Virus record (IMG/VR): IMGVR_UViG_3300046003_007892 | Location: 176,364-240,363 of that record | Reading direction: 5' to 3' (one strand) | DNA length: 64,000 nt | Shown here: piece after piece, positions 1 through 64,000 of the stretch | Layout: each line of letters opens with the position of its first letter | How positions within the stretch are numbered: position 1 is the first letter of the stretch | The notes under the pieces: model-generated | What the model was told of the DNA's origin: nothing | Database searches by the model: none | The model's input: the letters and a program-made list of their open reading frames with translations, nothing else | Program-made: the position numbers and the translations under genes

Positions 1-1185
1 CGCGCGACTTACTGCGCCTTCATGCCCCTCTCGCAGGAGGGGCGTCTGCTCCAGACCGGAACCCGTCTATCGCAAAACCATCGCGGCTTGCTCCTCTACG
101 ATGACCGGTTCGGCTGCCAGACCGGCAACGTGGTCACGGATGGCAACGCCAAGCTTCAATGGAAGGTCGATTGGGCCATGCGTTGGGCTGCGCTCGGCAC
201 CGACTACGAAATGTCGGGAAAGGACTTGATCGAGTCGGTCAAGATCGGCAACCAGATCGTGCGCGTTCTGGGCAGCCAACCGCCCGTGCAGATGACCTAC
301 GAGATGTTCCTCGACGAGAATGGCGAGAAGATCAGCAAGTCGCGGGGCAACGGCCTCTCGGTTGAGCAATGGCTCCGCTATGGCTCGCGCGAGGGTCTGT
401 CCTACTTCATGTTCGGCAACCCCACGGCGGCGAAGAAGCTCCACGTTGGCGTCATCCCACGCGCCGAGGACGACTATCTCGAAGACCTGGAAGCAGTCAC
501 GCCGGATTCGCCGTCGTGGCATATCCACCGAGCCGCCCCGCCCGCGCCGCTCACCACCGAAACCTCCTACGCGATGTTGGTCAACATGGCGTCGGTTTCG
601 CGCGCCCCGGACCCCGGCATCCTCCTCCAGTATCTGAGCCAGAATCGTCCCATCGCCGAGGAAGAGATCGCCCGCGTCCATGCCCTGGCGCAGACGGTGG
701 TCAACTACTGTGCTGGTGAGGTCTATCCGCACATGAAGCCCCGCGTGGCGACCAAGATGGAGAAGGTTGCCCTCTACGAATTCGCCTATGAACTCGAACA
801 GATGGCCGATGGCCTCACGGCTGAGGAATACCAGACGGTCGTCTACGAGGTAGGCAAGACGCGGGGCTATGCGGACGACCTCCGTGCATGGTTCCGGGTC
901 ATCTATGAGACCGTCTTCGGTTCCGAAGAGGGCCCGCGCATCGGAGCGTTCATCTGTGCCATCGGCCGCCTGAACGCCATCTCGCTTTTCAACGGCGTGC
1001 CGATGGCTCGCGACCCCTTCATTGGTCGCAACCCCACCGAGGTGCGCGCGTGGGAGATCGCCCGCGAGGCGCACGGCCCAGATATCCCGAGCCCGCACGA
1101 AGGCATGCCGCCCTCGGTGTGGTGCGCATTCGTGGCTGCCGCCGAGAAGGAACTCGGGCTGAGCAAGGAAATCGGAAATGCTTGA
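1..1185 (+). CDS. lysS: Class I lysyl-tRNA synthetase, 5'-truncated by window edge
   Basis: Frame is open from base 1 (RATYCAFMPLS). Motifs KLQWKVDWAMRW, YEMSGKDL, KISKSRGNG (KMSKS equivalent) and GPRIGAFI match class I LysRS. Confidence 0.9.
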   Translation, partial: RATYCAFMPLSQEGRLLQTGTRLSQNHRGLLLYDDRFGCQTGNVVTDGNAKLQWKVDWAMRWAALGTDYEMSGKDLIESVKIGNQIVRVLGSQPPVQMTYEMFLDENGEKISKSRGNGLSVEQWLRYGSREGLSYFMFGNPTAAKKLHVGVIPRAEDDYLEDLEAVTPDSPSWHIHRAAPPAPLTTETSYAMLVNMASVSRAPDPGILLQYLSQNRPIAEEEIARVHALAQTVVNYCAGEVYPHMKPRVATKMEKVALYEFAYELEQMADGLTAEEYQTVVYEVGKTRGYADDLRAWFRVIYETVFGSEEGPRIGAFICAIGRLNAISLFNGVPMARDPFIGRNPTEVRAWEIAREAHGPDIPSPHEGMPPSVWCAFVAAAEKELGLSKEIGNA

Positions 1186-1492
1186 GTCGTCTGGAAGAAT
1201 CACCCGCGATGCCCTGCGGTCCATGTGCGAGAACTTCATCCATCGGGCAGAAGCCGAGGCCGACGAGACGCGTGAACGTCTCCTGGCCCGCGAGGGCGAG
1301 CGACGCCATGGCTGGTTCACGTCAACCGAAAAGCTCCTGACTGCGCGCAAGCACGAAATCGACGACGCGGTGGCGACGGTCCATGGTCCCCGGTTGGACC
1401 GCGCCCGCACGCTCCTCAATTTGGCCAACCACGACGAACTCACTGATCTCCGCATCAGTGCAAACGATCTCGCATTCCTCGAAGGTGCCTAG
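1178..1492 (+). CDS. Hypothetical protein
   Basis: Start overlaps lysS stop; tightly packed operon. Confidence 0.6.
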   Translation: MLESSGRITRDALRSMCENFIHRAEAEADETRERLLAREGERRHGWFTSTEKLLTARKHEIDDAVATVHGPRLDRARTLLNLANHDELTDLRISANDLAFLEGA

Positions 1493-1494
1493 GG

Positions 1495-1719
1495 ATGTTC
1501 GCGTTCACTGGTCGCATCGAAACCCATCTCGACGATGGTGGCCAAGCCCGCATCGCGGAAGACCTGTCCTGCGTGAGCATCGATCATCCAGAAATCTTTG
1601 TCCGATTGCAAAGCTGGCATGACGCGGACGACTGGGGCGACAAGGGCCCCCGCCACCCGGCCATGGACGAACTCGAAGGCCGTAAGGTGATGATCACCAT
1701 TGAGATTTTGCCCGAATGA
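1495..1719 (+). CDS. Hypothetical protein
   Basis: Abuts upstream stop; ATGA overlap with next ORF. Confidence 0.55.
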   Translation: MFAFTGRIETHLDDGGQARIAEDLSCVSIDHPEIFVRLQSWHDADDWGDKGPRHPAMDELEGRKVMITIEILPE

Positions 1720-1982
1720 AAAAGATCACGCTCGAACTCGACCTCGATATCCCGGACGAGCTTATGGCTCTGACGAGTGACGCCCTCCTTCTTGCTGCCG
1801 CCTCCAACGTAGTTGGCTTCGCCATAAAGGGTCACCTCCTCACGGTCATATCCAACCTCGGAATCAAAGGACTGCCCGCAGAATCCCAAGCCATTCTGGA
1901 TAGGAGCAACCTGTCCCACAATGGCTGGGCGGAAGTCCTCTCTGCCTGCACGGAAGACGCCATTCGAGTGAGGCCGAGATGA
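1716..1982 (+). CDS. Hypothetical protein
   Basis: ATGA overlaps on both sides. Confidence 0.55.
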   Translation: MKKITLELDLDIPDELMALTSDALLLAAASNVVGFAIKGHLLTVISNLGIKGLPAESQAILDRSNLSHNGWAEVLSACTEDAIRVRPR

Positions 1983-2194
1983 AAAAAGTTCGCCTGAAAT
2001 CTTTTCCGAAAAAGAACTCTCGCCGAGAGCAAAACCGGATTGCCCGGCTGATGGCGAGTGAGATTTTCGATGATGGTGGTTCGCCCGCTCGGCCGGTCGC
2101 TCCCGGTCAGACGCGCCAGGACTACGTGGAGAAGAACTGGCGCGTCCACGAAGATCGCGCCCGCTCCGCCGTGACGCTGAACAAGAGATACTGA
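1979..2194 (+). CDS. Hypothetical protein
   Basis: ATGA/TGATG overlaps. Confidence 0.5.
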   Translation: MKKVRLKSFPKKNSRREQNRIARLMASEIFDDGGSPARPVAPGQTRQDYVEKNWRVHEDRARSAVTLNKRY

Positions 2195-2670
2195 TGAAGA
2201 CGCTGGAATGCTCTTTCAATCAGGAAGGCATCGGCAAGACGCTGTCGAACTTGACCTTCCATCCATTCACCTTCCGAGACATCCGTTTCGGGAGCATTGA
2301 AGGTTTCCTGCAATCGTTGAAGGTCCGCGACGCCGACCGTGCCGCCGACGTTCGCGTGCTGGCCGGATACCGGGCGTGGAAGCTCGGTCAAGAGGGCAAC
2401 TCCTGGCAGGATAGCCAGACCCTGTGGTTCGATGGCGCCGCCTACCCCCGCGCCTCGCGCGAGTATCGCGAACTCATCACCGCAGCCTATGATGCCTGCT
2501 TCGAGCAGAACGACGGCTTCGTCATCGCCCTGATCGAGAGCGGCGACAGTTGCCTCGTCCACACCATCGGGAATCACGACCAGACCCGCACGACCCTCAC
2601 GGAGTGCGAATACATCTATCAACTCTATCGGCTCCGCGCCCGCGCTCAGCAAATCCTGCGGGAGGACTGA
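2194..2670 (+). CDS. NADAR-family ADP-ribosylhydrolase, T4 gp30.3-like
   Basis: LSNL..HPF...F.SIEGFLQSLK, TLW..G..Y.R.S..Y..L...AY, F..AL..S and T.LTE.EY match the gp30.3/YbiA pattern. Confidence 0.8.
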   Translation: MKTLECSFNQEGIGKTLSNLTFHPFTFRDIRFGSIEGFLQSLKVRDADRAADVRVLAGYRAWKLGQEGNSWQDSQTLWFDGAAYPRASREYRELITAAYDACFEQNDGFVIALIESGDSCLVHTIGNHDQTRTTLTECEYIYQLYRLRARAQQILRED

Positions 2671-3089
2671 TGTGGTATGATGAAGAGCGCATTTGCCAGT
2701 TCACGATGGTGGACCAGCCGCGCCCCGCCGACCTCAACTACTTCAACCTGGGCCGTTTCTGCGGCCCCTATGGTTCCCTGCGCACTCACCTCAAGCTTCG
2801 TGACGTCAGCGACGCGACCATAATCGGCCGCCCTGACCACAAGCTCCACATTCACGTCTACTATGAGGGCAGAGAGGTGTTGCAGGATTTGCGGCGGGTC
2901 GGCTCAGAGCTTGCGAAGATGGACGTAACTTTGCGCCCGTGGTCGGCAGTGCAGATCGCTCAGCATGGTCGGGGTGACGCTAACAAACACCTGATCGTTC
3001 TTATGTTCTCGTCCGAAATCGACGCCATTATTGTTTGCGGAATGGTACTCCCGTCTCCAACCAAGAAGGTCACCCATGCCGTTCGCTAA
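2670..3089 (+). CDS. Hypothetical protein (small F-x4-D motif family)
   Basis: TGATG overlap, start MWYDEER; C-terminal LMFSSEIDAII. Confidence 0.6.
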   Translation: MWYDEERICQFTMVDQPRPADLNYFNLGRFCGPYGSLRTHLKLRDVSDATIIGRPDHKLHIHVYYEGREVLQDLRRVGSELAKMDVTLRPWSAVQIAQHGRGDANKHLIVLMFSSEIDAIIVCGMVLPSPTKKVTHAVR

Positions 3090-3507
3090 TCTGCAAGACC
3101 TCTTCAAGGGTGACATCGAACCCTACGAGTGCACCCGCGTCGGCATGGTGCCGAGACACGAAGTCAACCGTCCCGCCGAAGTGACGTCGTGGGACTGGCC
3201 CTATGATTTGATTCTACCGCACATCGGTGGTTTCTCCGGCCCTGGTTTCTCTGGTTTCACCAGCTATCTCATCTATCGGGATACCATCGACAATCATTTC
3301 GCCATCGCCAGTGCTTGCGCTGATCTGATCAGTGCTGGAACGGTTCTATCGCCCTGGTTGGCCTTGTGCGCTGATATGGACCGTGTCCAAATTTTGTTAT
3401 TTTCCAATGACAAAGATCAGATTGTAATGCGCATGATGATCGATGCAGAAATCATAGTGGTCGAACCAAAAAAACCCTATGCAAGTAATACCCGCCATGC
3501 TAGATAG
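3076..3507 (+). CDS. Hypothetical protein (small F-x4-D motif family)
   Basis: AAGAAGG RBS, start MPFANLQ; C-terminal LLFSNDKDQIVM. Confidence 0.6.
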   Translation: MPFANLQDLFKGDIEPYECTRVGMVPRHEVNRPAEVTSWDWPYDLILPHIGGFSGPGFSGFTSYLIYRDTIDNHFAIASACADLISAGTVLSPWLALCADMDRVQILLFSNDKDQIVMRMMIDAEIIVVEPKKPYASNTRHAR

Positions 3508-3537
3508 CCCATCTGATCTAAGAAAGGTCCCTTGAAC

Positions 3538-4701
3538 ATGTCCGAACCCAAGCCCGTCAAAATCACTCCGACGCCGTCACGCAAGAAAGCCGAAACGCCC
3601 TCCGTGCAGCAGGCCACCATCCTGGCTGAAATCCCGGTCGCGGCCCCGCCCGCTCCGCCCATCCTGTCAGTGGCGCCGACCCGCTCAGCGGTCGCGGTCC
3701 AGCAGGCCCCGCTGTCCATCACGGAAATCTCCCAGATGGGCGGAACCACGCTGGTCAAGACGGCGGCCATCTCGGGCAAGATCACGTCCGTCGCCAAGGC
3801 TGGCGACATGGACGAACTCGGCAAGCTGGTCGGCCAACTCCTCATCAAGGCGAAGGAATACGACCCGAGCAAGCTCGGCAAGGGCGGCATTCTGGGCTGG
3901 TTCCGCAAGTCCAAGCAGCAACTGCTGAACCACTATCAGACCGTGGACCAACAGGTCGGCGGCCTCGTCATCGAAGTCGATAAGCGTGTCGGCTTCTTCC
4001 GTGGTCGCGTCGCCGATCTGGAAGAGATGTTCAACGCCAACGAAGAATATCACGAGGAACTCGGTCAGACCATCGCGGCCATGCAGGAGCGCGTCGAGTG
4101 GATGCGCAGCAACCAGCCGGTCGTGGACGAGGCCGACGCCTTCTCGGCGCAGAAGGCCGCCGACTGGCAGCAGGTGATCACCTTCGCCGAGAAGCGCATC
4201 GACGACCTGAGGCGCGGGCAGATGCTGTCCGAGCAAACCGGGCCGCAGATCAAGCTGATGGCGATGAACTCCATCGCGCTGTCGCAGACGTTCGACGACA
4301 TCAAGGTCACCACCATCCCGACCCTGCAACGGACGTTCGCCCTCTACATCATTAACAAGGAACAGCAGCAAGGCGCGGACATGGCGGAGGCGGTGCGCAA
4401 CACCACCAACGCGGCCATCATCCAGAACGCCGACCTGTTGAAGTCCAACACGTCCAAGGTCCACACTCAGCTTTCCAGGTCGAACATCGACATGAAGACG
4501 CTGGAGCACAACCAGCAGGCCGTGTTCGATTCCTTGAAGGAAGTCGAACGCATCCGCGCCGAAATGAAGTCCCGGCTGCAATCGGAGGCACCGAAGATCG
4601 AACGCCTGTCGGCCGATCTTCACACCCGCATGGCCGAGTATGGCCGCGCTCTGCCGGGCGGCAACTCCGCCAAGCAGATCGAACAAACCGCGACCTTCTA
4701 A
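3538..4701 (+). CDS. telA: Toxic anion resistance protein TelA/KlaB family
   Basis: Pro/Ala-rich N-terminus, then long coiled coil with GILGWF..K, YQTVDQQV, I..TTIP, AIIQNA.LLK; heads a ter cluster. Confidence 0.85.
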   Translation: MSEPKPVKITPTPSRKKAETPSVQQATILAEIPVAAPPAPPILSVAPTRSAVAVQQAPLSITEISQMGGTTLVKTAAISGKITSVAKAGDMDELGKLVGQLLIKAKEYDPSKLGKGGILGWFRKSKQQLLNHYQTVDQQVGGLVIEVDKRVGFFRGRVADLEEMFNANEEYHEELGQTIAAMQERVEWMRSNQPVVDEADAFSAQKAADWQQVITFAEKRIDDLRRGQMLSEQTGPQIKLMAMNSIALSQTFDDIKVTTIPTLQRTFALYIINKEQQQGADMAEAVRNTTNAAIIQNADLLKSNTSKVHTQLSRSNIDMKTLEHNQQAVFDSLKEVERIRAEMKSRLQSEAPKIERLSADLHTRMAEYGRALPGGNSAKQIEQTATF

Positions 4702-4713
4702 GGGAAACCCAGA

Positions 4714-5466
4714 ATGCCCATCGAACTCGACAAGAAAGCCGAAACCGTTCAGCGCGTGCTGCTCGACAAGGGCTTGGCCACGGCGCCGACCATGCGTGTC
4801 GCCGTCGCCATCGACATCTCCTACTCGATGAAGGATGAATTCGAGGACGGCAGCGTCCAGAAAGTTCTCGACCAGCTTCTCGGCGTCGCCAAGACGTTCG
4901 ATGATGACGGCGCCTTCGACATGTGGCAGTTCGACGACCGCACCGATTACATCGGTCAGGCGTCGGAAGCCGACTACGGCACCTACGTGCGGTCCAAGCG
5001 TCTGGGCGTCCGGGGCGGCACCCTCTACTCGCCGTGCCTGCGCGATATCACGTCGCGGATGTTCGGCGCGGCGCAGACCCAGACGACCACCCAGAAGAAG
5101 GGCGGCTTCCTCGGCTTCGGCGCCAAAACCGTGCAGCAGACGGCGAACATCGGCGGCTCCGACGAGCCCGTCATGGTCCTGTTCATCACGGACGGGGCCC
5201 CGCAGGAAACCATCTCGGCTGTCCGGGCCGTGCTGAAGGACGCGCAGAAGCACAACATCTACTTCCAGATGATCGGCATCAACAACCAGGGAGAAGAGTT
5301 CGAGTTGCTCTCGACCCTGGCCGACGAGCTTCCCAACGTCGGCTTCGTCAAGATGAACGGCTTCCGCAACACCGACGAGCAACTCTATCGCGCCATGATC
5401 ACCGACGAACTCGTCGCGTGGGTGTCGAAGTTCGCCACGTCGGCTGCGAAACCCGCCGTCGCCTGA
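4714..5466 (+). CDS. von Willebrand factor A (vWA) domain protein, ter-associated
   Basis: MIDAS motif DISYSM, GGTLYSP, VLFITDG, YFQMIGI, PNVGF. Confidence 0.85.
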   Translation: MPIELDKKAETVQRVLLDKGLATAPTMRVAVAIDISYSMKDEFEDGSVQKVLDQLLGVAKTFDDDGAFDMWQFDDRTDYIGQASEADYGTYVRSKRLGVRGGTLYSPCLRDITSRMFGAAQTQTTTQKKGGFLGFGAKTVQQTANIGGSDEPVMVLFITDGAPQETISAVRAVLKDAQKHNIYFQMIGINNQGEEFELLSTLADELPNVGFVKMNGFRNTDEQLYRAMITDELVAWVSKFATSAAKPAVA

Positions 5467-5543
5467 TTCACCCTGCCGGGGGCGGGCAGCCGCCCCCGGT
5501 TCCTTCTCTGCTCAAAGAGTGCATTTCTAGAAAAGGGGCCCAA

Positions 5544-6626
5544 GTGCCGCAACGATCTTTCATGAGCTACTTCCGTGGCTCGTTCATTTTCGCCGTCATC
5601 GCCATCATCGCGGGCGGCGTCTATGGATACTATACGGGCGGCACCATCGCCGCCACGCTCACCATGGCGTGGGTCGTCGCCGTGCTGGCCGTCCTTGAGA
5701 CGAGCCTGTCGTTCGACAACGCCGTCGTCAACGCCACCATTCTGGAGAACTGGGATGACAAGTGGCGCCGCATCTTCCTGACCTGGGGTATCTGGATTGC
5801 CGTGTTCGGTATGCGGATTGTCTTCCCCATCGCGGTCGTCGCCATCGCGGCGAACATGAACCCCGTGGACGTCATCAACATCGCCCTGTTCGACCCGGCC
5901 ACCTATGAGGCCAGGATGCACGAGGTCCATCACGAGGTCGCTTTCTTCGGCGGCGCCTTCCTCGCCATGGTCGGTCTGGCCTTTTTCTTTGAAGAGCGTC
6001 AGGTCTACTGGTGGGAAGCCCTTGAGAGCAAGCTCGGCAAGGCCGGTGAGATCGAAAGCCTGTCCGCCATTCTGGTCATTCTGGTCGCCGTCTTCGCGTC
6101 CGCTGGCCTCGGCGAAGAGCGCATCTCGGCCCTTCTGGCAGCCATCTTCGGCGTCGGCGCCTTCATCGCCGCCCACGCCATGGGGACCCTGCTCGGCGGT
6201 GGTGAGGACGACGGCACCGGCAAGAAGGTCATTCGTGCTGGCGTCGGTGGCTTCCTCTACATCGAACTGCTCGACGCATCCTTCTCCTTCGACGGCGTGA
6301 TCGGCGCGTTCGCCCTGACGAACCTGCTGGTCATCATCGCCCTCGGCTTGGGTGTCGGCGCCTTCTTCGTCCGCTCGATGACCATCTATCTGGTTGACAA
6401 GGGGACGCTGGCCGAGTTTCGTTACCTCGAACACGGGGCCTTCTACGCGATCATCGCACTGGCCGCGATCATGTTCCTGAGCGGCGTCGGCATCGAACTG
6501 CCCGAATGGATTACGGGTCTCATCGGCGCGGCGTTGATCGGCGCAGCCCTCGGACACTCCATCCTGGCCAATCGCAAGGACAAGAAACTCGAACAAGCCC
6601 ACGTGATCAATCAACCGGGCACCTGA
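5544..6626 (+). CDS. DUF475 / TerC-like integral membrane protein
   Basis: LETSLSFDNAVVNA, FLTWGIWIAVFGMR, YIELLDASFSFDGVIGAFA, GLGVGAFFVRSMT, YLEHGAFYAI; GTG start after AAGGGG RBS. Confidence 0.85.
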   Translation: MPQRSFMSYFRGSFIFAVIAIIAGGVYGYYTGGTIAATLTMAWVVAVLAVLETSLSFDNAVVNATILENWDDKWRRIFLTWGIWIAVFGMRIVFPIAVVAIAANMNPVDVINIALFDPATYEARMHEVHHEVAFFGGAFLAMVGLAFFFEERQVYWWEALESKLGKAGEIESLSAILVILVAVFASAGLGEERISALLAAIFGVGAFIAAHAMGTLLGGGEDDGTGKKVIRAGVGGFLYIELLDASFSFDGVIGAFALTNLLVIIALGLGVGAFFVRSMTIYLVDKGTLAEFRYLEHGAFYAIIALAAIMFLSGVGIELPEWITGLIGAALIGAALGHSILANRKDKKLEQAHVINQPGT

Positions 6627-6698
6627 CAACCTCCGGGAGCCCGCCCTTTCTTGGGCTCTCACTCATCCTCTGTTCAACTCTCGAAGGACCATAAGACC

Positions 6699-7298
6699 AT
6701 GGGTATCAATCTCGACAAAGGCGGTCGCGTCGCTCTCGGCAAGGACGACGGCCACACCAAGTTCATCGTCGGCCTCGGCTGGAACGCCAATCCCGGCACC
6801 GGCGCCACCTATGACCTCGACGCCTCGGCCTTCGGCTGTGCGCCGGACGCTGGCGGCGACCCCCATCTGATCGGTGACGACTACTTCATCTACTACCGCA
6901 ACCTCAACTCGCCGTGCGGCGGCATCACCCACTCGGGCGACAACCTGACCGGCGACGGCGATGGCGACGACGAGCAGATCGTTCTGGACCTGTCGAAGGT
7001 CCCGGCGCATCTCCAGGAAATCGCCTGCATGGTGACCATCTACGACGCCGCCTCCAAGGGTCAGAACTTCGGCCAAGTCCGCGCCGCCTACATCCGCATC
7101 GTGGACGCCGAGACGAATGTCGAGGTCGCCCGCTACGACCTGACCGAGGACTACCACGACTCGACCGCCATCCAGTTCGGCTCGGTCTACAAGAAGTCGG
7201 ACGGCTCGTGGGCCTTCAAGGCCATCGGCCAGGGCTTCAACACCGATCTGCGCGGCCTGCTGGGCGTTTACGCCCCCAACGCGCAGGTGGTCGGCTAA
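6699..7298 (+). CDS. terD: TerD/TerZ family stress protein
   Basis: VGLGWN, YDLDASAF, HSGDNLTGDGDGDDEQI, GQNFGQV..AYIRIVD, WAFKAIGQG. Confidence 0.9.
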   Translation: MGINLDKGGRVALGKDDGHTKFIVGLGWNANPGTGATYDLDASAFGCAPDAGGDPHLIGDDYFIYYRNLNSPCGGITHSGDNLTGDGDGDDEQIVLDLSKVPAHLQEIACMVTIYDAASKGQNFGQVRAAYIRIVDAETNVEVARYDLTEDYHDSTAIQFGSVYKKSDGSWAFKAIGQGFNTDLRGLLGVYAPNAQVVG

Positions 7299-7321
7299 CC
7301 CGCCCTCCCCGGCTGTTAGAC

Positions 7322-7359
7322 GACGGAAAGGCGGGTCCTCGGGCCCGCCTTTTTTCGTC
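7322..7359 (+). terminator. Rho-independent terminator after terD
   Basis: AAAGGCGGGT-CCTCG-GGCCCGCCTTTTTT. Confidence 0.8.
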
Positions 7360-7437
7360 CACCGAAATGTAAAATAAAGTCTGGACTTTTAACCTAGTTC
7401 CCCTTACGGTGGCAGAGGTGAGAATGGGAGTTCAAGA

Positions 7438-8460
7438 GTGGCGCGCGATAAGGGTTCAACGAAGAAGCTGAAAGCACAGGCGACGGATGTTGCCGGTGAA
7501 CCCAAGCCTATCGCGCCAGCCTCCCAAGTTGTTGTTCCGTTCGTTCGGAACGGCGTCAATACCGAGCCGAAAGCTCTGGACCCGACCCGTTTCGAGCCCC
7601 GCGCCATCCGCCTCCCGGAGACCCACTTGACCCCGAAGCCGCCGAAGCCAATCGCGCCAGCAGCAGCCCTGCCGGAACCGGCCGCTCCGCGCTCGCTGAT
7701 GGACCGGCTGCGCAACAACCCGCCGCCCGCTCCGAAGCCCCAGCCGGTGGCGCCGCCGCGCGCGTTGGCACCTCCCCGTCCTTCCCCTCCTCGTGTGGAG
7801 CCCGTCAAGCCCGTGCCAAATCCGTACAACGTCACGATTGACGACAAGATCGACCGCCTGATGGAGCGCGCCTTCGAGATCGACCCCCAGACGACGTCGA
7901 ACATTCGCTTCCGTCCCCGACTGGACAAAGCGGTCAGCCAGACCGCCCGCGAGTGGATGGACTGGGGCCAGCGCGGTCTTGAAACCCTCCGCACCGTGAC
8001 GGTCAAGAACGCCGAGTTCGTCAACAAATACACGACCCTGAACGCCGCGCAGTGGATTCAGGAGACCCAGAACGCCGCGAACAAGCCGCCGTCCTTCATG
8101 GACCGCTTCAACCGCAAGCCCGTCTCCTTCTATGAAGGCCAGATGGACCGCATTCGCGCCGACCTCGCCGACCTCCTGGTTCCGCTGGAAGCCGAGATCG
8201 CCGATCTCCGCCCCCGCTTCGACACCCTGCGCTTGGATGTCCTGACCTTCTCGGTCCTCTACGAGACCCTGTCGGACCCGCACGACATCCAGGTCGTGCA
8301 GACCCGTCAGCGCACGCTCGTGAATGGCCAGACGTCGGTCGCCCAACTCCTCCAGATGATGGAGAACACGCGGGCGTCGATCACCCAGAATATCCAAACC
8401 ATCGACGACCTTCTGCTGACCCTGATTCCGCAGTGGAAGATGGCTGAGAGCCAGCGGTGA
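7438..8460 (+). CDS. Pro-rich / coiled-coil protein, possible divergent TelA paralog
   Basis: Same layout as TelA: Pro-rich N-terminus, KPPSFMDRF segment, coiled coil ending IDDLLLTLIPQWK. Confidence 0.5.
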   Translation: MARDKGSTKKLKAQATDVAGEPKPIAPASQVVVPFVRNGVNTEPKALDPTRFEPRAIRLPETHLTPKPPKPIAPAAALPEPAAPRSLMDRLRNNPPPAPKPQPVAPPRALAPPRPSPPRVEPVKPVPNPYNVTIDDKIDRLMERAFEIDPQTTSNIRFRPRLDKAVSQTAREWMDWGQRGLETLRTVTVKNAEFVNKYTTLNAAQWIQETQNAANKPPSFMDRFNRKPVSFYEGQMDRIRADLADLLVPLEAEIADLRPRFDTLRLDVLTFSVLYETLSDPHDIQVVQTRQRTLVNGQTSVAQLLQMMENTRASITQNIQTIDDLLLTLIPQWKMAESQR

Positions 8461-8915
8461 AACGGCGGCAGTTCACGCCCCACGCGTCGATCAAGCCCCT
8501 TCCGACCGTGCACCTCTGGGAGAATCGCAACTCGCTCACGGGGCAGAACCCGCACGAGGTCAACTTCATCTACACGATCAAGGGTGCGCTTCGAAACGCC
8601 CGCACGCTGAAGCAATGGGGGAGCTACAAGCCCGCCAAGCCGCTCGCCCACAAAGTCGTGCTGGTGTTCAAAGAACCGCTGACTTCCCGCTGGCTGATGG
8701 ATTCCCCGTTGCTCTCGCTGGTGGCGTGGTTGACCGAACACAGCCGTTCGACATGGGAAATCTCGCCACCGTTTCGTGCGCCGATTGATTATACGGAGTT
8801 TCCGAGAAGAGAGAATCCGCCCCAGGTCACCGTGGGTCTGGCCGATCACACCGACTTCGTAGCTCTCATGTTGCTCGGTGAACAGGCCTTCTCCTATCTG
8901 GAGACCCGGCCATGA
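8457..8915 (+). CDS. Hypothetical protein
   Basis: GTGA overlap; C-terminal GLADHTDFVALML. Confidence 0.55.
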   Translation: MKRRQFTPHASIKPLPTVHLWENRNSLTGQNPHEVNFIYTIKGALRNARTLKQWGSYKPAKPLAHKVVLVFKEPLTSRWLMDSPLLSLVAWLTEHSRSTWEISPPFRAPIDYTEFPRRENPPQVTVGLADHTDFVALMLLGEQAFSYLETRP

Positions 8916-9340
8916 TTCCCTGCTGGGAGGCGTTGAATAATCGACCGGGCGTTGGGGTGTCTTCGAGAGACCATCTGGAACCCCGGACGGAAAATCAGAA
9001 ACGTTTTGTGGAAGAACTCCACCCGACGCAGAACCCCTGCATGGGTCGCGTCCGCAACGGAGTAGACTTCCGTGGTGGCTACGATGAGACCCAGTATATC
9101 GAGGTCCAAATCGTCCCGCCCCAATATCCAGACGAGCCCGACTTGTCTGTGACTCCTCGTTGGGTCATGCTCAACATTCTGGGATGGCTCCACTACGAAT
9201 CTCGGGGCCGGTGGCGTATTGAGGGCTGGGACAAGTTCAAGATCGGCATCTCCTTCTGGCACCCCAGTGATGCGGCCGAGTTCGCCATGAACCCGCAGGG
9301 TCTGGCGATGTATCTGGAGGACCGCATATGGAACTCCTGA
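8912..9340 (+). CDS. Hypothetical protein
   Basis: ATGA overlap; ISFWHPSDAAEFAM. Confidence 0.6.
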   Translation: MIPCWEALNNRPGVGVSSRDHLEPRTENQKRFVEELHPTQNPCMGRVRNGVDFRGGYDETQYIEVQIVPPQYPDEPDLSVTPRWVMLNILGWLHYESRGRWRIEGWDKFKIGISFWHPSDAAEFAMNPQGLAMYLEDRIWNS

Positions 9341-9645
9341 CCGAACACCTGACCGCCTATCTGGGTCAGCACCCCCTCCCTATCCCCGACTTTGGCGAGT
9401 TCTTCGAGTTCGCCATGCCGGGCGATTACGCCATGCTGGTTCTTCCGTGCGGACTCCACTGCCTTATGTGCGATAGCGGTGGCGGCCACGCCTTGCTCGT
9501 TCATGCCATGGAGCGCGACGGGCAAGCTTGGAAAGATGTCGATTTCGACGAGGCAGACCCCGAGGCCAACATGCGCTGGGCCGACGACGAAGATCGCGCG
9601 GCCTTCGTCCTGACCTTGCTCGCCGCCACAAGGGGAACCGCATGA
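9328..9645 (+). CDS. Hypothetical protein
   Basis: GGAGG RBS, overlapping junctions. Confidence 0.6.
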   Translation: MELLTEHLTAYLGQHPLPIPDFGEFFEFAMPGDYAMLVLPCGLHCLMCDSGGGHALLVHAMERDGQAWKDVDFDEADPEANMRWADDEDRAAFVLTLLAATRGTA

Positions 9646-10043
9646 CCGAGGCGTCAATCGAATGCCCGACGTGTGGGCGTCGGTCCTGGCACCCCAAGGA
9701 CGTAGAGCACCAGTGGTGCGCCGCGTGTGAACGGTTCCACTGCCTAATGTTTTACCGGACGATGTTCCACATCGTCACCGTCAAGCCCCTGACGTTCATT
9801 TGCCGAATGATCGGAGATGGCCTCATTGACGGCGATCTTGAGGAAGATCGCATCTATACGCCCGCCAGTCATGGAATCCTTCCCCCGGATTCCAGACCCG
9901 GCGACATCTGCACCGCCTATATGAACATCAATGCCGTGCACCGCCACAAACGGTATGATGGGCTCATCCTCCACACCATTGAGCGACAATTCCGCGAGGG
10001 TGAACTACCGACGTGGGAAGACCTCATGGAGTCTGAAACATAA
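9642..10043 (+). CDS. Hypothetical protein with N-terminal CxxC...CxxC zinc-ribbon
   Basis: MTEASIECPTCG...WCAACERFH; ATGA overlap. Confidence 0.6.
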   Translation: MTEASIECPTCGRRSWHPKDVEHQWCAACERFHCLMFYRTMFHIVTVKPLTFICRMIGDGLIDGDLEEDRIYTPASHGILPPDSRPGDICTAYMNINAVHRHKRYDGLILHTIERQFREGELPTWEDLMESET

Positions 10044-10047
10044 TTAC

Positions 10048-10075
10048 TTGACAAGTCATCGCGCTCGGCTATTGT
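10048..10075 (+). promoter_or_regulatory. Sigma70-type early promoter
   Basis: TTGACA-N16-TATTGT. Confidence 0.75.
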
Positions 10076-10095
10076 GCCGCTGAACGGAGGACACA

Positions 10096-10734
10096 ATGGT
10101 TCGCAAGATCACCTATCGGGGTTTCAACATTTCGTTCTGGGACGCGGCTTTTGACGTCTTGGACGAAAATGGCGTCAACGCCATTCCGGGGAATCTGTCC
10201 TTCGAAACCGTCAAGGCGGCCAAGCTCGCCATTGACATTCTTTCTGAGGTTTCCTGCCGCCATGGCGCCGGAACCCCCGAGGCCGTGAAAGAGTTCGACC
10301 GTCGTCACCGCCTGTCCCTGGCCCGCGCCGCGAACGCTGACCGGCTCGCCGAAGCGGCTGAGATCATGCTGCGTTCGGTCTCTGCTGACTTCCACAACGA
10401 CCAGGAGGGCCTCGCCCTGCGGATGGTCTTGCAGGATATCGCCAAGGCCGCCGACCCGCGAGCCACCAGCACGGTGCCGGGCCAGCCGGACAAGATCGCC
10501 TTCTACATCAACGACGATGGCAGCCGGGTTGCGGCCGACGTCGCCTATCCGGTGATCGAGAATGGCTACAAGGACCCCGTCGAGGTCGAGTTCGACGGTC
10601 GCGTCTACATCGTCCGCTTCCGCAACGGTTGCTCGGCCTATTCGATTTCGGCCAAGGATAAATGCGACGTGCCGGTAGATTCGGATGTCACCGGAGCCAT
10701 CGCCGACTTGGCCCGCCCGCTCGCGTGCTGCTGA
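10096..10734 (+). CDS. Hypothetical protein
   Basis: GGAGG RBS, downstream of promoter. Confidence 0.7.
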   Translation: MVRKITYRGFNISFWDAAFDVLDENGVNAIPGNLSFETVKAAKLAIDILSEVSCRHGAGTPEAVKEFDRRHRLSLARAANADRLAEAAEIMLRSVSADFHNDQEGLALRMVLQDIAKAADPRATSTVPGQPDKIAFYINDDGSRVAADVAYPVIENGYKDPVEVEFDGRVYIVRFRNGCSAYSISAKDKCDVPVDSDVTGAIADLARPLACC

Positions 10735-10743
10735 ACTATTTTC

Positions 10744-10771
10744 TTGACAAGTAATGCAGATCGACTAGATT
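10744..10771 (+). promoter_or_regulatory. Sigma70-type early promoter, leaderless transcript
   Basis: TTGACA-N16-TAGATT, ATG 6 nt after the -10 box. Confidence 0.75.
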
Positions 10772-10777
10772 GACGTC

Positions 10778-11356
10778 ATGGCCCTGATTGACCCCCGCCC
10801 CGCACACACTCTTACGGCTCGCGACCGCAGCTATGCTGAAAAGCATGCCGCCTCTGGCGCCAAGATGCCGGTGCCGTGGTTCACCGGGTCCACGATGGCC
10901 CGCCCCCTCACTTTCCTGATCGATCAGATCGAGGAGAACCGCCTGCGTCCCCTTCAGGAGGGCGAACGCTACTGTGGGCCCTTCATTCTGCCGCCCTTCC
11001 AGCGTCCGGCCACGTGGTCGCTCGAACAGAAGGTTGCCCTGATCGAATCCATCTGGGCCGGGCTCCCCATTGGCTCGCTGGTCGTCAACGTCGCTGAGAC
11101 CTATGCCTCGCGCTTCTCGTCCTGGCTGATCGACGGGCAGCAGCGTGCGACCGCCATCACCGAATACGCCGCCGACGCCTTCCCGGTGAACGGATGCCTG
11201 TGGTCCGAACTCGCCGAGGTGGACCGCCGCGTGTTCCGCATGGCGAAGATCATTTCCGTCTATGAGACCAAGTTCGAGGACGAGGACGTCCTCCGCGAGG
11301 TCTACAACCGCCTCGCCTACGGGGGCACCGCCCACACCGAAGAGCAACGGGCGTGA
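10778..11356 (+). CDS. Stand-alone DUF262 (ParB/Srx-fold, GmrS-like) protein
   Basis: LPPFQRPATWS.EQK..LIESI..GLPIGSLVV and WLIDGQQRATAI. Confidence 0.85.
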   Translation: MALIDPRPAHTLTARDRSYAEKHAASGAKMPVPWFTGSTMARPLTFLIDQIEENRLRPLQEGERYCGPFILPPFQRPATWSLEQKVALIESIWAGLPIGSLVVNVAETYASRFSSWLIDGQQRATAITEYAADAFPVNGCLWSELAEVDRRVFRMAKIISVYETKFEDEDVLREVYNRLAYGGTAHTEEQRA

Positions 11357-12147
11357 TGGATAGTCGAGATTATCTCAACGGACTGCTGGATGAGTTCCTG
11401 GCCACTCGTGTATACCCCGAAGCGTCACCGAACTCGGGCGCGTGGCCGGAAGTCAGCAATGCTGATCTGGCTGCCCTGCGAAACATCATCTCATGTATCG
11501 TGGCCCAAAAGTTCGTCTCGGACTCGGCTGGCGACCCCGTAATCCAGTTCGCATTGTGCGACCGCAACAAGGGTCGGCTATTCTCGATTTTGGACCCGAG
11601 GTTTGACGAGAACACCACCACGCCGGTAGAGGTTGCAACGGACCTGTTGCGCCGCGCTGACGATCTCGACCACACCGCCAACAAGATGCGCGAGCGGGCG
11701 CAGCTTGCCATGGAAAACGTCCGCGACCAGTTGGAAGCGCAAGCCGCCGCACGCGAGCCCATCGACACCGTCTACGCGATGATCGAGGCCAAGGCACCAC
11801 TGGACGAAGTTCGTCCCCGCATGGCCGCCATGATGAAGAATGGAGACGTTCGCCGCCAGCTTCCGGCCGACTACGCCATGCTGTCTCGCACGGTCGCCCA
11901 GCATTACGGCAGGGCCTTCGCCGACGACATCAAGGCCATCCAGCGGCTTCTTCTCGACCCCGACCCTGTGCGCCTCATGGCGGCACGGGAACGCATCCTC
12001 CAGCTTCAAATCGATGCCGGGACCGACGTCGCGAAAGAACTCGTCTTCGCCTACAACGACATCCTGCACCCGGCCCGGACAGCGGCCAGGAAAGCGGGGC
12101 TGCCCGTCACCGACGACATCGAATCCATCCACCCGTTTTTTGACTGA
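11353..12147 (+). CDS. Hypothetical protein
   Basis: Overlapping junction with DUF262 gene. Confidence 0.65.
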   Translation: MMDSRDYLNGLLDEFLATRVYPEASPNSGAWPEVSNADLAALRNIISCIVAQKFVSDSAGDPVIQFALCDRNKGRLFSILDPRFDENTTTPVEVATDLLRRADDLDHTANKMRERAQLAMENVRDQLEAQAAAREPIDTVYAMIEAKAPLDEVRPRMAAMMKNGDVRRQLPADYAMLSRTVAQHYGRAFADDIKAIQRLLLDPDPVRLMAARERILQLQIDAGTDVAKELVFAYNDILHPARTAARKAGLPVTDDIESIHPFFD

Positions 12148-12161
12148 AACAAGGAACCAAA

Positions 12162-12395
12162 ATGGCTGAGCCGAAACCGGAACAACTTCTCCATGTCGTC
12201 ATCGGCGGCGAACTCGAAACTCTGACGGCGCCGGTCTTCCGCGACCTGTCCAAGATCGAGTTCGTCGGGGCCTTCCCCAACTACGAGGAAGCCAAGAAGG
12301 CGTGGAAGGCCCGCGCGCAGGCCACGGTGGACAACGCCCACATGCGGTTCTTCATCCTGCACGCTCACCGCCTGATCGACCCGCGCGCGGAATAG
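12162..12395 (+). CDS. DUF4170 family protein (alphaproteobacterial)
   Basis: LLHVVIGGEL, EFVGAFPNY.EA.KAWKA.AQ.TVDNAHMRFFILHAHRL; AAGGA RBS. Confidence 0.8.
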   Translation: MAEPKPEQLLHVVIGGELETLTAPVFRDLSKIEFVGAFPNYEEAKKAWKARAQATVDNAHMRFFILHAHRLIDPRAE

Positions 12396-12427
12396 TCGTC
12401 ACGATACGATAACGGGGTTCCCTATGG

Positions 12428-12433
12428 TAAATA
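12428..12433 (+). promoter_or_regulatory. Putative late promoter TAAATA
   Basis: 4 nt before ATG 12438. Confidence 0.6.
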
Positions 12434-12437
12434 GGGT

Positions 12438-12938
12438 ATGCGGTATATCGATCTCATCTTGGAGAACCATCTCGACGAGTCTCCGCTCGACGATGACGTC
12501 ATCATCCACAATCCGTCTATCGCGGACATCAACAACCTCCGCACTCTAAGTGTGATGAGCCGGGAAGGCGTCCGCGCCATCCTGACGCCGACCGACATGT
12601 ATGTCTGGAACGGTCACTGGATGAGCACCCGTGAGGCCTGCCGGGTGCTCGGCCTCTCACCAGATTACGTTTGTGCTCTGCGGCTTCTCCGCAATGGCAT
12701 CGAATGGGACGTTGACCGCTTCAACAACGGGCGAACGCCCGACGCGAGGTTTGACCTTCGGGAAGAACACGGCATCATCTATCGGAACGTGACCCTGAAC
12801 CGCCTATACGGTCACGACTTCCCCATCCTGGGTGATGACGGTGGTCGGCTATTCGACATCTACGACGAAGAGGAGGGCGGCTTCGGAGTAGATTTCTTCT
12901 TCGATGACGATGACGTCCTGCGCACCGACGACGAGTAG
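12438..12938 (+). CDS. Putative virion-internal protein, NP..LR..YVW module
   Basis: Leader MRYIDLILE; HNPSIADI...VRAIL..TDMYVWNG; paralog of 13262. Confidence 0.7.
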   Translation: MRYIDLILENHLDESPLDDDVIIHNPSIADINNLRTLSVMSREGVRAILTPTDMYVWNGHWMSTREACRVLGLSPDYVCALRLLRNGIEWDVDRFNNGRTPDARFDLREEHGIIYRNVTLNRLYGHDFPILGDDGGRLFDIYDEEEGGFGVDFFFDDDDVLRTDDE

Positions 12939-12939
12939 G

Positions 12940-13236
12940 TCATTCCGATCTTAGCTTGAACTCCGCGAGGTCTCTCCGTACCCAGTCCGCTTCCCCGTGT
13001 TCGAGCCTGATGGTGACGTCATCTGCCGATACGTCCAACTTCAAATGCCATCCCCGCTTACTAGATAGCCACCACAGGCGTCCAATCACGCCCATGTCGT
13101 GAAGAAGACGAACTTGGTGGGCGTCGCAGCGATGATCTCGGTAACCATTTCCGGGATATTCGAATTCAAGTGCCCACATGACCAGCAAGGCTTGTTCGGC
13201 ATGAGTGAACTCGTTGTTCGTGAACGTCGTCGCCAT
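12940..13236 (-). CDS. Hypothetical protein
   Basis: Fills gap between the two paralogs; start MATTFTN. Confidence 0.5.
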   Translation of the reverse strand: MATTFTNNEFTHAEQALLVMWALEFEYPGNGYRDHRCDAHQVRLLHDMGVIGRLWWLSSKRGWHLKLDVSADDVTIRLEHGEADWVRRDLAEFKLRSE

Positions 13237-13252
13237 CCGAATCCTATAGGGT

Positions 13253-13258
13253 AAATAT
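13253..13258 (+). promoter_or_regulatory. Putative late promoter TAAATA
   Basis: 3 nt before ATG 13262. Confidence 0.6.
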
Positions 13259-13261
13259 GGG

Positions 13262-13777
13262 ATGCGCCGCAATATCGATCTCGCTGCAAGTCTCCTCGAA
13301 GGTATTGCCTACCAGGACCACAACTTCGTCATTCTGCAAAACCCGACCGTGGCCGAGATCAAAAGCCTGCGGGGCAAAACCATGGCACCAAACAGCAAGG
13401 ACGGCCTTCGTGCGATTTTGACTGCGACTGACCTGTTCGTCTGGAACGGATACTGGATGACCCACCACGATGCCGCCCAGGTTCTCGGCGTTGCCGAACA
13501 CGCCGACTTGCACCTCAGGGGTAAGCGGATTGACTGGGACGTGGACGCTTTCGAGGGCAACTGGGACACCGAGGGACCGATGGCGGATAGGATGCGGACC
13601 CAGCATGCCATGATCGTCACGCATCCGACGCTGCTCCGCCTATACGGCGGGTCCATCTCCGTAATGGGCACCGACTATACTGAGGGCCCGGACGCCCCGT
13701 TCGACATTTACGATTCGCATGGTGGCGGTCGCGGGTACGAGTTCTTCTACGACGAGAACGACAACCTCAAACGCTGA
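13262..13777 (+). CDS. Putative virion-internal protein, NP..LR..YVW module
   Basis: Leader MRRNIDLAASLLE; QNPTVAEI...LRAILTATDLFVWNG; paralog of 12438. Confidence 0.7.
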   Translation: MRRNIDLAASLLEGIAYQDHNFVILQNPTVAEIKSLRGKTMAPNSKDGLRAILTATDLFVWNGYWMTHHDAAQVLGVAEHADLHLRGKRIDWDVDAFEGNWDTEGPMADRMRTQHAMIVTHPTLLRLYGGSISVMGTDYTEGPDAPFDIYDSHGGGRGYEFFYDENDNLKR

Positions 13778-13778
13778 T

Positions 13779-13963
13779 TGCGACCCGGTGGGGCGCCGTC
13801 CATCTCTGCCCCGCACGCTCTGTGCCGAAGGCGAAACTTTCGGGATACGCATCCCCATCACGAGCATCACGGTTGGTTGAGCCGCCTACTGACTTGCTGG
13901 GCCGACGTCCGAGTATCCCCTCGACCGGGCGGCCACATCGCCAGCTTTCTCCACCGGGTCGCC
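13779..13963 (-). ncRNA. Candidate ~185-nt structured ncRNA of unknown class
   Basis: Perfect 12-bp terminal stem GCGACCCGGTGG/CCACCGGGTCGC (13780-13791 / 13951-13962), internal helices, cUUCGg loop on minus strand, upstream promoter placing +1 at the stem, no credible ORF. Confidence 0.6.
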
Positions 13964-13968
13964 ACTTC

Positions 13969-13997
13969 CGTATAGGGAAAAGATCGTTTTCGGTCAA
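13969..13997 (-). promoter_or_regulatory. Sigma70-type promoter for candidate ncRNA
   Basis: Minus strand TTGACC-N17-TATACG. Confidence 0.6.
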
Positions 13998-14063
13998 CGA
14001 GAAATTAGGCTCCCACTACCCCGTTGAGCTAAAATGAGGCTTCATTTTTGGAATCCTCATTGA

Positions 14064-14393
14064 ATGCTTATTGCGAAGAAACCCGCCGCGAACGACGTCG
14101 TGGCCTTCAAGCTCTCCACCAACCAGGAAGTCGTCGGCAAGATGGTCTCGCTGACCGCCGACGAGATCGTCATCGCTAAGCCGGTCGTGGTCGAACTCCA
14201 TGGTCTTCAGGGCGGTCAGGCCGGTATCGGTTTCGCTCCCTACAGCCTCGCGGCCGATGACGCCGGGCAGTTCACCTACAACCGCAACCACGTCATCTCG
14301 GAGCCGGTCCCGGCCCGTTCGGATATTGCTGCCGCATATCTGAAGGCCACTACCGGTCTTGAAATCGCCAGCGGGTCTTCCCTCCAGGTATGA
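14064..14393 (+). CDS. Conserved phage hypothetical protein, possibly Sm-like fold
   Basis: DVVAFKLSTNQEVVGK...IVIAKP...FAPY pattern; ATGA overlap with next gene. Confidence 0.6.
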   Translation: MLIAKKPAANDVVAFKLSTNQEVVGKMVSLTADEIVIAKPVVVELHGLQGGQAGIGFAPYSLAADDAGQFTYNRNHVISEPVPARSDIAAAYLKATTGLEIASGSSLQV

Positions 14394-15244
14394 CCGAACC
14401 CGTCTGGTATAATTTTGCCCGAGGAAAGTTGGGCGTAAAAGAAACACCGGGCGAAGCAAGCAACTCGCAGATTTTGGGATGGGCTAGGCACGTCGGGGTG
14501 TCGGGATATTACAGGAAAGACAGCATCCCATGGTGCGGTCTCTTCGTCGGCTATTGCATGAAGAGCAGTGGATTTGATGTCCACTCCACACTGCTGAGTG
14601 CAAGAAGCTGGGCCAACTTCGGCCGAGCCCTCGACCGCCCGACTGTCGGTGCCATCATGGTATTCACCCGAACGGGTGGTGGCCACGTCGCCTTCTACGT
14701 TTCCGAAACCGCCACGCACTATCACGTCCTCGGTGGTAACCAGCGAGATCAGGTATGTGTGACCTCGTATCCCAAGTCTCGTCTTCTGGCTATCCGCTGG
14801 CCTACGGGCACCGCCGCGCCGGTCAACTCCAATGTTGAACGCGAAGTAGAAGACGAGGACCAGGGCGACGATTTCGGGTCCGTGATCTCACGTCGAAACG
14901 GCACCATCGGCGGAACAGTCACGTCGGTGAACGCCACCGCCCCCGTAGTCGAAGGCGACGATGGTGGCGGGGGAGGCGGCGGCTCCGGCAATCCTGTCGC
15001 CCGTGTGGGCGATAGATGCACCCATAACGCCGTCATCATCCAGGGTTCTCCGACGATGATGGTAGACGGCAAAGCGGTCGCTCGCGTGGGCGACCAAGTC
15101 AACTGCCCCCAACACGGTATGACCACCATCGTGAGTCCGGCCAGCATCCACAAGGTCGATGGCCAGTCCATCGCCCACGTGGGATCGCTGACCGGATGCG
15201 GAGCCCAGGTCACCGAGGGCTCCCCAACTATGAAAGTACCCTGA
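14390..15244 (+). CDS. TIGR02594-type (NlpC/P60-like) cell-wall hydrolase fused to PAAR domain
   Basis: N-term PWCGLFVGYC, SARSW..FG, GGGHVAFYV, VLGGNQ; Gly linker; C-term VARVGD repeats with C/H Zn ligands and EGSPT. Confidence 0.85.
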   Translation: MTEPVWYNFARGKLGVKETPGEASNSQILGWARHVGVSGYYRKDSIPWCGLFVGYCMKSSGFDVHSTLLSARSWANFGRALDRPTVGAIMVFTRTGGGHVAFYVSETATHYHVLGGNQRDQVCVTSYPKSRLLAIRWPTGTAAPVNSNVEREVEDEDQGDDFGSVISRRNGTIGGTVTSVNATAPVVEGDDGGGGGGGSGNPVARVGDRCTHNAVIIQGSPTMMVDGKAVARVGDQVNCPQHGMTTIVSPASIHKVDGQSIAHVGSLTGCGAQVTEGSPTMKVP

Positions 15245-15540
15245 TGAGTTCATTGATCATAGATCGCGCCAACCCCGACAAGCTGATGATTCAGACGCAA
15301 GCCGAGATCATCAATCGCATGCACAAAGAGAATGCAGACATGCGTCGTGCATATCGAGAGGAGATCGCGGAACTACACGTCCGCATCGCCAATACGGCCG
15401 ATGCAGCGCGATACTACCAACAGATTCAAAACCTCGTGCATCAAGACGACAACGTCCGCTCGGAATGGGAACGCTTCGTCGCCTGCATCAAACTCTTCAT
15501 GGATGACCCCGAGAAGCAATGCCAGCAGGAGGCGTCATGA
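15244..15540 (+). CDS. Coiled-coil protein with W..F...KL motif
   Basis: TGATG overlap; QDDNVRSEWERFVACIKL. Confidence 0.65.
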   Translation: MSSLIIDRANPDKLMIQTQAEIINRMHKENADMRRAYREEIAELHVRIANTADAARYYQQIQNLVHQDDNVRSEWERFVACIKLFMDDPEKQCQQEAS

Positions 15541-15935
15541 GCTTTCTAAGTGGCTCGCCTCCATACAAATATAGCGAAAGACGAGAACGCCCGGAGACCA
15601 GCGAGGTTGAAGACCTTCAGCGCGTCGTCCGAGACATGCAGCGTTTGATCGACAGCCAGGAAATCTTGCTCGTCAAGTATCGAGAAACCGAAACCGAACG
15701 GGCTAGTTTGATTCTTCAGTATTCCGAAGCACACGAAAACTACATGCTCATCCAGCATGCCGTCGAGCAAGACGAGAACGTAAAGGATGCTTGGTTGAAG
15801 TTCATCTCGGCCGTGAAACTCGTCACCGACGACGGAGCAATAGGGGTCACTCATGGCGCCGCAAAACCGTTTTGGACTTTCGGTGCCCCAAAGAAAATCT
15901 ACGACCCCCAGACCGCGATTGGAAAACTGAAGTGA
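15537..15935 (+). CDS. Coiled-coil protein with W..F...KL motif
   Basis: GGAGG RBS, ATGA overlap; [18 protein letters not shown]. Confidence 0.65.
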
Positions 15936-15937
15936 GA

Positions 15938-16930
15938 ATGCGTCAACACGTCCTGAAGGGCGAAGAAGCTTACCTGAGCCTGATGGAAGACGTCATCCAT
16001 GATGGCGTTGACCGCGACGACCGCACCGGCACGGGCACCCGTGGTCTGTTCGGCCGCCAAATTCGCTTCGATCTCAACGAGGGATTCCCTCTCCTGACCA
16101 CCAAGAAGGTCTTCCTGCGCGGCATCATCGAAGAACTGCTGTGGTTCCTTCGAGGGTCAACGAACGCCAAGGAACTCGAAGACCTGAACGTCAACATCTG
16201 GAAGTCGTGGGGAGACCCCGAGACCCGAGACCTGGGCCCCGTTTACGGCAAGCAGTGGAGGAGTTGGCAGTCCCCCATATTTCGAGACAAGAAATGGTCT
16301 GGCTTCCCTGAGCCGGTAGCGGGTCAGCCACGAGAAGAAACCGGCGAATCCTATTCGGTGTTGGATACTTTCAAAGAGGTTGACCAGATCACCGATCTCG
16401 TCACTCGCCTGAAGGCAGACCCGAACTCGCGCCGTCACATGGTCGTTGCCTGGAACCCCGGCGAGATCGATCAGATGGCCCTGCCGCCATGTCATTGCCT
16501 GTTCCAGTTCTACGTCGTGCCCCTGACCGAGGCCGAGAAGGGCGCGTGGATGTGCGCCAACGAAGCCGCCATGATCGCCGGAACAGCCGGTCCCGTTCCG
16601 ACTGGTCGCCTGTCCTGCCAACTCTATCAGAGGAGCGCGGACATCTTCCTCGGCGTTCCCTTCAACATCGCCTCCTACGCGCTTCTGACCCAGATGCTCG
16701 CTCAGCAGTGCAACTTCCTCCTCGGAGAGTTCGTCCACACCTTCGGGGACGTCCACCTCTATCACAATCACTTCGATCAAGCTCGTGAGCAACTCGCCCG
16801 CGAGATCGTCTCGAAGAAACCCCAGATGACCATTCGGAAAGCTGACGACATCTTCTCCTACCACGTCGATGACTTCGTTCTCTCCGACTACGAACCCCAC
16901 CCCACGATCAAGGCACCCGTCGCAGTATGA
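15938..16930 (+). CDS. thyA: Thymidylate synthase ThyA
   Basis: [67 protein letters not shown]. Confidence 0.97.
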
Positions 16931-17448
16931 GAATGACCATCATTGCCGCCATGGACGACAATCGTCTCATCGGCACCAACAACGATCTCCCGTGGCGCAT
17001 CCCCGCCGACCTCAAGCACTTCAAGGCGACCACCACGGGCGGCGTCATGGTCATGGGTGCCAACACCTGGAGGAGCTTCGGAGGCCGGGCTCTACCGAAG
17101 CGCATCTCGATTGTGGTCACCCGCCATCCCGAAGCCATTGAGGTCCGGGAAGAAGATCGCTGCAACGTCCTGGTCCTGTCCTGCATGGAACTCGCCCTCA
17201 CGGTGGCGAAGGCGTATGCGGCCGATCAGGGACACGAGGAATATTTCGTAATCGGTGGCGCGAACATCTATGAACAACTCATAGACCGTGCTGACCGAAT
17301 GGTCCTGACGCGCGTCCATGGCACCCACGCGGGCGACAAATACTTCCCGGAGATCGGGGACAACTGGGTCGCCGAAATCTACAACGGCCTCGAACTCGTC
17401 GAGGACAACGGCTTCACCTTTACGGTGCTTGATTACCGGAGACCCTGA
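16927..17448 (+). CDS. folA: Dihydrofolate reductase
   Basis: [46 protein letters not shown]. Confidence 0.95.
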
Positions 17449-18026
17449 TGCCCATCTATGAACGACATGCTTTCGACCCAACGGCTTTCATGTCGGGCCA
17501 GATGCTCTCCAAGGTATGGCTCTGCGAGGAGCTAGAGGAAGTCGCGGCACCTGACGTTCCGTTTACTATATGGATTTTGGGCGGCTGGTACGCGACGACC
17601 AACTTCCTCTTGCGGTCGCGCGGTAAGCTGCCGATCAAGAACGTGCTGTCGTTCGACCTCGACCCAGAGGCAACGCAGGGAGCGAAAATCCTCAACGAGA
17701 CGTCGATCTTCCTCGGGGGCTTCAACGCCATCACGAAGGACGTCAACACGCTCCGCTATCCCAGCCATGGCGGCTCGCCCGATATTGTGATCAACACTTC
17801 TTGTGAGCACATGGAAGATCGGGCGTGGTTCGACAATATACCTGACGGGACGTTGGTGGCTTTGCAGTCCAACAACATGAATCACGGCGATCATACCTCG
17901 GACACCACCTCTCTTGAAGAGTTCGTGGCCGCCTATCCTCTGTCCGTTTACGACATGAGGGGTGCGAAGCATTTCGAATATGCGGATTGGTCGTTCGACC
18001 GCTACATGGTCATTGGTGAAAAATGA
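17448..18026 (+). CDS. Class I SAM-dependent methyltransferase-like protein
   Basis: WILGGWYA Gly loop, SFDLDPEA acidic strand 2, DIVINTSCEHM, LQSNN. Confidence 0.65.
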   Translation: MPIYERHAFDPTAFMSGQMLSKVWLCEELEEVAAPDVPFTIWILGGWYATTNFLLRSRGKLPIKNVLSFDLDPEATQGAKILNETSIFLGGFNAITKDVNTLRYPSHGGSPDIVINTSCEHMEDRAWFDNIPDGTLVALQSNNMNHGDHTSDTTSLEEFVAAYPLSVYDMRGAKHFEYADWSFDRYMVIGEK

Positions 18027-18376
18027 GCAATTTTGTTGATGCGCTCGACGATTTCGCCATGCACGCAAAGCTGCATGGGGTTGAATGGGTAGATGCTTTC
18101 GAAGGACTCAGATCGTCGGCCAAGATAGTTAAGTTGCAGCCGGGCACCATGGAGAAAGGTTTCGTTCACGGCCGAGCCGTTAAGGCCACCATGGAAATAT
18201 TCGGACATCGGGAATACAGTGAACAGTATACCAACGACTTGGGTAAAATATTGCTCGCTGGTCAACTTGGTTTTGACGCCAGTAAGGGTGCTGTTCACTC
18301 GGAAGAAATTGTCAGCCGATGGAAAAAAGTGATTGAGTTGGAACCGTCTCTGTCTAGCGTGTGGGACCCATCGTGA
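18023..18376 (+). CDS. Hypothetical protein
   Basis: ATGA overlap. Confidence 0.55.
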   Translation: MSNFVDALDDFAMHAKLHGVEWVDAFEGLRSSAKIVKLQPGTMEKGFVHGRAVKATMEIFGHREYSEQYTNDLGKILLAGQLGFDASKGAVHSEEIVSRWKKVIELEPSLSSVWDPS

Positions 18377-18783
18377 TCTCCGATAAGGACCGGACCTTCT
18401 ACCTCGACGTTGCTCACCGGGCGGCGCAGAGATCAGTCGCAGAGCGGCTCCAGGTCGGTGCCGTCATCGTCTCGGTCGATCACGTTAACGCTGTGGGGTA
18501 CAACGGTACGCCTGCCGGATGGGACAACGACTGCGAGGACGCAGACGGCCTGACCAAGCCTGAGGTCATCCACGCCGAGATGAACGCGCTGGCGAAGTTC
18601 CAGAACAGTGGCCTATCGCCGAAGGGGAGCACGATGTTCATCACCCACGCGCCCTGCATCGAATGCTCGAAGGCGATGTTCCTGGCGGGCGTCAGGGCTG
18701 TCTACTATGCTAAGGATTATCGGAGCATGACCGGCCCCGAGTTCCTCCGTAAGGCCAAGATCGACGTCATCAAGCAAGAATAA
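18373..18783 (+). CDS. dCMP deaminase (ComEB-like)
   Basis: QVGAVIV, GYNGTPAG.DNDCE, HAEMNAL, THAPCIECSK. Confidence 0.92.
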   Translation: MISDKDRTFYLDVAHRAAQRSVAERLQVGAVIVSVDHVNAVGYNGTPAGWDNDCEDADGLTKPEVIHAEMNALAKFQNSGLSPKGSTMFITHAPCIECSKAMFLAGVRAVYYAKDYRSMTGPEFLRKAKIDVIKQE

Positions 18784-18784
18784 C

Positions 18785-18812
18785 TGGACAACATTTAAGT
18801 CCGGGCTACCAT
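18785..18812 (+). promoter_or_regulatory. Sigma70-type promoter, leaderless transcript
   Basis: TGGACA-N16-TACCAT, ATG 6 nt after the -10 box. Confidence 0.6.
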
Positions 18813-18818
18813 GCTGGG

Positions 18819-19445
18819 ATGATTTTCTCCCGCATCCACATGAACAAACGGGTCCTGCGTCGTGCACTCGACGAGATCATTCCCGGAAAATGGTTTGTGC
18901 CCTCATATGCGCTCGTCCCGGCGCCGCGAGGAACGCGAGGTGGTGGTGCGTTCGCTGTCTTCCAGGATGCCGCGACGGCGATGAAGGCCTATTTGGTCGT
19001 GAACGTCACGAGCAGTGTCGAGATCGACGATGAACAACATCGCAAACGCGCCCTCTATGGCCGCATGAATGAGTTCTATCCGTGGGAAGATGCACCGAAT
19101 CGGGAGCTACCCCATGACGGATATCTGATCGTCAAGGTCGATGACACCATCGAAACAGCGACCTTCGTTCCATTGGGGCGCCAACTAACCTTCAAAGAGA
19201 TTTGTGAGATTCTGGGAAGCCGCGCTCGTGCGCTCGGAAACGTCCGACTACAGGGGCATCGCGGTGAACTCTACTCCGGGGACAAGTCGATCAGCACGGC
19301 GGTCGAAGATTCGCGCTGGCCCGAAAACCAACTCGGCTCCCGTTTGGGAAGGTTCGGGCGATTCGCTGACCGAAGAATCTATTCCTATCTCAACGTTCCT
19401 CGTCTTCACGGCACCATTTTGATTACCATCGGTCGGGCCCGCTAA
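18819..19445 (+). CDS. Hypothetical protein
   Basis: ORF directly after promoter. Confidence 0.6.
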   Translation: MIFSRIHMNKRVLRRALDEIIPGKWFVPSYALVPAPRGTRGGGAFAVFQDAATAMKAYLVVNVTSSVEIDDEQHRKRALYGRMNEFYPWEDAPNRELPHDGYLIVKVDDTIETATFVPLGRQLTFKEICEILGSRARALGNVRLQGHRGELYSGDKSISTAVEDSRWPENQLGSRLGRFGRFADRRIYSYLNVPRLHGTILITIGRAR

Positions 19446-19454
19446 ACTATTTAC

Positions 19455-19482
19455 TTGACAAGTTATCGGCATGCCTTAAGTT
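19455..19482 (+). promoter_or_regulatory. Sigma70-type early promoter
   Basis: TTGACA-N16-TAAGTT. Confidence 0.7.
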
Positions 19483-19507
19483 GGGGTCATCAACCGCGAG
19501 GAACGAC

Positions 19508-19675
19508 ATGCCTGACTTTGACGCCGCCGAACTCGAAATCATCGCCCGTCTGGTTCTGAAAGAGCACGCCCGCCTCGAAAGCATGCTGGACGGCCTGTCG
19601 CCGGACGCCAGCGACCGCGCCCGCCTTGAGCCCGAGATGGCCCGCCTGTCGGCCCTCTACAACAAAGCCTCGTAA
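19508..19675 (+). CDS. Small hypothetical protein
   Basis: GAGGA RBS. Confidence 0.6.
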   Translation: MPDFDAAELEIIARLVLKEHARLESMLDGLSPDASDRARLEPEMARLSALYNKAS

Positions 19676-19685
19676 GGAGATCGAG

Positions 19686-19826
19686 ATGCCCGATTGGCCC
19701 GAACAAGAACTCGCCGCCCATGCCGCTTGGCTCGACGCCGAGAAAGCTGAGGAGAACTTCCTCGCCACCGGCATTCCCTCGCAGGAAGAAATCGAAGCTC
19801 AACTGGAGCGTCTGGCTTTCGCCTAA
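19686..19826 (+). CDS. Small acidic hypothetical protein
   Basis: AAGGAG RBS. Confidence 0.6.
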   Translation: MPDWPEQELAAHAAWLDAEKAEENFLATGIPSQEEIEAQLERLAFA

Positions 19827-20137
19827 CCCCACGCGAGTTTGAACTTAAGGCAGTCCAGGTCGTCCTCGAAAGAGTAGGCGAACCTGGACTTTCCTTTTGT
19901 GAAAAATTGATAGGTCACTCGAAGCATACGACCGCCGTGCACGATAGCTTCGAGGCCACGGCACCAGATTACGCCACTTCGATAGTGTTGCACGATCTCT
20001 CCGGTGACGTTCTCCAACATCCAGTTCATCATCGCTTCGTGATCGTCCACGTAGATCGCACGGGACACGGCGATGAATGGCAAGCTGGTTTCGTGCAGGA
20101 TAGCGCGTTCGATTTCTTCGGGGGTATCGGCCATCAT
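19823..20137 (-). CDS. Hypothetical protein (F-x4-D...F.L.WG family)
   Basis: Ends YSFEDDLDCLKFKLAWG; ATGA overlap with GNAT gene. Confidence 0.65.
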   Translation of the reverse strand: MMADTPEEIERAILHETSLPFIAVSRAIYVDDHEAMMNWMLENVTGEIVQHYRSGVIWCRGLEAIVHGGRMLRVTYQFFTKGKSRFAYSFEDDLDCLKFKLAWG

Positions 20138-20790
20138 GGGAAGTTGAGGTCCACACCCAGCGGCTCGTAAGCGGTCTCTTCGGGCCCGGCGAAATCCTCC
20201 CAATCGTCATCGGTCCAGCTTCGATTGAGGTTGTTCGTCCCTCCGAAGCCAAACTCCTCGACGTTCCGAGCCAGGAAATCCTGGTTCATCATCACTTCAG
20301 CGGCGTTCGGCGCGCAGCGATGATCGCGGTAGAGCATCTTCATCCGCACGCCGGAGAAGGCCGACCATAGCCAGTTCCTCTCCGGGATAATCGTCATGCC
20401 GCTGTGCTGGATGAACCGCTCGTAGGAGGATTCTCGCCAGAACCCGACCGTTCGATGGAACGACCTCGGGAACAGCTTGGTAGCCTGCTGCCACATCTCG
20501 TGGCCATAGCCTCGACCCTGGTGCTCTGGCAGAACGTAGATGCCGCGAATGCGGGTCAGGCGGTCGCTGATGTTGTAGATCGACGTGTAGCCGATCACGT
20601 CCCCCGCCGCGTTGACGGCTTCGCAGGGGAAGAAGCAGATACGGTCGCGCCATTCCCCAAACGGATATTCGATGATCTGATAGGGGTTGTTGACGATGGG
20701 AATAGAGCGGGGGTCCGCTTCAGCTTTCCAGAGCGGCGCAATACCGTCTTGAAAGGCTTCCCAGGTGATGACGCGTATACGGCAATCCAA
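20134..20790 (-). CDS. GNAT-family acetyltransferase
   Basis: TRIRGIYVLPEHQGRGYGHEMW acetyl-CoA binding motif. Confidence 0.75.
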   Translation of the reverse strand: MDCRIRVITWEAFQDGIAPLWKAEADPRSIPIVNNPYQIIEYPFGEWRDRICFFPCEAVNAAGDVIGYTSIYNISDRLTRIRGIYVLPEHQGRGYGHEMWQQATKLFPRSFHRTVGFWRESSYERFIQHSGMTIIPERNWLWSAFSGVRMKMLYRDHRCAPNAAEVMMNQDFLARNVEEFGFGGTNNLNRSWTDDDWEDFAGPEETAYEPLGVDLNFP

Positions 20791-20924
20791 AATAAGACCT
20801 CGCTAGTATGGGGCCATCATAGCAAGGTGGATTTCGGGATACGAAAAAATAATAGACAGAATGTGAAATTTGGTTCATAGACATTTCAACGCGACATCTG
20901 GTCGCGTCAACCAGGAGGGAATCC

Positions 20925-21761
20925 ATGAGACTGTCTCGTCTCGCGGTGCTCGCAGGCCTCGCCCTGTTCGCATCCGCCACCACCGCCGTCGAATACGCCG
21001 AAGCCCAGTCGCGAAGCAGCGGCTCGCGATCATCTTCATATTCGTCCTCGTCGCGATCTTCGTCGTCGTCCTATCGTTCCACGCCGTCGCCGAGCCGCAG
21101 CTATTCGGCGCCGCCGCCTGCTCGCGCCGCCGAGCCGCGCCCCATTCGGGCCGTCGCGCCGCCGACCGCCCGGCCCGTGACCCGTGACGCCTCCGCCGCC
21201 GCTCCGCGCCCCATTCGGGCCGTCGCGCCGCCGTCCAAGGCCAGCCCCGATGTAGCCCTGCGCTCGCAGGCCTCCGTGGCTCCGAAGGCCATCAACCCGC
21301 GCCCGACCACCACGGCCCGGCCCGCCATCGTCCGCGCCAGCCGCCCGCCCGCATACGTGGGCTCGAACGGCCAGAGCCGGTCCTTCTCGCCCCCGCCGCG
21401 ACATTCCCGCTACGGCAACACCTATTACGGTTCGCGTCCCTACCGCAGCGGCGGCTCGGATTACTACCCCGTCTACGGCAGCGGCCCCGGTATGGGCGAC
21501 GTGCTGCTCTGGATGGTCGTCGCCGACGCCCTGTCCGATAACGGCGAACGTCGCATCAACTGCGAATATCCGGCCAACGCCAGCGATACCCGCATCTGCG
21601 CCGACGCCCGTCGCGACGCCGCCCGCCAAGTTGGCGCCGTCTCCGCTGCCGCCCCCACCCCCGCGCCGAAACCCTCGAACTCGTGGGGCTGGATTCTCGG
21701 CTCCCTGGCCCTGCTCGGCCTGCTCGGCGGCGGCATCATCTGGTTCAACCGCCGCCGCTAA
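20925..21761 (+). CDS. Secreted/membrane-anchored Ser/Pro/Arg-rich protein
   Basis: Signal peptide MRLSRLAVLAGLALFA, low-complexity body with duplicated PRPIRAVAPP, C-terminal TM helix; AGGAGG RBS. Confidence 0.7.
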   Translation: MRLSRLAVLAGLALFASATTAVEYAEAQSRSSGSRSSSYSSSSRSSSSSYRSTPSPSRSYSAPPPARAAEPRPIRAVAPPTARPVTRDASAAAPRPIRAVAPPSKASPDVALRSQASVAPKAINPRPTTTARPAIVRASRPPAYVGSNGQSRSFSPPPRHSRYGNTYYGSRPYRSGGSDYYPVYGSGPGMGDVLLWMVVADALSDNGERRINCEYPANASDTRICADARRDAARQVGAVSAAAPTPAPKPSNSWGWILGSLALLGLLGGGIIWFNRRR

Positions 21762-21784
21762 TATCTGAGCGGCACTTATCGGAG

Positions 21785-21816
21785 AGGCCCTCTCGGGAAA
21801 CCGAGGGGGCCTTTTT
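21785..21816 (+). terminator. Rho-independent terminator
   Basis: AGGCCCTCTCGG-GAAA-CCGAGGGGGCCT-TTTT. Confidence 0.8.
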
Positions 21817-21818
21817 GC

Positions 21819-21846
21819 TTGACAAGATAGAACCATGCCCTAATCT
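21819..21846 (+). promoter_or_regulatory. Sigma70-type early promoter
   Basis: TTGACA-N16-TAATCT. Confidence 0.75.
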
Positions 21847-21856
21847 GAGTTCTATT

Positions 21857-22444
21857 ATGTCGAACAACAAGCTGACCCCCATCGAGAAGCTGACCGCTCC
21901 GGTCGTCTACATCCCGAACTTCCTGGAACGCCCGGAAGCCGACGAGATGCTGGCCGATCTGTGGGCCAACCTGCCGTGGATGGACATTCGTCAGGCCAGA
22001 CGTGAGTCGTGGATGAACGACTTCGACGCCGAATACACCTACAGCGAAGGCAGAGGCGAGCAGACCTATCCGGCCCAACCCTGGTATCCGTCGCTGAAGG
22101 CCTTGCAGGGCCGCGTAGAGGCCGTTCAGGGTCGCTACTCGGCGTGCTTCGTCAACGGCTACGCCAACGAGAGGAATGCTTTGGGCTTCCACTCGGACGA
22201 TTCGCCGACGATCAATCAGGCCGAACCCATCGCGGTCATCAGCCTCGGCGCCGAGAGGAGGATTTCCTTCCGTCCCATCGCCGACCCTGACCCCGAACTG
22301 ATCGAGACCATCATCCTCGGTCACGGGTCCCTGGCCCTGTTCCAGCCGGGAATGCAGTCCACGCACAGGCACGGCATTCCCAAGCACGACAGGCCCTGCG
22401 GCCCGCGTGTCAGCCTGACCTACAGGGACTTGAAGCCCGTATGA
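21857..22444 (+). CDS. 2OG-Fe(II) dioxygenase, AlkB family (ALKBH2/3-like)
   Basis: CFVNGY, GFHSDD (HxD), IAVISLGAERRI.F, GSL..F, HRHGIPK, RVSLTYR. Confidence 0.88.
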   Translation: MSNNKLTPIEKLTAPVVYIPNFLERPEADEMLADLWANLPWMDIRQARRESWMNDFDAEYTYSEGRGEQTYPAQPWYPSLKALQGRVEAVQGRYSACFVNGYANERNALGFHSDDSPTINQAEPIAVISLGAERRISFRPIADPDPELIETIILGHGSLALFQPGMQSTHRHGIPKHDRPCGPRVSLTYRDLKPV

Positions 22445-22857
22445 AGTCGATGGAAGCCCGCATAGACTGGCGGGCCTCAGACATCGCTCTCGACGTGACG
22501 TGTACGTGCGGACAAGAGCATCGGGTGGCCGGGATGGCAATCTCGGCCATTCGGTGTTCCTGCGGCCTCGTCTTCGAGCTTCCCAAGGTTCTCGTGCTCG
22601 AAACCAAGACCGTCGTGAGCGGGGCGGCGATCTACGATGTTGAGTCTCCTGCTCGCGACGTCACCCAGTCCATCGGCTACAAGGAACGTCGTCTGCGTGA
22701 TCTCCTCACAGACATCTACGTCGCCGTCATGCCCTACGTTCGGGGCGTCTCGGACCAGGATTGGGATAATCTCGCCACAACCATCGACGACGCCGTCAAC
22801 CATGACGCCTACAAACGGCTCAAGAAGCCCTGGCCCCGGTTCCCGGACGAAGAATGA
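22441..22857 (+). CDS. Hypothetical protein (CxC...CxC)
   Basis: ATGA overlap. Confidence 0.6.
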   Translation: MKSMEARIDWRASDIALDVTCTCGQEHRVAGMAISAIRCSCGLVFELPKVLVLETKTVVSGAAIYDVESPARDVTQSIGYKERRLRDLLTDIYVAVMPYVRGVSDQDWDNLATTIDDAVNHDAYKRLKKPWPRFPDEE

Positions 22858-23123
22858 GCAAGATCGTCGCCAGAGTGACGACCGGAAGCGGAAACGTTTT
22901 CGATATCAAGGTCGAGCCCCTTTATGTGGTCGGCTGGCTGAGTCGCATCTTCGGTCACGACGAGCACCGCTATCTCTCTGTCGAGCTACGGAAGGGAGAT
23001 CGGGTTGCCATCGTGCGGCAAGACTACCACGAAAATCTCAGCTATATGTTCCCTCCGGGTGTATTCGTGCTCTTCAAGGGCCCTATCACCGAAGAGCTTG
23101 TCCGGGCCTACTGGGAAATCTAA
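22854..23123 (+). CDS. Hypothetical protein
   Basis: ATGA overlap. Confidence 0.6.
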   Translation: MSKIVARVTTGSGNVFDIKVEPLYVVGWLSRIFGHDEHRYLSVELRKGDRVAIVRQDYHENLSYMFPPGVFVLFKGPITEELVRAYWEI

Positions 23124-23133
23124 GGAGAACTGC

Positions 23134-23526
23134 ATGCCCCCCATCATCGTCTGGAAGCCCATCCTGCGCCTTGAGGACTTCACCCACGGACGACCGGCTG
23201 GCCCGCATGATGTTGTCTGGCAGGGCGACGATTCCCAACTGGACCCCGGTTGGTTGGCGGCCAACGTTCCTGAGACGTCGGCGTTTCACGCCTCCGCCAC
23301 AGCATGGGTGAACGATCTTGAAATCGGCCACATCGGCGTCAGGTGGACCCCGGCAGTGCGGGGAAAACCTTACCGATTTTCCATCAACGCCTACTCGGTG
23401 TTTGACCCAAAGAAACGCGGGGGCGGGTACGGGAGAGATTTCTCGACTCCGGCCGCCGCCAAGGGCTACGTGGGCCTTCTGTTTTTCAACATCGTGGATA
23501 AGGCCGGTCTTATCGCCAAACCGTAG
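23134..23526 (+). CDS. Hypothetical protein
   Basis: AAGGAG RBS, start MPPIIVW. Confidence 0.6.
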   Translation: MPPIIVWKPILRLEDFTHGRPAGPHDVVWQGDDSQLDPGWLAANVPETSAFHASATAWVNDLEIGHIGVRWTPAVRGKPYRFSINAYSVFDPKKRGGGYGRDFSTPAAAKGYVGLLFFNIVDKAGLIAKP

Positions 23527-23538
23527 GCCGACGCGAGA

Positions 23539-23544
23539 TAAATA
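23539..23544 (+). promoter_or_regulatory. Putative late promoter TAAATA
   Basis: Upstream of MRTFLHIME gene. Confidence 0.5.
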
Positions 23545-23563
23545 GGTGGTTATGAACCATCCT

Positions 23564-23845
23564 ATGAGAACGTTCCTCCACATCATGGAGGCCACTCGCC
23601 TTGAAGAGTGGGGACAGGTCGTACCGGGAGTGAATACCTCGGTTGACGTTGGCCCCGGCGAGATCGCAACACAGGCTGCAAAGTTCGGAAACGACGTCAG
23701 TGAGAAGGGTGTCCCCCCGCTACTGATGACCCAAGATGAAGACCAGCCTACCGAAGAAAAACTTGACGAAGATGGCGACGATGGTATCCCCGATCTGGAA
23801 GTCGCCTACCAGTCTATCTTGACCAAAGGAACATCAGGACTATGA
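23564..23845 (+). CDS. Small acidic protein with LxE leader (start could be 23552)
   Basis: MRTFLHIMEATRLEE. Confidence 0.6.
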   Translation: MRTFLHIMEATRLEEWGQVVPGVNTSVDVGPGEIATQAAKFGNDVSEKGVPPLLMTQDEDQPTEEKLDEDGDDGIPDLEVAYQSILTKGTSGL

Positions 23846-24447
23846 GCGGAATGCGCGGCATCATCGACGCGGCCACGGCTGTGAAACCAGGACTCTACCC
23901 GACTTTCGAACTGTGGAGCGTGGCCGCCAATGCCGCCCTGCTGCAAGGCTACGGCATCGACTATCCCGACGCTGGTGCCGACGAGGACGACCTTCATCGC
24001 TGGTATCAGGACCATCTCGAACGCGGCGAAAGCGTTCAGGACTGCGCCCGAGCCTTCGCTGAGGATTACGATCTCTACGAGCCCGACGCCATTACGGCCC
24101 AAGACCTCAAACGCACGCATCCCATCCCGCCCCCGCCCACGAGCGCGCTGGAAGAGGATGAGTCCGCTCCGGGACCCGGTCCCCATGCCAATCCCGATTT
24201 CCTCCTGAAGGCGGCGTATGATGCCTTGAACGCGGTTCCTCGCACGCGCCTCTACGGTCTGTACGCGGATTCTTACAAACTCGCGGCGGCGGTGGGTGCC
24301 TATCAGCAGGGAGACAAGACCGTTCCGCTGCCTGACCTCCTGAAGTCCTGCAAGGACTTCCTCAATGCGGCACGCAACACCCGCCTCAACGGGCCCTTTA
24401 CAGACACCTACGCGCTGGCGCACGCCTTCGATCTCGCGAAAATCTGA
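23842..24447 (+). CDS. Hypothetical protein with internal ~40-aa duplication
   Basis: ATGA overlap; LLKAAYDALN..RTRL.G...DSY.LA repeated. Confidence 0.65.
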   Translation: MSGMRGIIDAATAVKPGLYPTFELWSVAANAALLQGYGIDYPDAGADEDDLHRWYQDHLERGESVQDCARAFAEDYDLYEPDAITAQDLKRTHPIPPPPTSALEEDESAPGPGPHANPDFLLKAAYDALNAVPRTRLYGLYADSYKLAAAVGAYQQGDKTVPLPDLLKSCKDFLNAARNTRLNGPFTDTYALAHAFDLAKI

Positions 24448-24449
24448 CG

Positions 24450-24776
24450 ATGATCGGAGACGAAGACGTCGCCTTCATCGTCGCCCGTCGCAAAGACAGC
24501 ATCAATCCATTTTCGGTAACGGAAGGGGTGGTGCTCGACTGGCGGAAGAACCCCGATCTCAGATGGTCGTGCATCAAGCACAAGCGAAATACGTTTGGAA
24601 CTGACCTGGGGTGGGTCGTGGATGTTCACTACCGCCATATCAGCAACGTTCCCGGTTTCTCATACTGGGTCGAAATCGACGACTGGAATGTCTACGGGAA
24701 CAAGAAACAGTTCATCAAAGACATCGTCGAGGCCAAACTGCACGGCGAATTCTTCGATCTGAGACGTCCACAATAA
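24450..24776 (+). CDS. Hypothetical protein
   Basis: Abuts upstream stop; ends at terminator. Confidence 0.6.
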   Translation: MIGDEDVAFIVARRKDSINPFSVTEGVVLDWRKNPDLRWSCIKHKRNTFGTDLGWVVDVHYRHISNVPGFSYWVEIDDWNVYGNKKQFIKDIVEAKLHGEFFDLRRPQ

Positions 24777-24805
24777 AAAAGGCGGGGATTGCTCCCCGCC
24801 TTCTT
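24777..24805. terminator. Bidirectional terminator between convergent genes
   Basis: AAAAAGGCGGGGA-TTGC-TCCCCGCCTTCTT. Confidence 0.7.
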
Positions 24806-24824
24806 CGTTCTGAGCAGAGGATGC

Positions 24825-26504
<1,680 letters not shown>

Positions 26505-26957
26505 TCAAGTGGGCTGGTTCTGCTCCATTTCGAGCAGGAAGTCGAATATCTTCCTCGTGAGCCGCACGTCGCGCTCGCAGTATACGAGCATGGCCGGGGT
26601 CAGCTTCGAGAAATCGCTGTGGTCGCCCTTGGGGAAGTCGAAGATTTCGCCCCACTCCCGCAAGCCGTGCTTCTGCATCTCCTTGACGAGCTTCCGTGAC
26701 ATCTCGCAGGTGTCATAGATTTTGTCCAGTGGGATATCGACGAGCCCGTCAGTGAGACGCTTGATCTGCGGGGCATCGAACGTCTTGAAGGCGTGTCCGA
26801 CCACAAGGTCAGCCTCCATGAGGAGCATCAAGCCTTCGGCAACGTTCTCGCCAGTGTAGTTGACATATTCGTCAGTTTCCCAGTCGAGCACACCCAGAAC
26901 AAAGATTTCGGTTGGGGAGAAGCCGTCGCACTCCACATCAGCCACTAGAATAGTCAT
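26505..26957 (-). CDS. Stand-alone DEDD 3'-5' exonuclease (Pol A proofreading-domain-like)
   Basis: ExoI ADVECDG, ExoII VGH....FDAP, YDT..MSR, ExoIII YCERDV. Confidence 0.8.
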   Translation of the reverse strand: MTILVADVECDGFSPTEIFVLGVLDWETDEYVNYTGENVAEGLMLLMEADLVVGHAFKTFDAPQIKRLTDGLVDIPLDKIYDTCEMSRKLVKEMQKHGLREWGEIFDFPKGDHSDFSKLTPAMLVYCERDVRLTRKIFDFLLEMEQNQPT

Positions 26958-27430
26958 ACAAGCTTTCTGAGGTCTTCGAGAACAGCTTCCAGTTCCCATA
27001 CCTCTGCATTATTCTTGAGTAGATTAGCACGAGCGGATATCACTCGTATATTTTCTTTTACATATCCTTTTCTGTGGTCAATCCGATCTATTGATACACT
27101 ATCAGGGCAGTATCCTTTGGAAGTTCGTTTTCCTTGGTAGCTTACTAGCTTGATACCCAAAACGGGGCACCGATCTGGAATGACGATGTCTTCAGGAGTT
27201 AGGTCGTAATCTAGTCCTAGTTTTTTGGCGCGATATTTGAGGCGGTAGCATATTCTGCTAGGAGCATTGCTGTTCGCCGCCGCCCGAGCCGAGATAATTT
27301 TGTCTGGGTGCTTTGAAGCGAAGGTCTTGTTTCTATAGCGGTTGCCGCAGATGTCTTCGCAATAGCGGGCTTGTCGTCCGCGATGGGGTCCGATTACTTC
27401 ACTACAGTTTCTACACGTTCTAGTTTCCAT
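26954..27430 (-). CDS. HNH endonuclease, probable homing endonuclease
   Basis: CPVLG, SVSIDRIDHRKGYVKENIRVIS.RAN.LKN; visibly more AT-rich than flanks. Confidence 0.8.
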   Translation of the reverse strand: METRTCRNCSEVIGPHRGRQARYCEDICGNRYRNKTFASKHPDKIISARAAANSNAPSRICYRLKYRAKKLGLDYDLTPEDIVIPDRCPVLGIKLVSYQGKRTSKGYCPDSVSIDRIDHRKGYVKENIRVISARANLLKNNAEVWELEAVLEDLRKLV

Positions 27431-27434
27431 CATC

Positions 27435-27440
27435 TATTTA
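27435..27440 (-). promoter_or_regulatory. Putative late promoter TAAATA
   Basis: 4 nt before ATG 27430. Confidence 0.55.
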
Positions 27441-27537
27441 GCAAAAAAACTGATGGATACAGTAGAAGAACTCATACTGTGCAATATTCGTGCGCGCGAA
27501 TACAGAATCAAAGTTCCGCTATACAATAACACTCTCC

Positions 27538-27565
27538 TGGACACTTTCCGCAAGTGTGGTATTAT
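27538..27565 (+). promoter_or_regulatory. Sigma70-type promoter with ACACT-N7-AGTGT palindrome over the spacer
   Basis: TGGACA-N16-TATTAT. Confidence 0.55.
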
Positions 27566-27622
27566 TGTATATGGCTCGGGGGAACCCGCGCTGGTCTTTG
27601 AAACCGTCTATAGGAGACTACA

Positions 27623-28384
27623 ATGCTGCACGATATCGTGGGCTCGCCGTCGAACCGTAAACACTGGTGTGGTCCGTCCGCACTGGCAGCGATCACGGGC
27701 CTCAACTACATGGCGGCCCTAGGCGTGTTCCAGAACATCCGGGGCCCCAACCGGGTTGGCCGCACGGCGGCGATCATGGGGGTCCACAATCCCGAGATGA
27801 TGCGGGCCCTGACCAGAGCCGGATACCGCACCCAGGAGATCGGGTTCGCGCGCGGGGCGACTCTTGCTCGCTTCCTACGCGAAAGAACGGACGAGCAACG
27901 TTCTTCGACCATACTGGTTAACGCCGGTCATCACTACGTCGTGGTGAAGGGCAACAAGGGCATCGACAACAAGACGAAGACCCCGGTCTTCATCTCCAAG
28001 ATGCCGGGTCGCCGCATGCGGATGGCCCGTGCTTGGATTGTCACCAAGGTGGCTCCGGCCGCCAAGCCCATGGCGCCGGTCATCGTCGCTCAACAGGCCG
28101 AAGCCGCCAAGGCGGCCAAAGCCAAGCTGGCTGAACAGGGACGCATCTACCGCGAGGTTCGCGCCCTCTGCACCCAGCATGGTTTCAAGATCGTCAAGCA
28201 CTCGGCTGGCGATTACGAGATCATGGCCGAGCGGGACGACTACTGGATTTCCGACGAACTGTCCGGCCGTTTCTCGGATGGCTACCCGGACATCCTCGAA
28301 TACCTCCAGTGGGCGGTCAAGAACAACGTCCTGCCCCAACCCCAACCCGAAGAAGAAGACGAAAAAGAACTCGTCTACGCGTAA
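27623..28384 (+). CDS. Hypothetical basic protein
   Basis: AGGAG RBS; WCGPSALAAITG...NAGHHYVVV hints at a cysteine-peptidase-like fold (uncertain). Confidence 0.65.
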   Translation: MLHDIVGSPSNRKHWCGPSALAAITGLNYMAALGVFQNIRGPNRVGRTAAIMGVHNPEMMRALTRAGYRTQEIGFARGATLARFLRERTDEQRSSTILVNAGHHYVVVKGNKGIDNKTKTPVFISKMPGRRMRMARAWIVTKVAPAAKPMAPVIVAQQAEAAKAAKAKLAEQGRIYREVRALCTQHGFKIVKHSAGDYEIMAERDDYWISDELSGRFSDGYPDILEYLQWAVKNNVLPQPQPEEEDEKELVYA

Positions 28385-28390
28385 AGGAAG

Positions 28391-28418
28391 AACCCCGGTC
28401 GAAAGGCCGGGGTTTTTC
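28391..28418 (+). terminator. Rho-independent terminator
   Basis: AACCCCGGTC-GAAA-GGCCGGGGTT-TTT. Confidence 0.8.
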
Positions 28419-28431
28419 TGTGCCCGTCGCA

Positions 28432-28437
28432 TAAATA
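28432..28437 (+). promoter_or_regulatory. Putative late promoter TAAATA
   Basis: 20 nt before ATG 28458, AGGAG RBS between. Confidence 0.55.
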
Positions 28438-28457
28438 CTCCACACTAGGAGTTCAAC

Positions 28458-29228
28458 ATGCGCGACTTTCTCAAGATCATCATGGAAGCACAGGCCCCGA
28501 AGCCCGGCTTCGCGACTACCCACCGCTACCCGGACGGTGAAGTCTATCACACTGAATACGACGCCCCCGAAGAGGGAACTCGGGTTCGTGATCGCAACAC
28601 CGGTCGAGAAGGTGTCATGCAAGGCTGTGAGCCGAGCCACCACGGTGAAGAGTATTCGCCCGATTGCTTCGTCGCGTGGGACGATGATCAGGACCCCAAA
28701 ACTCCCGAGACCCCCTATGTCGCGCGCACGACCCTGGCTGAGATCGAGCCCCTCGAACCGGCCGCCACGTCTGCCGCCCCGATGGCCGAAGGCCGCGCAG
28801 GAGCGTTCGCCCGCCTCCTCATGCTGGAACGCCTGAACAAGCCCGCCGAGACTCCAGTCTTCAAGGGCAAATATCACGACGTCGTTCCCAACAGCGGTAA
28901 GTTCGACGTCATCGTCCGTAACACGGGCAAGGTTGTCGGCACTGGTTATGGCTCCACTGCGGAGGCCATTGGTAGCGCGAAGCTCAAGGACTCGCGTTCG
29001 GATGGTGAAGACGTCGGCGCGAATTTGAGAAACCTGGAAGTCGCAGAAAGCGAACACCATGAAGTCGTTCCCAAGGGGACGAAGTTCGACATCCGTGACC
29101 GGTCTTCTGGGCGCACGGTCGGTATGGGATATGACAGCGAGGAAGCGGCGGAAGAAAGCGCGGTCCTTAAAGATCGCCGCAAAAACGGCGAAGACGTCGG
29201 CAACGGGATGCGAAACTTCGACGACTAA
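28458..29228 (+). CDS. Putative virion-internal protein with tandem C-terminal domain duplication
   Basis: Leader MRDFLKIIME; two copies of H.VVP...KFD.....G..VG.GY.S...A...A.LKD.R..GEDVG...RN. Confidence 0.7.
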   Translation: MRDFLKIIMEAQAPKPGFATTHRYPDGEVYHTEYDAPEEGTRVRDRNTGREGVMQGCEPSHHGEEYSPDCFVAWDDDQDPKTPETPYVARTTLAEIEPLEPAATSAAPMAEGRAGAFARLLMLERLNKPAETPVFKGKYHDVVPNSGKFDVIVRNTGKVVGTGYGSTAEAIGSAKLKDSRSDGEDVGANLRNLEVAESEHHEVVPKGTKFDIRDRSSGRTVGMGYDSEEAAEESAVLKDRRKNGEDVGNGMRNFDD

Positions 29229-29560
29229 CTGATCGTCGCGGTTTCCAGGCCGGGCTTAATCTCCATCTCGATCACCGCTGCATCTCTGTACGATGCCGAT
29301 GCGCGAACGCGGATGTTGTCCGCAATATCGGCGAACGCCTGTATTTGCTGGAGGGATACCGCCTCATAGAAGGTGATCTCGGCTTCGCGGCTGCCGTGGT
29401 CGTAATGGACCGGGTGGGCTGTTTCGATGAGGTCGATCTGCATCTTGGCGCAAACTCCCTTCAGCATGGAGATGATCTTCATCTCAGCCTCCGCGCTGGC
29501 ATCCTCTGCCGAGAAGTCGAGTTCAGATTCAGCGAGCAGGAAAGAGATGTAATCGGTCAT
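29225..29560 (-). CDS. Hypothetical protein with LxE leader
   Basis: MTDYISFLLAE, directly after TAAATA. Confidence 0.65.
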   Translation of the reverse strand: MTDYISFLLAESELDFSAEDASAEAEMKIISMLKGVCAKMQIDLIETAHPVHYDHGSREAEITFYEAVSLQQIQAFADIADNIRVRASASYRDAAVIEMEIKPGLETATIS

Positions 29561-29564
29561 CCGG

Positions 29565-29570
29565 TATTTA
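29565..29570 (-). promoter_or_regulatory. Putative late promoter TAAATA
   Basis: 4 nt before ATG 29560. Confidence 0.6.
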
Positions 29571-29605
29571 TCGACACTGCCTCTGGGTCCAGATATCCTT
29601 TCCGG

Positions 29606-30265
29606 GTGTATGATGTCTTCTTCCTCTCCTACGATGAATCCTATGCGACCGCGCACTGGAACAACCTGAAGGGCAAGCACCTACTGGCCCGGCACGTCTC
29701 GGGCATCTGTGGCATCCATGCTGCTCACCGACATTGCGCTGACATTTCGCGCACGAGCCATTTCTTCGTCGTCGATTCCGACAACGAGGTCACTGACCCC
29801 TCAGTGTTCCGCATCAAGCTCCCGGTCTGGGACCGCGACTACGTTCATCTCTGGAACGCCCGCAACCCCGTCAACGGACTCGTCTATGGGTGGGGTGGCA
29901 TCAAGCTTTTCCCCAAGGCCGTATTCGACGACATGACCGACCGGCTGGACATGACAACTTCCTTCCCCCTCAAGCTCATGGACCACACCGCGTCCATCAC
30001 GCACTTCAACGCCACTCCCGAAGCGACGTGGCGGTCGGCCTTCAGGGAATGCGTCAAGCTCAGCCAGAGCCAAGAGTCCGACGCTCAGGTCCGCATGGAG
30101 GTCTGGTGCACCACCGCCAAGGGGGTCTTTGCTGAACACTGCCTGCGAGGCGCACAGGAGGGCCGTGACTACGGTCTAGCCAATATGGGGGACCAGGATG
30201 CCCTGATGCGAATAAACGACTACAGGTGGCTTACAGAGCGTTTTGTGGATAGCCGGTTCATATAG
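29606..30265 (+). CDS. Glycosyltransferase-like protein (GT-A, DxD)
   Basis: YDVFFLSYDE, V.GI.GIH.AH, FFVVDSDN, LVYGWGGIKLFP, AFRECVKL; GTG start inferred. Confidence 0.6.
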   Translation: MYDVFFLSYDESYATAHWNNLKGKHLLARHVSGICGIHAAHRHCADISRTSHFFVVDSDNEVTDPSVFRIKLPVWDRDYVHLWNARNPVNGLVYGWGGIKLFPKAVFDDMTDRLDMTTSFPLKLMDHTASITHFNATPEATWRSAFRECVKLSQSQESDAQVRMEVWCTTAKGVFAEHCLRGAQEGRDYGLANMGDQDALMRINDYRWLTERFVDSRFI

Positions 30266-30818
30266 CCATCCGGCGCCGCTCGACGAGTTCGCGCATGATC
30301 TGCTTCAGGATGGGTTCGTCGGGTGCCTCTTCCTCGTGCCGCATGACGTGGTCGAACATCTGCGACATCTGTTCATAGGAGGCCCGGTGCTGTTTCAACT
30401 CCGAATCTACCCACGCCCACTCTTCGGTCGAGACCGGCTCCGTGAGACAATGCAGGTAGATGAGAGCGTCCAGATAGGCGGCGATCAGGGCTCGGGCTGG
30501 TTGGTCCTTCGGTGCCGACCCGGTGGTCTTGCTGGCCCACGACGCCGGGTCCGTGATCGCATTCTTGGGCGGTTCCGAGGGGAGCATGATCGCTGCCGAA
30601 CATGACCCTTCGCCGGGGGTATGCGAGGTGCTGAAACCCCAGTCGGGATGGCGGGTGCCGATCATCGTCATGGCGGCGTTGAGGTCAGTGATGAGGTTCT
30701 TCCCGTCGAACCAGTCATCGACCAAGACTCCGGCTTCCTCGACCGTCAACGAGTCCGCTTTCCGCCGCCCACCCAAGACTTGTGCGACGACACCAATGCT
30801 CTGAATATCAGGAGCCAT
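30258..30818 (-). CDS. Hypothetical protein
   Basis: Start MAPDIQ; the ORF-track 5' extension is the shadow of neighbouring genes. Confidence 0.55.
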   Translation of the reverse strand: MAPDIQSIGVVAQVLGGRRKADSLTVEEAGVLVDDWFDGKNLITDLNAAMTMIGTRHPDWGFSTSHTPGEGSCSAAIMLPSEPPKNAITDPASWASKTTGSAPKDQPARALIAAYLDALIYLHCLTEPVSTEEWAWVDSELKQHRASYEQMSQMFDHVMRHEEEAPDEPILKQIMRELVERRRMAI

Positions 30819-31116
30819 GTTCGTACTCTGCGATTGCGGCCAGGGCCTGCTCCATGACATCGCGAAGGGCGGCAGCCAGACTGGAAGGTTGCGGGAGGTC
30901 TGCGTGGAAACCACTGTCGAATGGGTCTCGCGGATTCTCGATGTAGTGAATGTGTGGGCTCTCGACAGTGGGTGCGCACGAGGCGTCGCATGACACCTGA
31001 CATTCGCAAACTGAATACCACCAACCCGGAAGTTTGGACTTGAACTCCGCGATAGTGGCTTCGAGGTCAGTCGGCGGTGCCGTCTTCCACTGGAACGAGT
31101 TTTTCTGGGTGACCAT
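30808..31116 (-). CDS. Hypothetical protein
   Basis: Overlapping junctions. Confidence 0.55.
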   Translation of the reverse strand: MVTQKNSFQWKTAPPTDLEATIAEFKSKLPGWWYSVCECQVSCDASCAPTVESPHIHYIENPRDPFDSGFHADLPQPSSLAAALRDVMEQALAAIAEYEHGS

Positions 31117-31615
31117 GTGGAAGAAAATACCTGAGATTGAGTTTCTTGGAAAGGCCCTTCATGGCCTCGATGGCATCGCCCACATCTTCGTAGATTTCTG
31201 GCAGACAGGTCCCCCATGTGAACTCATCCTCGTGAGCATACCAGGGAACACGGCACAGGCTCAGAGTATCGAGGTCGGGAGCGTGAGTTTTCTTTTTCTT
31301 GTTCTTGCTAACGAACCGTTTAATCCGATTGATGCGATAGCCGGTTGGTGCACAGCGGGCTTGGTCGCGAAGGTGGAAACTACAGGTGAACCATGAGCGG
31401 TGTTTGTCGATATCGTTGGCGTTGTCGAAAACAGTGACGCGTCCTTCACTGAACTGCCAGACATGGTTGGCATAGTTGGACAGGAAGGAGTGCGAGGAAT
31501 ACAACTCCCGCAGGACGGTTTCGATGTAGTGCTCGCCCGGCATGATCTCGACCGGGCGCCAACCTGCGTGGTTGCGCCAGATCACGTGCGTGGGGTTCGG
31601 GTGGCTCATCCGCAT
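31067..31615 (-). CDS. Hypothetical protein
   Basis: Starts immediately after glycosyltransferase stop. Confidence 0.55.
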   Translation of the reverse strand: MRMSHPNPTHVIWRNHAGWRPVEIMPGEHYIETVLRELYSSHSFLSNYANHVWQFSEGRVTVFDNANDIDKHRSWFTCSFHLRDQARCAPTGYRINRIKRFVSKNKKKKTHAPDLDTLSLCRVPWYAHEDEFTWGTCLPEIYEDVGDAIEAMKGLSKKLNLRYFLPHGHPEKLVPVEDGTAD

Positions 31616-31616
31616 C

Positions 31617-32438
31617 TTATTGCGCAGAAGGGGTGCTGCTGTCTACCGCTCGGAGCTTATCGGACATCGCCAAGAGGCTACTCTTGAGGTCGCCTTCAAA
31701 TATATGAGACCCATGATGGGACAGCTTGGATTCGACATCGACGAACACCTTGCCACCTATGTTCTGCCAGCGACGGCAGAAAGCATAGTCCTCGCTGAGA
31801 TAGCGGCCACTCTCCTCGGTCATGACGTCAAAGAATCGATAATGGTAGTCGGCCGTTTCGCGGTCTTTCTCGGCCACGCCCAGCATGGCATCCGGGACGT
31901 ATCGGAGGCCGGGGTAGTTGCGCGCCATCCGCTCCAAGGCTTCTCGCTTGATGCACATCAGGCCCGTGGGGGCATCGTGAACTTCCATGAAGCCATACTC
32001 GGTGATTGTGCTGTCGCCACCCGCAACGGGGTTGAAAGGGTAGCGGGTCTGGTGGGCACGGAACTCATCTTCGGTCATTCCCTGCGGTAGACCTTCCTCG
32101 GGCCAGACGATTTTCTTGAGCGGGTAGACGCCCGCGACGACGTCGATATCGATCATGAGCAGACGATAGATGGACATCGGGGAGAAACCGATATCCGCGT
32201 CAATCCACAGCAAGTGCGTGAATTCTTTGCTGGCTAGAAACTCGGCCACAATGGAGTTTCGGGTCCTGGGGATAAGGCTGTCCCCACCCCTCACGATGAA
32301 CGAAATGTTGAGCCCGCGCTTGTTCGCGTCTCCCAGCAGGGTGATCACGCTCAAGAGATAGTTCTGGAACACCTGACCACCGTAACAAGGGGTGGCAATA
32401 CAAACGTGGATGTTCTTGAAGTCTTCAGTCGTAAGCAT
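31617..32438 (-). CDS. Glycosyltransferase family 2-like protein
   Basis: CIATPCYGG, DSLIPRTRN, THLLWIDADIGF, VAGVYPLK, TGLMCIKR, YLSEDYAFC.RW, LSHHG. Confidence 0.75.
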   Translation of the reverse strand: MLTTEDFKNIHVCIATPCYGGQVFQNYLLSVITLLGDANKRGLNISFIVRGGDSLIPRTRNSIVAEFLASKEFTHLLWIDADIGFSPMSIYRLLMIDIDVVAGVYPLKKIVWPEEGLPQGMTEDEFRAHQTRYPFNPVAGGDSTITEYGFMEVHDAPTGLMCIKREALERMARNYPGLRYVPDAMLGVAEKDRETADYHYRFFDVMTEESGRYLSEDYAFCRRWQNIGGKVFVDVESKLSHHGSHIFEGDLKSSLLAMSDKLRAVDSSTPSAQ

Positions 32439-32488
32439 GACTGATGATAGACCGACCGCCACTGAAATGCGAAAATAAAACTATTTGC

Positions 32489-32516
32489 TTGACAAACTCC
32501 ACGGACCCGTTATCTA
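32489..32516 (+). promoter_or_regulatory. Sigma70-type promoter for tRNA-like RNA
   Basis: TTGACA-N16-TATCTA; predicted +1 near G32524. Confidence 0.55.
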
Positions 32517-32523
32517 GGTCGAT

Positions 32524-32682
32524 GGGAGTGTAGCTCAACTCGTAGAGCACCTGTCCCCGACGTCTAGTGTGGGAGCCGTGAAAATCGGCGGCTAGCGACC
32601 CGACAATAACCAGCGAAGGCCAAGCTGGCGACGATAGGCGAGGAGGGCAGGAGGATTCTGGTTTAACGCCCAGACGCACCCA
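32524..32682 (+). ncRNA. tRNA-like RNA with ~88-nt insert replacing the anticodon loop
   Basis: Acceptor GGGAGTG/CGCACCC-A, D arm GCTC-N8-GAGC, stem CCTGTCC/GGGCAGG, variable loop AGGAT, T arm TCTGG-TTTAACGC-CCAGA; no encoded CCA; no readable anticodon. Confidence 0.65.
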
Positions 32683-32790
32683 GGAATTTCATCCGAAAGG
32701 ATTGTCCCCGAGCCGATCAAAGGGTGCACCTAATCGTGCTCGGGGGAAGCCGGTGAGAGCTTCGGCGGGCGAACCCGTACCCCTATATAG

Positions 32791-33843
32791 CTAGAGGACG
32801 ACGAACTGTCCAATAGTATGATCGACCATATACTTGAAGATCGAGTTGATGTTTTCCTCGGCGCGTTCAAGTTCGATTTCCATCTTGTGGGTCTGGTTCT
32901 CAGGGCCGGAATATTGAAGCTCTGCATTCCACGCCTTATACATCTTCATCGCCTTCTCTGAGGTCTTCGGAGCCCCCGGAAGACCGCGTGCAGCGCGGAC
33001 CATGTTCAGGGCCTCGTCTTTGAGCCAGTTGTCCGGTATGGGGTGGTGATAGCCCTGAATGGGTCTCCGCATAGCCTTGAAGAGGGCAAGTTCGTCGCCT
33101 TCAAGCTTTCGTCTCGTGACGGTGCCGTCGATCTCGAAGCGGTTGAACCACACCCGCCCGGCGACCAGATACTGGGCAAAGAGTTCGACGCAATACTCGC
33201 CCGTGTCGCGAATATTCCCCGTGCGGGCAGTGCGGAACGGGGAAATCAATTTGGCTACGGCATTTAGGCGTTCGGTTGCAGACGGGAACGAGCGGGGTTC
33301 GCGCTTGATGAGACCGGCCTGTTCGAAGACGCGCTCCATCGTGTTGATCAAGCTCTGCATGATCTGGGAGGCGGCGTTGCCCTGGCCGATCAGGATACGG
33401 TTCTCCGTTCGCTCGTTGGTTTCCAGAAAGCAGTGACCGATGCGGTGAGCAACAATCCAGGGCGTCAGGCCGACGCGGTCGGTTCCTTCATTCTGCATCA
33501 GGATGACGTTCAAGCGGCCCTGGTAGCCCTCTGGTAGACCTCCGAGAACCTTGTCCGCCCAACCCGGCGCATGCAAGCCCACGTAATCGCGAGCGCGGTC
33601 GAGCTTGATCTCGCTCTTGTGCCCGCCCGGCAGGTTGAAATCTACGCGGCGTTCGGCCGGGCCGTTGACAAAGTAGAGACCAATTTCGTGTTCGGTTTTG
33701 GAGAAAATTTTCTTCACCCGTTCATTCCAGACAGGGTGACGCATCTTCTTCAGGTCTTCGTCACGGAAGCTACCCGCCGTTTCGAGATCGCCCCGATAGC
33801 CCATATCGGCTATCGGAGCTTCCTTGAGGTCTCTGAATCGCAT
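32791..33843 (-). CDS. Putative virion-internal protein, zincin-like HRxGH motif
   Basis: Leader MRFRDLKE; LTPWIVAHRIGHCF...VELFAQY. Confidence 0.65.
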   Translation of the reverse strand: MRFRDLKEAPIADMGYRGDLETAGSFRDEDLKKMRHPVWNERVKKIFSKTEHEIGLYFVNGPAERRVDFNLPGGHKSEIKLDRARDYVGLHAPGWADKVLGGLPEGYQGRLNVILMQNEGTDRVGLTPWIVAHRIGHCFLETNERTENRILIGQGNAASQIMQSLINTMERVFEQAGLIKREPRSFPSATERLNAVAKLISPFRTARTGNIRDTGEYCVELFAQYLVAGRVWFNRFEIDGTVTRRKLEGDELALFKAMRRPIQGYHHPIPDNWLKDEALNMVRAARGLPGAPKTSEKAMKMYKAWNAELQYSGPENQTHKMEIELERAEENINSIFKYMVDHTIGQFVVL

Positions 33844-33844
33844 C

Positions 33845-36800
33845 TTAGCTCCTCTGGACCGAGATTTCGATCACGCCGGTTTCGCCGTCGAAGTTCTCCA
33901 GAGCCTTGCCGATGATCGTGCCCAGCATGGGGTGCAGGGACGTTTCGGCGTGACCCGCGAGGTCCGAGGTGGTGAGGAGGTCGCCCTTGCGGACGGGTCC
34001 CTTGACCTTGCAGGGAACTCGGCCGACGAGAGCCACGTAGGGGTGAGTTTCATCACTGCCCGCGTCCGAGTTCATCATGTAGGCCGGAGCCGTTGAGATG
34101 ACGCCAGCCGAGCGGGTATCGTCGAGACGAAGGCACTGCGTGATTTCTTTGTTGCCGCCGAAGACCATGACGGTGCCGGGCTCATAGATGGCGTCGGCCT
34201 CGTAGCGTTCCGCGACGTCGGCGTATCGTGCCGAGGTGGCCGTACCGGTGAAAACACCAGCGGTGAGGTTGCCAGAGGAATCCCGCTGAGCAATCGTCGA
34301 GGCCGTCGCCGCAGTCGAAGGCGCGGCACCACGGAGAACGTCAGCATCAAGACCAGAACCCGAGCCATCGTTGCCACTGTGCCACAGAATCGAGGTTGAA
34401 CCGTTGGCACAGGCCAGAAGATCAAGTTGGATTCCCTTATTGTTGGTGCCATCATTGTGGTAGATGATGAGCGAGTTCTGACTTGTGGCGAACTGGATGT
34501 TGTGCGTCAGCGAAGTTCCCGATGAGGGCTTCTGCATCTGGAACGAACCAGAACTGAATAGGCCATTGTTGTTACTGACGGGAGTATATCCGAGACGGCT
34601 GGTGATGTCGGTGTAGTAGGTGGAATTGAAACCGTCGAGAAGGTCAGCGTCCAGACCAGACCCGGCGCCATCGGAAACTCCGAAGTTGAGGACGCCCGCG
34701 CCGACGCCACCATCCGTGTAGGTGGCGGTCATCTTCGTCTTGGTTCCGTTGGTCACCATGGTGCCGACGATGTCCTGGATGATTTCCTGGAGGCCTGTGT
34801 TGGTCGAGTCTAGACCGATGGTGATGGCTGCGGATTCCGTGCCGGAACCCGAGACCGTGACGCCGTTGGTGCCGGTTGCCGTGGCGAGGTAGTTGCCCGT
34901 GGTGTGGGTGCCGAGCGTGACCGCGTCTGCGGCCAGTGTGGTCGCGATGGAGCCGTTAGCCAGATTGGTGATCGTGGTCGTGCCGGTGACGGCACCCGTG
35001 AGGGTGACCGAGAAATCATTGACGTCCAGCGTGATCTTGGCCAGAGCGTCGTCATAGACGGCGGTGATGCCAGAATGGGTCGCTCGCGAGAACAAACCAG
35101 CCACGAGGTCTTCCACGCCTTCAACGAAAGTCGAAGCCGTCATGTCGAGACGAACAGTTGCCGCAGCACTTTCACCGGCACCGGTAACCACGATGCCGTT
35201 GGGGGTTGCGCCCGCAACGATGGTTGCCACGTAGTCACCTGCGGTATGGGTGCCGAGCGTGAGGGCGTTTGCGGCAGGAACCGTCGTGATCGTGATCGCC
35301 CCACCGTTGACGATGGTGGCAGTACCGGTGACCGCGCCAGCGAGAGTGACGGCTGTGTCGGGCGTTTGGAAGTTGAGCTTGCCGACGCCGACCGTGGCGT
35401 CATCAAAATACGTGACCGTGACGCCATTGGCAGTGTTGCCGGTGACCATGGTTCCGACGATGTCTTGAATGATCTCGCGGAACGCCGTGTTGGTGCTGTC
35501 GATGGTAATCGACGCGTCTGCGGATTCTACGCCCGCTCCGGTTACAACGAGACCGTTCGAACCCGTAAGGTTCATCAGATAGTTGCCCGTGGTGTGCGTG
35601 CCCAGAGTGACGCCGTTAGCTGCTAGGTTCGTGGCTATCACCGCGCTCGTGAGATTATTAACCCACGCAGTTCCGGTAACGGCTCCAATAAGAGTGATTT
35701 CGAACTCGTTAGCGTCCAGCGTGATCTTGGCCAGAGTGTCATCATAGACGGCGGTGATGCCGGAGTGGGTAGCGCGCGAGAACAGACCGGCGACGATGTC
35801 TTCGACGCCTTCGACAAAAGTAGCTGCGGCGAGGTCGAGGGCGACGGTCGGTGTCGAACCTTCGGCGGCCGACCCGACGACGACAATACCGTTCGCAACG
35901 GTCGCCGCCGTGACGGATGCGACGTAGTTGCCGATGGTGTTCGCGCCGAGCGTGATTGAGTTCGCCACGGTGGTGATCGAAATCGACGCACCGTTTGCGA
36001 TAGTGGCCGAGCCCGATACCGCACCAACGAGAGTGACGGTGGTGTTCGGAGTCTGGAAGTTGAGCTTACCGCCACCCAAACCGACATCATCGAAATAAGA
36101 AACCGTGATGCCGTTCTGCGTGTTACCGGTCACCATCGTGCCGACGATATCCTGGATGGCTTCCCTAAACGCCGTGTTGGTGTCGTCGAGGGAGACGGTG
36201 ATGGCCGCACTCTCGGAGCCCGAGCCAGTGACCGAGATAGCTCCCGACCCAGCGATAGTGGCGACGTAGTTACCCGCCGTGTGTGTGCCGAGAGTAACCG
36301 CGTTGGCGGCCAGCGTGGTCGCAATGGAAGTGTTTCCAAGATTGGTTACTGTGGCAGTACCGGTGATGGGACCGGTCAGGGTCATCGAGAAATCATTGAC
36401 GTCGAGCGTCATCTTTCCGAGCGTGTCGTCGTAGACCGCCGTGAGGCCGGAGTGGGTCGTCGTGAACAACGTCGCGGCGATATCCTGAATACCTTCGACG
36501 AAGGTTGCTGCACCCAAGTTGAGGCTGACGATGGCGTCGGCTCCAGTCGCGGTGCCTCCGGTGACCACGATACCGTTGGCGGTCGAGTCTGTGGCGACCG
36601 TGCGGACGTAGTTGCCGGTGACGGTTGAGTTGCCGAAGTCGATATTCGAGGTCGTGGTGATAGTCAGAGTCGAGCCCAGCGTCAGCACGCCATTACCGGA
36701 GACGGCTCCGTTCAATACGAGGTTCGTGGTCGGCACTGCGAAGTTTAGCTTACCCAGCCCACCCGCGACATCATCGAAATAAGAAACCGTGATGCCGGTC

Positions 36801-38017
36801 TCGGTGTTGCCGGTGACCATTCCGCCGACGATGTCCTGAATGGCTTCGACGAACGAGGTGTCAGTGGTGTTGAGGCCGACCGTGATGTCCGCGCTCTCCG
36901 AGGTGCCACCCGACACCGTGATGCCGTTCGAGCTTCCCGCGACCGTGCGCACGTATGCACCCGATGTATCTGTGCCGAGCACGATTGCGTTGGGAGTCAC
37001 GGTCGTGTTGATCGTGACGTTGCTTAGGCCGACTACGCTAGCCGTGCCCTGGACCGCGCCCGCCAAAGTGACGGAGAAATCGTTGGTAGTGAAGTTGAGC
37101 TTACCGGTGCCCTCGGTGGCGTCGTTATAGACGACAGAAATACCAGTCTCGGTGTTGCCGGTGACCATTCCGCCGACGATGTCCTGGATTTCTTCAGCCG
37201 TGTAGGCTTTCTCGACGGTGACCTTCAGATTTGAGGTAGAGCCATCGGTTTCGACAAGAACACCAGAACCAACGAAGTTGATCTGCGTAATTGAGTTGGC
37301 GAGGCCGACCGTGATGCCTTCGTCCTTGACTGTCATGCGACCGAACGCGCTCGACGGGAAGTTTTCGAACTGCGACGTGGCCGAGTTGTAGATGAGAACG
37401 TCGCCATTCAGAAGTGTGCTGGTGGTGACGTCTGTCAGGTCTGCTAGGCCCGCGCTCAGCGTAAGGGTGACGTTGCTAGACAGTGCACCACCGCCGCTGA
37501 GACCAGCACCAGCAATTACGGTACGCGAGGTCGGCACGGCTCCGATTGCAGTTGTGGTCGGAAGAGCGTGGACGTGATCAGCGCGCGAAACCGAGTTAGA
37601 AACACCGATTGCGGCTGCGCCGAGATTTGCAGGAGCGGAGCCGCCGTATACGACGCCCACCGTTAGCGCGCCACCCGCTCCACCATCGCTGAGGACGACG
37701 CCTGCGGCGGCCTGTAGACGACGTTCGTTCGGGAGGGCGGCTTCTGCCGAGACGACCAAGTAGGTGGCGTTGGGGTCCGCACCAGAAACAGTGCCGCCGC
37801 CTCCGCCGCTGATGCCTGCCGACGTTGCTTTTGCAGCGAAGGTTTCGTTGGTGATGTTGCCTAGGTCAACACGGGCTGCCTCGAATCCGTTCGCAGTGAT
37901 ACCGTCGTGGATATGAAGAGACTTGTTGGTCGTATTGACAGTAATTTCAGCCTGCGCACCGACGAAGGTCGAGTGTTGTGACGCTGTGCCTTTACGAAGT
38001 TTTAGCTCTTTAGCCAT
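33845..38017 (-). CDS. Long tail fibre/appendage with ~115-aa repeats and C-terminal intramolecular chaperone (peptidase G2-like)
   Basis: N-term LKLRKGT...EITVNT..KSLHIHDG, Thr/Gly/Val-rich repeats, GSGLDAD.L.G motifs, C-term YADVAERY...GTV..FGG...VALVGRVPCKV.G...KGDLL...GTIIGKALE. Confidence 0.85.
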   Translation of the reverse strand: MAKELKLRKGTASQHSTFVGAQAEITVNTTNKSLHIHDGITANGFEAARVDLGNITNETFAAKATSAGISGGGGGTVSGADPNATYLVVSAEAALPNERRLQAAAGVVLSDGGAGGALTVGVVYGGSAPANLGAAAIGVSNSVSRADHVHALPTTTAIGAVPTSRTVIAGAGLSGGGALSSNVTLTLSAGLADLTDVTTSTLLNGDVLIYNSATSQFENFPSSAFGRMTVKDEGITVGLANSITQINFVGSGVLVETDGSTSNLKVTVEKAYTAEEIQDIVGGMVTGNTETGISVVYNDATEGTGKLNFTTNDFSVTLAGAVQGTASVVGLSNVTINTTVTPNAIVLGTDTSGAYVRTVAGSSNGITVSGGTSESADITVGLNTTDTSFVEAIQDIVGGMVTGNTETGITVSYFDDVAGGLGKLNFAVPTTNLVLNGAVSGNGVLTLGSTLTITTTSNIDFGNSTVTGNYVRTVATDSTANGIVVTGGTATGADAIVSLNLGAATFVEGIQDIAATLFTTTHSGLTAVYDDTLGKMTLDVNDFSMTLTGPITGTATVTNLGNTSIATTLAANAVTLGTHTAGNYVATIAGSGAISVTGSGSESAAITVSLDDTNTAFREAIQDIVGTMVTGNTQNGITVSYFDDVGLGGGKLNFQTPNTTVTLVGAVSGSATIANGASISITTVANSITLGANTIGNYVASVTAATVANGIVVVGSAAEGSTPTVALDLAAATFVEGVEDIVAGLFSRATHSGITAVYDDTLAKITLDANEFEITLIGAVTGTAWVNNLTSAVIATNLAANGVTLGTHTTGNYLMNLTGSNGLVVTGAGVESADASITIDSTNTAFREIIQDIVGTMVTGNTANGVTVTYFDDATVGVGKLNFQTPDTAVTLAGAVTGTATIVNGGAITITTVPAANALTLGTHTAGDYVATIVAGATPNGIVVTGAGESAAATVRLDMTASTFVEGVEDLVAGLFSRATHSGITAVYDDALAKITLDVNDFSVTLTGAVTGTTTITNLANGSIATTLAADAVTLGTHTTGNYLATATGTNGVTVSGSGTESAAITIGLDSTNTGLQEIIQDIVGTMVTNGTKTKMTATYTDGGVGAGVLNFGVSDGAGSGLDADLLDGFNSTYYTDITSRLGYTPVSNNNGLFSSGSFQMQKPSSGTSLTHNIQFATSQNSLIIYHNDGTNNKGIQLDLLACANGSTSILWHSGNDGSGSGLDADVLRGAAPSTAATASTIAQRDSSGNLTAGVFTGTATSARYADVAERYEADAIYEPGTVMVFGGNKEITQCLRLDDTRSAGVISTAPAYMMNSDAGSDETHPYVALVGRVPCKVKGPVRKGDLLTTSDLAGHAETSLHPMLGTIIGKALENFDGETGVIEISVQRS

Positions 38018-38031
38018 TTACAAAAGTATCC

Positions 38032-41000
38032 TTAAATAATGGAGCCGAGGTTGATATCAGCCTCGATAATCCCGCCCTCCATGGTGCCCATGTCGAGACT
38101 TGCTCCGTATTTATCCGTGATAGAACCGAAGTCGATTTTGTCTTGACGATGCCAACCATCGTTGAGGCTGTAGAATTTCAGGACAACTTTTCCGTTCGCC
38201 GCGTCATCCACGAATTCGGGGAAGATTTCGTCAGTGGCCTGGACGTCGATGGAGGGTCGCTCACCAATCAGGACTCCGTTGAGGAGGAACTGGGTGTTGC
38301 CAAGGATTTCGTCGCTCTGCGCAGAGATCGTGACGTTGCCGCCAGGGCCGCCGTCGTTGATCGTGATGCCGACGCCAGCCGTGAGCTTGCGGGCGTTGGG
38401 AACGTTCGCAGAGCCGTTGTCAATGAGGAGGAATTTCTCGTTCGCGGGCGAGTTGGGGATGTAGACGGTTGCGATTTCTCCATCCACGGATACCGCTGAC
38501 GTAACGCCGCCGCCGACGAAGTTAATCGAGGTAACCGCCGTGCCTGCTGTGGTGCCTTCGTCGCGAACCTCAACTCCTCGGTCAGCGAATGATTCAGTGA
38601 CGATGGTGACCTTGCCGGTGTCCGCGCTGCCATCGAACAGCATGGTGCCGTTGCCGGTAACCGCGCCCGCCAGAGTGATCTGGAGAGGCTTGATCGCCAT
38701 CTTGATGAACTCGTTGGACGAATCGTAGGTGACCTGAATACCACCACGGTCTCCGATCATGAGATCGCGAACCAGGGTCTTGACCTGGGCAGGGGATGAG
38801 CCGCTCGCCACACTGATGGTCGCCACGCCGTTCGCCACGGTAGCCGTGCCGCCGACGACGTTGAGTTCTTTGACCTTCGTGCCTTGCAAGACGCCGCCTT
38901 GCTTAACCGTCATGCCTTCGATGAAGTTCGATGAGGTAGCTATCTGGACACTGTTCAGGCGAACCACGCGCGCCGTGCCGGTGACTGCGCCCGTCAAGGT
39001 GATGTCGAACTCTCGCGCACCGAGTTCCAGTACGTTGTTCTCGTCGTCGTAGTTGACCGTGATGCCCGTCTCGGTAGGCAAATTGGTATTTGGGTCACGA
39101 GACGTGCCACGGATGAAACCACCAACCTCATCACGAACGTCGGTGTTGGTGAGCAAGATGGGCGCGTCAACGGTCAGGATATCACCAGACTGCGTGGCAG
39201 TGATCGCGCCACCCGTGAACACTACCTGCTTAACCGAATGCGCGAGACCGAGTTGGTTCGAACCATCAAACGCGGTCAGGCCTGTGATATAGTTGGACGA
39301 AGTAGTAATCGTGATGTCGTTGAGGCTGGTGACAGTCGCGTTGCCGGTTACCGCCCCAGCAAGGGTGACCTTGAACGCGCGCGGAGCGAGCGAGATCGTG
39401 TTGTTGGATTGGTCGTAGTAGACGAAGATACCGGTCTCGCTTTCCTGAAGGGTCTGCGGGTCACGGATGGTTCCTCTGATCAGGCTGCCGACTTGGTCTT
39501 GAACGTCCTGTTGGCTTAGTGCGGAGACCGACACCGTGGTGGTATTTCCGACCTGGGTCGTAGTGACGTTCGGCCCGGTGAAATTGATGTTGCGAACGGA
39601 TTCGGCCGCACCCGTTGCGGTTCCCGACGAGCGAGTCGTCAAACCTTCGATGAAGTTCGTCGAAGTGTTGATCGTCGTGTTGCCCAGATAGTGGACCGTC
39701 GCGGTTCCGGTAACGTCTCCAGTCAGGGTGATGGTGAAATCGCGCGGCGCCAGCGACAGGGTGTTGTTGGATTGGTCGTAGAAGACCAGGATGCCGGTTT
39801 CGCTTTCCTGAAGGGTCTGCGGGTCACGGATGCTGCCGCGAACGAACGTGCCAACTTCATCTCGAATGTCAGAAGCCGCTAGAGGAGTTGGGATATTGAC
39901 TCGTAGGGTGGAGCCGGACTGGATAGCATCCACGCCGCCCCCCACGAAGTTGATCGCTTGAATGGTCTGAGTTCCACCCGTCAGAAGGTCTTCGTTGTAG
40001 CCGGTCAGACCAGTGATGTAGTTAGATGACGTAGCTATGGAGACGTTGTTGAGGCGCGAAACAGTTCCGGTGCCGGTGACAGCACCCGTGAGTGTGATTG
40101 AGAACGTCCGGGGCGCAACAGAAATCGTGTTGTTTGCCGCATCGTAGAAGACAGCGATGCCGGATTCGGTTTCGGCCAGTGTCTGGGGGTCACGGATGGT
40201 GCCCCTGATCAGGTTGCCGACTTGGTTCTGGATATCCAGCGTGCTCAGAGAGTTGATCGAGATGCTGGCGGTATTGCCGACCTGAACGGCGGTTACGCCG
40301 GTTCCGATGAAGTTGAGCGTGCTGATCTGGTTCGCCGCACCAGTTGGAGTACCCTCGTTCTGGACGTTGAGACCCAGGAGATAGTCGGCCTCGGTCGTGA
40401 TAGTTGTGTTGCCCAGATAATGGACGACCGCATTGCCTCGAACGGCACCGGCCAACGTGATTTTGAAATCACGTGGAGCAATGGACAGCGTGTTGTTTGA
40501 CGCATCATAGTAGGTGAGGATGCCGGTTTCGGTATCGATGAGAGTTTGGGGGTCGCGGATGCTGCCCCGGATGAAACCACCGACCTCGTCGCGAACATCG
40601 CCCAGTGTCAAAGCTTGCGGAATAGTGACGTTGAGGCGAGAACCAACTTGCGTGGTCGAGACGCCGTTACCGATGAAGTTGATCTCTTGAACGGTCTGCG
40701 GTGTTCCGACGAGGGGATTTCCTTCATCGAAAGCAGTCAGGCCTTTGAGGAAATCAGCCGAGGTCACCATCGTGACGCTGTTGAGGCGCGTGATCGTGGC
40801 CGTGCCGGTTACGGCTCCGCTGAGAGTGATTGAGAAGGTGCGCGGCGACAGTGACAGGGTATTGTTGACCGCATCATAGTAGACCGAGATGCCAGATTCG
40901 GTTTCTTGTTCGGTGTTGGGGTCGCGGACGGTTCCTCGAATGAAGGAGCCGACTTCGTCGCGAACATCGCCCAAGCTCAGCCCGGTAACCGTCACGGTCG

Positions 41001-42144
41001 CGGTGTCTCCGGTCTGTGTTGCCGTTACCCCGTTGCCACGGAAGTCCAAGACTTTCGCGGTATTTGGCGTGCCAACCGGCGTGCCTTCGTCGCGTATAGA
41101 CAAACCCTTGAGGAAGTTTGCGGTCGTCGTGATGGTCGTGTTGCCCAAGTAGTGGACCAGACCAGAGCCGGTGACGTCCCCAGCCAGCGTGATGGTGAAG
41201 TCGCGCGGGACAAGCGAAAGAGTGGCGTTGTTCTGGTCGTAGTAGACCTGAATACCGGTCTCGGATTCTTCGAGCGTATCAGGGTCGCGAATGCTGCCCT
41301 GGACCACGGCGCCGATCTCGTCGCGGACGTCCTGGATACTGACGCCGAGATCGGGGTTGAGGACAGTTTCGATCTCAATGTCCTGGAGGTTGCTGACCAT
41401 CATAGAGCCAGTGACTGCACCATGAAGGTTGACATTAAAGGTGCGGGGTACGAACGCCGCGTGGATGTCTCCGGGACCATAGATGACCGAAATACCGTTA
41501 GCGTGCGGGCCACCCAGAAGGGCCGTCGCATAGGTGCGAAGACCAAAAAGGTTGACCGCGTCCGTATCGTCAGTCGGTGCCTGATCGACCGTCAGCGTCC
41601 CCGTCACCCGCAGGGTAGCGAATGTGCCATCTCCGGTTTGACCGGCCGAGTTGACGAGCTTCCAACCACCAACGGTGTAAACTTCGACCCCACCCAGCGT
41701 GGTGTTGAAACGCAGCATGCCTTCTTCGCCGGACAAGGGCCGGGTCTCGGACGCGCCGGTTGGGAGCTTCAAGTAAGCCGTGGACGGAATTTCTACCCCG
41801 CCCTCGGAATCAGTGGTGACGACCGTTCGCCACCCAGTTCCATCGTGGAACTGCGGAACACCCGCGTAGCGGAGCATGCCCGCCGAAGGAGTTACTGATG
41901 GGCTGCCACTCGGAACGATGAAGGCGTTGTTGAGGAAAGACAGAGTGGTGAAGACTTGGCCTTCTGCGCTCAAGCTATGGTTGACCGCAAGAACGCTCGA
42001 AGTCGTGTTGGTGGCTGTCTGAAGATTTTCGATGGCGCGTTTGATCACCGTGAAGTTATCACGGAAACCTTGCGATGGCTGATCTACGCCTCTTACAGGG
42101 AAGTTCTCATTGTAAGTGGCGCCCACGCCTGTATCAATCGCCAT
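38032..42144 (-). CDS. Long repeat-rich virion structural/fibre protein
   Basis: N-term FPVRGVDQPSQGFRDNF..IK; about 8 repeats of DVRDEVG..IRG..RDP.T..E.ETGI.VYYD..NNTLS..PR.F.ITL.G.VTG. Confidence 0.8.
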   Translation of the reverse strand: MAIDTGVGATYNENFPVRGVDQPSQGFRDNFTVIKRAIENLQTATNTTSSVLAVNHSLSAEGQVFTTLSFLNNAFIVPSGSPSVTPSAGMLRYAGVPQFHDGTGWRTVVTTDSEGGVEIPSTAYLKLPTGASETRPLSGEEGMLRFNTTLGGVEVYTVGGWKLVNSAGQTGDGTFATLRVTGTLTVDQAPTDDTDAVNLFGLRTYATALLGGPHANGISVIYGPGDIHAAFVPRTFNVNLHGAVTGSMMVSNLQDIEIETVLNPDLGVSIQDVRDEIGAVVQGSIRDPDTLEESETGIQVYYDQNNATLSLVPRDFTITLAGDVTGSGLVHYLGNTTITTTANFLKGLSIRDEGTPVGTPNTAKVLDFRGNGVTATQTGDTATVTVTGLSLGDVRDEVGSFIRGTVRDPNTEQETESGISVYYDAVNNTLSLSPRTFSITLSGAVTGTATITRLNSVTMVTSADFLKGLTAFDEGNPLVGTPQTVQEINFIGNGVSTTQVGSRLNVTIPQALTLGDVRDEVGGFIRGSIRDPQTLIDTETGILTYYDASNNTLSIAPRDFKITLAGAVRGNAVVHYLGNTTITTEADYLLGLNVQNEGTPTGAANQISTLNFIGTGVTAVQVGNTASISINSLSTLDIQNQVGNLIRGTIRDPQTLAETESGIAVFYDAANNTISVAPRTFSITLTGAVTGTGTVSRLNNVSIATSSNYITGLTGYNEDLLTGGTQTIQAINFVGGGVDAIQSGSTLRVNIPTPLAASDIRDEVGTFVRGSIRDPQTLQESETGILVFYDQSNNTLSLAPRDFTITLTGDVTGTATVHYLGNTTINTSTNFIEGLTTRSSGTATGAAESVRNINFTGPNVTTTQVGNTTTVSVSALSQQDVQDQVGSLIRGTIRDPQTLQESETGIFVYYDQSNNTISLAPRAFKVTLAGAVTGNATVTSLNDITITTSSNYITGLTAFDGSNQLGLAHSVKQVVFTGGAITATQSGDILTVDAPILLTNTDVRDEVGGFIRGTSRDPNTNLPTETGITVNYDDENNVLELGAREFDITLTGAVTGTARVVRLNSVQIATSSNFIEGMTVKQGGVLQGTKVKELNVVGGTATVANGVATISVASGSSPAQVKTLVRDLMIGDRGGIQVTYDSSNEFIKMAIKPLQITLAGAVTGNGTMLFDGSADTGKVTIVTESFADRGVEVRDEGTTAGTAVTSINFVGGGVTSAVSVDGEIATVYIPNSPANEKFLLIDNGSANVPNARKLTAGVGITINDGGPGGNVTISAQSDEILGNTQFLLNGVLIGERPSIDVQATDEIFPEFVDDAANGKVVLKFYSLNDGWHRQDKIDFGSITDKYGASLDMGTMEGGIIEADINLGSII

Positions 42145-42174
42145 TTTTCCCCAACCCAATCAAGTAGTGTGGGG

Positions 42175-42180
42175 TATTTA
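42175..42180 (-). promoter_or_regulatory. Putative late promoter TAAATA for fibre operon
   Basis: 30 nt upstream of ATG 42144. Confidence 0.55.
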
Positions 42181-42283
42181 GCGGGATTTGCCTTGTGGCT
42201 AGGTCGGCCTAAATCTCCATTTTGGTGTTGCGAAAAACTCGACCGTAGTCTATTCTGCAACCACACGTTTGAAAGGGACCGCG

Positions 42284-42532
42284 ATGCCGAAGGAAGTATG
42301 GTTTGCGCTAGGCGCACTGCTGCTGCTCTGCCTCGCCGCTACAAGCGTGCGCGAACGCGGCCTCTGGGAGGGTCGCATGATGGAGCGGGAGGTTGACCTC
42401 CAGGTTCTCGTCAAGGGCTTCGAAGACTGCCGCACGGCCAAGCCCGGCTATGTGCCGGGTGATTGCTCGGGTTGGCAGGACGCCTACTTCGCCCTCCGCA
42501 AGGACCAGCAACTCCGTGACTTCCGCCGATGA
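42284..42532 (+). CDS. Small membrane protein
   Basis: AAAGGGA RBS; N-terminal hydrophobic helix. Confidence 0.55.
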   Translation: MPKEVWFALGALLLLCLAATSVRERGLWEGRMMEREVDLQVLVKGFEDCRTAKPGYVPGDCSGWQDAYFALRKDQQLRDFRR

Positions 42533-43011
42533 TTAAACTCATCGCCTATTGGCAGATGATCGGTGGTCTGTGGTGGCTGTCTGCGCCGATGTTTGGCGCA
42601 GCATCCCTGATCGCGCATGACAAAGGGTTCGATGTGGCCCCGGCGTTGGCTGTCGCATCCATCATGTCGTTCATCTCCCTATTTGTGAGCTACATCACCC
42701 ACAGCGAGGCCCGAGACGAGTTCGAGGATGAGAAGCGTTTCTATAAGCGCGCCATTGAAGAAAAAATCGAAAAGGTCAAGCGGGCGCATGAGCACATGAT
42801 TCGCCAGCAACAGGACATCATCAACGCTGATGAAAAGAAGAAGAAGAAAAACAAGAACAAGAACTTGATCGCCGAAGCGGCGAAAGGCGAAATGATCTAC
42901 GACCCCGATACTGGGGAGGAACTCGGCCGTCTCGACATCGCCGCTCTCGAACGGGATTTCTTCGCGGAGCCGGGCTCCCATTTCTATGGACCGTGGCGTC
43001 TGGACAAGTAA
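42529..43011 (+). CDS. Membrane protein with two TM helices and coiled coil
   Basis: ATGA overlap; hydrophobic N-half. Confidence 0.6.
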   Translation: MIKLIAYWQMIGGLWWLSAPMFGAASLIAHDKGFDVAPALAVASIMSFISLFVSYITHSEARDEFEDEKRFYKRAIEEKIEKVKRAHEHMIRQQQDIINADEKKKKKNKNKNLIAEAAKGEMIYDPDTGEELGRLDIAALERDFFAEPGSHFYGPWRLDK

Positions 43012-43014
43012 ATA
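43009..43014 (+). promoter_or_regulatory. Putative late promoter TAAATA
   Basis: 4 nt before ATG 43019. Confidence 0.6.
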
Positions 43015-43018
43015 CGTG

Positions 43019-43678
43019 ATGGAATACGCACACGTTCTCGAACTCGACCCCCAGACCCAGAAGGTAGCACTCGACCAGTTCGCCAAGCTGGCCGATGCCC
43101 AGCGCGGCGTTCCCGAAAACATGGGCGGAGGTGGGCCGTCTTCGATCAACCCCGCCAAGACGCATGCCTCCGGCCTTTGGCATCACGCTACTGAGCATAT
43201 CGGCGATCTCACCCACCGTATGGCCCAGCGCAACTGTGAACGGTGGGCCTTCGGCTATGAGTGGGTGGACCAGAAGGTGGTGGTTCAACTCCGGTCTCTG
43301 CGCTCCCGCTACGGCTACGAGAAAGAGGTCATGGAGAACCTCCGCAACAATCACCGATACTACAAGTCCCCCATGCCCTTCGAGCAGTGGGTCAAAGAAT
43401 GGGAAGAGGCTGGGGATAATTTCGCGCGCGCCCACAGGGCCCTCACGGTCTGGAACATCGCGCAGTACCATGCCCGCGAGGCCGCCATCGCCATCGGTGA
43501 GCGCAAATACGAGAAGACCATCAAGCACCTGTCGGAGCTTGAACAGCGTCTCGACACCGAGGAGAACTGGATTCGATACGCGGGTGGGTGCTGTCTGACC
43601 CCGGACGGTCTCGTCACCATGTACTCTCGCGGCATCCAGGAGTCCGCCTACGTGGACCGTCTGCTCAAGTCTCTCTAG
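43019..43678 (+). CDS. Putative virion-internal helical protein (EHxGDLxHR domain)
   Basis: Leader MEYAHVLE; homologous to middle domain of the 60026 protein. Confidence 0.7.
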   Translation: MEYAHVLELDPQTQKVALDQFAKLADAQRGVPENMGGGGPSSINPAKTHASGLWHHATEHIGDLTHRMAQRNCERWAFGYEWVDQKVVVQLRSLRSRYGYEKEVMENLRNNHRYYKSPMPFEQWVKEWEEAGDNFARAHRALTVWNIAQYHAREAAIAIGERKYEKTIKHLSELEQRLDTEENWIRYAGGCCLTPDGLVTMYSRGIQESAYVDRLLKSL

Positions 43679-43679
43679 A

Positions 43680-44063
43680 TCAAGTCGCCTTGGCCAGCCC
43701 GCCGCGCTCGTCGAGTAAATCGACGGCCAGAAAGTTGGTCGAGTTCGTCATATAGAAAGCCAGGGCGTCGTGGTGGTTCTCGAACGTCAGACAGGCGGCG
43801 ACGACGCTCGGCCAGTGAAGGCTTTCGTCGTATGCGGGGTTCATGATCGTTCTTCCGTCCGGGTTGCGACTGTAACGGTCGAAGCGGTTGTCCTTGATCT
43901 GACGGTAGACCCTTCCCGCCATTCCGTCCCATTCCGGGATGCCGGTGTATCGAGGGTTGAACCAGACCACGACCGCGCTCAGGTGACGGGCCTGCTGGGC
44001 TCGTCCCTTGGTGAGGCGGCCGAGTTGGGACCGAGTCACGCTCGCATCGCAGTAGTCGATCAT
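43680..44063 (-). CDS. Hypothetical protein (F-x4-D-A..F family)
   Basis: ATGA overlap, start MIDYCD; LTFENHHDALAFYM. Confidence 0.55.
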   Translation of the reverse strand: MIDYCDASVTRSQLGRLTKGRAQQARHLSAVVVWFNPRYTGIPEWDGMAGRVYRQIKDNRFDRYSRNPDGRTIMNPAYDESLHWPSVVAACLTFENHHDALAFYMTNSTNFLAVDLLDERGGLAKAT

Positions 44064-44512
44064 TCCCATCCCTCTGTGTGGTAAAAGAGATAGCTGAAGC
44101 CAATATAGTAGGCCAGCGCGGCGTTCCGGTCTGCGAAAGTCAGTCGCCAGGACCCAGTGATCTGCGGTCTCGCGGACGGTGGTGGATTGAATCCGTACTC
44201 GGCATAGAGTTCGGGATGGTTGACCTGACGATAGAAGGTCGCCCCCACGAGACCGGAGTGGTCCAAATAGGGAGTGCGGTTCAGCCCGCCATCCGGTGCC
44301 CGTACCCGGAAGTCCATCCATACGTCCCGTTGGAGCGGGGCTCGGCATTCATGAAACCGGGTGTAGATTTCGTAGAGATTGGTGTGCGGGGGCCGCTTGG
44401 CGATTTCACAACGGGACGGAAGGGGATACCCACCGAACCGGGTCTCGTCTGAGTTTTTGACCACACAATCCATCACACGTCTATACTGGACAGGTGGCGA
44501 TCTGGCAAGCAA
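44060..44512 (-). CDS. Hypothetical protein (same family)
   Basis: LTFADRNAALAYYIGF. Confidence 0.55.
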   Translation of the reverse strand: MLARSPPVQYRRVMDCVVKNSDETRFGGYPLPSRCEIAKRPPHTNLYEIYTRFHECRAPLQRDVWMDFRVRAPDGGLNRTPYLDHSGLVGATFYRQVNHPELYAEYGFNPPPSARPQITGSWRLTFADRNAALAYYIGFSYLFYHTEGWE

Positions 44513-44803
44513 TCAAGTACAGGAGCCCAACGCCCAATGGCACCTAGCTAGTTGTCGCTCGAAGTATGGAATGAATACTTCCTCATTTTCGCGAGGATTT
44601 TCCAGACGGTCGGAGTAGAACTCAATACACCACTCCACATATCCACGTTGACCGTTGTAGATTTCGCAGGCAGTGAAAGCTTCTCCGTGTTCGAGGTTCT
44701 CCTCTACGAGAACGCAATCTTCCCGTAGAGGAGACGTCATGGCCGCTTTGAAGTGGCGACCACTTGATTGACGATGAATTCTCATCCACCTCAGGTCTTC
44801 CAC
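44513..44803 (-). CDS. Hypothetical protein
   Basis: Operonic packing. Confidence 0.5.
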   Translation of the reverse strand: MEDLRWMRIHRQSSGRHFKAAMTSPLREDCVLVEENLEHGEAFTACEIYNGQRGYVEWCIEFYSDRLENPRENEEVFIPYFERQLARCHWALGSCT

Positions 44804-44806
44804 TGC

Positions 44807-45214
44807 TTAGAAGGCCTTGCCGTTTTCGCCCAGCCGGTTCTCGACCTTGTGGTCGGGGCGAACCTTGTTGAACTCCAGCTTCTCCAGGACGGCGCCGGAA
44901 AGGTCCAGCTTGTGGGCCCCAGCGATGTCGAAGATGCGGATGAAGACGTCGGCGAGTTCGACCTCAAACATGCTCCGGTGCGGGAGCTTGTCATCCGGGA
45001 GGTTTTTGCGGACGCCTTCCATGGCCTCGGAGACCTCACTCACGACGAGCATGAGGAGTTCTGGGACGTTGCGGCGCGGGCGGCCATGTTCGTCATTGCC
45101 GAGCAGGGTCTGGCCGGTCTTGATATCAGTCCACCATCCGGCTTCGACGTTGCGGTTGTGAATGATGGAAGAGAGTTCGTTCAGTGCAGGCGTGAGAGTA
45201 TTGAGTTCAGTCAT
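44807..45214 (-). CDS. MazG-like / dimeric NTP pyrophosphohydrolase
   Basis: LMLVVSEVSEAMEG.RK...EVELADVFIRIFD, EKLEFN..R.DH. Confidence 0.8.
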   Translation of the reverse strand: MTELNTLTPALNELSSIIHNRNVEAGWWTDIKTGQTLLGNDEHGRPRRNVPELLMLVVSEVSEAMEGVRKNLPDDKLPHRSMFEVELADVFIRIFDIAGAHKLDLSGAVLEKLEFNKVRPDHKVENRLGENGKAF

Positions 45215-45273
45215 AATATCCGTAGCTAAAAGGGTATGATGTAAAATAGATCACCCACTACGAATAGTCAAAA

Positions 45274-46002
45274 TCAGTCTTCGGGTTCTTCCCACCAATA
45301 GTATTTGACAGTCACAGAATCATTGAACCACGTCTGGCACTGAAGCTCGTTCAATGGGCCATCTTCGTGAACGCGGTCGAGGATGAAGTGACGGTGGATG
45401 CGGTCGCTGTCGTCGAGCGGAAGGAAAAGCCGATGGGGCTTGACGTCTATTTCGGTCTTGTCCCTGCTGGCCATATGGGCGTCGTCGAGCAGCGACCGCA
45501 CCTTGCCGATCACCATCTGGACGTTGTCGTCCCGATATTCTTCTCGGTATTGCTTGATCGCCAGCGTGAGGGCTCCGGCTGCGGTCTGGCGCATCATCAG
45601 GCCAATGACGAACAGCCAGAACTCCTGGCGGGGTGCCGAAAGGATTACGGCCGAGGAGACCCCTTGCGCGGTCTGGCCGATCTGGATGCCTCCTTGCGGC
45701 AACAGGACGTCGAGAGGACTTAGGGCCTGCACGTCCATGTCGAGCGAGCAGCCACCATACAGATAGAGGAAGAGATAGCGGGTTGCGAGGAGGCGTTCGT
45801 CATCGGTTTCGAGACCGTCGAAGGTCTCGACGAACCATGGAAATTCCGCCGCGACGAACGCGCGATTGTTGTGTGGCGCCCATAGACGGTAGGTGTATTT
45901 GGGGTGCAGGGCCTGCACGGTCTGGGACCAATAAGCGAGGCTTGCGGGTAGCTCGGTTTTGGTCTTCCAGGTCTGAAAGATGATTGAAGGAATGTTGCTC
46001 AC
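45274..46002 (-). CDS. Glycosyltransferase, GT32/OCH1-like DxD family
   Basis: IPSIIFQTWKT, HP.Y.YRLW, RYLFLYLYGG.SLDMD. Confidence 0.75.
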   Translation of the reverse strand: MSNIPSIIFQTWKTKTELPASLAYWSQTVQALHPKYTYRLWAPHNNRAFVAAEFPWFVETFDGLETDDERLLATRYLFLYLYGGCSLDMDVQALSPLDVLLPQGGIQIGQTAQGVSSAVILSAPRQEFWLFVIGLMMRQTAAGALTLAIKQYREEYRDDNVQMVIGKVRSLLDDAHMASRDKTEIDVKPHRLFLPLDDSDRIHRHFILDRVHEDGPLNELQCQTWFNDSVTVKYYWWEEPED

Positions 46003-46045
46003 TCCATCATACTATCTTAGACCGCAGCACGAATCCAAATAAATG

Positions 46046-46363
46046 CTACGCTTCGTCGTTGCCCTCAGAGAGCTTGAGCATCATGCAGAACCGTTCCCAG
46101 TCGGACTGCAAGGCGTGGTCGCGTTTGATCGCATCCATGAGGGTGTCGAAATCTTTCCCCATCTTGATGTATTTGCCCACCAGAGCCACGGCACCCGGAC
46201 CTCCATCGCTCGGCAGTTGAAGGCCTTTCGCCCGCAGAGCAATAATTGCGGCGCGGCCGATGTCAGCCAGCCCATCTAGGGCTTCGGCGCGGGCCCGATA
46301 GCCCTGTGCCTGAATGAGTTGAGCTTTGAGATCGGCGATGATTTGGTCGGCGGTATCAGCCAT
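46046..46363 (-). CDS. Coiled-coil protein with W..F...KL motif
   Basis: KRDHALQSDWERFCMMLKL. Confidence 0.65.
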   Translation of the reverse strand: MADTADQIIADLKAQLIQAQGYRARAEALDGLADIGRAAIIALRAKGLQLPSDGGPGAVALVGKYIKMGKDFDTLMDAIKRDHALQSDWERFCMMLKLSEGNDEA

Positions 46364-46868
46364 TTGGTCCTTGGTTGGCTAGCATTCCGGCGAGGCTCTT
46401 CTCTGCATCCTGCTGTCGCTGGCGCATGAGGTCTTCGTGGGAATGGTAGCTCTGTTGGTTTTGAAGTTTCAGAGCCCGGCAGACGGGCTTGTAGCGGGTG
46501 ATCATGTCCATTTTGACGCCCGTATCGGTATTGAACAGGACGTCCATCCCCTGCCCGTGCAGGACCGTCTCGTCGCTTTTCTCCCAGTAGTCGAACGAAG
46601 AGAAATCAGAGCCGGTGTCGGCAATCAGGCATTTCGCGGCAGTCTCGGCGAACGCCGGACCAACCTCACCCATCTCAATCAAGTCGTCGAGGACGAAATC
46701 ATGCTGCTGGCTCGCATTGCCGGACCAGACGATGAGCTTCGACGGTCCAGCCCAGCCGCGAAGGTCGTGCTTCTTGACCAACTCGGTGAGTTCCCAATGC
46801 GAGGGGTTGACCCACAGCTTGGCGTCGGGGAGTTGGATGACCTGAACTTCGCGGATGATTTCTTTCAT
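46356..46868 (-). CDS. Putative virion-internal protein, NP..LR..VW module
   Basis: Leader MKEIIRE; WVNPSHWEL...DLRGW...LIVWSG. Confidence 0.65.
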   Translation of the reverse strand: MKEIIREVQVIQLPDAKLWVNPSHWELTELVKKHDLRGWAGPSKLIVWSGNASQQHDFVLDDLIEMGEVGPAFAETAAKCLIADTGSDFSSFDYWEKSDETVLHGQGMDVLFNTDTGVKMDMITRYKPVCRALKLQNQQSYHSHEDLMRQRQQDAEKSLAGMLANQGPNG

Positions 46869-46872
46869 GGAA

Positions 46873-47343
46873 TTATTTAGCCACCGTGGTGATGATGGTC
46901 TCGGCCAGGGCTTCGATGCTGGACACCAGCGGGATGTCGAAACGGCGGCAAATGATCTGCACGTTCCCCCGACGATAGAAGCCCCTCGGGCAACAGACCA
47001 CGACCTTGCCCGAACGGGCGGTCAAACCCAGTTCAGCCATGGTGACCGGGGCCTGACTGCCGGGAGCGAAATAGAAGACGATGTAGGTCGCCGCATCCAA
47101 GGCGTCGAGTTCCCACTCGACCTGAGCCCGGAACACCGAGTCCGAGATGTCGTTGTCGAGGTCCGCGTTCCAGTTGTCGCGGCGCGGATTCAGGACCGTG
47201 ATGTCGTGCCCGGCGAACCGGCCCGTGATGTCGGCTTGCCAGTCCACGGCCCGCCCGTTGTCGATGCTGCCCGCGAGGAACACGCTCGCCTGTCCCTCGG
47301 GAAGGACGAGGGCGTGGGGTGGTTTGATGACGGTGAAGGGCAT
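46873..47343 (-). CDS. Nucleoside 2-deoxyribosyltransferase-like protein
   Basis: VFLAGSI, DWQ, VLNPRR..W, QVEWE..AL..A, AP.T..ELG. Confidence 0.8.
   Translation of the reverse strand: MPFTVIKPPHALVLPEGQASVFLAGSIDNGRAVDWQADITGRFAGHDITVLNPRRDNWNADLDNDISDSVFRAQVEWELDALDAATYIVFYFAPGSQAPVTMAELGLTARSGKVVVCCPRGFYRRGNVQIICRRFDIPLVSSIEALAETIITTVAK
46874..46879 (-). promoter_or_regulatory. Putative late promoter TAAATA
   Basis: 5 nt before ATG 46868. Confidence 0.55.
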
Positions 47344-47882
47344 TAGTCGTCCTTGAGGGTCAGGCGGGCGGCAGTGAAAATGGAGCGGAACGCAGCCGGG
47401 TTTTCGAGGACGGGGCTGTGGAAATCATTGATATATTCTTTTTCGACAGTTCCCGTCTCGATTCCGTAGAGGGCCATCCAATAATGGAGGATTCGGGGGT
47501 CATGTTGGGTCAGTCGGATACCGGAGTGTTTCTCCAGTTCGGCCATGGCTTCGAAATAGAGCGGCAGTGTTGTGGGACCGAATGCAGCATGCTCGACCAC
47601 GTCCACGCCGCCATCAAAACGAGTCAACTGCGTGAATGGTTTCGGCACCGCCCCTTCGGGCGCACGAGCGTTTAGCCACGCCTCGAAACCCGCCTCGGCG
47701 CAACCGACATAGAACCGGACGAACATGGTGGTGTCGGGGTCCAGGGTGTCGGGTGTGCACCTGACTATCTTGCCGCCGATTTCGAGCTTGTGGTGACCAA
47801 AGCGGCGTTTGCCATGACGGAGCAAAGCAACGATCAGCCAGCGGAGATCGCGCACATCCTGGGGGTCTGCGGGGCTCATCAT
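47343..47882 (-). CDS. Hypothetical protein, paralog of 47879
   Basis: ATGA overlap; DLRWL...G.RR, RFDG, W..LYG. Confidence 0.6.
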   Translation of the reverse strand: MMSPADPQDVRDLRWLIVALLRHGKRRFGHHKLEIGGKIVRCTPDTLDPDTTMFVRFYVGCAEAGFEAWLNARAPEGAVPKPFTQLTRFDGGVDVVEHAAFGPTTLPLYFEAMAELEKHSGIRLTQHDPRILHYWMALYGIETGTVEKEYINDFHSPVLENPAAFRSIFTAARLTLKDD

Positions 47883-48376
47883 TTGTCTCCGAAGAGGAGT
47901 TTGGCCATCACGAGCGTCCTGATCAGTTCGTCCTCGCCCCACCGGACAGGCGGCCCGGCGACACCATAGAGGAGCAGCCAGTGCCCGAGGTAGCGGTCAT
48001 CATAATCGGTGATTTTCTGCTTTCGATATTCGGCGAAATCCTTCGCGGCCTCGCGAAACTGTGGAAGTTCGCTGTATTGCATGATGCGCGAGGGAATGCG
48101 GGGCGCGACCCTTACACCGTCGAAACGAACCAGGATTTGATCGCGATCTACGCGGCAATGTGCGGGGACCTCGTAGGCGACGCTGACCGACCAGATCGTT
48201 AGGCGATCTTTTTCACCAGAGAGCACCATCGTGGTTTCGCCCTTTCGGCCCGAAGGAGCCACGAGGATTTGCAGGCGAACCACGACGCCGGATATCCGTA
48301 GATGAAAGGTGTCGAGGCGGCGCCTCCCATTAAGGATGACGGCCAACATAAGGCTGCGGAGGTCGGCTCGCATCAC
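47879..48376 (-). CDS. Hypothetical protein, paralog of 47343
   Basis: DLRSL...G.RR, RFDG, W..LYG. Confidence 0.6.
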   Translation of the reverse strand: MMRADLRSLMLAVILNGRRRLDTFHLRISGVVVRLQILVAPSGRKGETTMVLSGEKDRLTIWSVSVAYEVPAHCRVDRDQILVRFDGVRVAPRIPSRIMQYSELPQFREAAKDFAEYRKQKITDYDDRYLGHWLLLYGVAGPPVRWGEDELIRTLVMAKLLFGDK

Positions 48377-48771
48377 GCGGCCTCGTAGAGGTCGTCGGCC
48401 ACGATGGGGTGGCCAGACAGTTCGAGCAGACGGAGGAACCAGTCCATGAACACCGGCCCATGGTCGAGACTGTGTCCATCACGGCCAGATAGGTAGTGGG
48501 CGAGTTCGTGCAGGACCACGGCCTTGTTCGACCACTCGCGGATGTAAATCCGCAGCGTGTCGTGGGTGACCAGCCCGAGGACGTTGGCCGCCTCCGGGGA
48601 GGTCCGCAGGCAGCGAACCTTCGGCTGCTCATAGCCGAGGCGGTCGCACAGTTCGCGAATGACCACGCGCGCCGCGCCGATGTGGAGCGGCGACGGGAAG
48701 CGTCTGAACAAGACCGCTTCCTGCCATGCATACACGCGCTGGGACTCGGGGCACTCGACCGCGTAAGTCAC
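48373..48771 (-). CDS. Zincin (SprT-like) metallopeptidase domain protein
   Basis: VVLHELAHY...HG.VF. Confidence 0.7.
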   Translation of the reverse strand: MTYAVECPESQRVYAWQEAVLFRRFPSPLHIGAARVVIRELCDRLGYEQPKVRCLRTSPEAANVLGLVTHDTLRIYIREWSNKAVVLHELAHYLSGRDGHSLDHGPVFMDWFLRLLELSGHPIVADDLYEAA

Positions 48772-50393
48772 ATCGCCTCCGGGACCTGGATGGTCAGGAG
48801 CCGCAGCGCGTAGTCGAGTTGGTGCTTAACCACCATGGTGAGATAGACCCGCGACGGGTCACCCAGCACGGTGGTGTGCGCGTAATAGGACGAGAACATC
48901 TGCGCGAGGTTGTAGGCATGATCGGCGATCATGTTCGGAGCCATCTTGTCACCGGCCGCCGCGATGATCTCGCGGAACCGATACAGGACCAGGGCGATGG
49001 CCTTTTCCTCCACCGTCGTGAGCTTCACGTCGAAGAACCGGAACCCATCGGGCATAGGGTCGGCCTTGCGCAGGATGGCGGCCATCCGAACGCTTTGATA
49101 GCAGAGATAGGGACCGGTCTTTCCCTCGAACGACAGGAAGCGGTCGAGGTCGAAGACATAGTTGGTCGAACGATGCGTCGAGAGATCGGCGAACTTGATG
49201 GCCGCCATCGCGATCAGTTCTGCCGTGATCGGGTCGGGGTTGCGCTCCAGGGCTTTCTCATAGGCGGCGTTGAGGAGATCGCCCAACTTAGGCGTTCCGC
49301 CGTCACGGGTCTTGAGAGGTTTGCCGTCCGGGCCGTTCACGGTGCCGAAGCCGACGTGGGTGAGTTTGACCTTGTCGGGCACGGTCTGGGCCACCTGCGC
49401 GACCTCGAAGAGTTGCTTGAAGTGCAGGGCCTGCCGTTGATCGACCACGTAGACGATCTCATCGGGGTCCCGAACCTTCCGGTCCTTGATGGTGGCGAGG
49501 TCGGTCGCAGCATAGAGGGCGGCGCCTTCGGAGTTGCGAAGGATGAGGGGCGTGTCGCCCGTGACCTTGACGATGATCGCACCATCGGACTCGACGGCGA
49601 TGCCCTGGTCGAGGAGTTCGTCGATCATGGGCTCCACCATGCCACCGACGCTGCTCTCGCCGTGCAGGGCGTCGAACGACACATCCAGCCGATTGATCTC
49701 CGGCAGGATGGCGGACTTGGTGAGTTCGACCAGCCGTTCCCAGATCGCGGTCGCGGCGGGTTGTTTGGTCTGAAGGCACATGACGGCTTTCTGCGCCGCC
49801 TTGCGGAAAGTCTCGTCGGCCTTCGCCCGTGCGCTGCACGCCGGATAAAGGGTTTCGAGATCGGCGAACGTCAGAGCGTCGAGGTCGATGCCGTCGATCT
49901 CGATGGCGGTGATCAGCAGGCCCATCTGGAGACCCCAGTCACCCCAGTGGATGTCGGAGATGACGTAGTTGTTCCGGGCCCGAAGGATGCGCTTGAGGCT
50001 CTCACCGATCAGCAGGGAGCGGAGGTGACCGACGTGCATCGGCTTGGCGATGTTGGGGCCGCCGTAGTCGAGAATGTAGGTCTTTCCGAACGTGGTCAGG
50101 CTCGGATTGGCCATCGCACGAATGACGTCCTCGACTGGAACCATGATGTTGATGTAGCCCGGCGCCACGGCCGAGAAGACGTAGTCGGACGGTGGAATCC
50201 CGGCGATGATTTTCTCCGCCAGTTCCAGCGGTTTCATCTTCATCTGTTTGGCGGCCCGAAGAGCCGCGACCGAAGTCAGGTCGGCGATCTCGGCCCGCTC
50301 GCTCCACTGGACATTCGCGGGGACGTCAACGCCAGCGGCTTGAAGGCCGCTGGCGAGCAGTTCGTTTACTTTGCTGAACAAATCCGACATCAC
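48768..50393 (-). CDS. argS: Arginyl-tRNA synthetase
   Basis: DYGGPNIAKPMHVGHLRS (HIGH), HWGDWGLQMG, YAATDLA, YVVD.RQ..HF, KPLKTR.G, SFEG.TGPYL.Y. Confidence 0.95.
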   Translation of the reverse strand: MMSDLFSKVNELLASGLQAAGVDVPANVQWSERAEIADLTSVAALRAAKQMKMKPLELAEKIIAGIPPSDYVFSAVAPGYINIMVPVEDVIRAMANPSLTTFGKTYILDYGGPNIAKPMHVGHLRSLLIGESLKRILRARNNYVISDIHWGDWGLQMGLLITAIEIDGIDLDALTFADLETLYPACSARAKADETFRKAAQKAVMCLQTKQPAATAIWERLVELTKSAILPEINRLDVSFDALHGESSVGGMVEPMIDELLDQGIAVESDGAIIVKVTGDTPLILRNSEGAALYAATDLATIKDRKVRDPDEIVYVVDQRQALHFKQLFEVAQVAQTVPDKVKLTHVGFGTVNGPDGKPLKTRDGGTPKLGDLLNAAYEKALERNPDPITAELIAMAAIKFADLSTHRSTNYVFDLDRFLSFEGKTGPYLCYQSVRMAAILRKADPMPDGFRFFDVKLTTVEEKAIALVLYRFREIIAAAGDKMAPNMIADHAYNLAQMFSSYYAHTTVLGDPSRVYLTMVVKHQLDYALRLLTIQVPEAM

Positions 50394-50437
50394 ATCCCTA
50401 TACCACGGTCAGTGGTGTTGTCGATGATTTTTTGGGT

Positions 50438-50893
50438 TTACGAAACCTTGTTGGTCTTCGCCAGACCGTAGAGGTAGCAGCCCCGCATCTGGTCGGCCAG
50501 TTCGGCGTAGGCGGCGAGGCGTTCCTGTTCGAGCAGGTTCGAGGTGACCGACGTCGAACGCTTCGGCGACTTGGCCATCTGGACGATGCGGTCCTGCATG
50601 TTCTTGCGGACGTATTCGAAATAGGCCGTCGAGTCGGCGATGCCGGACTCGACCGTCCCGCCAGCGGCGACCGCAGCGATATTGTCGCGGGTCATGATGG
50701 CCGACTTCAGGAAATCGTTGACGATGTCGAGCTTAGCGGCAGCTTCGAAGAGCTTGCCGCTCCATTCCAGCGTGCGCATCGGGGATTCGACGAGTTCCAT
50801 CGCGCCCAGCTTGATGGCCTGCTTGGAGGCGTCACGCATGGTTTCCAGGTGAGCGATGAAAAGGTCGAGATCGATTTGATCGGCTTCAAACAT
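50438..50893 (-). CDS. Hypothetical protein
   Basis: GAGGAG RBS; own promoter. Confidence 0.7.
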   Translation of the reverse strand: MFEADQIDLDLFIAHLETMRDASKQAIKLGAMELVESPMRTLEWSGKLFEAAAKLDIVNDFLKSAIMTRDNIAAVAAGGTVESGIADSTAYFEYVRKNMQDRIVQMAKSPKRSTSVTSNLLEQERLAAYAELADQMRGCYLYGLAKTNKVS

Positions 50894-50920
50894 GGTGTTT
50901 CTCCTCAGTTCCTAGAGCCG

Positions 50921-50948
50921 AAGATACACCACGTCAGTTTCTTGTCAA
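50921..50948 (-). promoter_or_regulatory. Sigma70-type early promoter
   Basis: Minus strand TTGACA-N16-TATCTT. Confidence 0.7.
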
Positions 50949-53236
50949 GTAAATGATTGCTCTTTTTCGCGCTTCTTCGATTTCGCACGAGCGGAGGACT
51001 TGGCGAACGTCATTCCGTCCACGAACTTGATGCGGTATTTGGAATGCAGATCGTTTTCCTCAATGAGGCGGTCCACAATCGCCATGGCCTCGAAGCTATA
51101 CCGGTAGCGGCTCACCAGCATGGAATTCAAGGTTCCGTCTTTCCACGCCCCGTAGTGGGCTTCAACGTCTTTGTCCCGAAGGAGCAAGAGACTGGAGCCA
51201 CGCGGAATTTTCAGGGACGGGGAGTTGACCAGCCATTCGGATTCATCGTTGAAAACTTTCGAGAGTCTCGCGAGCGCGTCCACCAGAGCGACCTGAATGT
51301 CTTCGACGCGCAGTTCGGTCTCGAAGTCCTGCGTGGACCAGTTGTTCCACTCTTTTGCCGCCGCCAGGAGGCTCTGGTAGAGGGCCTGGGAGAACTCCTG
51401 CGGGCTGTTCGGGCGGAAGCCCAAACGGTCGAACTCGTCTCCGGCCTTCCAGCCCAGATTGTTGTATTCGATGGCGTGGGCGACGTTGGGGTTGATCGAT
51501 TTCATGGTCGGCGTCATGTAACCGACGATGTTGTTGATCATGCCCGTGCGACCAAGCTTGGTCTCGGGGTCCTTCGCCCAGATGCGATAGATGGCGCGGA
51601 GGTTGTCGGCGCAGAGATAGTTGGGGTCATCGTAGGCGACCTTCTCGATCTTGTTAGCAGCGAACACAGCCTTGGGGTCCATGACGAGGCAGCAGTTGCC
51701 CGACGTATGGAAGAAGTTGAGCATGATCTGACGGCTGTCCGAGATGCCCTTGACGCCGTGGAGTTCCATGTTGGCGATGTCTTGAAGAGCCCGCATGCTT
51801 TGCTCGTGTTCGCGGTCGCTGGTCGGCAGGCGAGTGACGAGCCAGAACTTGGTCGGGTCGGTATTTTCGACCAAAGTCTTCTGACTTTCTTCGACCTCTT
51901 CTCGTCCGCGAATCATGCGCAGGAAAGAGGTGGTCTTCATCATTCTCTCAAGGCCCTGGCCCGAGGCCGTGAGGGCGTATCCTTCGAAGTTGATCAGCGA
52001 GCCGCCGCGCCAGTCGGTCCCTGCAATGTGGGGCTCGTGTGAGACGGGGAGGAAGATGTGGAAGCGGGTCGGGTAGTGATCATACGAAATCCCCAGTGCC
52101 TTCATGACGTTGAGGTGGATGTCCGCAGACGCTTGCCACACATAGGTGTTCTCGCCATCCGATACGCCTCGGAGATCGTCGCCTCGGTCCATCATGGCCA
52201 GCACTTCCGCCTTGCGGGGGTTCACGGTCACCTTGACGCCTTCGGCCCATTCGATGCGGCCTTCTGAGAGGTAGCCAGGACGCTTGCCTCCCAGCATGCA
52301 GATTTGCTCGCTCGCGCCTTCCTGGCGGGCTAGAGCGGTATAGAAGGCCGGGTTGGCGATGAAGGTGCCTTCGCCGCCGTAGATGGCCTCGGGGAGCATT
52401 GAGAGGGTCTCGTCGAGGAGGGTCGGACCCAGGAGTTCGGGAACCACCATACCGGAGCATCGGGCGAGATCGGCCGTCTCCGGGGTGACGTAGCCCCAGA
52501 GGGGGAGTTGCTGACTGGCGGTCTCGAACCCACGGAGGACCATCTCGGGCTTACCAACGGCGGCCATAACCTTGAACATCCCGCTGCCCTGCATGCGGGT
52601 CGCGAGGTATCCGGTCTTGTCGCCGTAGAAAGTCCAGTTGCGGGCTCGGCTCTCGAACTTGGCAGCCGTCCAGTCACCGAACACCCGATGGGCTTCCTTG
52701 ACCCCGATGGCGTTCGGGCCCGACGACGCACCTTCGAGGATGGCGTTCGTGCGCAGCTTTTTCTCTTTGGTCTTGTGCTTGCCCGTGGAGGGTTCGGCGA
52801 AAATCTCTGGCCCGAGCAGGATTTTGCCCCGGTAGGGTTCGATGCTTTCGATGTCGAGCTTGGAGCCGTTGTAGGTGATCGTGACGTGCGAGTTGTAGTC
52901 ATCAAACTTCCACGCGGCGCCGTGATCGAGAAAATCCTGCCAACGGGAGTTGAGGTGATCGTTCTGGATGGTGAGCACAATCGCGCCGCCATCGAACTCA
53001 ACGATCTCGCGCTTGTCTGCGTTCTTGACGCTAACTTCTTCTTTGCCCTTGCCGCATTCAGACCAGACTACTGGGTCCGCCGAATGGCAAACAGTGACGT
53101 GGAGGTTGGACATGACAGTCCTCATACCCTGCTCTTCTGCCCACTCTTCAATATCGGCAATGTTCAACACTTTCCTCTTTACATAAAGGGGTCGTGCTTT
53201 TGCTAGTTTCGAGGAGGCAAGTTCATCTAGTCGCAT
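50945..53236 (-). CDS. Multidomain protein: N-terminal Acb1/T4 gp57B-like 2H phosphoesterase, GNAT-like module, NP..LR..YVW module, possible ART-like C-terminal module
   Basis: Start MRLDEL (763 aa); PLYV.RKV, HVTVCHS, GA.WKFDDYNSHVTITYN, LGPEIFAE = two HxT motifs. Confidence 0.8.
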   Translation of the reverse strand: MRLDELASSKLAKARPLYVKRKVLNIADIEEWAEEQGMRTVMSNLHVTVCHSADPVVWSECGKGKEEVSVKNADKREIVEFDGGAIVLTIQNDHLNSRWQDFLDHGAAWKFDDYNSHVTITYNGSKLDIESIEPYRGKILLGPEIFAEPSTGKHKTKEKKLRTNAILEGASSGPNAIGVKEAHRVFGDWTAAKFESRARNWTFYGDKTGYLATRMQGSGMFKVMAAVGKPEMVLRGFETASQQLPLWGYVTPETADLARCSGMVVPELLGPTLLDETLSMLPEAIYGGEGTFIANPAFYTALARQEGASEQICMLGGKRPGYLSEGRIEWAEGVKVTVNPRKAEVLAMMDRGDDLRGVSDGENTYVWQASADIHLNVMKALGISYDHYPTRFHIFLPVSHEPHIAGTDWRGGSLINFEGYALTASGQGLERMMKTTSFLRMIRGREEVEESQKTLVENTDPTKFWLVTRLPTSDREHEQSMRALQDIANMELHGVKGISDSRQIMLNFFHTSGNCCLVMDPKAVFAANKIEKVAYDDPNYLCADNLRAIYRIWAKDPETKLGRTGMINNIVGYMTPTMKSINPNVAHAIEYNNLGWKAGDEFDRLGFRPNSPQEFSQALYQSLLAAAKEWNNWSTQDFETELRVEDIQVALVDALARLSKVFNDESEWLVNSPSLKIPRGSSLLLLRDKDVEAHYGAWKDGTLNSMLVSRYRYSFEAMAIVDRLIEENDLHSKYRIKFVDGMTFAKSSARAKSKKREKEQSFT

Positions 53237-53261
53237 TGGTTCCACTATACAGGGGTCGGGG

Positions 53262-53267
53262 TATTTA
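53262..53267 (-). promoter_or_regulatory. Putative late promoter TAAATA
   Basis: 25 nt upstream of ATG 53236. Confidence 0.55.
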
Positions 53268-53330
53268 TGACCAATTACCTGTGGGATATTTTGGTTGACC
53301 AAAGCCCGCCATTGCTGCATATGCGGGCCA

Positions 53331-53648
53331 ATGCGCCCCATATTTCTCGACGACATCCGCGTGCCGCGATCATCTCCGCCATCGGGCTGGTGGGTGGTCC
53401 TCCGCGATGCTCAGATGACGAAGGACTACATCCTCGAACACGGATGCCCGGACCACATCTCGTTCGACCATGACCTCGGAGACCCTAAGGCCGAGACCGG
53501 CTATGACGTGGCGAAATGGCTCGTCGAGATGGACCTCGATAAGCCCGGCTTCCTCCCAGAGAATTTCACGTTCGCCGTCCACAGCGCGAACCCCGTGGGC
53601 GCCAAGAACATCCGCGAATATCTGACCGCCTACCTGGGTGTCCGATGA
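53331..53648 (+). CDS. Cyclic-phosphate-processing receiver (cREC) domain protein
   Basis: IFLDDIR.P, ISFDHDLG, TGYDVAKWL, VHSANPVG..NI. Confidence 0.8.
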   Translation: MRPIFLDDIRVPRSSPPSGWWVVLRDAQMTKDYILEHGCPDHISFDHDLGDPKAETGYDVAKWLVEMDLDKPGFLPENFTFAVHSANPVGAKNIREYLTAYLGVR

Positions 53649-53959
53649 GCGATCAAATCCGAGATTTCAGAACCAACTCGGAAATGCCGTGGTATCTCTT
53701 CTCCGAGCATGAGCCGGAGATCGGGCAAATGATCTGGATACTCGTCGAGGAGGATACCTGCGACGACGAGTCCTATCCCGACATCCGCAAAGTGGTCGCG
53801 AAGATCATCTCCGACGAGAACGGCGATCACTGGGTCTTCGAACTCCTGGACTGGGACGTAGACATCGACGGTCCCGGCCACCGGGGCGCGGGCTATCTCA
53901 ATGGCAACTGGCACACCGTCAAGGCATGGCGGGCAATGACCATCACGGGTGACGTATGA
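53645..53959 (+). CDS. Hypothetical protein
   Basis: ATGA overlap. Confidence 0.6.
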   Translation: MSDQIRDFRTNSEMPWYLFSEHEPEIGQMIWILVEEDTCDDESYPDIRKVVAKIISDENGDHWVFELLDWDVDIDGPGHRGAGYLNGNWHTVKAWRAMTITGDV

Positions 53960-54339
53960 CGCAATATTCGGGACGAACCACCGCCTCTGTGCACAAGTTC
54001 GATGACTGGGCCGAAAAGGACGTCAGCGGCGTCGCACCGGCAATTCGCCAAATCTATCTGTTCGAAGTTCAGTGGAGCGATTGCCCGGTGGAAGTCGAAA
54101 CAGAAGTCAAGAAGCTCTGGCGATGGCAAGAACTCGGCAACGATTTCTATTATTTCTCGTGGGACCGCGACGCCGACGCCTACATTGGCGAAGACGAACT
54201 CCGCGACGGCGGGAGGACGGCGAACCCTATCGGGGGCGTGATCGGCGAAGACTCAAAACTTCACCTCGTCTTCCCGATGATCGACGAGTACCTGATGAGC
54301 AAGGGCGTCGAGAAATGCCTCATTCACTGGTGGTGGTAA
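53956..54339 (+). CDS. Hypothetical protein
   Basis: ATGA overlap; ends CLIHWWW. Confidence 0.65.
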   Translation: MTQYSGRTTASVHKFDDWAEKDVSGVAPAIRQIYLFEVQWSDCPVEVETEVKKLWRWQELGNDFYYFSWDRDADAYIGEDELRDGGRTANPIGGVIGEDSKLHLVFPMIDEYLMSKGVEKCLIHWWW

Positions 54340-54340
54340 G

Positions 54341-54679
54341 ATGTTCTGGAAAAAGAAAAAGGTCACCGAGATCACTGCACCGGTTCCCGATGAACCCCGC
54401 GTCCGCACCGTCGTGTTCGATGCCGACACGTTGGAGCGCGCCTATCGCGATGTGAAGCATGTCGGGTTCTCGCGCTCAGTGATGAACTCCGACAACGTCC
54501 TGGCTCTCCTCATGCTGGCCAGAATGGGGCTCGAAACAGTGCCGGGGAAAGTCTTCACGCTGTCGATCACGACCGGCGCGGCCAGTCTGGATTCTCTGGC
54601 CGACGTGGCTGGGGTGCCCCAGATGCGTCCGGCAACTCCTTCAGAGGTGTTCGAAGAATTGCACCCGCCGCTCAGTTAG
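54341..54679 (+). CDS. Hypothetical protein
   Basis: Abuts upstream stop. Confidence 0.55.
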   Translation: MFWKKKKVTEITAPVPDEPRVRTVVFDADTLERAYRDVKHVGFSRSVMNSDNVLALLMLARMGLETVPGKVFTLSITTGAASLDSLADVAGVPQMRPATPSEVFEELHPPLS

Positions 54680-55257
54680 GGGAACCGCTGCACCCAGCGT
54701 TCACCAGCCGCGATCACCGCCATCGTTTCGGCGTCGTTTGGAAGGGCTTCACGAACGCATTCGCAGTAGCGGGCGAAACCTGCTCGGTCGATCATCAGGC
54801 CCGTGATGTAGCGGTCCAGGTTGTTCACGTCGCCGAAGACGCATTCTTCGAGTTCGTCATCCCCGTCGCCAAAATCCACCATTTCGAGACCATCGCTGTG
54901 GAAGCATACGGAAAAGAACTCGTAGTCTCGGTGTAGGGCTTGTCGGTTGAACTCCATGACTACGCCTTGGCCACCAGCAATCATTTCTGCTTTGTGGGAT
55001 ACGAGTTCGTGATCTTCCTCGAACTTGGTGTAATCGAAATCGCTATACTGGGATAGCTGGCCCCGCCGAGCGAGATCAATTGCGCTCCCGCAGAAACGCT
55101 TCGCGACCTCGGGGTCGAGGGTGAAGCTAGCTTGGTCTTCGCCGCCGTAGGCGCCAATCATGTTGTGATGTGCAATGAAGCAGAACCCCGTCATGGACGT
55201 CCCGTGATAGAGATGCGCCGGACGCTGTGATTCCGTCAGATTCATCCACTCGCGCAT
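54676..55257 (-). CDS. ADP-ribosyltransferase-fold protein
   Basis: Leader MREWMNLTE; LYHGTS, SFTLDPEVAKRF, GVVMEF, DELEECV. Confidence 0.65.
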   Translation of the reverse strand: MREWMNLTESQRPAHLYHGTSMTGFCFIAHHNMIGAYGGEDQASFTLDPEVAKRFCGSAIDLARRGQLSQYSDFDYTKFEEDHELVSHKAEMIAGGQGVVMEFNRQALHRDYEFFSVCFHSDGLEMVDFGDGDDELEECVFGDVNNLDRYITGLMIDRAGFARYCECVREALPNDAETMAVIAAGERWVQRFP

Positions 55258-55258
55258 G

Positions 55259-55582
55259 TTAGCCCACAGTCTTCCTGATCGCGCGGTTCTCAGCCATGGC
55301 GATGGCCTCGGCCTTGCGGAGCAACAGGAGATCGAGGCCAAGCGACTTGAACTCTTCCTTGATGTCGCCCTGGAGGGTCAACCAGTCGTCGCCAACGCGC
55401 TTCATGATGGCGGTTCCGGCCGGGCGCCGGTTGTAGAAGACCGTGTAGGCGATGTTGTCTCCAACGCGCTCTTCTTCGATATTCACGAGCTTCATATCCG
55501 CAGAGACGTCTTCGTCAATCTGCTGGACGGGGAGTTTGAGCGTGGGGTCGATGCGCTTGTAGTGTTCGAGGAAGCTGGGCAT
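55259..55582 (-). CDS. Hypothetical protein, GNAT-like fragment
   Basis: Leader MPSFLE; IKEEFKSLGL..LL...AE. Confidence 0.6.
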   Translation of the reverse strand: MPSFLEHYKRIDPTLKLPVQQIDEDVSADMKLVNIEEERVGDNIAYTVFYNRRPAGTAIMKRVGDDWLTLQGDIKEEFKSLGLDLLLLRKAEAIAMAENRAIRKTVG

Positions 55583-55586
55583 GGCT

Positions 55587-55592
55587 TATTTA
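55587..55592 (-). promoter_or_regulatory. Putative late promoter TAAATA
   Basis: 4 nt before ATG 55582. Confidence 0.6.
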
Positions 55593-55868
55593 TGCCAGAC
55601 GAAGCTTCCATTCGAAAAAACACGCCTGTGCACGGACGAGATCGCTTGCTTGGGTGAAGTGCCAGGGTCGCCCTATTCCTCGCATGACTGACCAGCCGGG
55701 ACCGAATACGGCGTCGGACGTGGTGCCGTGGTGAACCCAAACTCCGATCTCGTCCATTACCGCTCGTCCATCAATGATATAGCGATGGATGGCACGGCTA
55801 GGCCGCGTGATCTTCACCCACTCACGCAGGATTTCGAGGTTCTCCGGCGTGAGTGGGTGTTCGGTCAC
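55590..55868 (-). CDS. Hypothetical protein
   Basis: GTGA overlap with cca stop; start VTEHPL. Confidence 0.5.
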   Translation of the reverse strand: MTEHPLTPENLEILREWVKITRPSRAIHRYIIDGRAVMDEIGVWVHHGTTSDAVFGPGWSVMRGIGRPWHFTQASDLVRAQACFFEWKLRLA

Positions 55869-57100
55869 AGGCCCTGTTTGGCCAGCAGGCCGTTCAGGAA
55901 GTCGTTGGTGCGGTTCATGTCGAACCAGACCTTGACCCATTCTTCTTCGGTCGCGCGCAGGATGTCGCCCATGGCCTTGCCGGGCTTCATGCCACGGTCG
56001 ATCAGCATCGCCCCCGAGATCGGGAACACGCGGGGAGCCAGACGGCCCACCTTGTTGATCTGATCGGCCAGCGTATCGAAATCGAACGGCAGGCCACAGG
56101 CCCAGGTCAGGGCCATGCGGTCACGAACGGCCACGACGCCATCGCGGTAGATGTGCTGCTCGATGCTGTCGAACCACGCGTCTCCGCCCATCTCGGTGAA
56201 CGGTCCCTGCTTGATCGCGTTGGTGACCCGCTGACGCGAGGCGTTCGAGAACCGCAGGCGAGCCATGACGTCCCCGCAGGCCTGCATATCCCAGTTGAAC
56301 AGGGAGGCGAAGCGGGGGGCCCAGTCGGTCGTGGCTTGACAGACGCGGGTGAACACACGGGCGTCAAACGCGACCGGGAAGATGGTCGAGTAGACCTCGG
56401 TGCGCTGCATGGCCTCCAGAGCGGGGACGGGGTTGCCCGCGCCCAGCAGCTTGGAGATTTCCTTCTCGATGCGTTCGCCGGACAGGCTCGCGATTCCGTC
56501 CCGTTGCGCCTTGCAGGCGGCCAGGGCTTCGGCGGAGATGTCCGCACCCAGAACCGCCATGAAGCGGAACAGGCGCAGGCTGCGCAGGTGATCTTCGCGC
56601 AGACGCTGCTCGGCGTCGCCGACGAACTGGATACGACGGGCCTTGGCGTCTTCAATGCCGCCGCGCGTCGGGTCATAGACGGTTCCGTCCGGGCCCAGAT
56701 ACAGGGCGTTGAAGCGGAAGTCGCGACGTTGCGCGTCTTCGGCCCAGTCCTTCGTAAAGGCGATCACGGCGCGGCGGCCATCGGTCTCGACGTCGCGGCG
56801 CAGCGTCGTGAACTCGTAGGCGGTCTTGTTGATGATGACCGAGACCGTGCCGTGCTCGATGCCCGTGGGGATGACATCGAAACCTTCCAAGCGGAAGATG
56901 TCCGAGATCAGCGTGGGTTCCAGAGTGGTGGCGATGTCGATGTCGCCGCACTGGCGGCCCATGATGGAGTCACGCACGCACCCGCCGACGAAGCGGTAGG
57001 AATCCGCAGGCGCATGCACATCCATGATCGCGATGATCGATTGGATGGCCGGGGTCGAGAACCAATCCGGGCGCAGGGTCAGGGTCTTCGGCGTGCTCAT
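55865..57100 (-). CDS. cca: CCA tRNA nucleotidyltransferase (class II)
   Basis: FVGGCVRD, DIDIATT, GIEHGTV, EFTTLRRDVETDGRRA, DAQRRDFRFNALY, EDHLR.LR.FRF, SGERI..E..KLL. Confidence 0.92.
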   Translation of the reverse strand: MSTPKTLTLRPDWFSTPAIQSIIAIMDVHAPADSYRFVGGCVRDSIMGRQCGDIDIATTLEPTLISDIFRLEGFDVIPTGIEHGTVSVIINKTAYEFTTLRRDVETDGRRAVIAFTKDWAEDAQRRDFRFNALYLGPDGTVYDPTRGGIEDAKARRIQFVGDAEQRLREDHLRSLRLFRFMAVLGADISAEALAACKAQRDGIASLSGERIEKEISKLLGAGNPVPALEAMQRTEVYSTIFPVAFDARVFTRVCQATTDWAPRFASLFNWDMQACGDVMARLRFSNASRQRVTNAIKQGPFTEMGGDAWFDSIEQHIYRDGVVAVRDRMALTWACGLPFDFDTLADQINKVGRLAPRVFPISGAMLIDRGMKPGKAMGDILRATEEEWVKVWFDMNRTNDFLNGLLAKQGL

Positions 57101-57166
57101 CCCGTGTGTCTATTTGCCAGCACTGTTTTTGTCAAGGAAATTGATCTCGATGAACTGCTGTGGTAG

Positions 57167-57577
57167 ATGTATCTAATGGCCAAATCAGAATACGTTCTCC
57201 GCATCGAAGAGCAATACGGCGCGACCCACATCGCCTATATGGAGGTGAACGGGCGCGACATGGACGTCTTCTATCAGCCCAACCCCAAGACCGAACTCGG
57301 TCACTCGAACTATTTCGGCATTCTCATGCAGGGTTCGAGCTTGATGATCACTCAAGCGCGTCGTGTCCAGGATGAAACATACCCGGCCATCATCATCGAC
57401 AACACGCTGATGACCACCCTTCGGAATCATGACTTTCAGATGCACGCCAGTGGTGCCATGCTTGATGGCGGCCCCGGCTATGGACGCATCAATCCCGATT
57501 TCGCCCCCGATGGCGTTCTCCGGGTCGTGGGCGACAAACTCGCCTTCGTCGGCCGGGTCAAGCCAGACCCTAAATGA
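57167..57577 (+). CDS. Hypothetical phage protein
   Basis: DVFYQPNP...GHSNYFGI, LDGG.GY. Confidence 0.65.
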   Translation: MYLMAKSEYVLRIEEQYGATHIAYMEVNGRDMDVFYQPNPKTELGHSNYFGILMQGSSLMITQARRVQDETYPAIIIDNTLMTTLRNHDFQMHASGAMLDGGPGYGRINPDFAPDGVLRVVGDKLAFVGRVKPDPK

Positions 57578-57632
57578 CTCGTGGGCAACAAGCTCGTCTT
57601 CGTTGGACGCATCAAACCAGACCCCAAATGAC
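57525..57632 (+). repeat. 54-bp tandem duplication spanning a stop/start junction
   Basis: 57525-57578 vs 57579-57632, 9 mismatches. Confidence 0.85.
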
Positions 57633-58008
57633 CGCAGCAGCAAATGACCCTCGTATCTGTGAAGGCCGCAGTCGGTACTGGTGGTCGGGCTATGATGATC
57701 GCATGCGGGCGAAGCCTTACTCCATCCAGACTACTGGCTCGGATTGGCGGGCTGGGTGGGCGACTGCCGACCACTCACACAACGACATCGGCATCATGGA
57801 AGGGGTTGACTGCTTCCTGGTCAACATCCCCGATCTCAAAGACGTGCATGTCCTAAACGAGGTCGTAGAATGGATGAAAGCGAGGGGCGTTGAAACGCCA
57901 CCTCGCTCGTATGAACTTTGCTTGACTCGTGGGCGGGCGGGTCAACTGACGGTTTTTGCTCTTCCGACCTACGAACTCGCCTTCGAGTTTTTCGCCACGT
58001 TCGGCTAA
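57628..58008 (+). CDS. Hypothetical protein (start 57628 or 57574)
   Basis: ATGA overlaps; ends FALPTYELAFEFFATFG. Confidence 0.6.
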   Translation: MTAAANDPRICEGRSRYWWSGYDDRMRAKPYSIQTTGSDWRAGWATADHSHNDIGIMEGVDCFLVNIPDLKDVHVLNEVVEWMKARGVETPPRSYELCLTRGRAGQLTVFALPTYELAFEFFATFG

Positions 58009-58392
58009 TTAGTTGTCGTAGGGGTCGATGCCGTTCCACAGGTGATTGCCATAGGAATCGCCTGCGTTGTCCTGACCGTCTTCGCGATGAGTGATCGGGA
58101 TGCCCATACGGTCGGTTCCAGAATAACCGGAATGCCCATCGTCGCTATAGGCGGAGCCGACTGCACCCAGGCCGGGGTTCGAGATACCGGCGTTTTCCAG
58201 AGCCGCAACGGCGACGTTGTAAAGACCCAGAGCGGCGGCGGCATAGAGGAACAGCTTGGCGAGTTTGTTTTTCCCGCCGCTTTCTGCGAGAATTTTGTCC
58301 ATCGCCTCTGCGAGGAGGTCTTTCGACTTCGACTTGGATTTTGACTCCACGAGAGGCGTTTTGGCCTCGATGATGTCGATCAAATTTCTCAT
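58009..58392 (-). CDS. Small protein with LxE leader and hydrophobic helix
   Basis: MRNLIDIIE..PLVE..LLAE; AAAGGA RBS. Confidence 0.65.
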   Translation of the reverse strand: MRNLIDIIEAKTPLVESKSKSKSKDLLAEAMDKILAESGGKNKLAKLFLYAAAALGLYNVAVAALENAGISNPGLGAVGSAYSDDGHSGYSGTDRMGIPITHREDGQDNAGDSYGNHLWNGIDPYDN

Positions 58393-58417
58393 AACAGTGA
58401 TCCTTTAGGTTTTGATT

Positions 58418-58423
58418 TATTTA
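58418..58423 (-). promoter_or_regulatory. Putative late promoter TAAATA
   Basis: 25 nt upstream of ATG 58392. Confidence 0.5.
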
Positions 58424-58495
58424 TCTTTTCGCCAACGAAACGACGACGACAATCTCGTCAACCAAAAGAAAAATCGAAATGACGCATTTTTCGTA

Positions 58496-58524
58496 TTGCG
58501 TTCGTTGGGGCCGATGCGTAGAAA
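58496..58524 (+). promoter_or_regulatory. Putative promoter of large ncRNA copy 1
   Basis: TTGCGT-N17-TAGAAA, mirrored at 59559. Confidence 0.5.
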
Positions 58525-58530
58525 GAGATT

Positions 58531-58923
58531 GTTCCGGCGGCGGACGGCTTCGGCCCCCTCCCCAACGAGGTCATCGAAAGGCTTCCTCGTTGCACGCGAA
58601 CCTCGCTACTGACCGGCTTCGGCCGCCATCAGATCACGGTGAGGCCAGCACGGAGCGCGACCTACTGTGCTTCGGCATTACTGGTCGTATTCAGAACGGT
58701 CGCTCCGTTCTGGGTTCCGGTATACTCGCGCCGTAAGTGGTGAGTGGGCCAAGACAGGGCTCGACTGGTTTGAGACCAGCTTCTGGGGTTGAGAACACCC
58801 TGACCTGATGCGATAACCTCGCGAAGGTGAACAGACTCCGGCCTCTTTCTAGGGCCGCTGACATCGCCCAGCAAGGCATGCCCAGTTAAGGGCCGGAAGA
58901 CCTGAACCATCTTCCGGCCCTTA
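58531..58923 (+). ncRNA. Candidate large structured ncRNA, copy 1 (~390 nt)
   Basis: Three cUUCGg hairpins, multiple 5-8 bp stems, 14-bp terminal hairpin, homology to 59594-60002, no credible ORF. Confidence 0.65.
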
Positions 58924-58966
58924 GATTTATTTGGGGTCTGGTTTTGCTGTCTGGTATAACGGCGGC

Positions 58967-59176
58967 ATGATCACCAAGACCCTAGACGGCACACCGCTCA
59001 GCGAAGAAGCCGCACAGAAACTCGCGATGTTCAAGGCCATGGCGCAGGCCCGTCAGGACGCCATGGAGGAAGCCGAGCAGAATCGCTCGCGGCTCGACCG
59101 GAAAGGCGTGCGGGTCTTCACTGAAGCCGAGAAAGCAGCCTTCCTGGCGTCGCGCCCGGACCTCAAAGCCTCATAG
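58967..59176 (+). CDS. Small hypothetical protein, probably leaderless
   Basis: TATAAC 6 nt before ATG (MITKTLDG). Confidence 0.6.
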   Translation: MITKTLDGTPLSEEAAQKLAMFKAMAQARQDAMEEAEQNRSRLDRKGVRVFTEAEKAAFLASRPDLKAS

Positions 59177-59486
59177 TAAAATATTCCAAACAGCATTCCG
59201 TCCAACCATCGGCGTCCGGGATGTCTACCTGCATCACGCCGACGAGGTCGTAGATCGATATCGTGATATCAAACTTTGACTGGTCAGCGGGGAACGCCAC
59301 GCCTCGTAGAAATACGTTTGGATATGTTCGCCCACCAACGTGGTAAACGATTCGTGTCGGCTCGACTTTCCGATCTAGGGCGTAATCCATGGCAACCGCC
59401 CACAGGGGTCGGTCATCGACAGGGACTCGCAACGCCTCGACGCGGCAACTGGGGGCGTGGCGGAGTTCAGGCGTCATCGTTTTCAT
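59163..59486 (-). CDS. Hypothetical protein
   Basis: Start MKTMTPEL; TATAAAT upstream. Confidence 0.5.
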   Translation of the reverse strand: MKTMTPELRHAPSCRVEALRVPVDDRPLWAVAMDYALDRKVEPTRIVYHVGGRTYPNVFLRGVAFPADQSKFDITISIYDLVGVMQVDIPDADGWTECCLEYFTMRL

Positions 59487-59558
59487 CTCTAGGCTGGGCT
59501 GACATTTATACCCCAAATCGTCAACCCAAACAAAAATCGAAATCGCTGCATTTTCTTG

Positions 59559-59587
59559 TTGCGGCCCTCGGAGGAGATGGGTAGAAA
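59559..59587 (+). promoter_or_regulatory. Putative promoter of large ncRNA copy 2
   Basis: TTGCGG-N17-TAGAAA. Confidence 0.5.
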
Positions 59588-59593
59588 GAGATT

Positions 59594-60002
59594 GTTCCGG
59601 CAGCGGACGGCTTCGGCCCCCGCCGCCACGGAGAAACCCGAAAGGGCCAACACGAAGAAGGAAGGGGTTCGCCCCAACCCGAAGGAACTAAAGGACAGCG
59701 GATAACACCCGATGGCCTCAAGGACTGGAATACCGAAGTGACGAGAACGGCCCTCGAAACCGTTCGCAAGACCCTGGTCTCAAGTCACGTAGGATACGGT
59801 CTAATCCGAGGGCTCACATCGTAAAGTGGGCAGGCTCAGCTAGGGCCGATATACCGGTTTGAACCCCGGCTAGCTAGGGCCAGAAGCCCCTACCGTCTCA
59901 CGACGGAAATCACCTTCTAGGCCTCTTGCTTAGGCCTTATGTGACGCGAACGCGTCGCCCACATATTAAGGGCCCGTGGACATGATTAGCCACGGGCCCT
60001 TA
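59594..60002 (+). ncRNA. Candidate large structured ncRNA, copy 2 (~410 nt)
   Basis: UUCG and GAAA tetraloop hairpins, 13-bp terminal hairpin, homology to 58531-58923, no credible ORF. Confidence 0.65.
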
Positions 60003-60015
60003 GCTTGTCTGGGCC

Positions 60016-60021
60016 TAAATA
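60016..60021 (+). promoter_or_regulatory. Putative late promoter TAAATA
   Basis: 4 nt before ATG 60026. Confidence 0.6.
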
Positions 60022-60025
60022 TGAG

Positions 60026-61531
60026 ATGCGTCGGTTCATCGATCTCTCTGAGAAATTCCACCACGGCTTCGTCCCGACCTACAATCGCGGTAAGCCCTGC
60101 GAGGTGTTCAAGAACCCCGACCGGTCTGAGGTCCGCAAGCTGAAGGCCGATATGGATGAGGTTCGCGCCTATCTGGTTGGCGACGACATCTTTATGTGGA
60201 ACACCTATCAGTCCCTGCACCGCACGGTGCACGACGAACTCAAGCTTCCTGCTGACGCTCTCCCGATCATCATCTACGGCGACGTGGACGACGAGGCCTC
60301 GGTTGTGGTCACCGACGCGAGTAGGTCCACGGTCTGGCACCATAATGCCGAGACGCGTGGAGCCATCATGGCCCATCCCTACTTTGCCCGCTGCGAAGAC
60401 GTCGAAGTCTCTTACTATGACGAAGCCATCGTCGGACAATGGCATGACCCCAAAGGCGAGAACGAGGATTTCGTTGCTCATTTCATGGGTGATGAATACG
60501 GCGACGACAGTATCGACCATGGTGCCGAAGACCCCGACGACGATGGCTTCACCGACGAAGAGCGGGCCCTGCACGAGGGCATGGCCCTGAACCTCTTTGA
60601 ACTCTCGGGCCCGTCTCAAGAAGCAGCTAATCAGAAATTCGCCGCCTATGCGAAGAGCCAACGAAACGGCAAGCCCGAACTCTTCGGCACGTCACAGCGG
60701 GCCAACCCAGGCCTCTTTCACGGCACCGGCTATTTCACCTGGATGTGTGAGCACGTCGGTGATCTCTCCCACCGCATCGCCGACAACGCCGTCAACTCCA
60801 CCTGCGGGTTCGAGACCATGAACGAGAAAGTCGGGAAGGCTCTCGACAAGCTCCGCTCAGGCTCCTTCGGCCGCACGTTCGCGAGGACGGTAGTGGAAAA
60901 TGTTCGAAACAATTATCATTACGGAGTTGAGGTCGGTCGCACGACCGGCTCCTTCGAGGAGTTCGAGACCGAGTGGCGCGACGCCTCCAAGCTCTATGGC
61001 GCCGCACACGCTGCCCTCCAGCCCTTCAACGATGCCCAGATGCATTGTCGGGATGCGGCGGTCGCGCTCGGGAACCATGACTGGCTGAAATGCCTGAAGC
61101 ATCTCGAAGTCCTCGCGGCCCACCTCGTAGATCGCGAATCCTGGCAGGCCTACGCTGGGGCCTTGGCCTTCACTCAAAATGAGAGCTTTCGCGGACGTCT
61201 GCCATTCGACCCCGAAGACGCAGTGACGAACCCGAGCGCGAAACGTCTGATGGCCATGGTGAAGAATGCCACCCATCAGGATTTGCGCGGCCTCTACGAC
61301 GGAACCAACCTGTATTTCTGGGACGCCAGCCTTGGCGTTCACTCCCACGTCGCCCCGGCGATTGGTCTCGAATACGATTATCTCAAGAGGCTCAACGTCG
61401 ATATCGTTTACGGCGGCGTGGAGATCACATGGGACGAGGGTGTGCCCAAGGAGGCCATCGCGAAACGATACGGTGACCTGGGTCGATTCAAGACCGCCCA
61501 GACCTTCGAGTTCGAGGGTGCCCTGTCATGA
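60026..61531 (+). CDS. Modular putative virion-internal protein (A-B-A architecture)
   Basis: Leader MRRFIDLSE; two NP..LR..YFW modules flanking an EHVGDLSHR module. Confidence 0.75.
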   Translation: MRRFIDLSEKFHHGFVPTYNRGKPCEVFKNPDRSEVRKLKADMDEVRAYLVGDDIFMWNTYQSLHRTVHDELKLPADALPIIIYGDVDDEASVVVTDASRSTVWHHNAETRGAIMAHPYFARCEDVEVSYYDEAIVGQWHDPKGENEDFVAHFMGDEYGDDSIDHGAEDPDDDGFTDEERALHEGMALNLFELSGPSQEAANQKFAAYAKSQRNGKPELFGTSQRANPGLFHGTGYFTWMCEHVGDLSHRIADNAVNSTCGFETMNEKVGKALDKLRSGSFGRTFARTVVENVRNNYHYGVEVGRTTGSFEEFETEWRDASKLYGAAHAALQPFNDAQMHCRDAAVALGNHDWLKCLKHLEVLAAHLVDRESWQAYAGALAFTQNESFRGRLPFDPEDAVTNPSAKRLMAMVKNATHQDLRGLYDGTNLYFWDASLGVHSHVAPAIGLEYDYLKRLNVDIVYGGVEITWDEGVPKEAIAKRYGDLGRFKTAQTFEFEGALS

Positions 61532-61944
61532 GGCTTGCAGAGATCATGGAGCGGGCTGGCCCTCAGACCTACATTCGTTTCGGGGATATCCCGGCTAGCG
61601 GCCGATCTGGCATCGGTGCCTCGACGAACCAGTTCACGCATGCCCGGAGACGCGGTGACGAAGAACTAGGGGTGTCCGTCTACCCGGCTCGCTTCGACCG
61701 AGAGCTTCAGAAATGGATTCTGGACTGCAACAACTACGCGACGCTGGGCGAACTCGTCTCCCGTGAGCGACCCGCCTTCGTCGTGACTGGCGATCACGTC
61801 ATCGACCCCGATTATGAAGCCCCCGCTTACGGACAGGACAGCGAGCCCCTGTTGACCAATGTCCGGGTTCTCCGACCGGTCACCTACCAGGAAATCATCG
61901 CACCCGGCTGGGGCGAGACCTCAACCATAGACGAAATGGTCTAG
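61528..61944 (+). CDS. YIRFG/GVS/EPLL domain protein
   Basis: Leader MRLAEIME; ATGA overlap; homologous to C-half of 62654. Confidence 0.7.
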   Translation: MRLAEIMERAGPQTYIRFGDIPASGRSGIGASTNQFTHARRRGDEELGVSVYPARFDRELQKWILDCNNYATLGELVSRERPAFVVTGDHVIDPDYEAPAYGQDSEPLLTNVRVLRPVTYQEIIAPGWGETSTIDEMV

Positions 61945-62378
61945 AGGTAAGCCGCTTGATCTTCGCGGTGGATGGCGAAGCGTTCTCCCCACGACAGCCG
62001 GAACAGCATCCGGTCGGCGGCAGTGCCGAACACCATGAAACCGATGCGGGACCGGAAGTTAAGCTCCCACGTGCCCGAGATATTCTCGCTCAACCATATT
62101 CTCAGTTCCTGCCGGGGGACCAGTTTCTTTTCCCAGTTGACCGCCCAATAGCGCGCAGGAACCCAGACCTCGTGTTCGGCCAGTTGGTCGATCTCGTCGG
62201 TATAGGGTCCGGCTGGCATGGGGGCTCCGAGGAAAATGTCGCTGCGACCGGGTCTGGAGTTTTCAAGGGCAAGGCCCTCCCTGTTGTGAACGGCCTCCTG
62301 GCAGAGGCGATCACCGAGACGCTTACGGCGTTCCAAACCAGGGCTTTGCCAGTCCCTCGTTCTTCCCGCCACGTCCAC
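61941..62378 (-). CDS. Hypothetical protein (F...D..LF.L.WG family; start uncertain)
   Basis: Ends MVFGTAADRMLFRLSWG; upstream TTGACA-N16-TACAAG (62394-62421). Confidence 0.55.
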   Translation of the reverse strand: MDVAGRTRDWQSPGLERRKRLGDRLCQEAVHNREGLALENSRPGRSDIFLGAPMPAGPYTDEIDQLAEHEVWVPARYWAVNWEKKLVPRQELRIWLSENISGTWELNFRSRIGFMVFGTAADRMLFRLSWGERFAIHREDQAAYL

Positions 62379-62425
62379 CGCAGCAATGTCTTTCTTGTAA
62401 AGGAAATCGCGTGGCTGTCAAGCCT

Positions 62426-62587
62426 TTAGTGGATAGTCGCCGAGCAGGGCAGCATGATGAACTCGACGACGGACAGAGGACGACCAGGAACCACGGCGGG
62501 CGTCATGCCTGCGATGGAGGTCTCGATGTGAGCAGTGAGGACATCTCGCCAGTTGGCACCGAGGGGTTGGGGGCGTTCGTCTTTCAT
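62426..62587 (-). CDS. Small 53-aa hypothetical protein (below ORF-track cutoff)
   Basis: MKDERPQPLGANW..., AGGAG RBS, upstream TTGACG-N16-TACAAG (62612-62639). Confidence 0.5.
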   Translation of the reverse strand: MKDERPQPLGANWRDVLTAHIETSIAGMTPAVVPGRPLSVVEFIMLPCSATIH

Positions 62588-62643
62588 CGCAGTCTCCTGA
62601 ATTTCTCAATACTTGTAAAGCAAATGCAATAGCCGTCAAGGGA

Positions 62644-62649
62644 TAAATA
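62644..62649 (+). promoter_or_regulatory. Putative late promoter TAAATA
   Basis: 4 nt before ATG 62654. Confidence 0.6.
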
Positions 62650-62653
62650 TGCC

Positions 62654-63478
62654 ATGCGCGCCCACATCGATCTTGCAGCCAACATCCTGTTTGAAGACGC
62701 CGAAGACGATAAGCGTTCCTTCTGGCTCGAAATGCAGCCGCACTATCGCGGAACCGGAGATGCCCAATGGTCACCTTCGTTCACGTCCTGGCCACCTTCT
62801 CGCCAAGAACTCCTCTCCGCCGAGCGGCAGATCAACCAGCACCCAGAATGGATTGCCTACTGGGCTAAGTTCGGCTGGCGGTCATGGCAGGAAGCCGACA
62901 ACTACTACTACGACAAGCGAACACGCCGCGTCCGTTTCTACGATGTCCCCCACATCGCGAACATTCACGGAAAGTTTTCTCCAGATCGGGCATCCCTGGA
63001 GATCGACCTCGACGGAAACGTCCACGAGCGCGAATCCAAATACGCGCAGTTCTATATTCCGATGCCGTCCGCCATCCATGCCTGCATGGCAGTGGTGAAC
63101 AAGGTTCGGGCGAACCTCAAATATCTCGACGGGGAGTTCTACATTCGATTCGGCCGCTGGCGAGAGGGCGAGCAGTCTCGTAACGGCATCACGGGCGAAC
63201 TCGAAGCCGGAGTTTCGGCCTACCATGCCAACTACAATTTCGACGATGGTATGTGGGAGATCGACCCCACGGTCTCGGAAGAGTCGATCAACGGCACGAT
63301 GAACTCGTTCTTCTCCCGGCAGGACCAGAAAGTCTTCCTGGTTCAGGGACGGGAACTGGAGGAGTTGGGTTCGGATGATGAACCCCTCCTGAAGGACGTC
63401 CGTCTGATCAAGAAACTGACCATGCGCGACGTCTGCGTGCCGGGTATGTTCGACCCCGCTGATTTGTTTGACGTCTAA
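62654..63478 (+). CDS. Two-domain protein with C-terminal YIRFG/GVS/EPLL domain
   Basis: Leader MRAHIDLAANILFE. Confidence 0.7.
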   Translation: MRAHIDLAANILFEDAEDDKRSFWLEMQPHYRGTGDAQWSPSFTSWPPSRQELLSAERQINQHPEWIAYWAKFGWRSWQEADNYYYDKRTRRVRFYDVPHIANIHGKFSPDRASLEIDLDGNVHERESKYAQFYIPMPSAIHACMAVVNKVRANLKYLDGEFYIRFGRWREGEQSRNGITGELEAGVSAYHANYNFDDGMWEIDPTVSEESINGTMNSFFSRQDQKVFLVQGRELEELGSDDEPLLKDVRLIKKLTMRDVCVPGMFDPADLFDV

Positions 63479-63481
63479 ATA
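63476..63481 (+). promoter_or_regulatory. Putative late promoter TAAATA
   Basis: 4 nt before ATG 63486. Confidence 0.6.
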
Positions 63482-63485
63482 AGAG

Positions 63486-64000
63486 ATGCGAACTATCGAA
63501 CTTTTCGAAGCTCCCCTTGGACGGGTCCGTATCACCCGGACTCTCTCCGAAGACACGGCAGCGGCGCCGCCGCAGAAATGGCCCGCGCGTCTGGACGATT
63601 CGCGCATGATCGCCCGCTACATGGACAGCATCAGCAGCGACTACGTCGATGTCGATATGGTGGAGGAATACCTCCAAGGCGCACACGCCGATCTCAAGCT
63701 CGTCCCCATCGACGAACTCTCCGAGGGAAACCAGGACGCCAACATCCGAGACCCTCGCAAGGAAGCAAAATATTCGAAGCTCGATATGGCTACCATGCCG
63801 CCCCTGGTCGTACAGGACGGCGTCATCCTCGACGGTAATCACCGCTACCGTATAGCCAAAGCGAAGGGCGTCACCGCGCTGTGGTGCTATGTCTGCGACG
63901 ACTCCCTCACTGAGGTCGAGATTGGCGGCTACATCGAGAAGGGTGACTTTCCCGACAACCTCGACGACGACGATCTCTCCAGCGATCAGCTAGACCTGTC
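63486..64000 (+). CDS. ParB/sulfiredoxin-like domain protein, 3'-truncated (absent from ORF track)
   Basis: My translation: MRTIELFEAP...MPPLVVQDGVILDGNHRYRIAKAKG...LWCYV; open to window end. Confidence 0.75.
   Translation, partial: MRTIELFEAPLGRVRITRTLSEDTAAAPPQKWPARLDDSRMIARYMDSISSDYVDVDMVEEYLQGAHADLKLVPIDELSEGNQDANIRDPRKEAKYSKLDMATMPPLVVQDGVILDGNHRYRIAKAKGVTALWCYVCDDSLTEVEIGGYIEKGDFPDNLDDDDLSSDQLDL

What the first reader, a model, noticed from the sequence alone, without database searches (positions are those of the whole stretch)
32489..32682. tRNA-shaped RNA whose anticodon loop is replaced by an ~88-nt structured insert
Seen: a complete cloverleaf frame of acceptor GGGAGUG/CGCACCC+A (one A-A mismatch, one G-U), D arm GCUC/GAGC, an extended stem CCUGUCC/GGGCAGG (32550-56 / 32645-51), a 5-nt variable loop and T arm UCUGG/CCAGA. 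The insert (32557-32644) holds hairpins AGCCG/CGGCU and CCAGC/GCUGG. D-loop GG and T-loop UUC are altered (CG, UUU), there is no U33 or anticodon, and no G3-U70, so it is neither a standard tRNA nor tmRNA. It has its own promoter, and the phage encodes a CCA enzyme. Inference: a natural tRNA-scaffolded RNA, such as a decoy for anticodon nucleases or synthetases, an intron-containing tRNA, or a carrier for a functional insert.
Basis: partly seen in the sequence, partly recalled or inferred. Interest (0 to 1): 0.8.

Follow-up and report, generated by a model that had tools for sequence, protein, structure and literature searches.

The report
Phage tRNA-derived RNA with giant arm
An uncultivated 240-kb phage carries a small gene, with its own promoter, for an RNA with a near-complete tRNA body whose anticodon loop is replaced by a roughly 100-nucleotide structured arm; it cannot decode, has no relatives I could find, and its function is untested.

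Summary

- **Not chance.** A loose frame alone is common, with 16 in the window. Only this one carries 13 of 15 conserved tRNA nucleotides. Its D arm is identical over 20 nt to real phage tRNAs.
- **Own promoter.** It belongs to a repeated phage promoter family (6 copies, 0.15 expected). That family also drives the phage CCA-adding enzyme gene. It places the transcription start at or next to G1.
- **Strand.** Folding stability is specific to the + strand. The overlapping minus-strand ORF does not look coding.
- **Not a working tRNA.** There is no anticodon loop or U33, the T loop has 8 nt with U56, and there is an A-A mismatch in the acceptor stem. ARAGORN at default settings, Rfam and an independent tRNA model all miss it.
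- **Other kinds ruled out.** It is not a tmRNA, a YrlA-type Y RNA, or a group I or archaeal-type intron.
- **No comparative or expression evidence.** No homolog of the insert was found. All seven contigs carrying the locus are identical there. The tool for finding sequencing runs was closed.

Best reading (about 0.45): a transcribed, tRNA-scaffolded non-coding RNA. A recently disabled tRNA gene (about 0.25) is not excluded.

The parts
32481..32516 (+). Promoter. It has an upstream CTATTTGC motif, a -35 TTGACA (32489-32494), a 16-nt spacer and a -10 TATCTA (32511-32516). The predicted transcription start is at 32523 or 32524.
   Evidence: The motif CTATTTGCTTGACA occurs 6 times in the window against 0.15 expected. 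Copies at 10744 (+) and 57135 (-) put an ATG exactly 7 nt after the -10. The one at 57100 is the start of the CCA-adding enzyme gene. The generic sigma-70 scan did not list this site, because its -10 is weak.
32524..32682 (+). The tRNA-derived RNA, 159 nt up to the discriminator A. No CCA is encoded.
   Evidence: The minimum-energy fold is the cloverleaf. It has 13 of 15 conserved tRNA nucleotides. Model R1, built from it, aligns end to end with real tRNAs once the insert is skipped (E = 2.6e-9 and 1e-8). The + strand gives z = -2.4 and the - strand +0.6.
32524..32530 (+). Acceptor stem, 5' strand GGGAGUG. It pairs with 32675-32681.
   Evidence: Six of 7 positions pair, with A4-A69 mismatched and U6-G67 a wobble. 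Position 3-70 is G-C, not G-U.
32533..32548 (+). D arm, GCUC-AACUCGUA-GAGC, with C in place of G18.
   Evidence: The 20-mer GTAGCTCAACTCGTAGAGCA is identical to the D arm of phage tRNAs Thr, His, Phe and a CUA suppressor. It occurs in no tRNA of 185,579 species genomes.
32550..32651 (+). Extended arm replacing the anticodon stem-loop. It runs 7 bp, a bulged A, 2 bp, a GA/A internal loop, 6 bp, a G/A mismatch and 3 bp, then a three-way junction with hairpins at 32571-32601 and 32610-32628.
   Evidence: Fold. The arm alone gives z = -3.0 (2 of 500 shuffles fold as well) on the + strand and z = -0.2 on the - strand.
32557..32644 (+).
   Evidence: No match in GenBank phages, IMG/VR or about 450 kb of fetched related loci. 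No Rfam family matches.
32657..32674 (+). T arm, UCUGG-UUUAACGC-CCAGA. The loop has 8 nt with U56. G53-C61, U54 and A58 are kept.
32675..32682 (+). Acceptor stem 3' strand CGCACCC plus the discriminator A. It is followed by GGA, not CCA.
32683..32790 (.). Cluster of G+C-rich hairpins between the RNA and the stop codon of the convergent 350-aa gene. It is probably a 3' trailer, a two-way terminator, or both.
   Evidence: z = -2.9 on the + strand and -2.6 on the - strand. No U-tract terminator was found.
55865..57100 (-). Phage CCA-adding enzyme gene, driven by the same promoter family. It is a candidate maturation enzyme for the CCA-less RNA.
   Evidence: Pfam PolyA_pol 8.2e-28 plus PolyA_pol_RNAbd. 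The promoter copy is at 57143-57107.

Best explanation
This is a real, independently transcribed gene for a tRNA-derived non-coding RNA.

Proposed mechanism:
1. Host RNA polymerase starts at or next to G1 (32523/32524), from a promoter of the class that also drives the phage CCA-adding enzyme gene.
2. The transcript folds into a tRNA-like L-shaped body. The acceptor, D and T arms and the core tertiary pairs are present.
3. Its 3' end is trimmed after A32682 and receives CCA from the host or phage enzyme.
4. The tRNA body gives the RNA tRNA-type processing and stability.
5. The roughly 100-nt arm that replaces the anticodon stem-loop is the working part. It would bind a protein or RNA that is still unknown.
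6. With no anticodon loop it cannot decode, and it is probably not aminoacylated.

Shown here: the sequence, the fold, tRNA ancestry, the promoter family and the strand asymmetry. Inferred: transcription, processing, stability, and any binding partner.
For: - The minimum-energy fold is the cloverleaf.
- It has 13 of 15 conserved tRNA nucleotides, including U8, A14, A21, R15-Y48, G53-C61, U54 and A58. Chance frames score 2-9.
- By direct reading, the core triples 9-12-23, 13-22-46 and 10-25-45 can also form.
- Its D arm is identical over 20 nt to functional-looking phage tRNAs. Model R1 matches them at E = 1e-8 to 3e-4.
- The promoter motif is repeated 6 times against 0.15 expected. In two copies the gene start sits exactly at +7, and the RNA's G1 sits at +8.
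- The promoter fires against a block of minus-strand genes, with no + strand ORF downstream.
- Folding stability is specific to the + strand: z = -2.4 to -3.0 against about 0.
- The overlapping minus-strand ORF has a non-coding codon score, -0.23 against +0.34 and +0.38 bits per codon for the neighbouring genes. The source's gene caller left the gap empty.
- All four stems are intact. The insert continues the anticodon stem as a helix and leaves no remnant of an anticodon loop.
- The phage encodes a CCA-adding enzyme, an ArgRS and a LysRS fragment.
Against: - No homolog of the insert or of the whole RNA turned up in GenBank phages, IMG/VR, one metagenome scan, one genome scan or about 450 kb of related loci. 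There is therefore no covariation or conservation evidence.
- All seven contigs that carry the locus are identical across the 352-nt gap. With about 1.5 variable sites expected, that is uninformative.
- ARAGORN at default settings, Rfam and an independent tRNA model R2 do not detect it.
- The 8-nt T loop, U56 and the A4-A69 mismatch could be signs of decay.
- The -10 hexamer is weak and there is no canonical terminator.
- Expression could not be checked.
Confidence: 0.45

Rival explanations
1. A recently disabled tRNA gene, i.e. a pseudogene. In this reading a phage tRNA lost its anticodon loop to an insertion or rearrangement. It may still be transcribed from its old promoter but does nothing.
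For: - There is no anticodon loop or U33, the T loop has 8 nt with U56, and A4-A69 is mismatched.
- Standard detectors and an independent tRNA model fail to find it.
- The insert is found nowhere else.
- Homologs of the neighbouring 350-aa gene sit beside normal tRNA arrays in related phages, so a tRNA at this spot is expected.
Against: - All four stems and 13 of 15 conserved nucleotides are intact.
- The insert prolongs the anticodon stem as one stable helix (arm z = -3.0) and leaves no loop remnants. A random insertion would not be expected to do that.
- A full copy of the phage promoter is kept at the exact start distance.
- The genome is otherwise tightly packed, and this is the largest gap in the 64 kb.
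Confidence: 0.25
2. There is no stable tRNA-like product. The promoter makes an antisense or regulatory transcript that runs into the 3' end of the convergent 350-aa and tail-fibre operon, or is stopped by the hairpin cluster. In this reading the tRNA-like fold is only a 5' structure left over from ancestry.
For: - The promoter points against a block of minus-strand genes running from 30258 to 42159.
- No intrinsic terminator follows the RNA.
- The hairpin cluster at 32683-32790 is structured on both strands.
Against: The tRNA-type nucleotides and tertiary-pair positions are kept far beyond what a plain 5' hairpin needs. The start site coincides with G1.
Confidence: 0.2
3. An intron-containing tRNA. 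One candidate is tRNA-Arg(CCG), read from CCCCGA at positions 32-37. ARAGORN's relaxed call is tRNA-Pro(CGG). In this reading an intron of about 83-85 nt is removed by an unknown route.
For: ARAGORN with introns at relaxed thresholds calls tRNA-Pro(cgg) with an 83-nt intron at position 37/38. The phage encodes an ArgRS.
Against: - That ARAGORN threshold yields 40-299 hits per window.
- Position 33 is C, not U.
- At 88 nt the insert is far below group I intron size, and Rfam Intron_gpI does not match.
- By reading the fold, there is no bulge-helix-bulge motif, meaning two 3-nt bulges separated by 4 bp.
- The related tRNA arrays contain no introns.
Confidence: 0.05

Closest known systems
tmRNA (SsrA)
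   Same: It has a tRNA-like acceptor stem and T arm with open 5' and 3' ends, and the anticodon arm is replaced by a long helix leading to a large inserted domain. It is also found in some large phages.
   Different: - tmRNA needs G3:U70 for alanylation, has no D stem, and carries pseudoknots and a tag reading frame. It is 230-400 nt long.
- This RNA has G3-C70, a full D arm, no tag frame and 159 nt.
- ARAGORN in tmRNA mode and Rfam find nothing.
Phage T4 RNA species I and II, stable RNAs in the T4 tRNA gene cluster
   Same: They are phage-encoded stable small RNAs tied to tRNA biology and matured with the tRNAs. Their genes lie in the tRNA cluster and belong to the tRNA precursor transcript (PMC2330249). 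That their role is unknown is my own recollection.
   Different: - The T4 RNAs are co-transcribed within a 1.75-kb tRNA precursor, whereas this RNA has its own promoter and no neighbouring tRNAs.
- There is no sequence similarity to any GenBank phage record. I take that collection to include T4.
Bacterial and phage Y RNA-like YrlA
   Same: It is a non-coding RNA with a domain that mimics the tRNA D arm, T arm and acceptor stem. Some are cut by RNase P and receive CCA, and they occur in phages (PMC4201824).
   Different: - In YrlA the 5' and 3' ends form the Ro60-binding stem at the anticodon position, and the acceptor-like stem is closed by a loop.
- YrlA has a GNCGAAN0-1G motif near its 5' end and lies within 4 kb of a Ro60 (TROVE) gene.
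- Here the topology is that of a normal tRNA, no such 5' motif is present, no TROVE gene was found in the window, and Rfam gives no hit.
Engineered tRNA scaffold for recombinant RNA expression (Ponchon and Dardel)
   Same: The architecture is the same: a tRNA body with the anticodon stem extended and the loop replaced by a structured RNA of interest. That design is used because cells process and stabilise it like a tRNA (PMC3753655 was listed; the rest is my own knowledge).
   Different: That design is man-made. A natural counterpart with a non-tmRNA insert has not, to my knowledge, been described.
Phage tRNAs with the D arm GUAGCUCAACUCGUAGAGCA
   Same: They share an identical 20-nt D arm, including C in place of G18, and the same cloverleaf body.
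   Different: Those have normal 7-nt anticodon loops (Thr CGU, His GUG, Phe GAA, suppressor CUA), 7-nt T loops with C56, and lengths of about 73-76 nt.

Membership tests
Canonical tRNA | Cloverleaf with a 7-bp acceptor stem, a D arm, an anticodon arm and a T arm | tested here: met
   The minimum-energy fold gives all four arms. The acceptor stem pairs at 6 of 7 positions.
Canonical tRNA | Conserved and tertiary-pair nucleotides (U8, A14, R15-Y48, G18G19, A21, G53-C61, T54, psi55, C56, R57, A58) | tested here: inconclusive
   13 of 15 are present. G18 (here C) and C56 (here U) are missing. C18 also occurs in real phage tRNAs.
Canonical tRNA | 5-bp anticodon stem closing a 7-nt loop with U33 and an anticodon | tested here: not met
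   The stem continues into a 102-nt arm. Positions 32 and 33 are C and are paired.
Canonical tRNA | Detected by tRNA models | tested here: not met
   ARAGORN at default settings finds none. Rfam finds none at the gathering threshold or at E <= 10. An independent phage-tRNA model, R2, gives no hit at E <= 10 with filters off.
tmRNA | G3:U70 alanine identity pair | tested here: not met
   The pair at positions 3 and 70 is G-C.
tmRNA | Tag reading frame and pseudoknots; detected by tmRNA models | tested here: not met
   ARAGORN in tmRNA mode finds nothing even at a 70% threshold. No Rfam tmRNA hit. The insert is only 88 nt.
Group I intron in a tRNA anticodon loop | Group I catalytic core (P3-P9), usually more than 200 nt | tested here: not met
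   No Intron_gpI match at E <= 10. The insert is 88 nt.
Archaeal or eukaryal-type tRNA intron | Bulge-helix-bulge motif at the exon-intron junctions, with the intron at position 37/38 | tested here: not met
   The fold shows a 1-nt bulge and a 2x1 internal loop. It does not show two 3-nt bulges separated by 4 bp.
YrlA-type Y RNA | RNA ends form the Ro60-binding stem; GNCGAAN0-1G motif near the 5' end; Ro60 (TROVE) gene within about 4 kb on the same strand (PMC4201824) | tested here: not met
   The ends lie at the acceptor stem. The 5' end reads GGGAGUGUAG. No TROVE domain appeared among 84 ORFs scanned with Pfam. No Rfam hit.
T4 species I/II stable RNAs | Sequence homology and a position inside a co-transcribed tRNA cluster | tested here: not met
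   blastn at 65-70% sensitivity against 50,697 phage records found nothing. No tRNA lies in the 64-kb window, and the RNA has its own promoter.
Natural tRNA-scaffolded non-coding RNA (working class, not a curated family) | Discrete stable transcript with tRNA-type 5' and 3' ends and added CCA | not testable with these tools

The most novel reading that the evidence does not exclude
A phage has turned one of its own tRNAs into a natural tRNA scaffold. The RNA starts at its mature 5' end and is finished by the phage's co-regulated CCA-adding enzyme. It then displays a 100-nt structured arm as an effector. One possible role is as a sponge or decoy for host factors that recognise the tRNA acceptor end or elbow, for example defence toxins that modify tRNA 3' ends. 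Another is as an RNA-based anti-defence or regulatory module. This would be a second natural solution, besides tmRNA, of the type 'tRNA body plus functional insert in place of the anticodon'.
Probability: 0.25. Interest if true: 0.8.

Novelty: new variant of a known kind. Interest (0 to 1): 0.5.

Why it matters
If the RNA is made and stable, it would be a natural example of the tRNA-scaffold design that biotechnologists invented. It would also be a new type of phage tRNA-like non-coding RNA alongside tmRNA, YrlA and the T4 species I/II RNAs.

Phage tRNAs are now seen as players in the contest with host tRNA-targeting defences. A tRNA body that cannot decode but keeps its acceptor end and core would point to functions other than translation.

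It also shows that standard tRNA and Rfam annotation misses such genes. The practical weakness is that the phage is uncultivated and the RNA is so far a singleton.

Tried and rejected
- **Diversity-generating retroelement template.** The upstream tail-fibre protein has an Mtd_N domain. I found no repeat of the intergenic region in the fibre genes and no reverse transcriptase, so I rejected this.
- **Synteny with neighbours.** Relatives of the 273-aa glycosyltransferase-like neighbour are not syntenic. In L025 and L026 the tail fibre is followed almost directly by that gene, with no large gap. Relatives of the 350-aa neighbour carry normal tRNA-Leu arrays instead, with no intron-bearing tRNAs.
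- **Homolog searches.** These were blastn and nhmmer of the 352-nt gap against all loci; model R1 over about 450 kb of loci; and exact-word scans of IMG/VR with four pieces of the RNA. I also ran one metagenome scan and one genome scan. They returned only the phage itself, chance matches in coding regions, or ordinary tRNAs that share the D arm.
- **Repeats.** No copy of the insert occurs elsewhere in the window.
- **Minus-strand protein.** The 84-aa ORF at 32425-32679 was rejected on its codon score.
- **Population variation.** There are 38 variable sites in about 9 kb and none in the gap, but only 1.5 were expected there. This is uninformative.
- **The 350-aa neighbour.** Its model is confident, but there is no PDB match. 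The Atlas gave only weak zincin-like and LPD leads.

Full report
**Where it lies.** The window is part of IMGVR_UViG_3300046003_007892, a 240,363-bp phage contig. The candidate sits in a 352-nt gap (32439-32790) between two minus-strand genes. One is a 273-aa glycosyltransferase-like gene (31617-32438; phrog_1574). The other is a 350-aa gene of unknown function (32791-33843). Downstream of these lie two giant repeat-rich tail-fibre-like genes, one with an Mtd_N domain. This is the largest gap between my greedy ORF picks in the window. The source's gene caller placed no gene in it.

**Checking the observation.** The minimum-energy fold of 32524-32682 is the cloverleaf: -62.2 kcal/mol, z about -2.3 to -2.4.
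- The T loop has 8 nt (UUUAACGC), not 7.
- ARAGORN at default settings and Rfam, at gathering scores and at E <= 10 on 600 nt, report nothing.

**Is it more than chance?**
- The bare frame is not. ARAGORN with introns accepts the site, as 'tRNA-Pro(cgg), 83-nt intron', only at thresholds of 88% or lower. At 88% the window gives 40 hits, and at 80% it gives 299.
- My own loose frame scan required an acceptor stem with at most 1 mismatch, a 4-bp D stem, a 5-bp anticodon stem, any insert of 7-200 nt and a 5-bp T stem. It finds 16 frames in 64 kb.
- The content of this frame is exceptional. It has 13 of 15 conserved tRNA nucleotides: U8, G10, Y11-R24, A14, R15, A21, Y48, G53, T54, T55, R57, A58 and C61. 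The other 15 frames score 2-9 and real tRNAs score 13-15.
- By direct reading, the classical core triples (A9-U12-A23, C13-G22-G46, G10-C25-G45) and the R15-Y48 pair can also form.
- The 20-mer GTAGCTCAACTCGTAGAGCA (positions 7-26, the D arm and its flanks) is identical to the D arm of bona fide tRNAs in phage-like contigs. These are a CUA suppressor in a 202.5-kb contig, tRNA-Thr(CGU) (one copy on a 631-kb contig), tRNA-His and tRNA-Phe.
- The same 20-mer occurs only three times in 185,579 species genomes, never in a tRNA. The 'altered' D loop (C for G18) is therefore a phage tRNA variant, not damage.
- A covariance model of the candidate (R1) aligns end to end with these tRNAs once the insert is skipped (E = 2.6e-9 to 3e-4). 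It also matches a tRNA in a related phage's array.
- An independent tRNA model, R2, built from 18 tRNAs not chosen by similarity to the candidate, does not reach E <= 10 at this site. As a whole, the RNA falls outside what tRNA models accept.

**Transcription.**
- The motif CTATTTGCTTGACA upstream of the RNA recurs, with up to 2 mismatches, 6 times in the window against 0.15 expected.
- Five of the six copies share the layout TTGACA, 16-17 nt, TAnnnn.
- At 10744 (+) and 57135 (-) the A of an ATG lies exactly 7 nt after the -10. The first ATG (10778) starts a 192-aa ORF. The second (57100) starts the CCA-adding enzyme gene. Both transcripts are therefore predicted to be leaderless.
- At 21819 (+) an ATG follows after 11 nt, in frame with a 2OG-Fe(II) oxygenase.
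- For the RNA, position +7 is T32523 and +8 is G32524, which is G1 of the acceptor stem. The transcript should therefore start at or one base before the mature 5' end.
- The promoter fires against the surrounding block of minus-strand genes, and no + strand ORF follows.
- The generic sigma-70 scan did not list the site, since its -10 (TATCTA) is weak. No U-tract terminator follows.
- Instead, 32683-32790 holds G+C-rich hairpins that are stable on both strands (z = -2.9 and -2.6).

**Which strand.** The tRNA-like part and its arm fold better than shuffles only on the + strand (z = -2.4 and -3.0). On the - strand the values are +0.6 and -0.2. The 84-aa minus-strand ORF across the site scores -0.23 bits per codon, against +0.34 and +0.38 for its neighbours.

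**Context.**
- The phage encodes a CCA-adding enzyme (55865-57100, -), an arginyl-tRNA synthetase (48768-50393, -) and part of a class I lysyl-tRNA synthetase (22-1185, +). ARAGORN finds no tRNA in the 64 kb.
- In relatives L025 and L026 the Mtd_N fibre gene is followed almost directly by the 273-aa homolog. The 350-aa gene and the RNA gap therefore look like an insertion here.
- Homologs of the 350-aa protein at 47-53% identity lie next to arrays of 5-8 tRNA genes on the opposite strand, almost all tRNA-Leu (L021-L024). Another homolog lies next to synthetase genes (L028). A tRNA-type gene beside this protein is thus a recurring arrangement.
- The protein itself gives a confident model (pLDDT 87) with no PDB match. 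The Atlas gave only weak zincin-like and LPD leads.

**Conservation.**
- Seven contigs from different samples carry the locus. They differ at 38 sites in about 9 kb, but none of those sites is in the 352-nt gap. Only about 1.5 were expected there, so this says nothing.
- No diverged copy of the RNA or its insert was found anywhere I could search.

**What it is not.**

| Candidate kind | Why it fails |
|---|---|
| Working tRNA | No anticodon loop or U33 |
| tmRNA | G3-C70, no tag frame, 159 nt, no ARAGORN or Rfam tmRNA hit |
| Group I intron | No Rfam hit; the insert is only 88 nt |
| Archaeal-type intron | No bulge-helix-bulge in the fold |
| YrlA Y RNA | Ends at the acceptor stem, no GNCGAA motif at the 5' end, no TROVE gene (PMC4201824) |
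| Homolog of T4 species I/II RNAs | No sequence match to any GenBank phage (PMC2330249) |

**Interpretation.** The evidence shows a tRNA-derived element on the + strand, behind a genuine phage promoter that starts at its first base. Its tRNA core is intact, and a stable helical arm stands in place of the anticodon stem-loop.
- I favour (0.45) a functional tRNA-scaffolded non-coding RNA. The tRNA body would provide maturation and stability, and the arm would be the effector.
- A recently disabled tRNA gene (0.25) would explain the 8-nt T loop, U56, the A-A mismatch and the lack of relatives. It explains less well the intact stems, the seamless helix and the retained promoter.
- An antisense or regulatory transcript with no tRNA-like product (0.2) remains possible.
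- A spliced tRNA (0.05) also remains possible.

Function is inferred. Only sequence, fold, ancestry, promoter family and strand bias are shown.

Noticed in passing
window 10736-10778 (+), 19447-19482 (+), 21811-21857 (+), 32481-32524 (+), 57143-57100 (-): A phage promoter family, CTATTTNCTTGACA-N16/17-TAnnnn. In two copies the ATG lies exactly 7 nt after the -10 (10778, and 57100 for the CCA-adding enzyme gene), so those mRNAs should be leaderless. The copy at 21811 suggests that the 2OG-Fe(II) oxygenase gene really starts at ATG 21857, not at GTG 21683.
   Followed up: partly
window 48768-50393 (-), 22-1185 (+), 55865-57100 (-): The phage encodes an arginyl-tRNA synthetase, part of a class I lysyl-tRNA synthetase (its ORF starts 22 nt from the window's left edge and matches only the C-terminal half of the Pfam model) and a CCA-adding enzyme. 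Yet ARAGORN finds no tRNA gene in these 64 kb.
   Followed up: partly
L021:7587-8766, L022:571-1204, L023:2222-3151, L024:4454-5383 (all minus strand of the locus): Related phages carry arrays of 5-8 tRNA genes that are almost all tRNA-Leu, with anticodons CAG, GAG, CAA, UAA and UAG, and several duplicated. L023 and L024 also have one 94-nt 'tRNA-Cys'. The arrays lie next to the homolog of the 350-aa protein, with dual-specificity phosphatase and ART-PolyVal genes nearby. A Leu-only tRNA array is unusual and I have no explanation for it.
   Followed up: no
window 32791-33843 (-); alignment A2: The 350-aa protein family has an invariant LTPW..AHR..H motif, usually LTPWIVAHRIGH, plus conserved glutamates. 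Only 14 members exist among 5.8 billion proteins. The AlphaFold model is confident (pLDDT 87) but has no PDB fold match. The Atlas gives weak leads to zincin-like metallopeptidases and LPD (polyvalent-protein) domains. It recurs beside tRNA arrays or synthetase genes.
   Followed up: partly
L033:4702-4777 = L039:2584-2659; L036:4109-4182; L037:7150-7223; L038:2214-2289; L047:8382-8454: The tRNA D arm GUAGCUCAACUCGUAGAGCA, with C in place of the near-universal G18, occurs in phage tRNAs of four identities (Thr, His, Phe, CUA suppressor). It occurs in no tRNA of 185,579 bacterial and archaeal species genomes. This may be a phage-specific tRNA variant.
   Followed up: partly
L033:4702-4777 (IMGVR_UViG_3300017971_000002, 202,503 bp): An amber-suppressor tRNA (anticodon CUA, with CCA encoded) sits in a tRNA array of a 202.5-kb phage contig. 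This hints at stop-codon recoding in that phage.
   Followed up: no
window 33845-38017 (-) and 38032-42159 (-): Two adjacent giant genes (1390 and 1375 aa) are built from internal repeats of about 690 nt and about 366 nt. The first has an Mtd_N (major tropism determinant) N-terminal domain. They look like tail fibres. No template repeat or reverse transcriptase of a diversity-generating retroelement was seen nearby.
   Followed up: partly
window, various; vWA-TerF-like at 4714-5466 (+): Pfam hits among the window's ORFs include a tellurite-resistance-type set (TerD, TelA, TerC, DUF475, vWA-TerF). They also include an Acb1 anti-CBASS protein, a GroEL-type chaperonin, thymidylate synthase, DHFR, a dCMP deaminase, a PAAR domain and a CHAP domain. 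Apart from vWA-TerF, their coordinates were not resolved.
   Followed up: no
window 30067-30090 and 35071-35073, compared with L019: One population variant (JGI 3300046002) differs at 10 positions within 24 nt inside ORF 29345-30265 and at 3 consecutive bases in the fibre gene. The rest of the 6.5 kb has only scattered single changes. These look like local recombination or hypervariable patches.
   Followed up: no

Follow-up and report, generated by a model that had tools for sequence, protein, structure and literature searches.

Two neighbouring gene-free loci in a giant phage appear to encode a pair of related, structured RNAs

The gene-free loci and their shared elements

The DNA analysed here, referred to as the window, is a 64,000-nucleotide stretch of a 240-kb IMG/VR phage contig (IMGVR_UViG_3300046003_007892) that also carries tail-fibre, GroEL and CCA-adding enzyme genes. 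Two regions of the window, copy A (58455-58926) and copy B (59518-60004), lie within gaps at 58393-58930 and 59487-60025 that were gene-free in independent gene calls on the same contig and that were the largest gaps in this 16-kb neighbourhood. The gaps follow divergent genes, one of which encodes a 127-aa protein upstream of copy A, and the plus-strand genes downstream (58931/58967-59176 and 60026-61531 onward) start 7-43 nt and 23 nt after the terminal hairpins. The CCA-adding enzyme gene lies 1.4 kb from A. The predicted features of both copies are listed in Table 1.

Table 1. Features of copies A and B, with window coordinates. C1 and C2 are the two copies in the second carrier, whose 20.5-kb locus is designated L172.
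Position	Strand	Feature	Supporting observation
58455-58495	+	Copy A upstream block: TCGTCAACC followed by an A-rich stretch, UP-element-like (inference); on the minus strand TCGTCAACC reads GGTTGACGA, which contains a TTGACG -35-like hexamer facing the divergent 127-aa gene (divergent promoter inferred)	Unique to the two copies in the window; B and C2 share a related form
58496-58524	+	Copy A promoter-like element: TTGCGT (58496-58501), 17-nt spacer, TAGAAA (58519-58524)	Same two hexamers and 17-nt spacing in all four copies, with unrelated spacer sequences
58518-58558	+	Near-invariant 5' block of copy A with a GGC-UUCG-GCC hairpin; transcription start predicted near 58528-58531 (inference)	One mismatch to copy B; 33 of the first 37 nt invariant in A, B, C1 and C2
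58528-58926	+	Predicted RNA A (type 1), about 400 nt: 5' block, variable middle, 3' run of about six short hairpins including a UUUGA-loop hairpin (58765-58779)	Apparent ortholog is C1, L172:10637-11196
58886-58924	+	Terminal 15-bp hairpin of RNA A, followed by AUUUAUUU; terminator-like	Stem kept in all four copies through changes on both sides
58925-58944	+	U/G-rich tail after the hairpin; also one arm of a 16-nt perfect inverted repeat with 57614-57629	Conserved between A and C1; blastn 58882-58944 against L172:11152-11213, 81% identity
59518-59558	+	Copy B upstream block (TCGTCAACC followed by an A-rich stretch)	77% identical over 137 nt to the region upstream of and into C2
59559-59587	+	Copy B promoter-like element: TTGCGG (59559-59564), 17-nt spacer, TAGAAA (59582-59587)	As for copy A
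59591-60004	+	Predicted RNA B (type 2), about 415 nt: 5' block (59581-59621), CCC-GAAA-GGG hairpin, GGGG-UUCG-CCCC hairpin, GAACGG/CCGUUC hairpin, 3' run of hairpins	Apparent ortholog is C2, L172:11311-11758
59966-60003	+	Terminal 14-bp hairpin of RNA B; weak U tract (GCUUGUCU)	59981 C>A, in the loop, is the only polymorphism inside either RNA among nine contigs of this phage

To determine whether the two regions are duplicated units, repeat finding and alignment were performed. The repeat finder matched 58455-58567 to 59518-59630 at 81% identity over 113 nt, and within this match the 41-nt 5' blocks differ at a single position. A 20-nt piece of that block, when up to 3 mismatches were allowed, occurred only at these two sites in the 64-kb window and never in 100 shuffles, and the upstream block TCGTCAACCNAAANAAAAATCGAAAT also occurred only at these two sites. 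Both copies contain TTGCG-N18-TAGAAA (TTGCGN, a 17-nt spacer and TAGAAA). The colinear islands were also all in the alignment: the GAACGG/CCGTTC stem, the GGCCTCTT hairpin, TGAC...TCGCCCA, and the terminal TAAGGGCC...GGCCCTTAG hairpin. The duplicated units that the initial annotation described are real and lie where it placed them. Its statement that stems capped by UUCG or GNRA loops occur on the plus strand only was partly right. Five of the window's 27 plus-strand stem-UUCG-stem hairpins fall in these 820 nt, where about 0.35 would be expected, but copy B also has three UUCG/GNRA-type hairpins on the minus strand, and single-sequence folding was equally good on both strands with z values of about -3.

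Translated similarity between the copies appeared in all six frames and only over the shared 5' nucleotides, so it is not protein conservation. To determine whether the copies belong to a described RNA family, the window was searched with the Rfam 15 models, which include GOLLD, ROOL, OLE, raiA, HEARO, RNase P, tmRNA, SRP, 6S, group I and II introns and T-box. No match was obtained at gathering score in the whole window, and at E up to 10 on 58300-60100 there were only four chance-level hits at 13-23 bits, none of them over the RNA bodies. ARAGORN, which also detects permuted two-piece tmRNA, found no tRNA or tmRNA gene in the window. No iterons or tandem repeats were found in the locus, no CtrA box or GANTC site was evident in the upstream block, and literature searches found no description of these RNAs.

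A second carrier of the pair

Homologs were sought by sequence patterns, by protein neighbours and with a covariance model. Three patterns across the 5' block, scanned against IMG/VR, found only the source contig plus chance hits, and blastn of A, B, and C1 with C2 against 50,697 phage records found no match. A single Nocardia match to a variant pattern with nine instead of eight unspecified positions was attributed to chance. A covariance model of the 5' domain, run on the hits of a metagenome pattern scan, found a true homolog at 72.8 bits in a metagenome locus (L086), in which ARAGORN found only tRNA-Leu and tRNA-Val, outside the RNA. The neighbouring NADAR protein led to an unrelated-looking 521,890-bp ENA scaffold with phage-like genes, which holds two tandem copies, C1 and C2, scoring 57.8 and 80.4 bits. 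A search of L172 with the Rfam models at E up to 1 matched only two tRNAs, at 9706-9906 beside C1, and tRNA-Leu and tRNA-Val lie 0.7-0.9 kb from C1.

Searches through other neighbouring proteins gave no further carriers. The downstream 508-aa protein has one distant relative, on a contig that is not syntenic and has no RNA, while the upstream 127-aa protein has none outside this phage. Relatives of the phrog_12504 protein lie in unrelated phages without the RNA, Brevundimonas phage Bajun has no comparable gap, and 80 IMG/VR loci with a NADAR gene have no RNA. Nine contigs of the source phage are at least 99.9% identical and are of no use for covariation. Public runs that carry the phage are SRR35488161, SRR27419979, SRR35488121, SRR27420180, the JGI samples 3300046002/3, 3300042889/92 and 3300059473, and ENA ERZ28617863. 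The family consists, on present evidence, of four distinct sequences from two phage lineages.

The RNA loci are the only nucleotide-level similarity between the 20.5-kb locus and the window, and the shared proteins are only 41-54% identical. In the promoter-like element, all four copies keep TTGCGN-N17-TA(G/C)AAA. Copies within one phage are the least alike: over nt 35-110, identity was 47% for A-B and 53% for C1-C2, compared to 60% for both A-C1 and B-C2. A resembles C1 and B resembles C2, so the duplication is old and both types were kept. C1 is followed by the promoter of C2 rather than by a protein gene, and the genes that follow B and C2 are unrelated. An A+T-rich 70-nt stretch follows C2, but no such stretch follows B.

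Conservation of the predicted structure

Folding of the individual copies gave z values of -3.1, -3.2, -4.2 and -4.6. Consensus folding against column shuffles gave z values of -7.8 for A+C1, -6.5 for B+C2 and -5.1 for all four, although the ortholog-pair alignments folded as well on the minus strand. The middle of the A-B alignment, in contrast, gave z of -3.9 on the plus strand and 0.0 on the minus strand. Compensatory changes were observed between CCC-GAAA-GGG and CCG-GAAA-CGG, between GGGG-UUCG-CCCC and CAGC-UUCG-GCUG, between GAACGG/CCGUUC and GGUCGG/CCGAUC, and between CUGG/CCAG and CCGG/CCGG around a conserved UUUGA loop.

A model trained on B and C2 only found A (36.5 bits, E 9e-8) and C1 (29.4 bits, E 6e-6). 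On that alignment 94.1% of cells pair and 13 of 32 pairs changed on both sides, which was reached by 0 of 500 shuffles, while slid controls gave 29-48% paired. However, these counts come from an alignment fitted to the model, and four sequences are too few for an R-scape-type covariation test. With two sequences, the number of compensatory pairs barely exceeded re-predicted shuffles, as 1 to 7 of 100 shuffles reached it for the ortholog pairs and 29 of 100 for A-B. A Sankoff-type alignment raised consensus energy but broke obviously homologous islands, and it was not relied upon. A loop-to-5'-end pairing (AGAAAGAG with CUCUUUCU) was seen in A and B but was rejected because it is not kept in C1. 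No consistent long-range closing helix was found across the four copies, no pseudoknots or multi-way junctions are established, and duplex folding of A with B was uninformative. The terminal stems are 13-15 bp and G+C-rich in all four copies, but only A has a clear U-rich tail, and a terminator consensus scan did not call any of them.

Interpretation and related systems

The initial annotation proposed a paralogous pair of a new, large, structured non-coding RNA class in a phage, and our data support this core inference. Two outcomes named in advance as capable of refuting it did not occur: no known Rfam family matched, and the homologs keep the predicted helices with compensatory changes, within the limits of four sequences. 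The more detailed parts of the proposal are weaker. An ornate tertiary complexity and a GOLLD/ROOL-like assembly are not shown, since what is seen is mostly a string of short hairpins, and the description of the neighbours as late cargo genes remains an assumption because they have no recognisable function.

The reading that we favour, with moderate confidence, is that A and B are two genes for related, stable, highly folded non-coding RNAs of a family not yet described, which giant phages of probable alphaproteobacterial hosts keep side by side. The sequence family, its conservation as a pair in two phage lineages and a conserved helix pattern come directly from the analysis, whereas transcription, transcript ends, strand and function are inferred from sequence alone. 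In this view, each gene would be read on the plus strand by the host sigma-70-type polymerase from its own promoter preceded by an A-rich UP-like stretch, and the transcript would start a few bases after the second hexamer. It would begin with an almost invariant handle of about 30 nt, consisting of a single-stranded AUUGUUCC and a G+C-rich hairpin with a UUCG loop. A variable middle would follow, then a run of about six short hairpins whose stems change while staying paired, and finally a 13-15-bp hairpin that stops transcription or protects the 3' end. Because the handle is identical in both types and both phages while the bodies have drifted to about 55-60% identity, we infer that one shared partner, which could be a protein, the polymerase or another RNA, recognises the handle, and that the two bodies do non-redundant jobs in trans. 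The jobs could be those of scaffolds or decoys, possibly tied to tRNA or translation, given the neighbouring genes. The invariant block, however, begins inside the predicted -10 hexamer, so part of its conservation may serve the promoter or early elongation rather than the mature RNA.

A more speculative and rather unlikely possibility, which the evidence leaves standing, is a two-component RNA system. The type-1 and type-2 RNAs, kept together since before the two giant-phage lineages split, would assemble with each other or on one shared partner into a large RNA or RNA-protein particle that acts on the host's tRNA or translation machinery, or on a defence system. That would make a new class of large phage RNAs, unrelated to GOLLD and ROOL.

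Among the alternatives, the one that survives best, although we consider it unlikely, is that these are cis-acting leaders. The invariant block would be a polymerase-modifying element, in the manner of the HK022 put RNAs or a lambda Q-utilisation site, or the whole leader would be a sensor, and in either case it would decide whether transcription passes the terminal hairpin into the downstream genes. The downstream genes have no room for promoters of their own and follow divergent genes, so they probably depend on read-through from the RNA promoters. Conservation peaks from the -10 hexamer to about +30, each unit ends in a strong hairpin just before the next gene, and two homologous copies behind two promoters in one phage recall putL and putR. 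The position of C1 ahead of another RNA gene argues against a plain 5' leader, as do the unrelated genes downstream of B and of C2. In addition, the bodies keep about six further hairpins through compensatory change, which a promoter-proximal element would not require, and no Q-like or other antiterminator gene was recognised nearby.

A role as origin-associated transcripts or as a DNA-level element is very doubtful. In this reading the twin promoters and G-rich transcripts would prime or activate replication, as with ColE1 RNA II or the tandem promoters at the T7 primary origin, or the inverted repeats would act as DNA. The locus sits where gene orientation and cumulative GC skew switch, with the maximum near 56-60 kb, the 16-nt inverted repeat flanks copy A and two genes, both strands fold equally well, and the A+T-rich stretch follows C2. 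However, GC skew in phages mostly follows gene orientation, iterons and an A+T-rich unwinding stretch after B are lacking, and the compensatory pattern includes G-U pairs and UUCG loops enriched on one strand. The least likely reading, a known RNA family too diverged for the models or the remains of duplicated protein genes or small leader peptides, rests on a length close to that of RNase P RNA and on a short reading frame that starts at the UUG inside the block in B and C2 (37 and 31 codons), and it is opposed by the Rfam, ARAGORN and six-frame results, by differences between the B and C2 frames that change the amino acid and sit in paired positions, and by the absence of an ATG and of a Shine-Dalgarno sequence at a usable distance.

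Large structured phage RNAs are already represented by GOLLD and ROOL, which, like the RNAs predicted here, are phage-encoded, several hundred nucleotides long and without a known protein partner or function, and which are heavily structured, as folding predicts for the present RNAs. GOLLD and ROOL are described as "often near tRNA islands" (bioRxiv 10.1101/2024.12.08.627333), and the present loci likewise lie near tRNA genes (C1) or a tRNA enzyme gene (A). The present RNAs match neither Rfam model, are smaller (400-550 nt), and occur as a conserved pair of two types with an invariant 5' end, which is not a described feature of GOLLD or ROOL. Tandem paralogous base-pairing sRNAs, such as OmrA/OmrB of enterobacteria and AbcR1/AbcR2 of alphaproteobacteria, are likewise adjacent and in the same orientation, with near-identical 5' ends and diverged middles, and they have similar terminator hairpins and a promoter for each gene, as is predicted for the present pair. 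Those RNAs are about 80-120 nt with a short seed, whereas the predicted RNAs are four to five times longer and keep conserved hairpins in the middle. Only chance-level 9-mers complementary to the 5' block occur in the window and L172, a search that did not extend to host genes, and no convincing complementary target was found in either phage locus. The put RNAs of HK022 are two homologous structured elements directly downstream of two promoters and ahead of terminators, but they are about 70 nt, made of two stem-loops, with no conserved body after them. The position of the present block, from about +1 to +30 of the predicted transcript with a terminator-like hairpin downstream, fits such an element, whereas the size and the conserved body of 400-550 nt do not, and C1 precedes no protein gene.

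Large structured RNAs of unknown function are rare, and each new class has opened a field. GOLLD, ROOL and OLE were recently shown to form RNA-only assemblies (bioRxiv 10.1101/2024.12.08.627333). The present family is short enough to transcribe in vitro, comes as two types that can be tested alone and together, and has an invariant 30-nt handle that can serve as bait for its partner. If the cis-acting reading is right instead, this would be a new, large antitermination or attenuation element in phages of alphaproteobacteria. The family also adds to the repeated finding that giant phages place unexplained structured RNAs next to tRNA genes and tRNA enzymes, which hints at a shared and still unknown theme in how phages take over translation.

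Source phage and the paired non-coding units

The window is the last 64 kb of the 240,363-bp IMG/VR contig IMGVR_UViG_3300046003_007892, and it carries phage genes that include a 1390-aa tail-fibre protein with an Mtd_N domain, GroEL, a TerC/DUF475 membrane protein, an Acb1/2H-phosphoesterase-domain protein, a CCA-adding enzyme and an arginyl-tRNA synthetase. The CCA-adding enzyme is closest to those of phages of Ruegeria, Agrobacterium, Brevundimonas and Caulobacter, at 29-35% identity, and the protein at 57176-57577 has relatives only in phiCbK-like phages. The host is therefore probably an alphaproteobacterium. The same phage, at least 99.9% identical over 58000-60100, occurs on nine contigs from JGI and Logan samples. 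L005, a 119.5-kb Logan contig of the same phage, continues 4.4 kb beyond the end of the IMG/VR contig, and therefore the end of the 240-kb contig is not a physical genome end, or the genome is permuted or terminally redundant. A cluster of tRNA and RNA-end enzymes lies just upstream of the RNAs, yet there is no tRNA gene in the 64-kb window.

The observation made in the initial annotation, that two gene-free regions carry homologous structured units, holds. Units A and B share a 113-nt stretch at 81% identity, a 41-nt block with one mismatch, colinear islands and a terminal 14-15-bp hairpin. Pieces of the block occur nowhere else in the window and in none of 100 shuffles. Independent gene calls leave the regions around both units empty, and the translated similarity between the units is frame-independent and confined to the shared nucleotides. 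The flanking proteins of A and B are unrelated to each other, so only the non-coding units were duplicated. The further claim that tetraloop-capped stems are found on the plus strand only is half right. UUCG hairpins are strongly enriched on the plus strand, with 5 of the window's 27 located in 820 nt, but B also has three tetraloop-type hairpins on the minus strand.

A 16-nt perfect inverted repeat (AAACCAGACCCCAAAT / ATTTGGGGTCTGGTTT), with arms 1299 nt apart, brackets two genes and RNA A. Its left arm lies in a 54-nt tandem duplication that spans the junction of the 133-aa and 126-aa genes, and its right arm is the tail conserved between A and C1, a copy in a second carrier described below. 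The sequence 'ACCCCAAAT' also sits just before copy B. This could be an inversion or recombination scar. In addition, the 501-aa protein encoded after RNA B looks like a fusion, as its N-terminal and C-terminal parts match two separate proteins on the Logan contig L004 and the C-terminal part has a paralog elsewhere in the window. No function was found for this protein.

Coordinates of the RNA units and of associated features in the window and in related contigs
Feature	Sequence	Position	Strand
Unit A	window	58455-58926	
Unit B	window	59518-60004	
Region without gene calls at A	window	58393-58930	
Region without gene calls at B	window	59487-60025	
Inverted repeat, left arm	window	57614-57629	
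Inverted repeat, right arm	window	58929-58944	
54-nt tandem duplication	window	57525-57632	
ACCCCAAAT before copy B	window	59509-59517	
tRNA and RNA-end enzyme cluster	window	48768-57100	
Arginyl-tRNA synthetase	window	48768-50390	minus
741-803-aa protein with Acb1/2H-phosphoesterase domain	window	50945-53356	minus
cREC_REC protein	window	53331-53648	
CCA-adding enzyme	window	55865-57100	minus
501-aa protein after RNA B	window	60026-61531	
Paralog of its C-terminal part	window	42986-43678	
Protein with ParB-like nuclease motif	window	63486-64000 (continues in L005:3864-4907, minus strand)	
Continuation beyond the IMG/VR contig	L005	1-4392	
Copy C1, about 560 nt	L172	10637-11196	plus
Copy C2, about 448 nt	L172	11311-11758	plus
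Stretch inside C1 resembling the 5' block	L172	about 10825-10900	
GcrA-family protein	L172	7130-7531	
Two tRNA genes	L172	9706-9906	
Protein with ParB-like nuclease motif	L172	14379-16706	
C1 promoter and 5' block joined to C2 body	L086	1-219	
Gene-free gap, about 618 nt	L067	4796-5414	
Gene-free gap, about 618 nt	L068 and L069	8831-9449	

Homologs in a second carrier

To determine whether the units belong to a known RNA family, they were compared with the Rfam 15 models, which gave nothing in the window at gathering score and only chance-level hits at the locus at E values up to 10. ARAGORN found no tRNA or tmRNA gene in the window. Close relatives of the phage are very rare. The two flanking proteins that were searched have one distant homolog and none, respectively, among 5.8 billion proteins, and IMG/VR and the cultured-phage collection hold no other copy of the RNAs.

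A pattern scan of metagenome contigs gave 21 loci, from which a covariance model of the 5' domain picked exactly one at 72.8 bits. This locus, L086 (ENA ERZ941671 NODE_7540), is a 1.9-kb contig in which the RNA lies beside a NADAR gene and tRNA-Leu and tRNA-Val. Looking up that NADAR protein by identity led to a 521,890-bp scaffold (ENA ERZ28617863), from which the locus L172 was taken. The scaffold is absent from IMG/VR and is taken as a phage on gene content alone, which is phage-like: many small unknown genes, RlaP, SprT-like, tRNAs and a GcrA-family protein, an alphaproteobacterial cell-cycle regulator. The two tRNA genes lie next to the NADAR gene that precedes C1, and L172 has no Rfam match apart from these tRNAs.

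L172 holds two tandem copies, C1 and C2, each with its own promoter-like element and terminal hairpin. C1 is about 150 nt longer than A and contains an internal stretch (CCGGCGGTGCTGGATTTCGGTCC...) that resembles the 5' block and its following hairpin; MAFFT aligned the 5' domain of A to this stretch rather than to the true start of C1, and it looks like an internal partial duplication. In the L086 assembly, the promoter and 5' block of C1 are joined directly to the body of C2, giving a single copy. Either this is a natural deletion by recombination between the identical 5' blocks, or the assembler collapsed the repeat. Unrelated T4-like ENA contigs (L067, L068 and L069) each have a gene-free gap between small genes.

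Comparison of the four copies showed that 33 of the first 37 nt are invariant, and that all four have TTGCGN, exactly 17 nt of unrelated spacer, and then TA(G/C)AAA, with A-rich sequence upstream. This is the footprint expected of a two-hexamer promoter. The RNA loci are the only nucleotide-level similarity between L172 and the window, while the few shared proteins are 41-54% identical, and the RNAs are therefore under much stronger constraint than their surroundings. The only loosely syntenic protein is one with a ParB-like nuclease motif (DGNHRYR), which lies 3.6-4 kb downstream of the pair in both carriers and is 54% identical over 83 aa. Otherwise the neighbours differ.

The copies within one carrier are the least alike. 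In nt 35-110, the identity is 47% for A-B and 53% for C1-C2, compared to 60% for A-C1 and 60% for B-C2, and in the last 170 nt the figures are 58% and 54%, compared to 67% and 61%. The flanks agree, as the upstream region of C2 matches that of B and the tail of C1 matches that of A. Although this conclusion rests on modest differences in identity, the duplication is older than the split of the two carriers, and both types (type 1, A and C1; type 2, B and C2) were kept in the same order.

Predicted secondary structure of the RNAs

To determine whether the RNAs are structured, the folding energy of each was compared with that of its shuffles, and each folds better, with z of -3.1 for A, -3.2 for B, -4.2 and -4.6 for the other two copies. 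On MAFFT alignments made without regard to structure, the consensus energy beats column shuffles, with z of -7.8 for A+C1, -6.5 for B+C2 and -5.1 for all four. When A was compared with B after removal of the shared block and the terminal hairpin, z was -3.9 on the plus strand and 0.0 on the minus strand. However, the ortholog pairs do not discriminate between strands.

Individual hairpins keep the loop and change the stem. These include CCC-GAAA-GGG against CCG-GAAA-CGG, GGGG-UUCG-CCCC against CAGC-UUCG-GCUG, GAACGG/CCGUUC against GGUCGG/CCGAUC, CUGG/CCAG against CCGG/CCGG around UUUGA, a hairpin with an AAGACAG loop, and the terminal stem. The 3' domain is a run of about six hairpins present in all four copies. 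As a cross-check, a covariance model built only from B and C2 was found to recover A at 36.5 bits and C1 at 29.4 bits, at the homologous place. On the resulting four-sequence alignment, which is fitted to the model, 94.1% of cells pair and 13 of 32 pairs have changes on both sides; none of 500 shuffles reaches this, and sliding the partners drops pairing to 29-48%. With only two sequences, the count of compensatory pairs is only weakly above re-predicted shuffles, and no consistent long-range closing helix emerged.

Probable mode of action and relation to known RNAs

The interpretation proposed in the initial annotation, a paralogous pair of a new class of large structured non-coding RNA, survives each of the tests that could be applied, with independent support from the second carrier. 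What the sequences themselves establish is the family and its occurrence as a pair in both carriers, and folding into the hairpin series is supported, while transcription, the promoter, the 3' end and any function are inferred from sequence. With moderate confidence, we favor separately transcribed, stable, structured RNAs that act in trans. In this view, host sigma-70-type polymerase would start at the TTGCGN-N17-TA(G/C)AAA element, the RNA would begin with the invariant 5' handle and fold into the hairpin series, and it would end at, or be protected by, the terminal hairpin. In contrast to what is expected of a pure 5' leader, C1 is followed by the promoter of C2 and not by a protein gene, and the genes after B and after C2 are unrelated.

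The main alternative, which we consider possible but less likely, is a cis-acting antitermination or attenuation element. It is kept alive because the downstream genes in the window have no room for promoters of their own, because the invariance starts inside the predicted -10 hexamer, and because three of the four terminal hairpins lack a good U tract, with none of them called by a consensus terminator scan. The two readings are not exclusive, as partial read-through of a stable-RNA gene would serve both. Origin-associated transcripts or a DNA element are unlikely, and a missed known family or coding remnants are the least likely.

In kind, the RNAs are nearest to GOLLD and ROOL, which are likewise phage-borne, large, structured, of unknown function and near tRNA genes (bioRxiv 10.1101/2024.12.08.627333). 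There is no homology to either, the present RNAs are smaller, and the resemblance does not extend, on present evidence, to complex tertiary structure or multimers. In gene layout, they resemble tandem seed-sharing sRNA pairs such as OmrA/OmrB or AbcR1/AbcR2, but they are four to five times longer with a conserved body. They are not members of any of these families.

In summary, the paired RNAs are best read as a new RNA family, similar in broad kind to large phage RNAs already described but with an unusual conserved arrangement of two types. The handle is identical across types and carriers while the bodies diverged, which points to one common partner for the handle and distinct roles for the two bodies.

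Follow-up and report, generated by a model that had tools for sequence, protein, structure and literature searches.

A leader-bearing A-B-A mosaic protein of a giant lake-water phage related to T4, with shuffled modules and a candidate internal site for the prohead protease

The capsid-targeting sequence (CTS) of bacteriophage T4 is MKTYQEFIAE (PMC8442874). The first 10 residues are enough for packaging, and the protease gp21 cuts after L/I-X-E (PMC9026906). A second described system is that of the polyvalent proteins (Iyer, Burroughs, Anand, de Souza, Aravind 2017; PMC5512222), multidomain phage proteins that arise by domain shuffling and for which injection along with the DNA is predicted. 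The locus described here shares features with both. It is in a window of 64,000 nt (positions 176,364–240,363 of IMG/VR record IMGVR_UViG_3300046003_007892) from an uncultured giant lake-water phage related to T4. The contig is 240 kb, is ~45% complete (CheckV) and encodes a T4-type baseplate wedge and topoisomerase II. Phosso and Atu_ph07 are the closest cultured phages, followed by the Rak2 group, and the phage is a member of the Atu_ph07/Phosso/Rak2 group. A megablast of the region against cultured phages and tRNA and Rfam scans of positions 53000–64000 found nothing.

The ORF is at positions 60026–61531 (plus strand, as are all features below unless stated) and encodes 501 aa followed by a stop codon (database gene call, P0010). 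The frame is open from a TTG at 60005 to the stop at 61529–61531; P0001 is the longer reading from this TTG. The ATG at 60026 is considered the best start because it is the database call, it opens the leader MRRFIDLSE shared with paralogues, and a CTAAATA box is found 4 nt before it. A start at 60016, given in an earlier sequence-only reading, is rejected; this position is inside the CTAAATA box and has no start codon. The order of the parts is leader, A1, acidic tail, B, linker and A2. The same reading had proposed the A-B-A layout, and searches bear it out, with A1 and A2 identified by a leave-out HMM and B by BLASTP; the acidic stretch that it listed is present, as are its strings ALHE-G, NLFE-L and TQNE-S. 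The acidic tail of the A1 unit (60434–60565, residues 137–180) has low pLDDT values, and acidic tails also follow A1-type modules in many free-standing homologues.

Genes hereabouts are tightly packed or overlapping, and a single indel could join two of them through a lost stop codon or a frameshift. That the fusion is such an assembly or sequencing artefact is scarcely credible, because independent lake-water assemblies cross both junctions without an indel. Four other lake-water runs have contigs that include both junctions with 0 indels, and one 17-kb contig extends across the whole A-B-A gene with 2 substitutions.

Module A1 is at 60056–60433 (residues 11–136, i-E 2e-7) and A2 is at 61184–61528 (residues 387–501, i-E 6e-12, and family alignment). 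These values are from a leave-out HMM built only from the 8 other A copies of the same genome and searched against 1374 ORFs. Direct BLASTP of A1 against A2 gives no match, and by these sequence comparisons the kinship of the two copies is detectable at the profile level only. The core of the module is NP...R...W...H over ~125 residues, and both copies fit the family profile. A1 is predicted to be an alpha/beta domain with this motif (AF2 pLDDT 90.8, pTM 0.83). The profile matches 1720 clusters at E<=1e-3 among 1.84 billion representatives, in proteins of up to 3328 aa and with up to 12 A copies. The module A profile gave no match in SCTP-2, Atu_ph07 or Phosso, and two other A proteins gave no tblastn match among cultured phages. 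Stand-alone A genes in the window are at 12438–12938 (leader MRYIDLILE), 13262–13777 (leader MRRNIDLAASLLE) and, by A-module match, 46356–46868 (minus strand). A long ORF at 50945–53356 (minus strand) has an Acb1 (anti-CBASS) domain (PF23474, E 9.7e-30) together with module A at residues 364–454.

Module B is at 60581–61171 (residues 186–382) and carries the motif EHVGDLSHR. It is 36% identical over 198 aa (BLASTP E 3e-32) to a stand-alone gene at 43019–43678, which encodes 219 aa, has the leader MEYAHVLE and has GTAAATA-N4 before its ATG. The earlier reading had placed a free B gene at 43019, and the ATG at this position is the true start. The predicted structure of B is all-helical (AF2 pLDDT 79.6, pTM 0.83) with invariant QR, EHxGDLxHR, K, H, N and R. 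The full pattern is QR...EHxGDLxHR...K...H..L...N.A....R; in an alignment of 9 members, P0001 among them, 21 columns are invariant. An assignment of B to ZnT membrane helices (VIA-align best Z 7.0) was rejected as within helical-bundle noise.

Pfam gives no match to P0001 at E<=1, and hence no catalogued polyvalent domain and no peptidase domain. Pfam searches of the stand-alone B gene and several A proteins also give no match to the modules, and PHROGs gives none for P0001, the stand-alone B gene or several A proteins. The best Foldseek E value is 0.06 for A (VIA-align best Z 3.8) and 0.22 for B, with no convincing fold match for B. Atlas matches to A are viral hypothetical proteins only (TM 0.51–0.57), and profile searches of A and B against PDB sequences gave nothing credible. 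By these searches modules A and B are outside every Pfam family and solved fold.

Modules have been swapped among leader-bearing genes. Module A is found alone, as a tandem A-A, in arrays of up to 12 copies and fused to Acb1, GNAT, ART-PolyVal, NUDIX and NTase domains; one A-bearing protein (P0155) has both ART-PolyVal and NTase. Module B is found by itself, as B-A and after other domains. A free-standing gene of the form leader-B-A (P0011, 347 aa) is 49% identical to the A-B-A protein. The next gene, at 61528–61944, overlaps the A-B-A stop with its start and encodes 138 aa with the leader MRLAEIME and a third module, C (YIRFG...). Module C recurs at residues 161–264 (E 1e-9) of a leader-bearing gene (MRAHIDLAANILFE) at 62654–63478, which has ATAAATA-N4 before its ATG. 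The domain shuffling suggested by the earlier reading is thus confirmed by architectures that vary across relatives (A, B, B-A, A-A, enzyme-A). By eye, the central part of P0003 and the C-terminal part of P0012 look GNAT-like, but Pfam and BLASTP did not confirm this and it is not claimed.

These architectures bear on whether A1, B and A2 could be one obligate folded unit, a fixed composite in which, for example, two A modules clamp B. An A - X - A arrangement is present twice in the genome, in P0001 and in the A - middle - A protein P0003. The variable architecture, from B alone and B-A to arrays of as many as 12 A copies, stands against such a unit. In addition, A1 and B are each predicted to fold confidently alone, with linkers between them modeled as disordered. 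A fixed composite is considered very improbable.

The CTAAATA box is at 60015–60021, and from its sequence it may act as a promoter. The 4-nt spacing between box and ATG would imply a leaderless or nearly leaderless mRNA. TAAATA is present 90 times in the genome versus 39 expected, and 58 of the 90 have an ATG within 30 nt that opens an ORF of at least 60 aa. Of these, 31 have a gap of exactly 4 nt before the ATG and 9 a gap of 5 nt, and 40 ORFs follow a TAAATA-N4/5-ATG. The same box is also found 30 nt ahead of a tail-fibre-like gene. These properties fit a late-promoter-like element of the T4/cyanophage type, which would give late expression. The box is also linked to the leader: an N-terminal [LI]xE is found at 29 of 41 box-preceded ATG positions versus 212 of 2494 other ATG positions (Fisher p 1e-21).

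The leader MRRFIDLSE (60026–60052, residues 1–9) ends in L-S-E and is outside the A1 fold (pLDDT 57). The pattern M-[RK]-x-[FYL]-[IL]-x-[LI]-x-E begins at least 25–40 ORFs of the contig, and the leader has a length of 9–10 aa across about 40 contig genes. One paralogue has the leader MKTYFEIVAE, which is identical to the T4 CTS at 7 of 10 residues, and another has MKTYADILVE. One leader-bearing ORF of the contig is an ART-PolyVal.

The T4 gp21-type protease, Peptidase_S77, is encoded by Phosso, Atu_ph07 and SCTP-2 (all three tested), and likewise by a complete 160-kb IMG/VR phage that has an A-GNAT protein. A 224-kb A-bearing phage gives no S77 match, and its leader is of a different kind. On the 240-kb, ~45% complete contig itself, a PF03420 search gave no match to a protease gene, tblastn of four relatives' proteases found nothing, and matches to the major capsid family PF07068 were sub-threshold only. 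A prohead protease of the source phage is thus deduced from relatives only, and would be of this type.

The earlier reading called the A-B-A gene late cargo. The late-promoter-like box, the CTS-like leader and the gp21-type protease in the tested relatives agree with this, and packaging of the protein in the head is presumed from them. Alternatively, the leader-bearing genes could encode cytoplasmic late proteins that share an N-terminus through a constraint on leaderless mRNA starts or through a common interaction helix. The TAAATA-N4-ATG spacing does suggest leaderless mRNAs with a possible constraint on the first codons, and the ~45% complete contig is without head genes. The leader is, however, also present on genes that lack the box and are translationally coupled, and the E-specific motif recurs internally, far from start codons. 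The likeness to the T4 CTS, as high as 7 of 10, includes the L/I-x-E end (PMC8442874), and the matching protease is present in relatives. A non-virion role is regarded as unlikely, and the A-B-A protein is probably packaged head cargo.

The A-B-A protein has 3 [LI]xE sites versus 3.8 expected, and each of them belongs to the leader or to the A1/B junction. The string ALHE (60566–60577, residues 181–184) could be the remnant of a leader end, with a candidate cut after E184. It is predicted to be in a disordered stretch with pLDDT below 50, and an alignment places ALHE/G precisely over the leader end IIKE/N of P0011. Its canonical L-x-E form makes it the best candidate for an internal cleavage site, and cleavage here is plausible. 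The string NLFE (60590–60601, residues 189–192) is probably within the B fold; its block has a mean pLDDT of 86 and secondary structure, and IFD takes its place in the homologue. TQNE (61172–61183, residues 383–386) is in the disordered B/A2 linker, again with pLDDT below 50. Its E is at -17 from the proline of the NP motif, which is the usual place of [LI]xE, but the P3 residue is Q, which is atypical: enrichment at P3 in the family is 2.55x for L, 1.73x for I and 0.83x for Q.

The positional test counted [LI]xE motifs whose E falls between positions -27 and -10 relative to the NP proline. The motif is found before 185 of 276 internal A copies (67%), versus 52 +/- 6 in random windows (19%), and with one A copy taken per protein it is found in 73 of 110 versus 20.8 +/- 4. 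Control motifs are much less frequent at internal A copies ([LI]xD 29/275 and [LI]xQ 16/275).

The sequence-only reading had the modules freed by the head protease. ALHE/G and the family enrichment of [LI]xE are favorable to release; the folded position of NLFE and the atypical P3 of TQNE are not. An alternative is that the protein is packaged as a single-chain multidomain effector, with only the N-terminal leader removed and ALHE left over from the fusion as a neutral fossil. In T4, internal proteins undergo a single cut (PMC8442874), and delivery of the whole chain is described for some polyvalent proteins (PMC5512222). A canonical site is missing from the B/A2 junction, NLFE is folded in, and the A - middle - A form of P0003 may be a hint that an A...A arrangement is functional. 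Against a single chain, 110 diverse proteins have the motif at a constant spacing ahead of two thirds of their internal A copies, with specificity for E and for L/I, which argues for selection rather than fossils. The stretch with ALHE appears accessible in the model, and A and B exist as separate genes too. The single-chain form is possible, but is given well under an even chance.

In the favored reading, two leader-bearing cargo genes have been fused in frame, and the product is made late, packaged, cut by the prohead protease and injected; this reading is judged about evenly poised. The two parts would be [leader - A1 - acidic tail] and [leader remnant ...ALHE - B - linker - A2]. Late transcription would begin from the CTAAATA box 4 nt ahead of the ATG. 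MRRFIDLSE would work as the T4 CTS does, and the protein would be drawn into the prohead core. A gp21-type prohead protease with L/I-x-E specificity would trim the leader after E9 and would most likely also cut after E184, giving A1 with its acidic tail (~175 aa) and B-A2 (~317 aa). An additional cut at TQNE386/S is doubtful. The pieces would remain in the head, enter the host with the DNA and act early, probably in anti-defense or takeover. Late transcription, packaging, cleavage and ejection are proposed in this model, as are the roles of A and B.

A broader and more tentative reading, held with somewhat less than even confidence, is that the prohead protease may be the general processor of an injected arsenal. 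In giant T4-superfamily phages, each shuffled module would keep an L/I-x-E cut site at the N-terminal side, fused genes would encode polyproteins that come apart within the head, and A would be the commonest unit and a new effector class. Proteins co-injected with DNA act before phage gene expression and are prime counter-defense candidates. T4 has few injected proteins, whereas dozens seem to be present here and are recognizable by leader and promoter box. If the junction motifs are true cut sites, leader and [LI]xE together would predict the injected proteome of uncultured giant phages and would delimit its functional units. A and B are two large uncharacterized families that may have new anti-defense or takeover activities, because the fusion partners of A include Acb1, ART, GNAT, NUDIX and NTase domains.

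Among cultured phages, tblastn of P0001 finds a sole match, to module B in Salicola phage SCTP-2. This protein, gp47, has 23% identity to B (E 5e-5), begins with the leader-like MKVKQITE and has INE/D in an acidic linker ahead of B, and the phage encodes Peptidase_S77. It differs in that B follows an HExxH-containing region (seen by eye, with no Pfam peptidase match) and not A.

The inner-body and ejection proteins of phiKZ, 201phi2-1 and SPN3US are similar in that these are giant phages with many paralogous head-internal proteins. A diverged gp21 homologue of the gp175/gp245 type cuts them after the Glu of a short motif, sometimes at several sites per protein (PMC9026906, PMC10052503). However, these phages are of another lineage, their cut-motif logo is unlike the T4 L/I-X-E (PMC9026906), and their proteins have no sequence in common with A or B and no conserved 10-residue leader.

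Polyvalent proteins share with the A-B-A protein its multidomain, shuffled form, and some of the proteins with module A also have ART-PolyVal, GNAT, NUDIX or NTase domains. P0001 differs in being without an embedded peptidase and without any of the 131 catalogued domains, such as MPTase, ART-PolyVal and LPD (Pfam scan). It consists of three modules of two families, neither matching a known activity (Pfam, PHROGs, fold searches). Here the prohead protease would act in trans to release the modules at [LI]xE sites, and a leader of the T4 type would serve for targeting.

The closest parallel is with IPI, IPII, IPIII and Alt of T4. These have an N-terminal leader of ~10 residues ending in L/I-x-E (PMC3012670, PMC9026906, PMC8442874), a very diverse cargo with the leader alone in common, and late expression, which here is presumed from the box; both phages are of the T4 superfamily. 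The ART among the leader-bearing genes parallels Alt (PMC5512222). T4 differs in having a handful of leader genes versus about 40 here in less than half a genome, and the promoter box here is 4 nt from the ATG. A further difference, as read from the genes alone, is that the cargo here consists of shuffled and fused modules in which the leader-end motif is kept at internal junctions.

The open frame runs from TTG 60005 to the stop codon at 61529–61531 on the plus strand. Its likely start is ATG 60026, because the database gene call begins there (501 aa, P0010), the resulting N-terminus MRRFIDLSE is common to many paralogues, and a CTAAATA box at 60015–60021 ends 4 nt before it; the start at 60016 given in the sequence-only reading falls inside this box. 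Just 5' of the box is a perfect 10-bp inverted repeat, GGGCCCGTGG-N10-CCACGGGCCC (59970–59999), which might either terminate the preceding unit or form a regulatory hairpin. P0010 consists of a leader (residues 1–9), module A1 (11–136), an acidic tail (137–180), the motif ALHE (181–184), module B (186–382, with NLFE at 189–192 and EHVGDLSHR at 242–250), TQNE (383–386) and module A2 (387–501). In four other lake-water metagenomes, contigs span both module junctions without indels, and the fusion therefore exists in nature; that A-B-A is an artefact is contradicted by these assemblies and is barely conceivable.

The A-B-A layout read from the sequence is confirmed by homology. Module B is 36% identical to the product of gene 43019–43678 over 198 residues (E 3e-32). 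Similarity between A1 and A2 is not detectable by BLASTP. Both are members of a family that has 10 or more paralogous copies within the 240-kb contig, and a profile from eight A copies outside P0010 matches A1 (i-E 2e-7) and A2 (i-E 6e-12). The two are 18% identical in the family alignment, and their relationship, as judged from sequence, is distant. Structure models show a confident alpha/beta domain for A1 (pLDDT 90.8) and a helical domain for B (pLDDT 79.6). Neither module has a match in Pfam, PHROGs, PDB sequences, PDB folds or named Atlas clusters.

Module B is found alone with a leader (homologues P0020–P0022 and the window gene at 43019), in a leader-B-A form (P0011, of 347 aa, and P0023), and after other N-terminal regions (P0024, P0025 and SCTP-2 gp47). 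An exhaustive profile search with module A gives 1720 clusters at E ≤ 1e-3, with proteins of 116 to 3328 aa and up to 12 copies each. These include stand-alone forms of about 140–170 aa, most with a leader, A-A tandems, fusions to Acb1 (window 50945–53356, P0086 and P0153) and fusions to GNAT, NUDIX, ART-PolyVal and NTase domains. A related 6.8-kb contig has four leader genes in succession, each with a different module combination. A further module, C (YIRFG...EPLL.DVR), is common to two plus-strand genes 3' of the ORF (E 1e-9); it stands alone in the 138-aa gene at 61528–61944 and forms the C-terminal half of the 274-aa gene at 62654–63478. By eye, it is also present at genome position 73961. 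The architecture clearly varies rather than being invariant, as the proposal of domain shuffling implied, and it is highly improbable that P0010 folds as one obligate unit. Because module A is fused to Acb1, ART-PolyVal, GNAT, NUDIX and NTase domains and its paralogues are strongly diversified, the context points to a predicted role in host takeover or counter-defence. In the 803-aa ORF at 50945–53356 (minus strand), module A is combined with an anti-CBASS phosphodiesterase domain, Acb1 (PF23474, E 1e-29). The internal ATG 53236 of this ORF has an ATAAATA box 25 nt upstream, which suggests a product of 763 aa that starts MRLDELASS.

At least 25 ORFs on the contig begin M-[RK]-x-[FYL]-[IL]-x-[LI]-x-E, and the number rises to about 40 when those found via the upstream box are added. 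Examples are MKTYADILVE and MKTYFEIVAE, the latter identical at 7 of 10 positions to the T4 capsid-targeting sequence (CTS), MKTYQEFIAE (PMC8442874). In T4, the 10 CTS residues are sufficient for loading proteins into the prohead core; targeting depends on residues 4 and 7, cleavage on residues 8 and 10, and gp21 cleaves after L/I-X-E (PMC9026906). The T-even internal proteins have anti-defence functions and are unrelated to one another except for the common leader (PMC3012670). Modelled with A1, the P0010 leader is outside the fold (pLDDT 57). It is quite unlikely that P0010 is not virion cargo. Among other leader ORFs, several have LYHGT or LYRGD motifs after the leader. One at 63486–63998 (plus strand), which continues past the window end, starts MRTIELFE and has a DGNHR string that appears ParB/Srx-like by eye; a Pfam search gave no match. 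Similar strings follow module A in locus L021. An A-bearing phage, IMGVR_UViG_3300029288_000067 (L022, 224 kb, 90% complete), has another leader, MI[QK]KYS[QS]L, and no S77 match; a 385-aa protein has this leader string internally (AIKKYSQL), which makes it the second example of a leader copy within a protein.

The sequence TAAATA occurs 90 times in the genome versus 39 expected. For 58 copies, an ORF of 60 aa or more begins at an ATG within the next 30 nt; the spacer measures exactly 4 nt for 31 of them and 5 nt for 9. Window examples of NTAAATA-ATG are at 60015–60028, 43008–43021, 62643–62656 and 63475–63488; the box also precedes a tail-fibre-like ORF of 1370 aa, at a distance of 30 nt. An N-terminal [LI]xE is encoded at 29 of 41 box-preceded ATG positions versus 212 of 2494 others (odds ratio 26, p 1e-21). 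In T4 the late promoter is TATAAATA; its counterpart in T4-like cyanophages is CTAAATA. Because of this resemblance, late expression of the box-bearing genes is a reasonable reading. The 4-nt spacing suggests that these genes form a class whose late mRNAs are leaderless or nearly so, in a giant phage of the T4 superfamily.

The sequence-only reading also proposed xE-type junctions; of these, ALHE is a plausible cleavage site, and NLFE and TQNE are weak candidates. The P0011 start, MRSFMQIIKE|NTGQSIFDLSG, is in exact register with ...RALHE|GMALNLFELSG of P0001 (the longer reading from TTG 60005), so ALHE represents a remnant of the downstream partner's leader end; its pLDDT is <50 in the B model. 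NLFE is in a confident, structured block, with IFD as its P0011 counterpart. The B/A2 linker around TQNE is disordered and its Glu is 17 residues before the NP proline, the typical motif position, but P3 is Gln; family enrichment at P3 is 2.55x for L, 1.73x for I and 0.83x for Q. Internal A copies are those that lie 80 residues or more beyond the N-terminus. Of 276 such copies, 185 are preceded by an [LI]xE whose Glu is at −27 to −10 relative to the NP proline, versus 52 ± 6 in random windows of the same proteins (73 of 110 versus 20.8 ± 4 with one copy per protein). Control motifs are less frequent: [LI]xD in 29, [LI]xQ in 16 and [LI]xK in 67 of 275. Positions upstream of the motif show no conservation before internal A copies; what is kept there is the minimal cleavage motif, not the leader's targeting part. 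Within P0010 there are just three [LI]xE sites versus 3.8 expected, all in the leader or at the A1/B junction.

A joint reading with about an even chance of holding is that P0010 would be expressed late and loaded into the prohead by its leader; cleavage after E9 would trim it, and a cut after E184 would yield A1-acidic and B-A2 pieces, to be injected together with the DNA. The main rival, somewhat unlikely, is that only the leader is removed and A1, B and A2 act as one chain.

The window is the final 64 kb of a 240,363-bp record estimated by CheckV as 45% complete. Among the genes of the contig are those for a T4-type baseplate wedge and the two subunits of topoisomerase II. The wedge protein is nearest to those of Sinorhizobium phage Phosso (43%; genome 469 kb) and Agrobacterium phage Atu_ph07 (40%; 490 kb), followed by the Rak2 group (matching genomes about 350 kb long). 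Each of the phages Phosso, Atu_ph07 and SCTP-2 has a gene for a T4 gp21-type protease (Peptidase_S77) that passes Pfam's threshold. Neither this protease nor a clear gp23 was found on the 45%-complete contig, and the head module presumably sits in the missing half. The three proteases (L027, L028 and L020) have short N-termini ending in L-x-E (MANFLTE, MSTKLTE and MQNQVLRE), which resemble the LIE-9 site noted in T4 gp21 (PMC9026906). Elsewhere in the window, adjacent minus-strand ORFs at 33845–38017 (1390 aa) and 38032–42159 (1375 aa) have weak tail-fibre matches, the latter built of a repeat of about 120 aa visible in translation. Auxiliary genes at 3532–6626, 15791–16930 and 24825–26453 are tellurite-resistance-like, membrane protein, thymidylate synthase and GroEL chaperonin genes. 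The homologue P0012 is on a contig of 1,136,180 bp (JBINOA010003469.1), which is mixed or else represents a very large phage; the 21 kb around P0012 looks phage-like, with densely packed small genes, ART-PolyVal, a class I tRNA synthetase and a D12 methyltransferase.

A literature search that combined capsid-targeting sequences with anti-defence, jumbo phages and prohead proteases gave no account of such a system. The reading of P0010 follows the same leader-plus-protease logic as T4 IPI-III and Alt, and Alt is paralleled by a leader ORF (MRDLIDLVE) at genome 85371–86195 (minus strand; L008:10371–11195) that is an ART-PolyVal ADP-ribosyltransferase (E 1e-17). In its shuffled multidomain make-up the cargo resembles the polyvalent proteins (PMC5512222), but P0001 lacks two of their defining features, catalogued domains and an embedded peptidase. 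What appears to be new is the scale (about 40 leader genes per half genome), the tight arrangement of putative promoter and ATG, the two large uncatalogued domain families A and B, and the conserved L/I-x-E at the edges of internal modules, a feature that would give the prohead protease the role of releasing enzyme.
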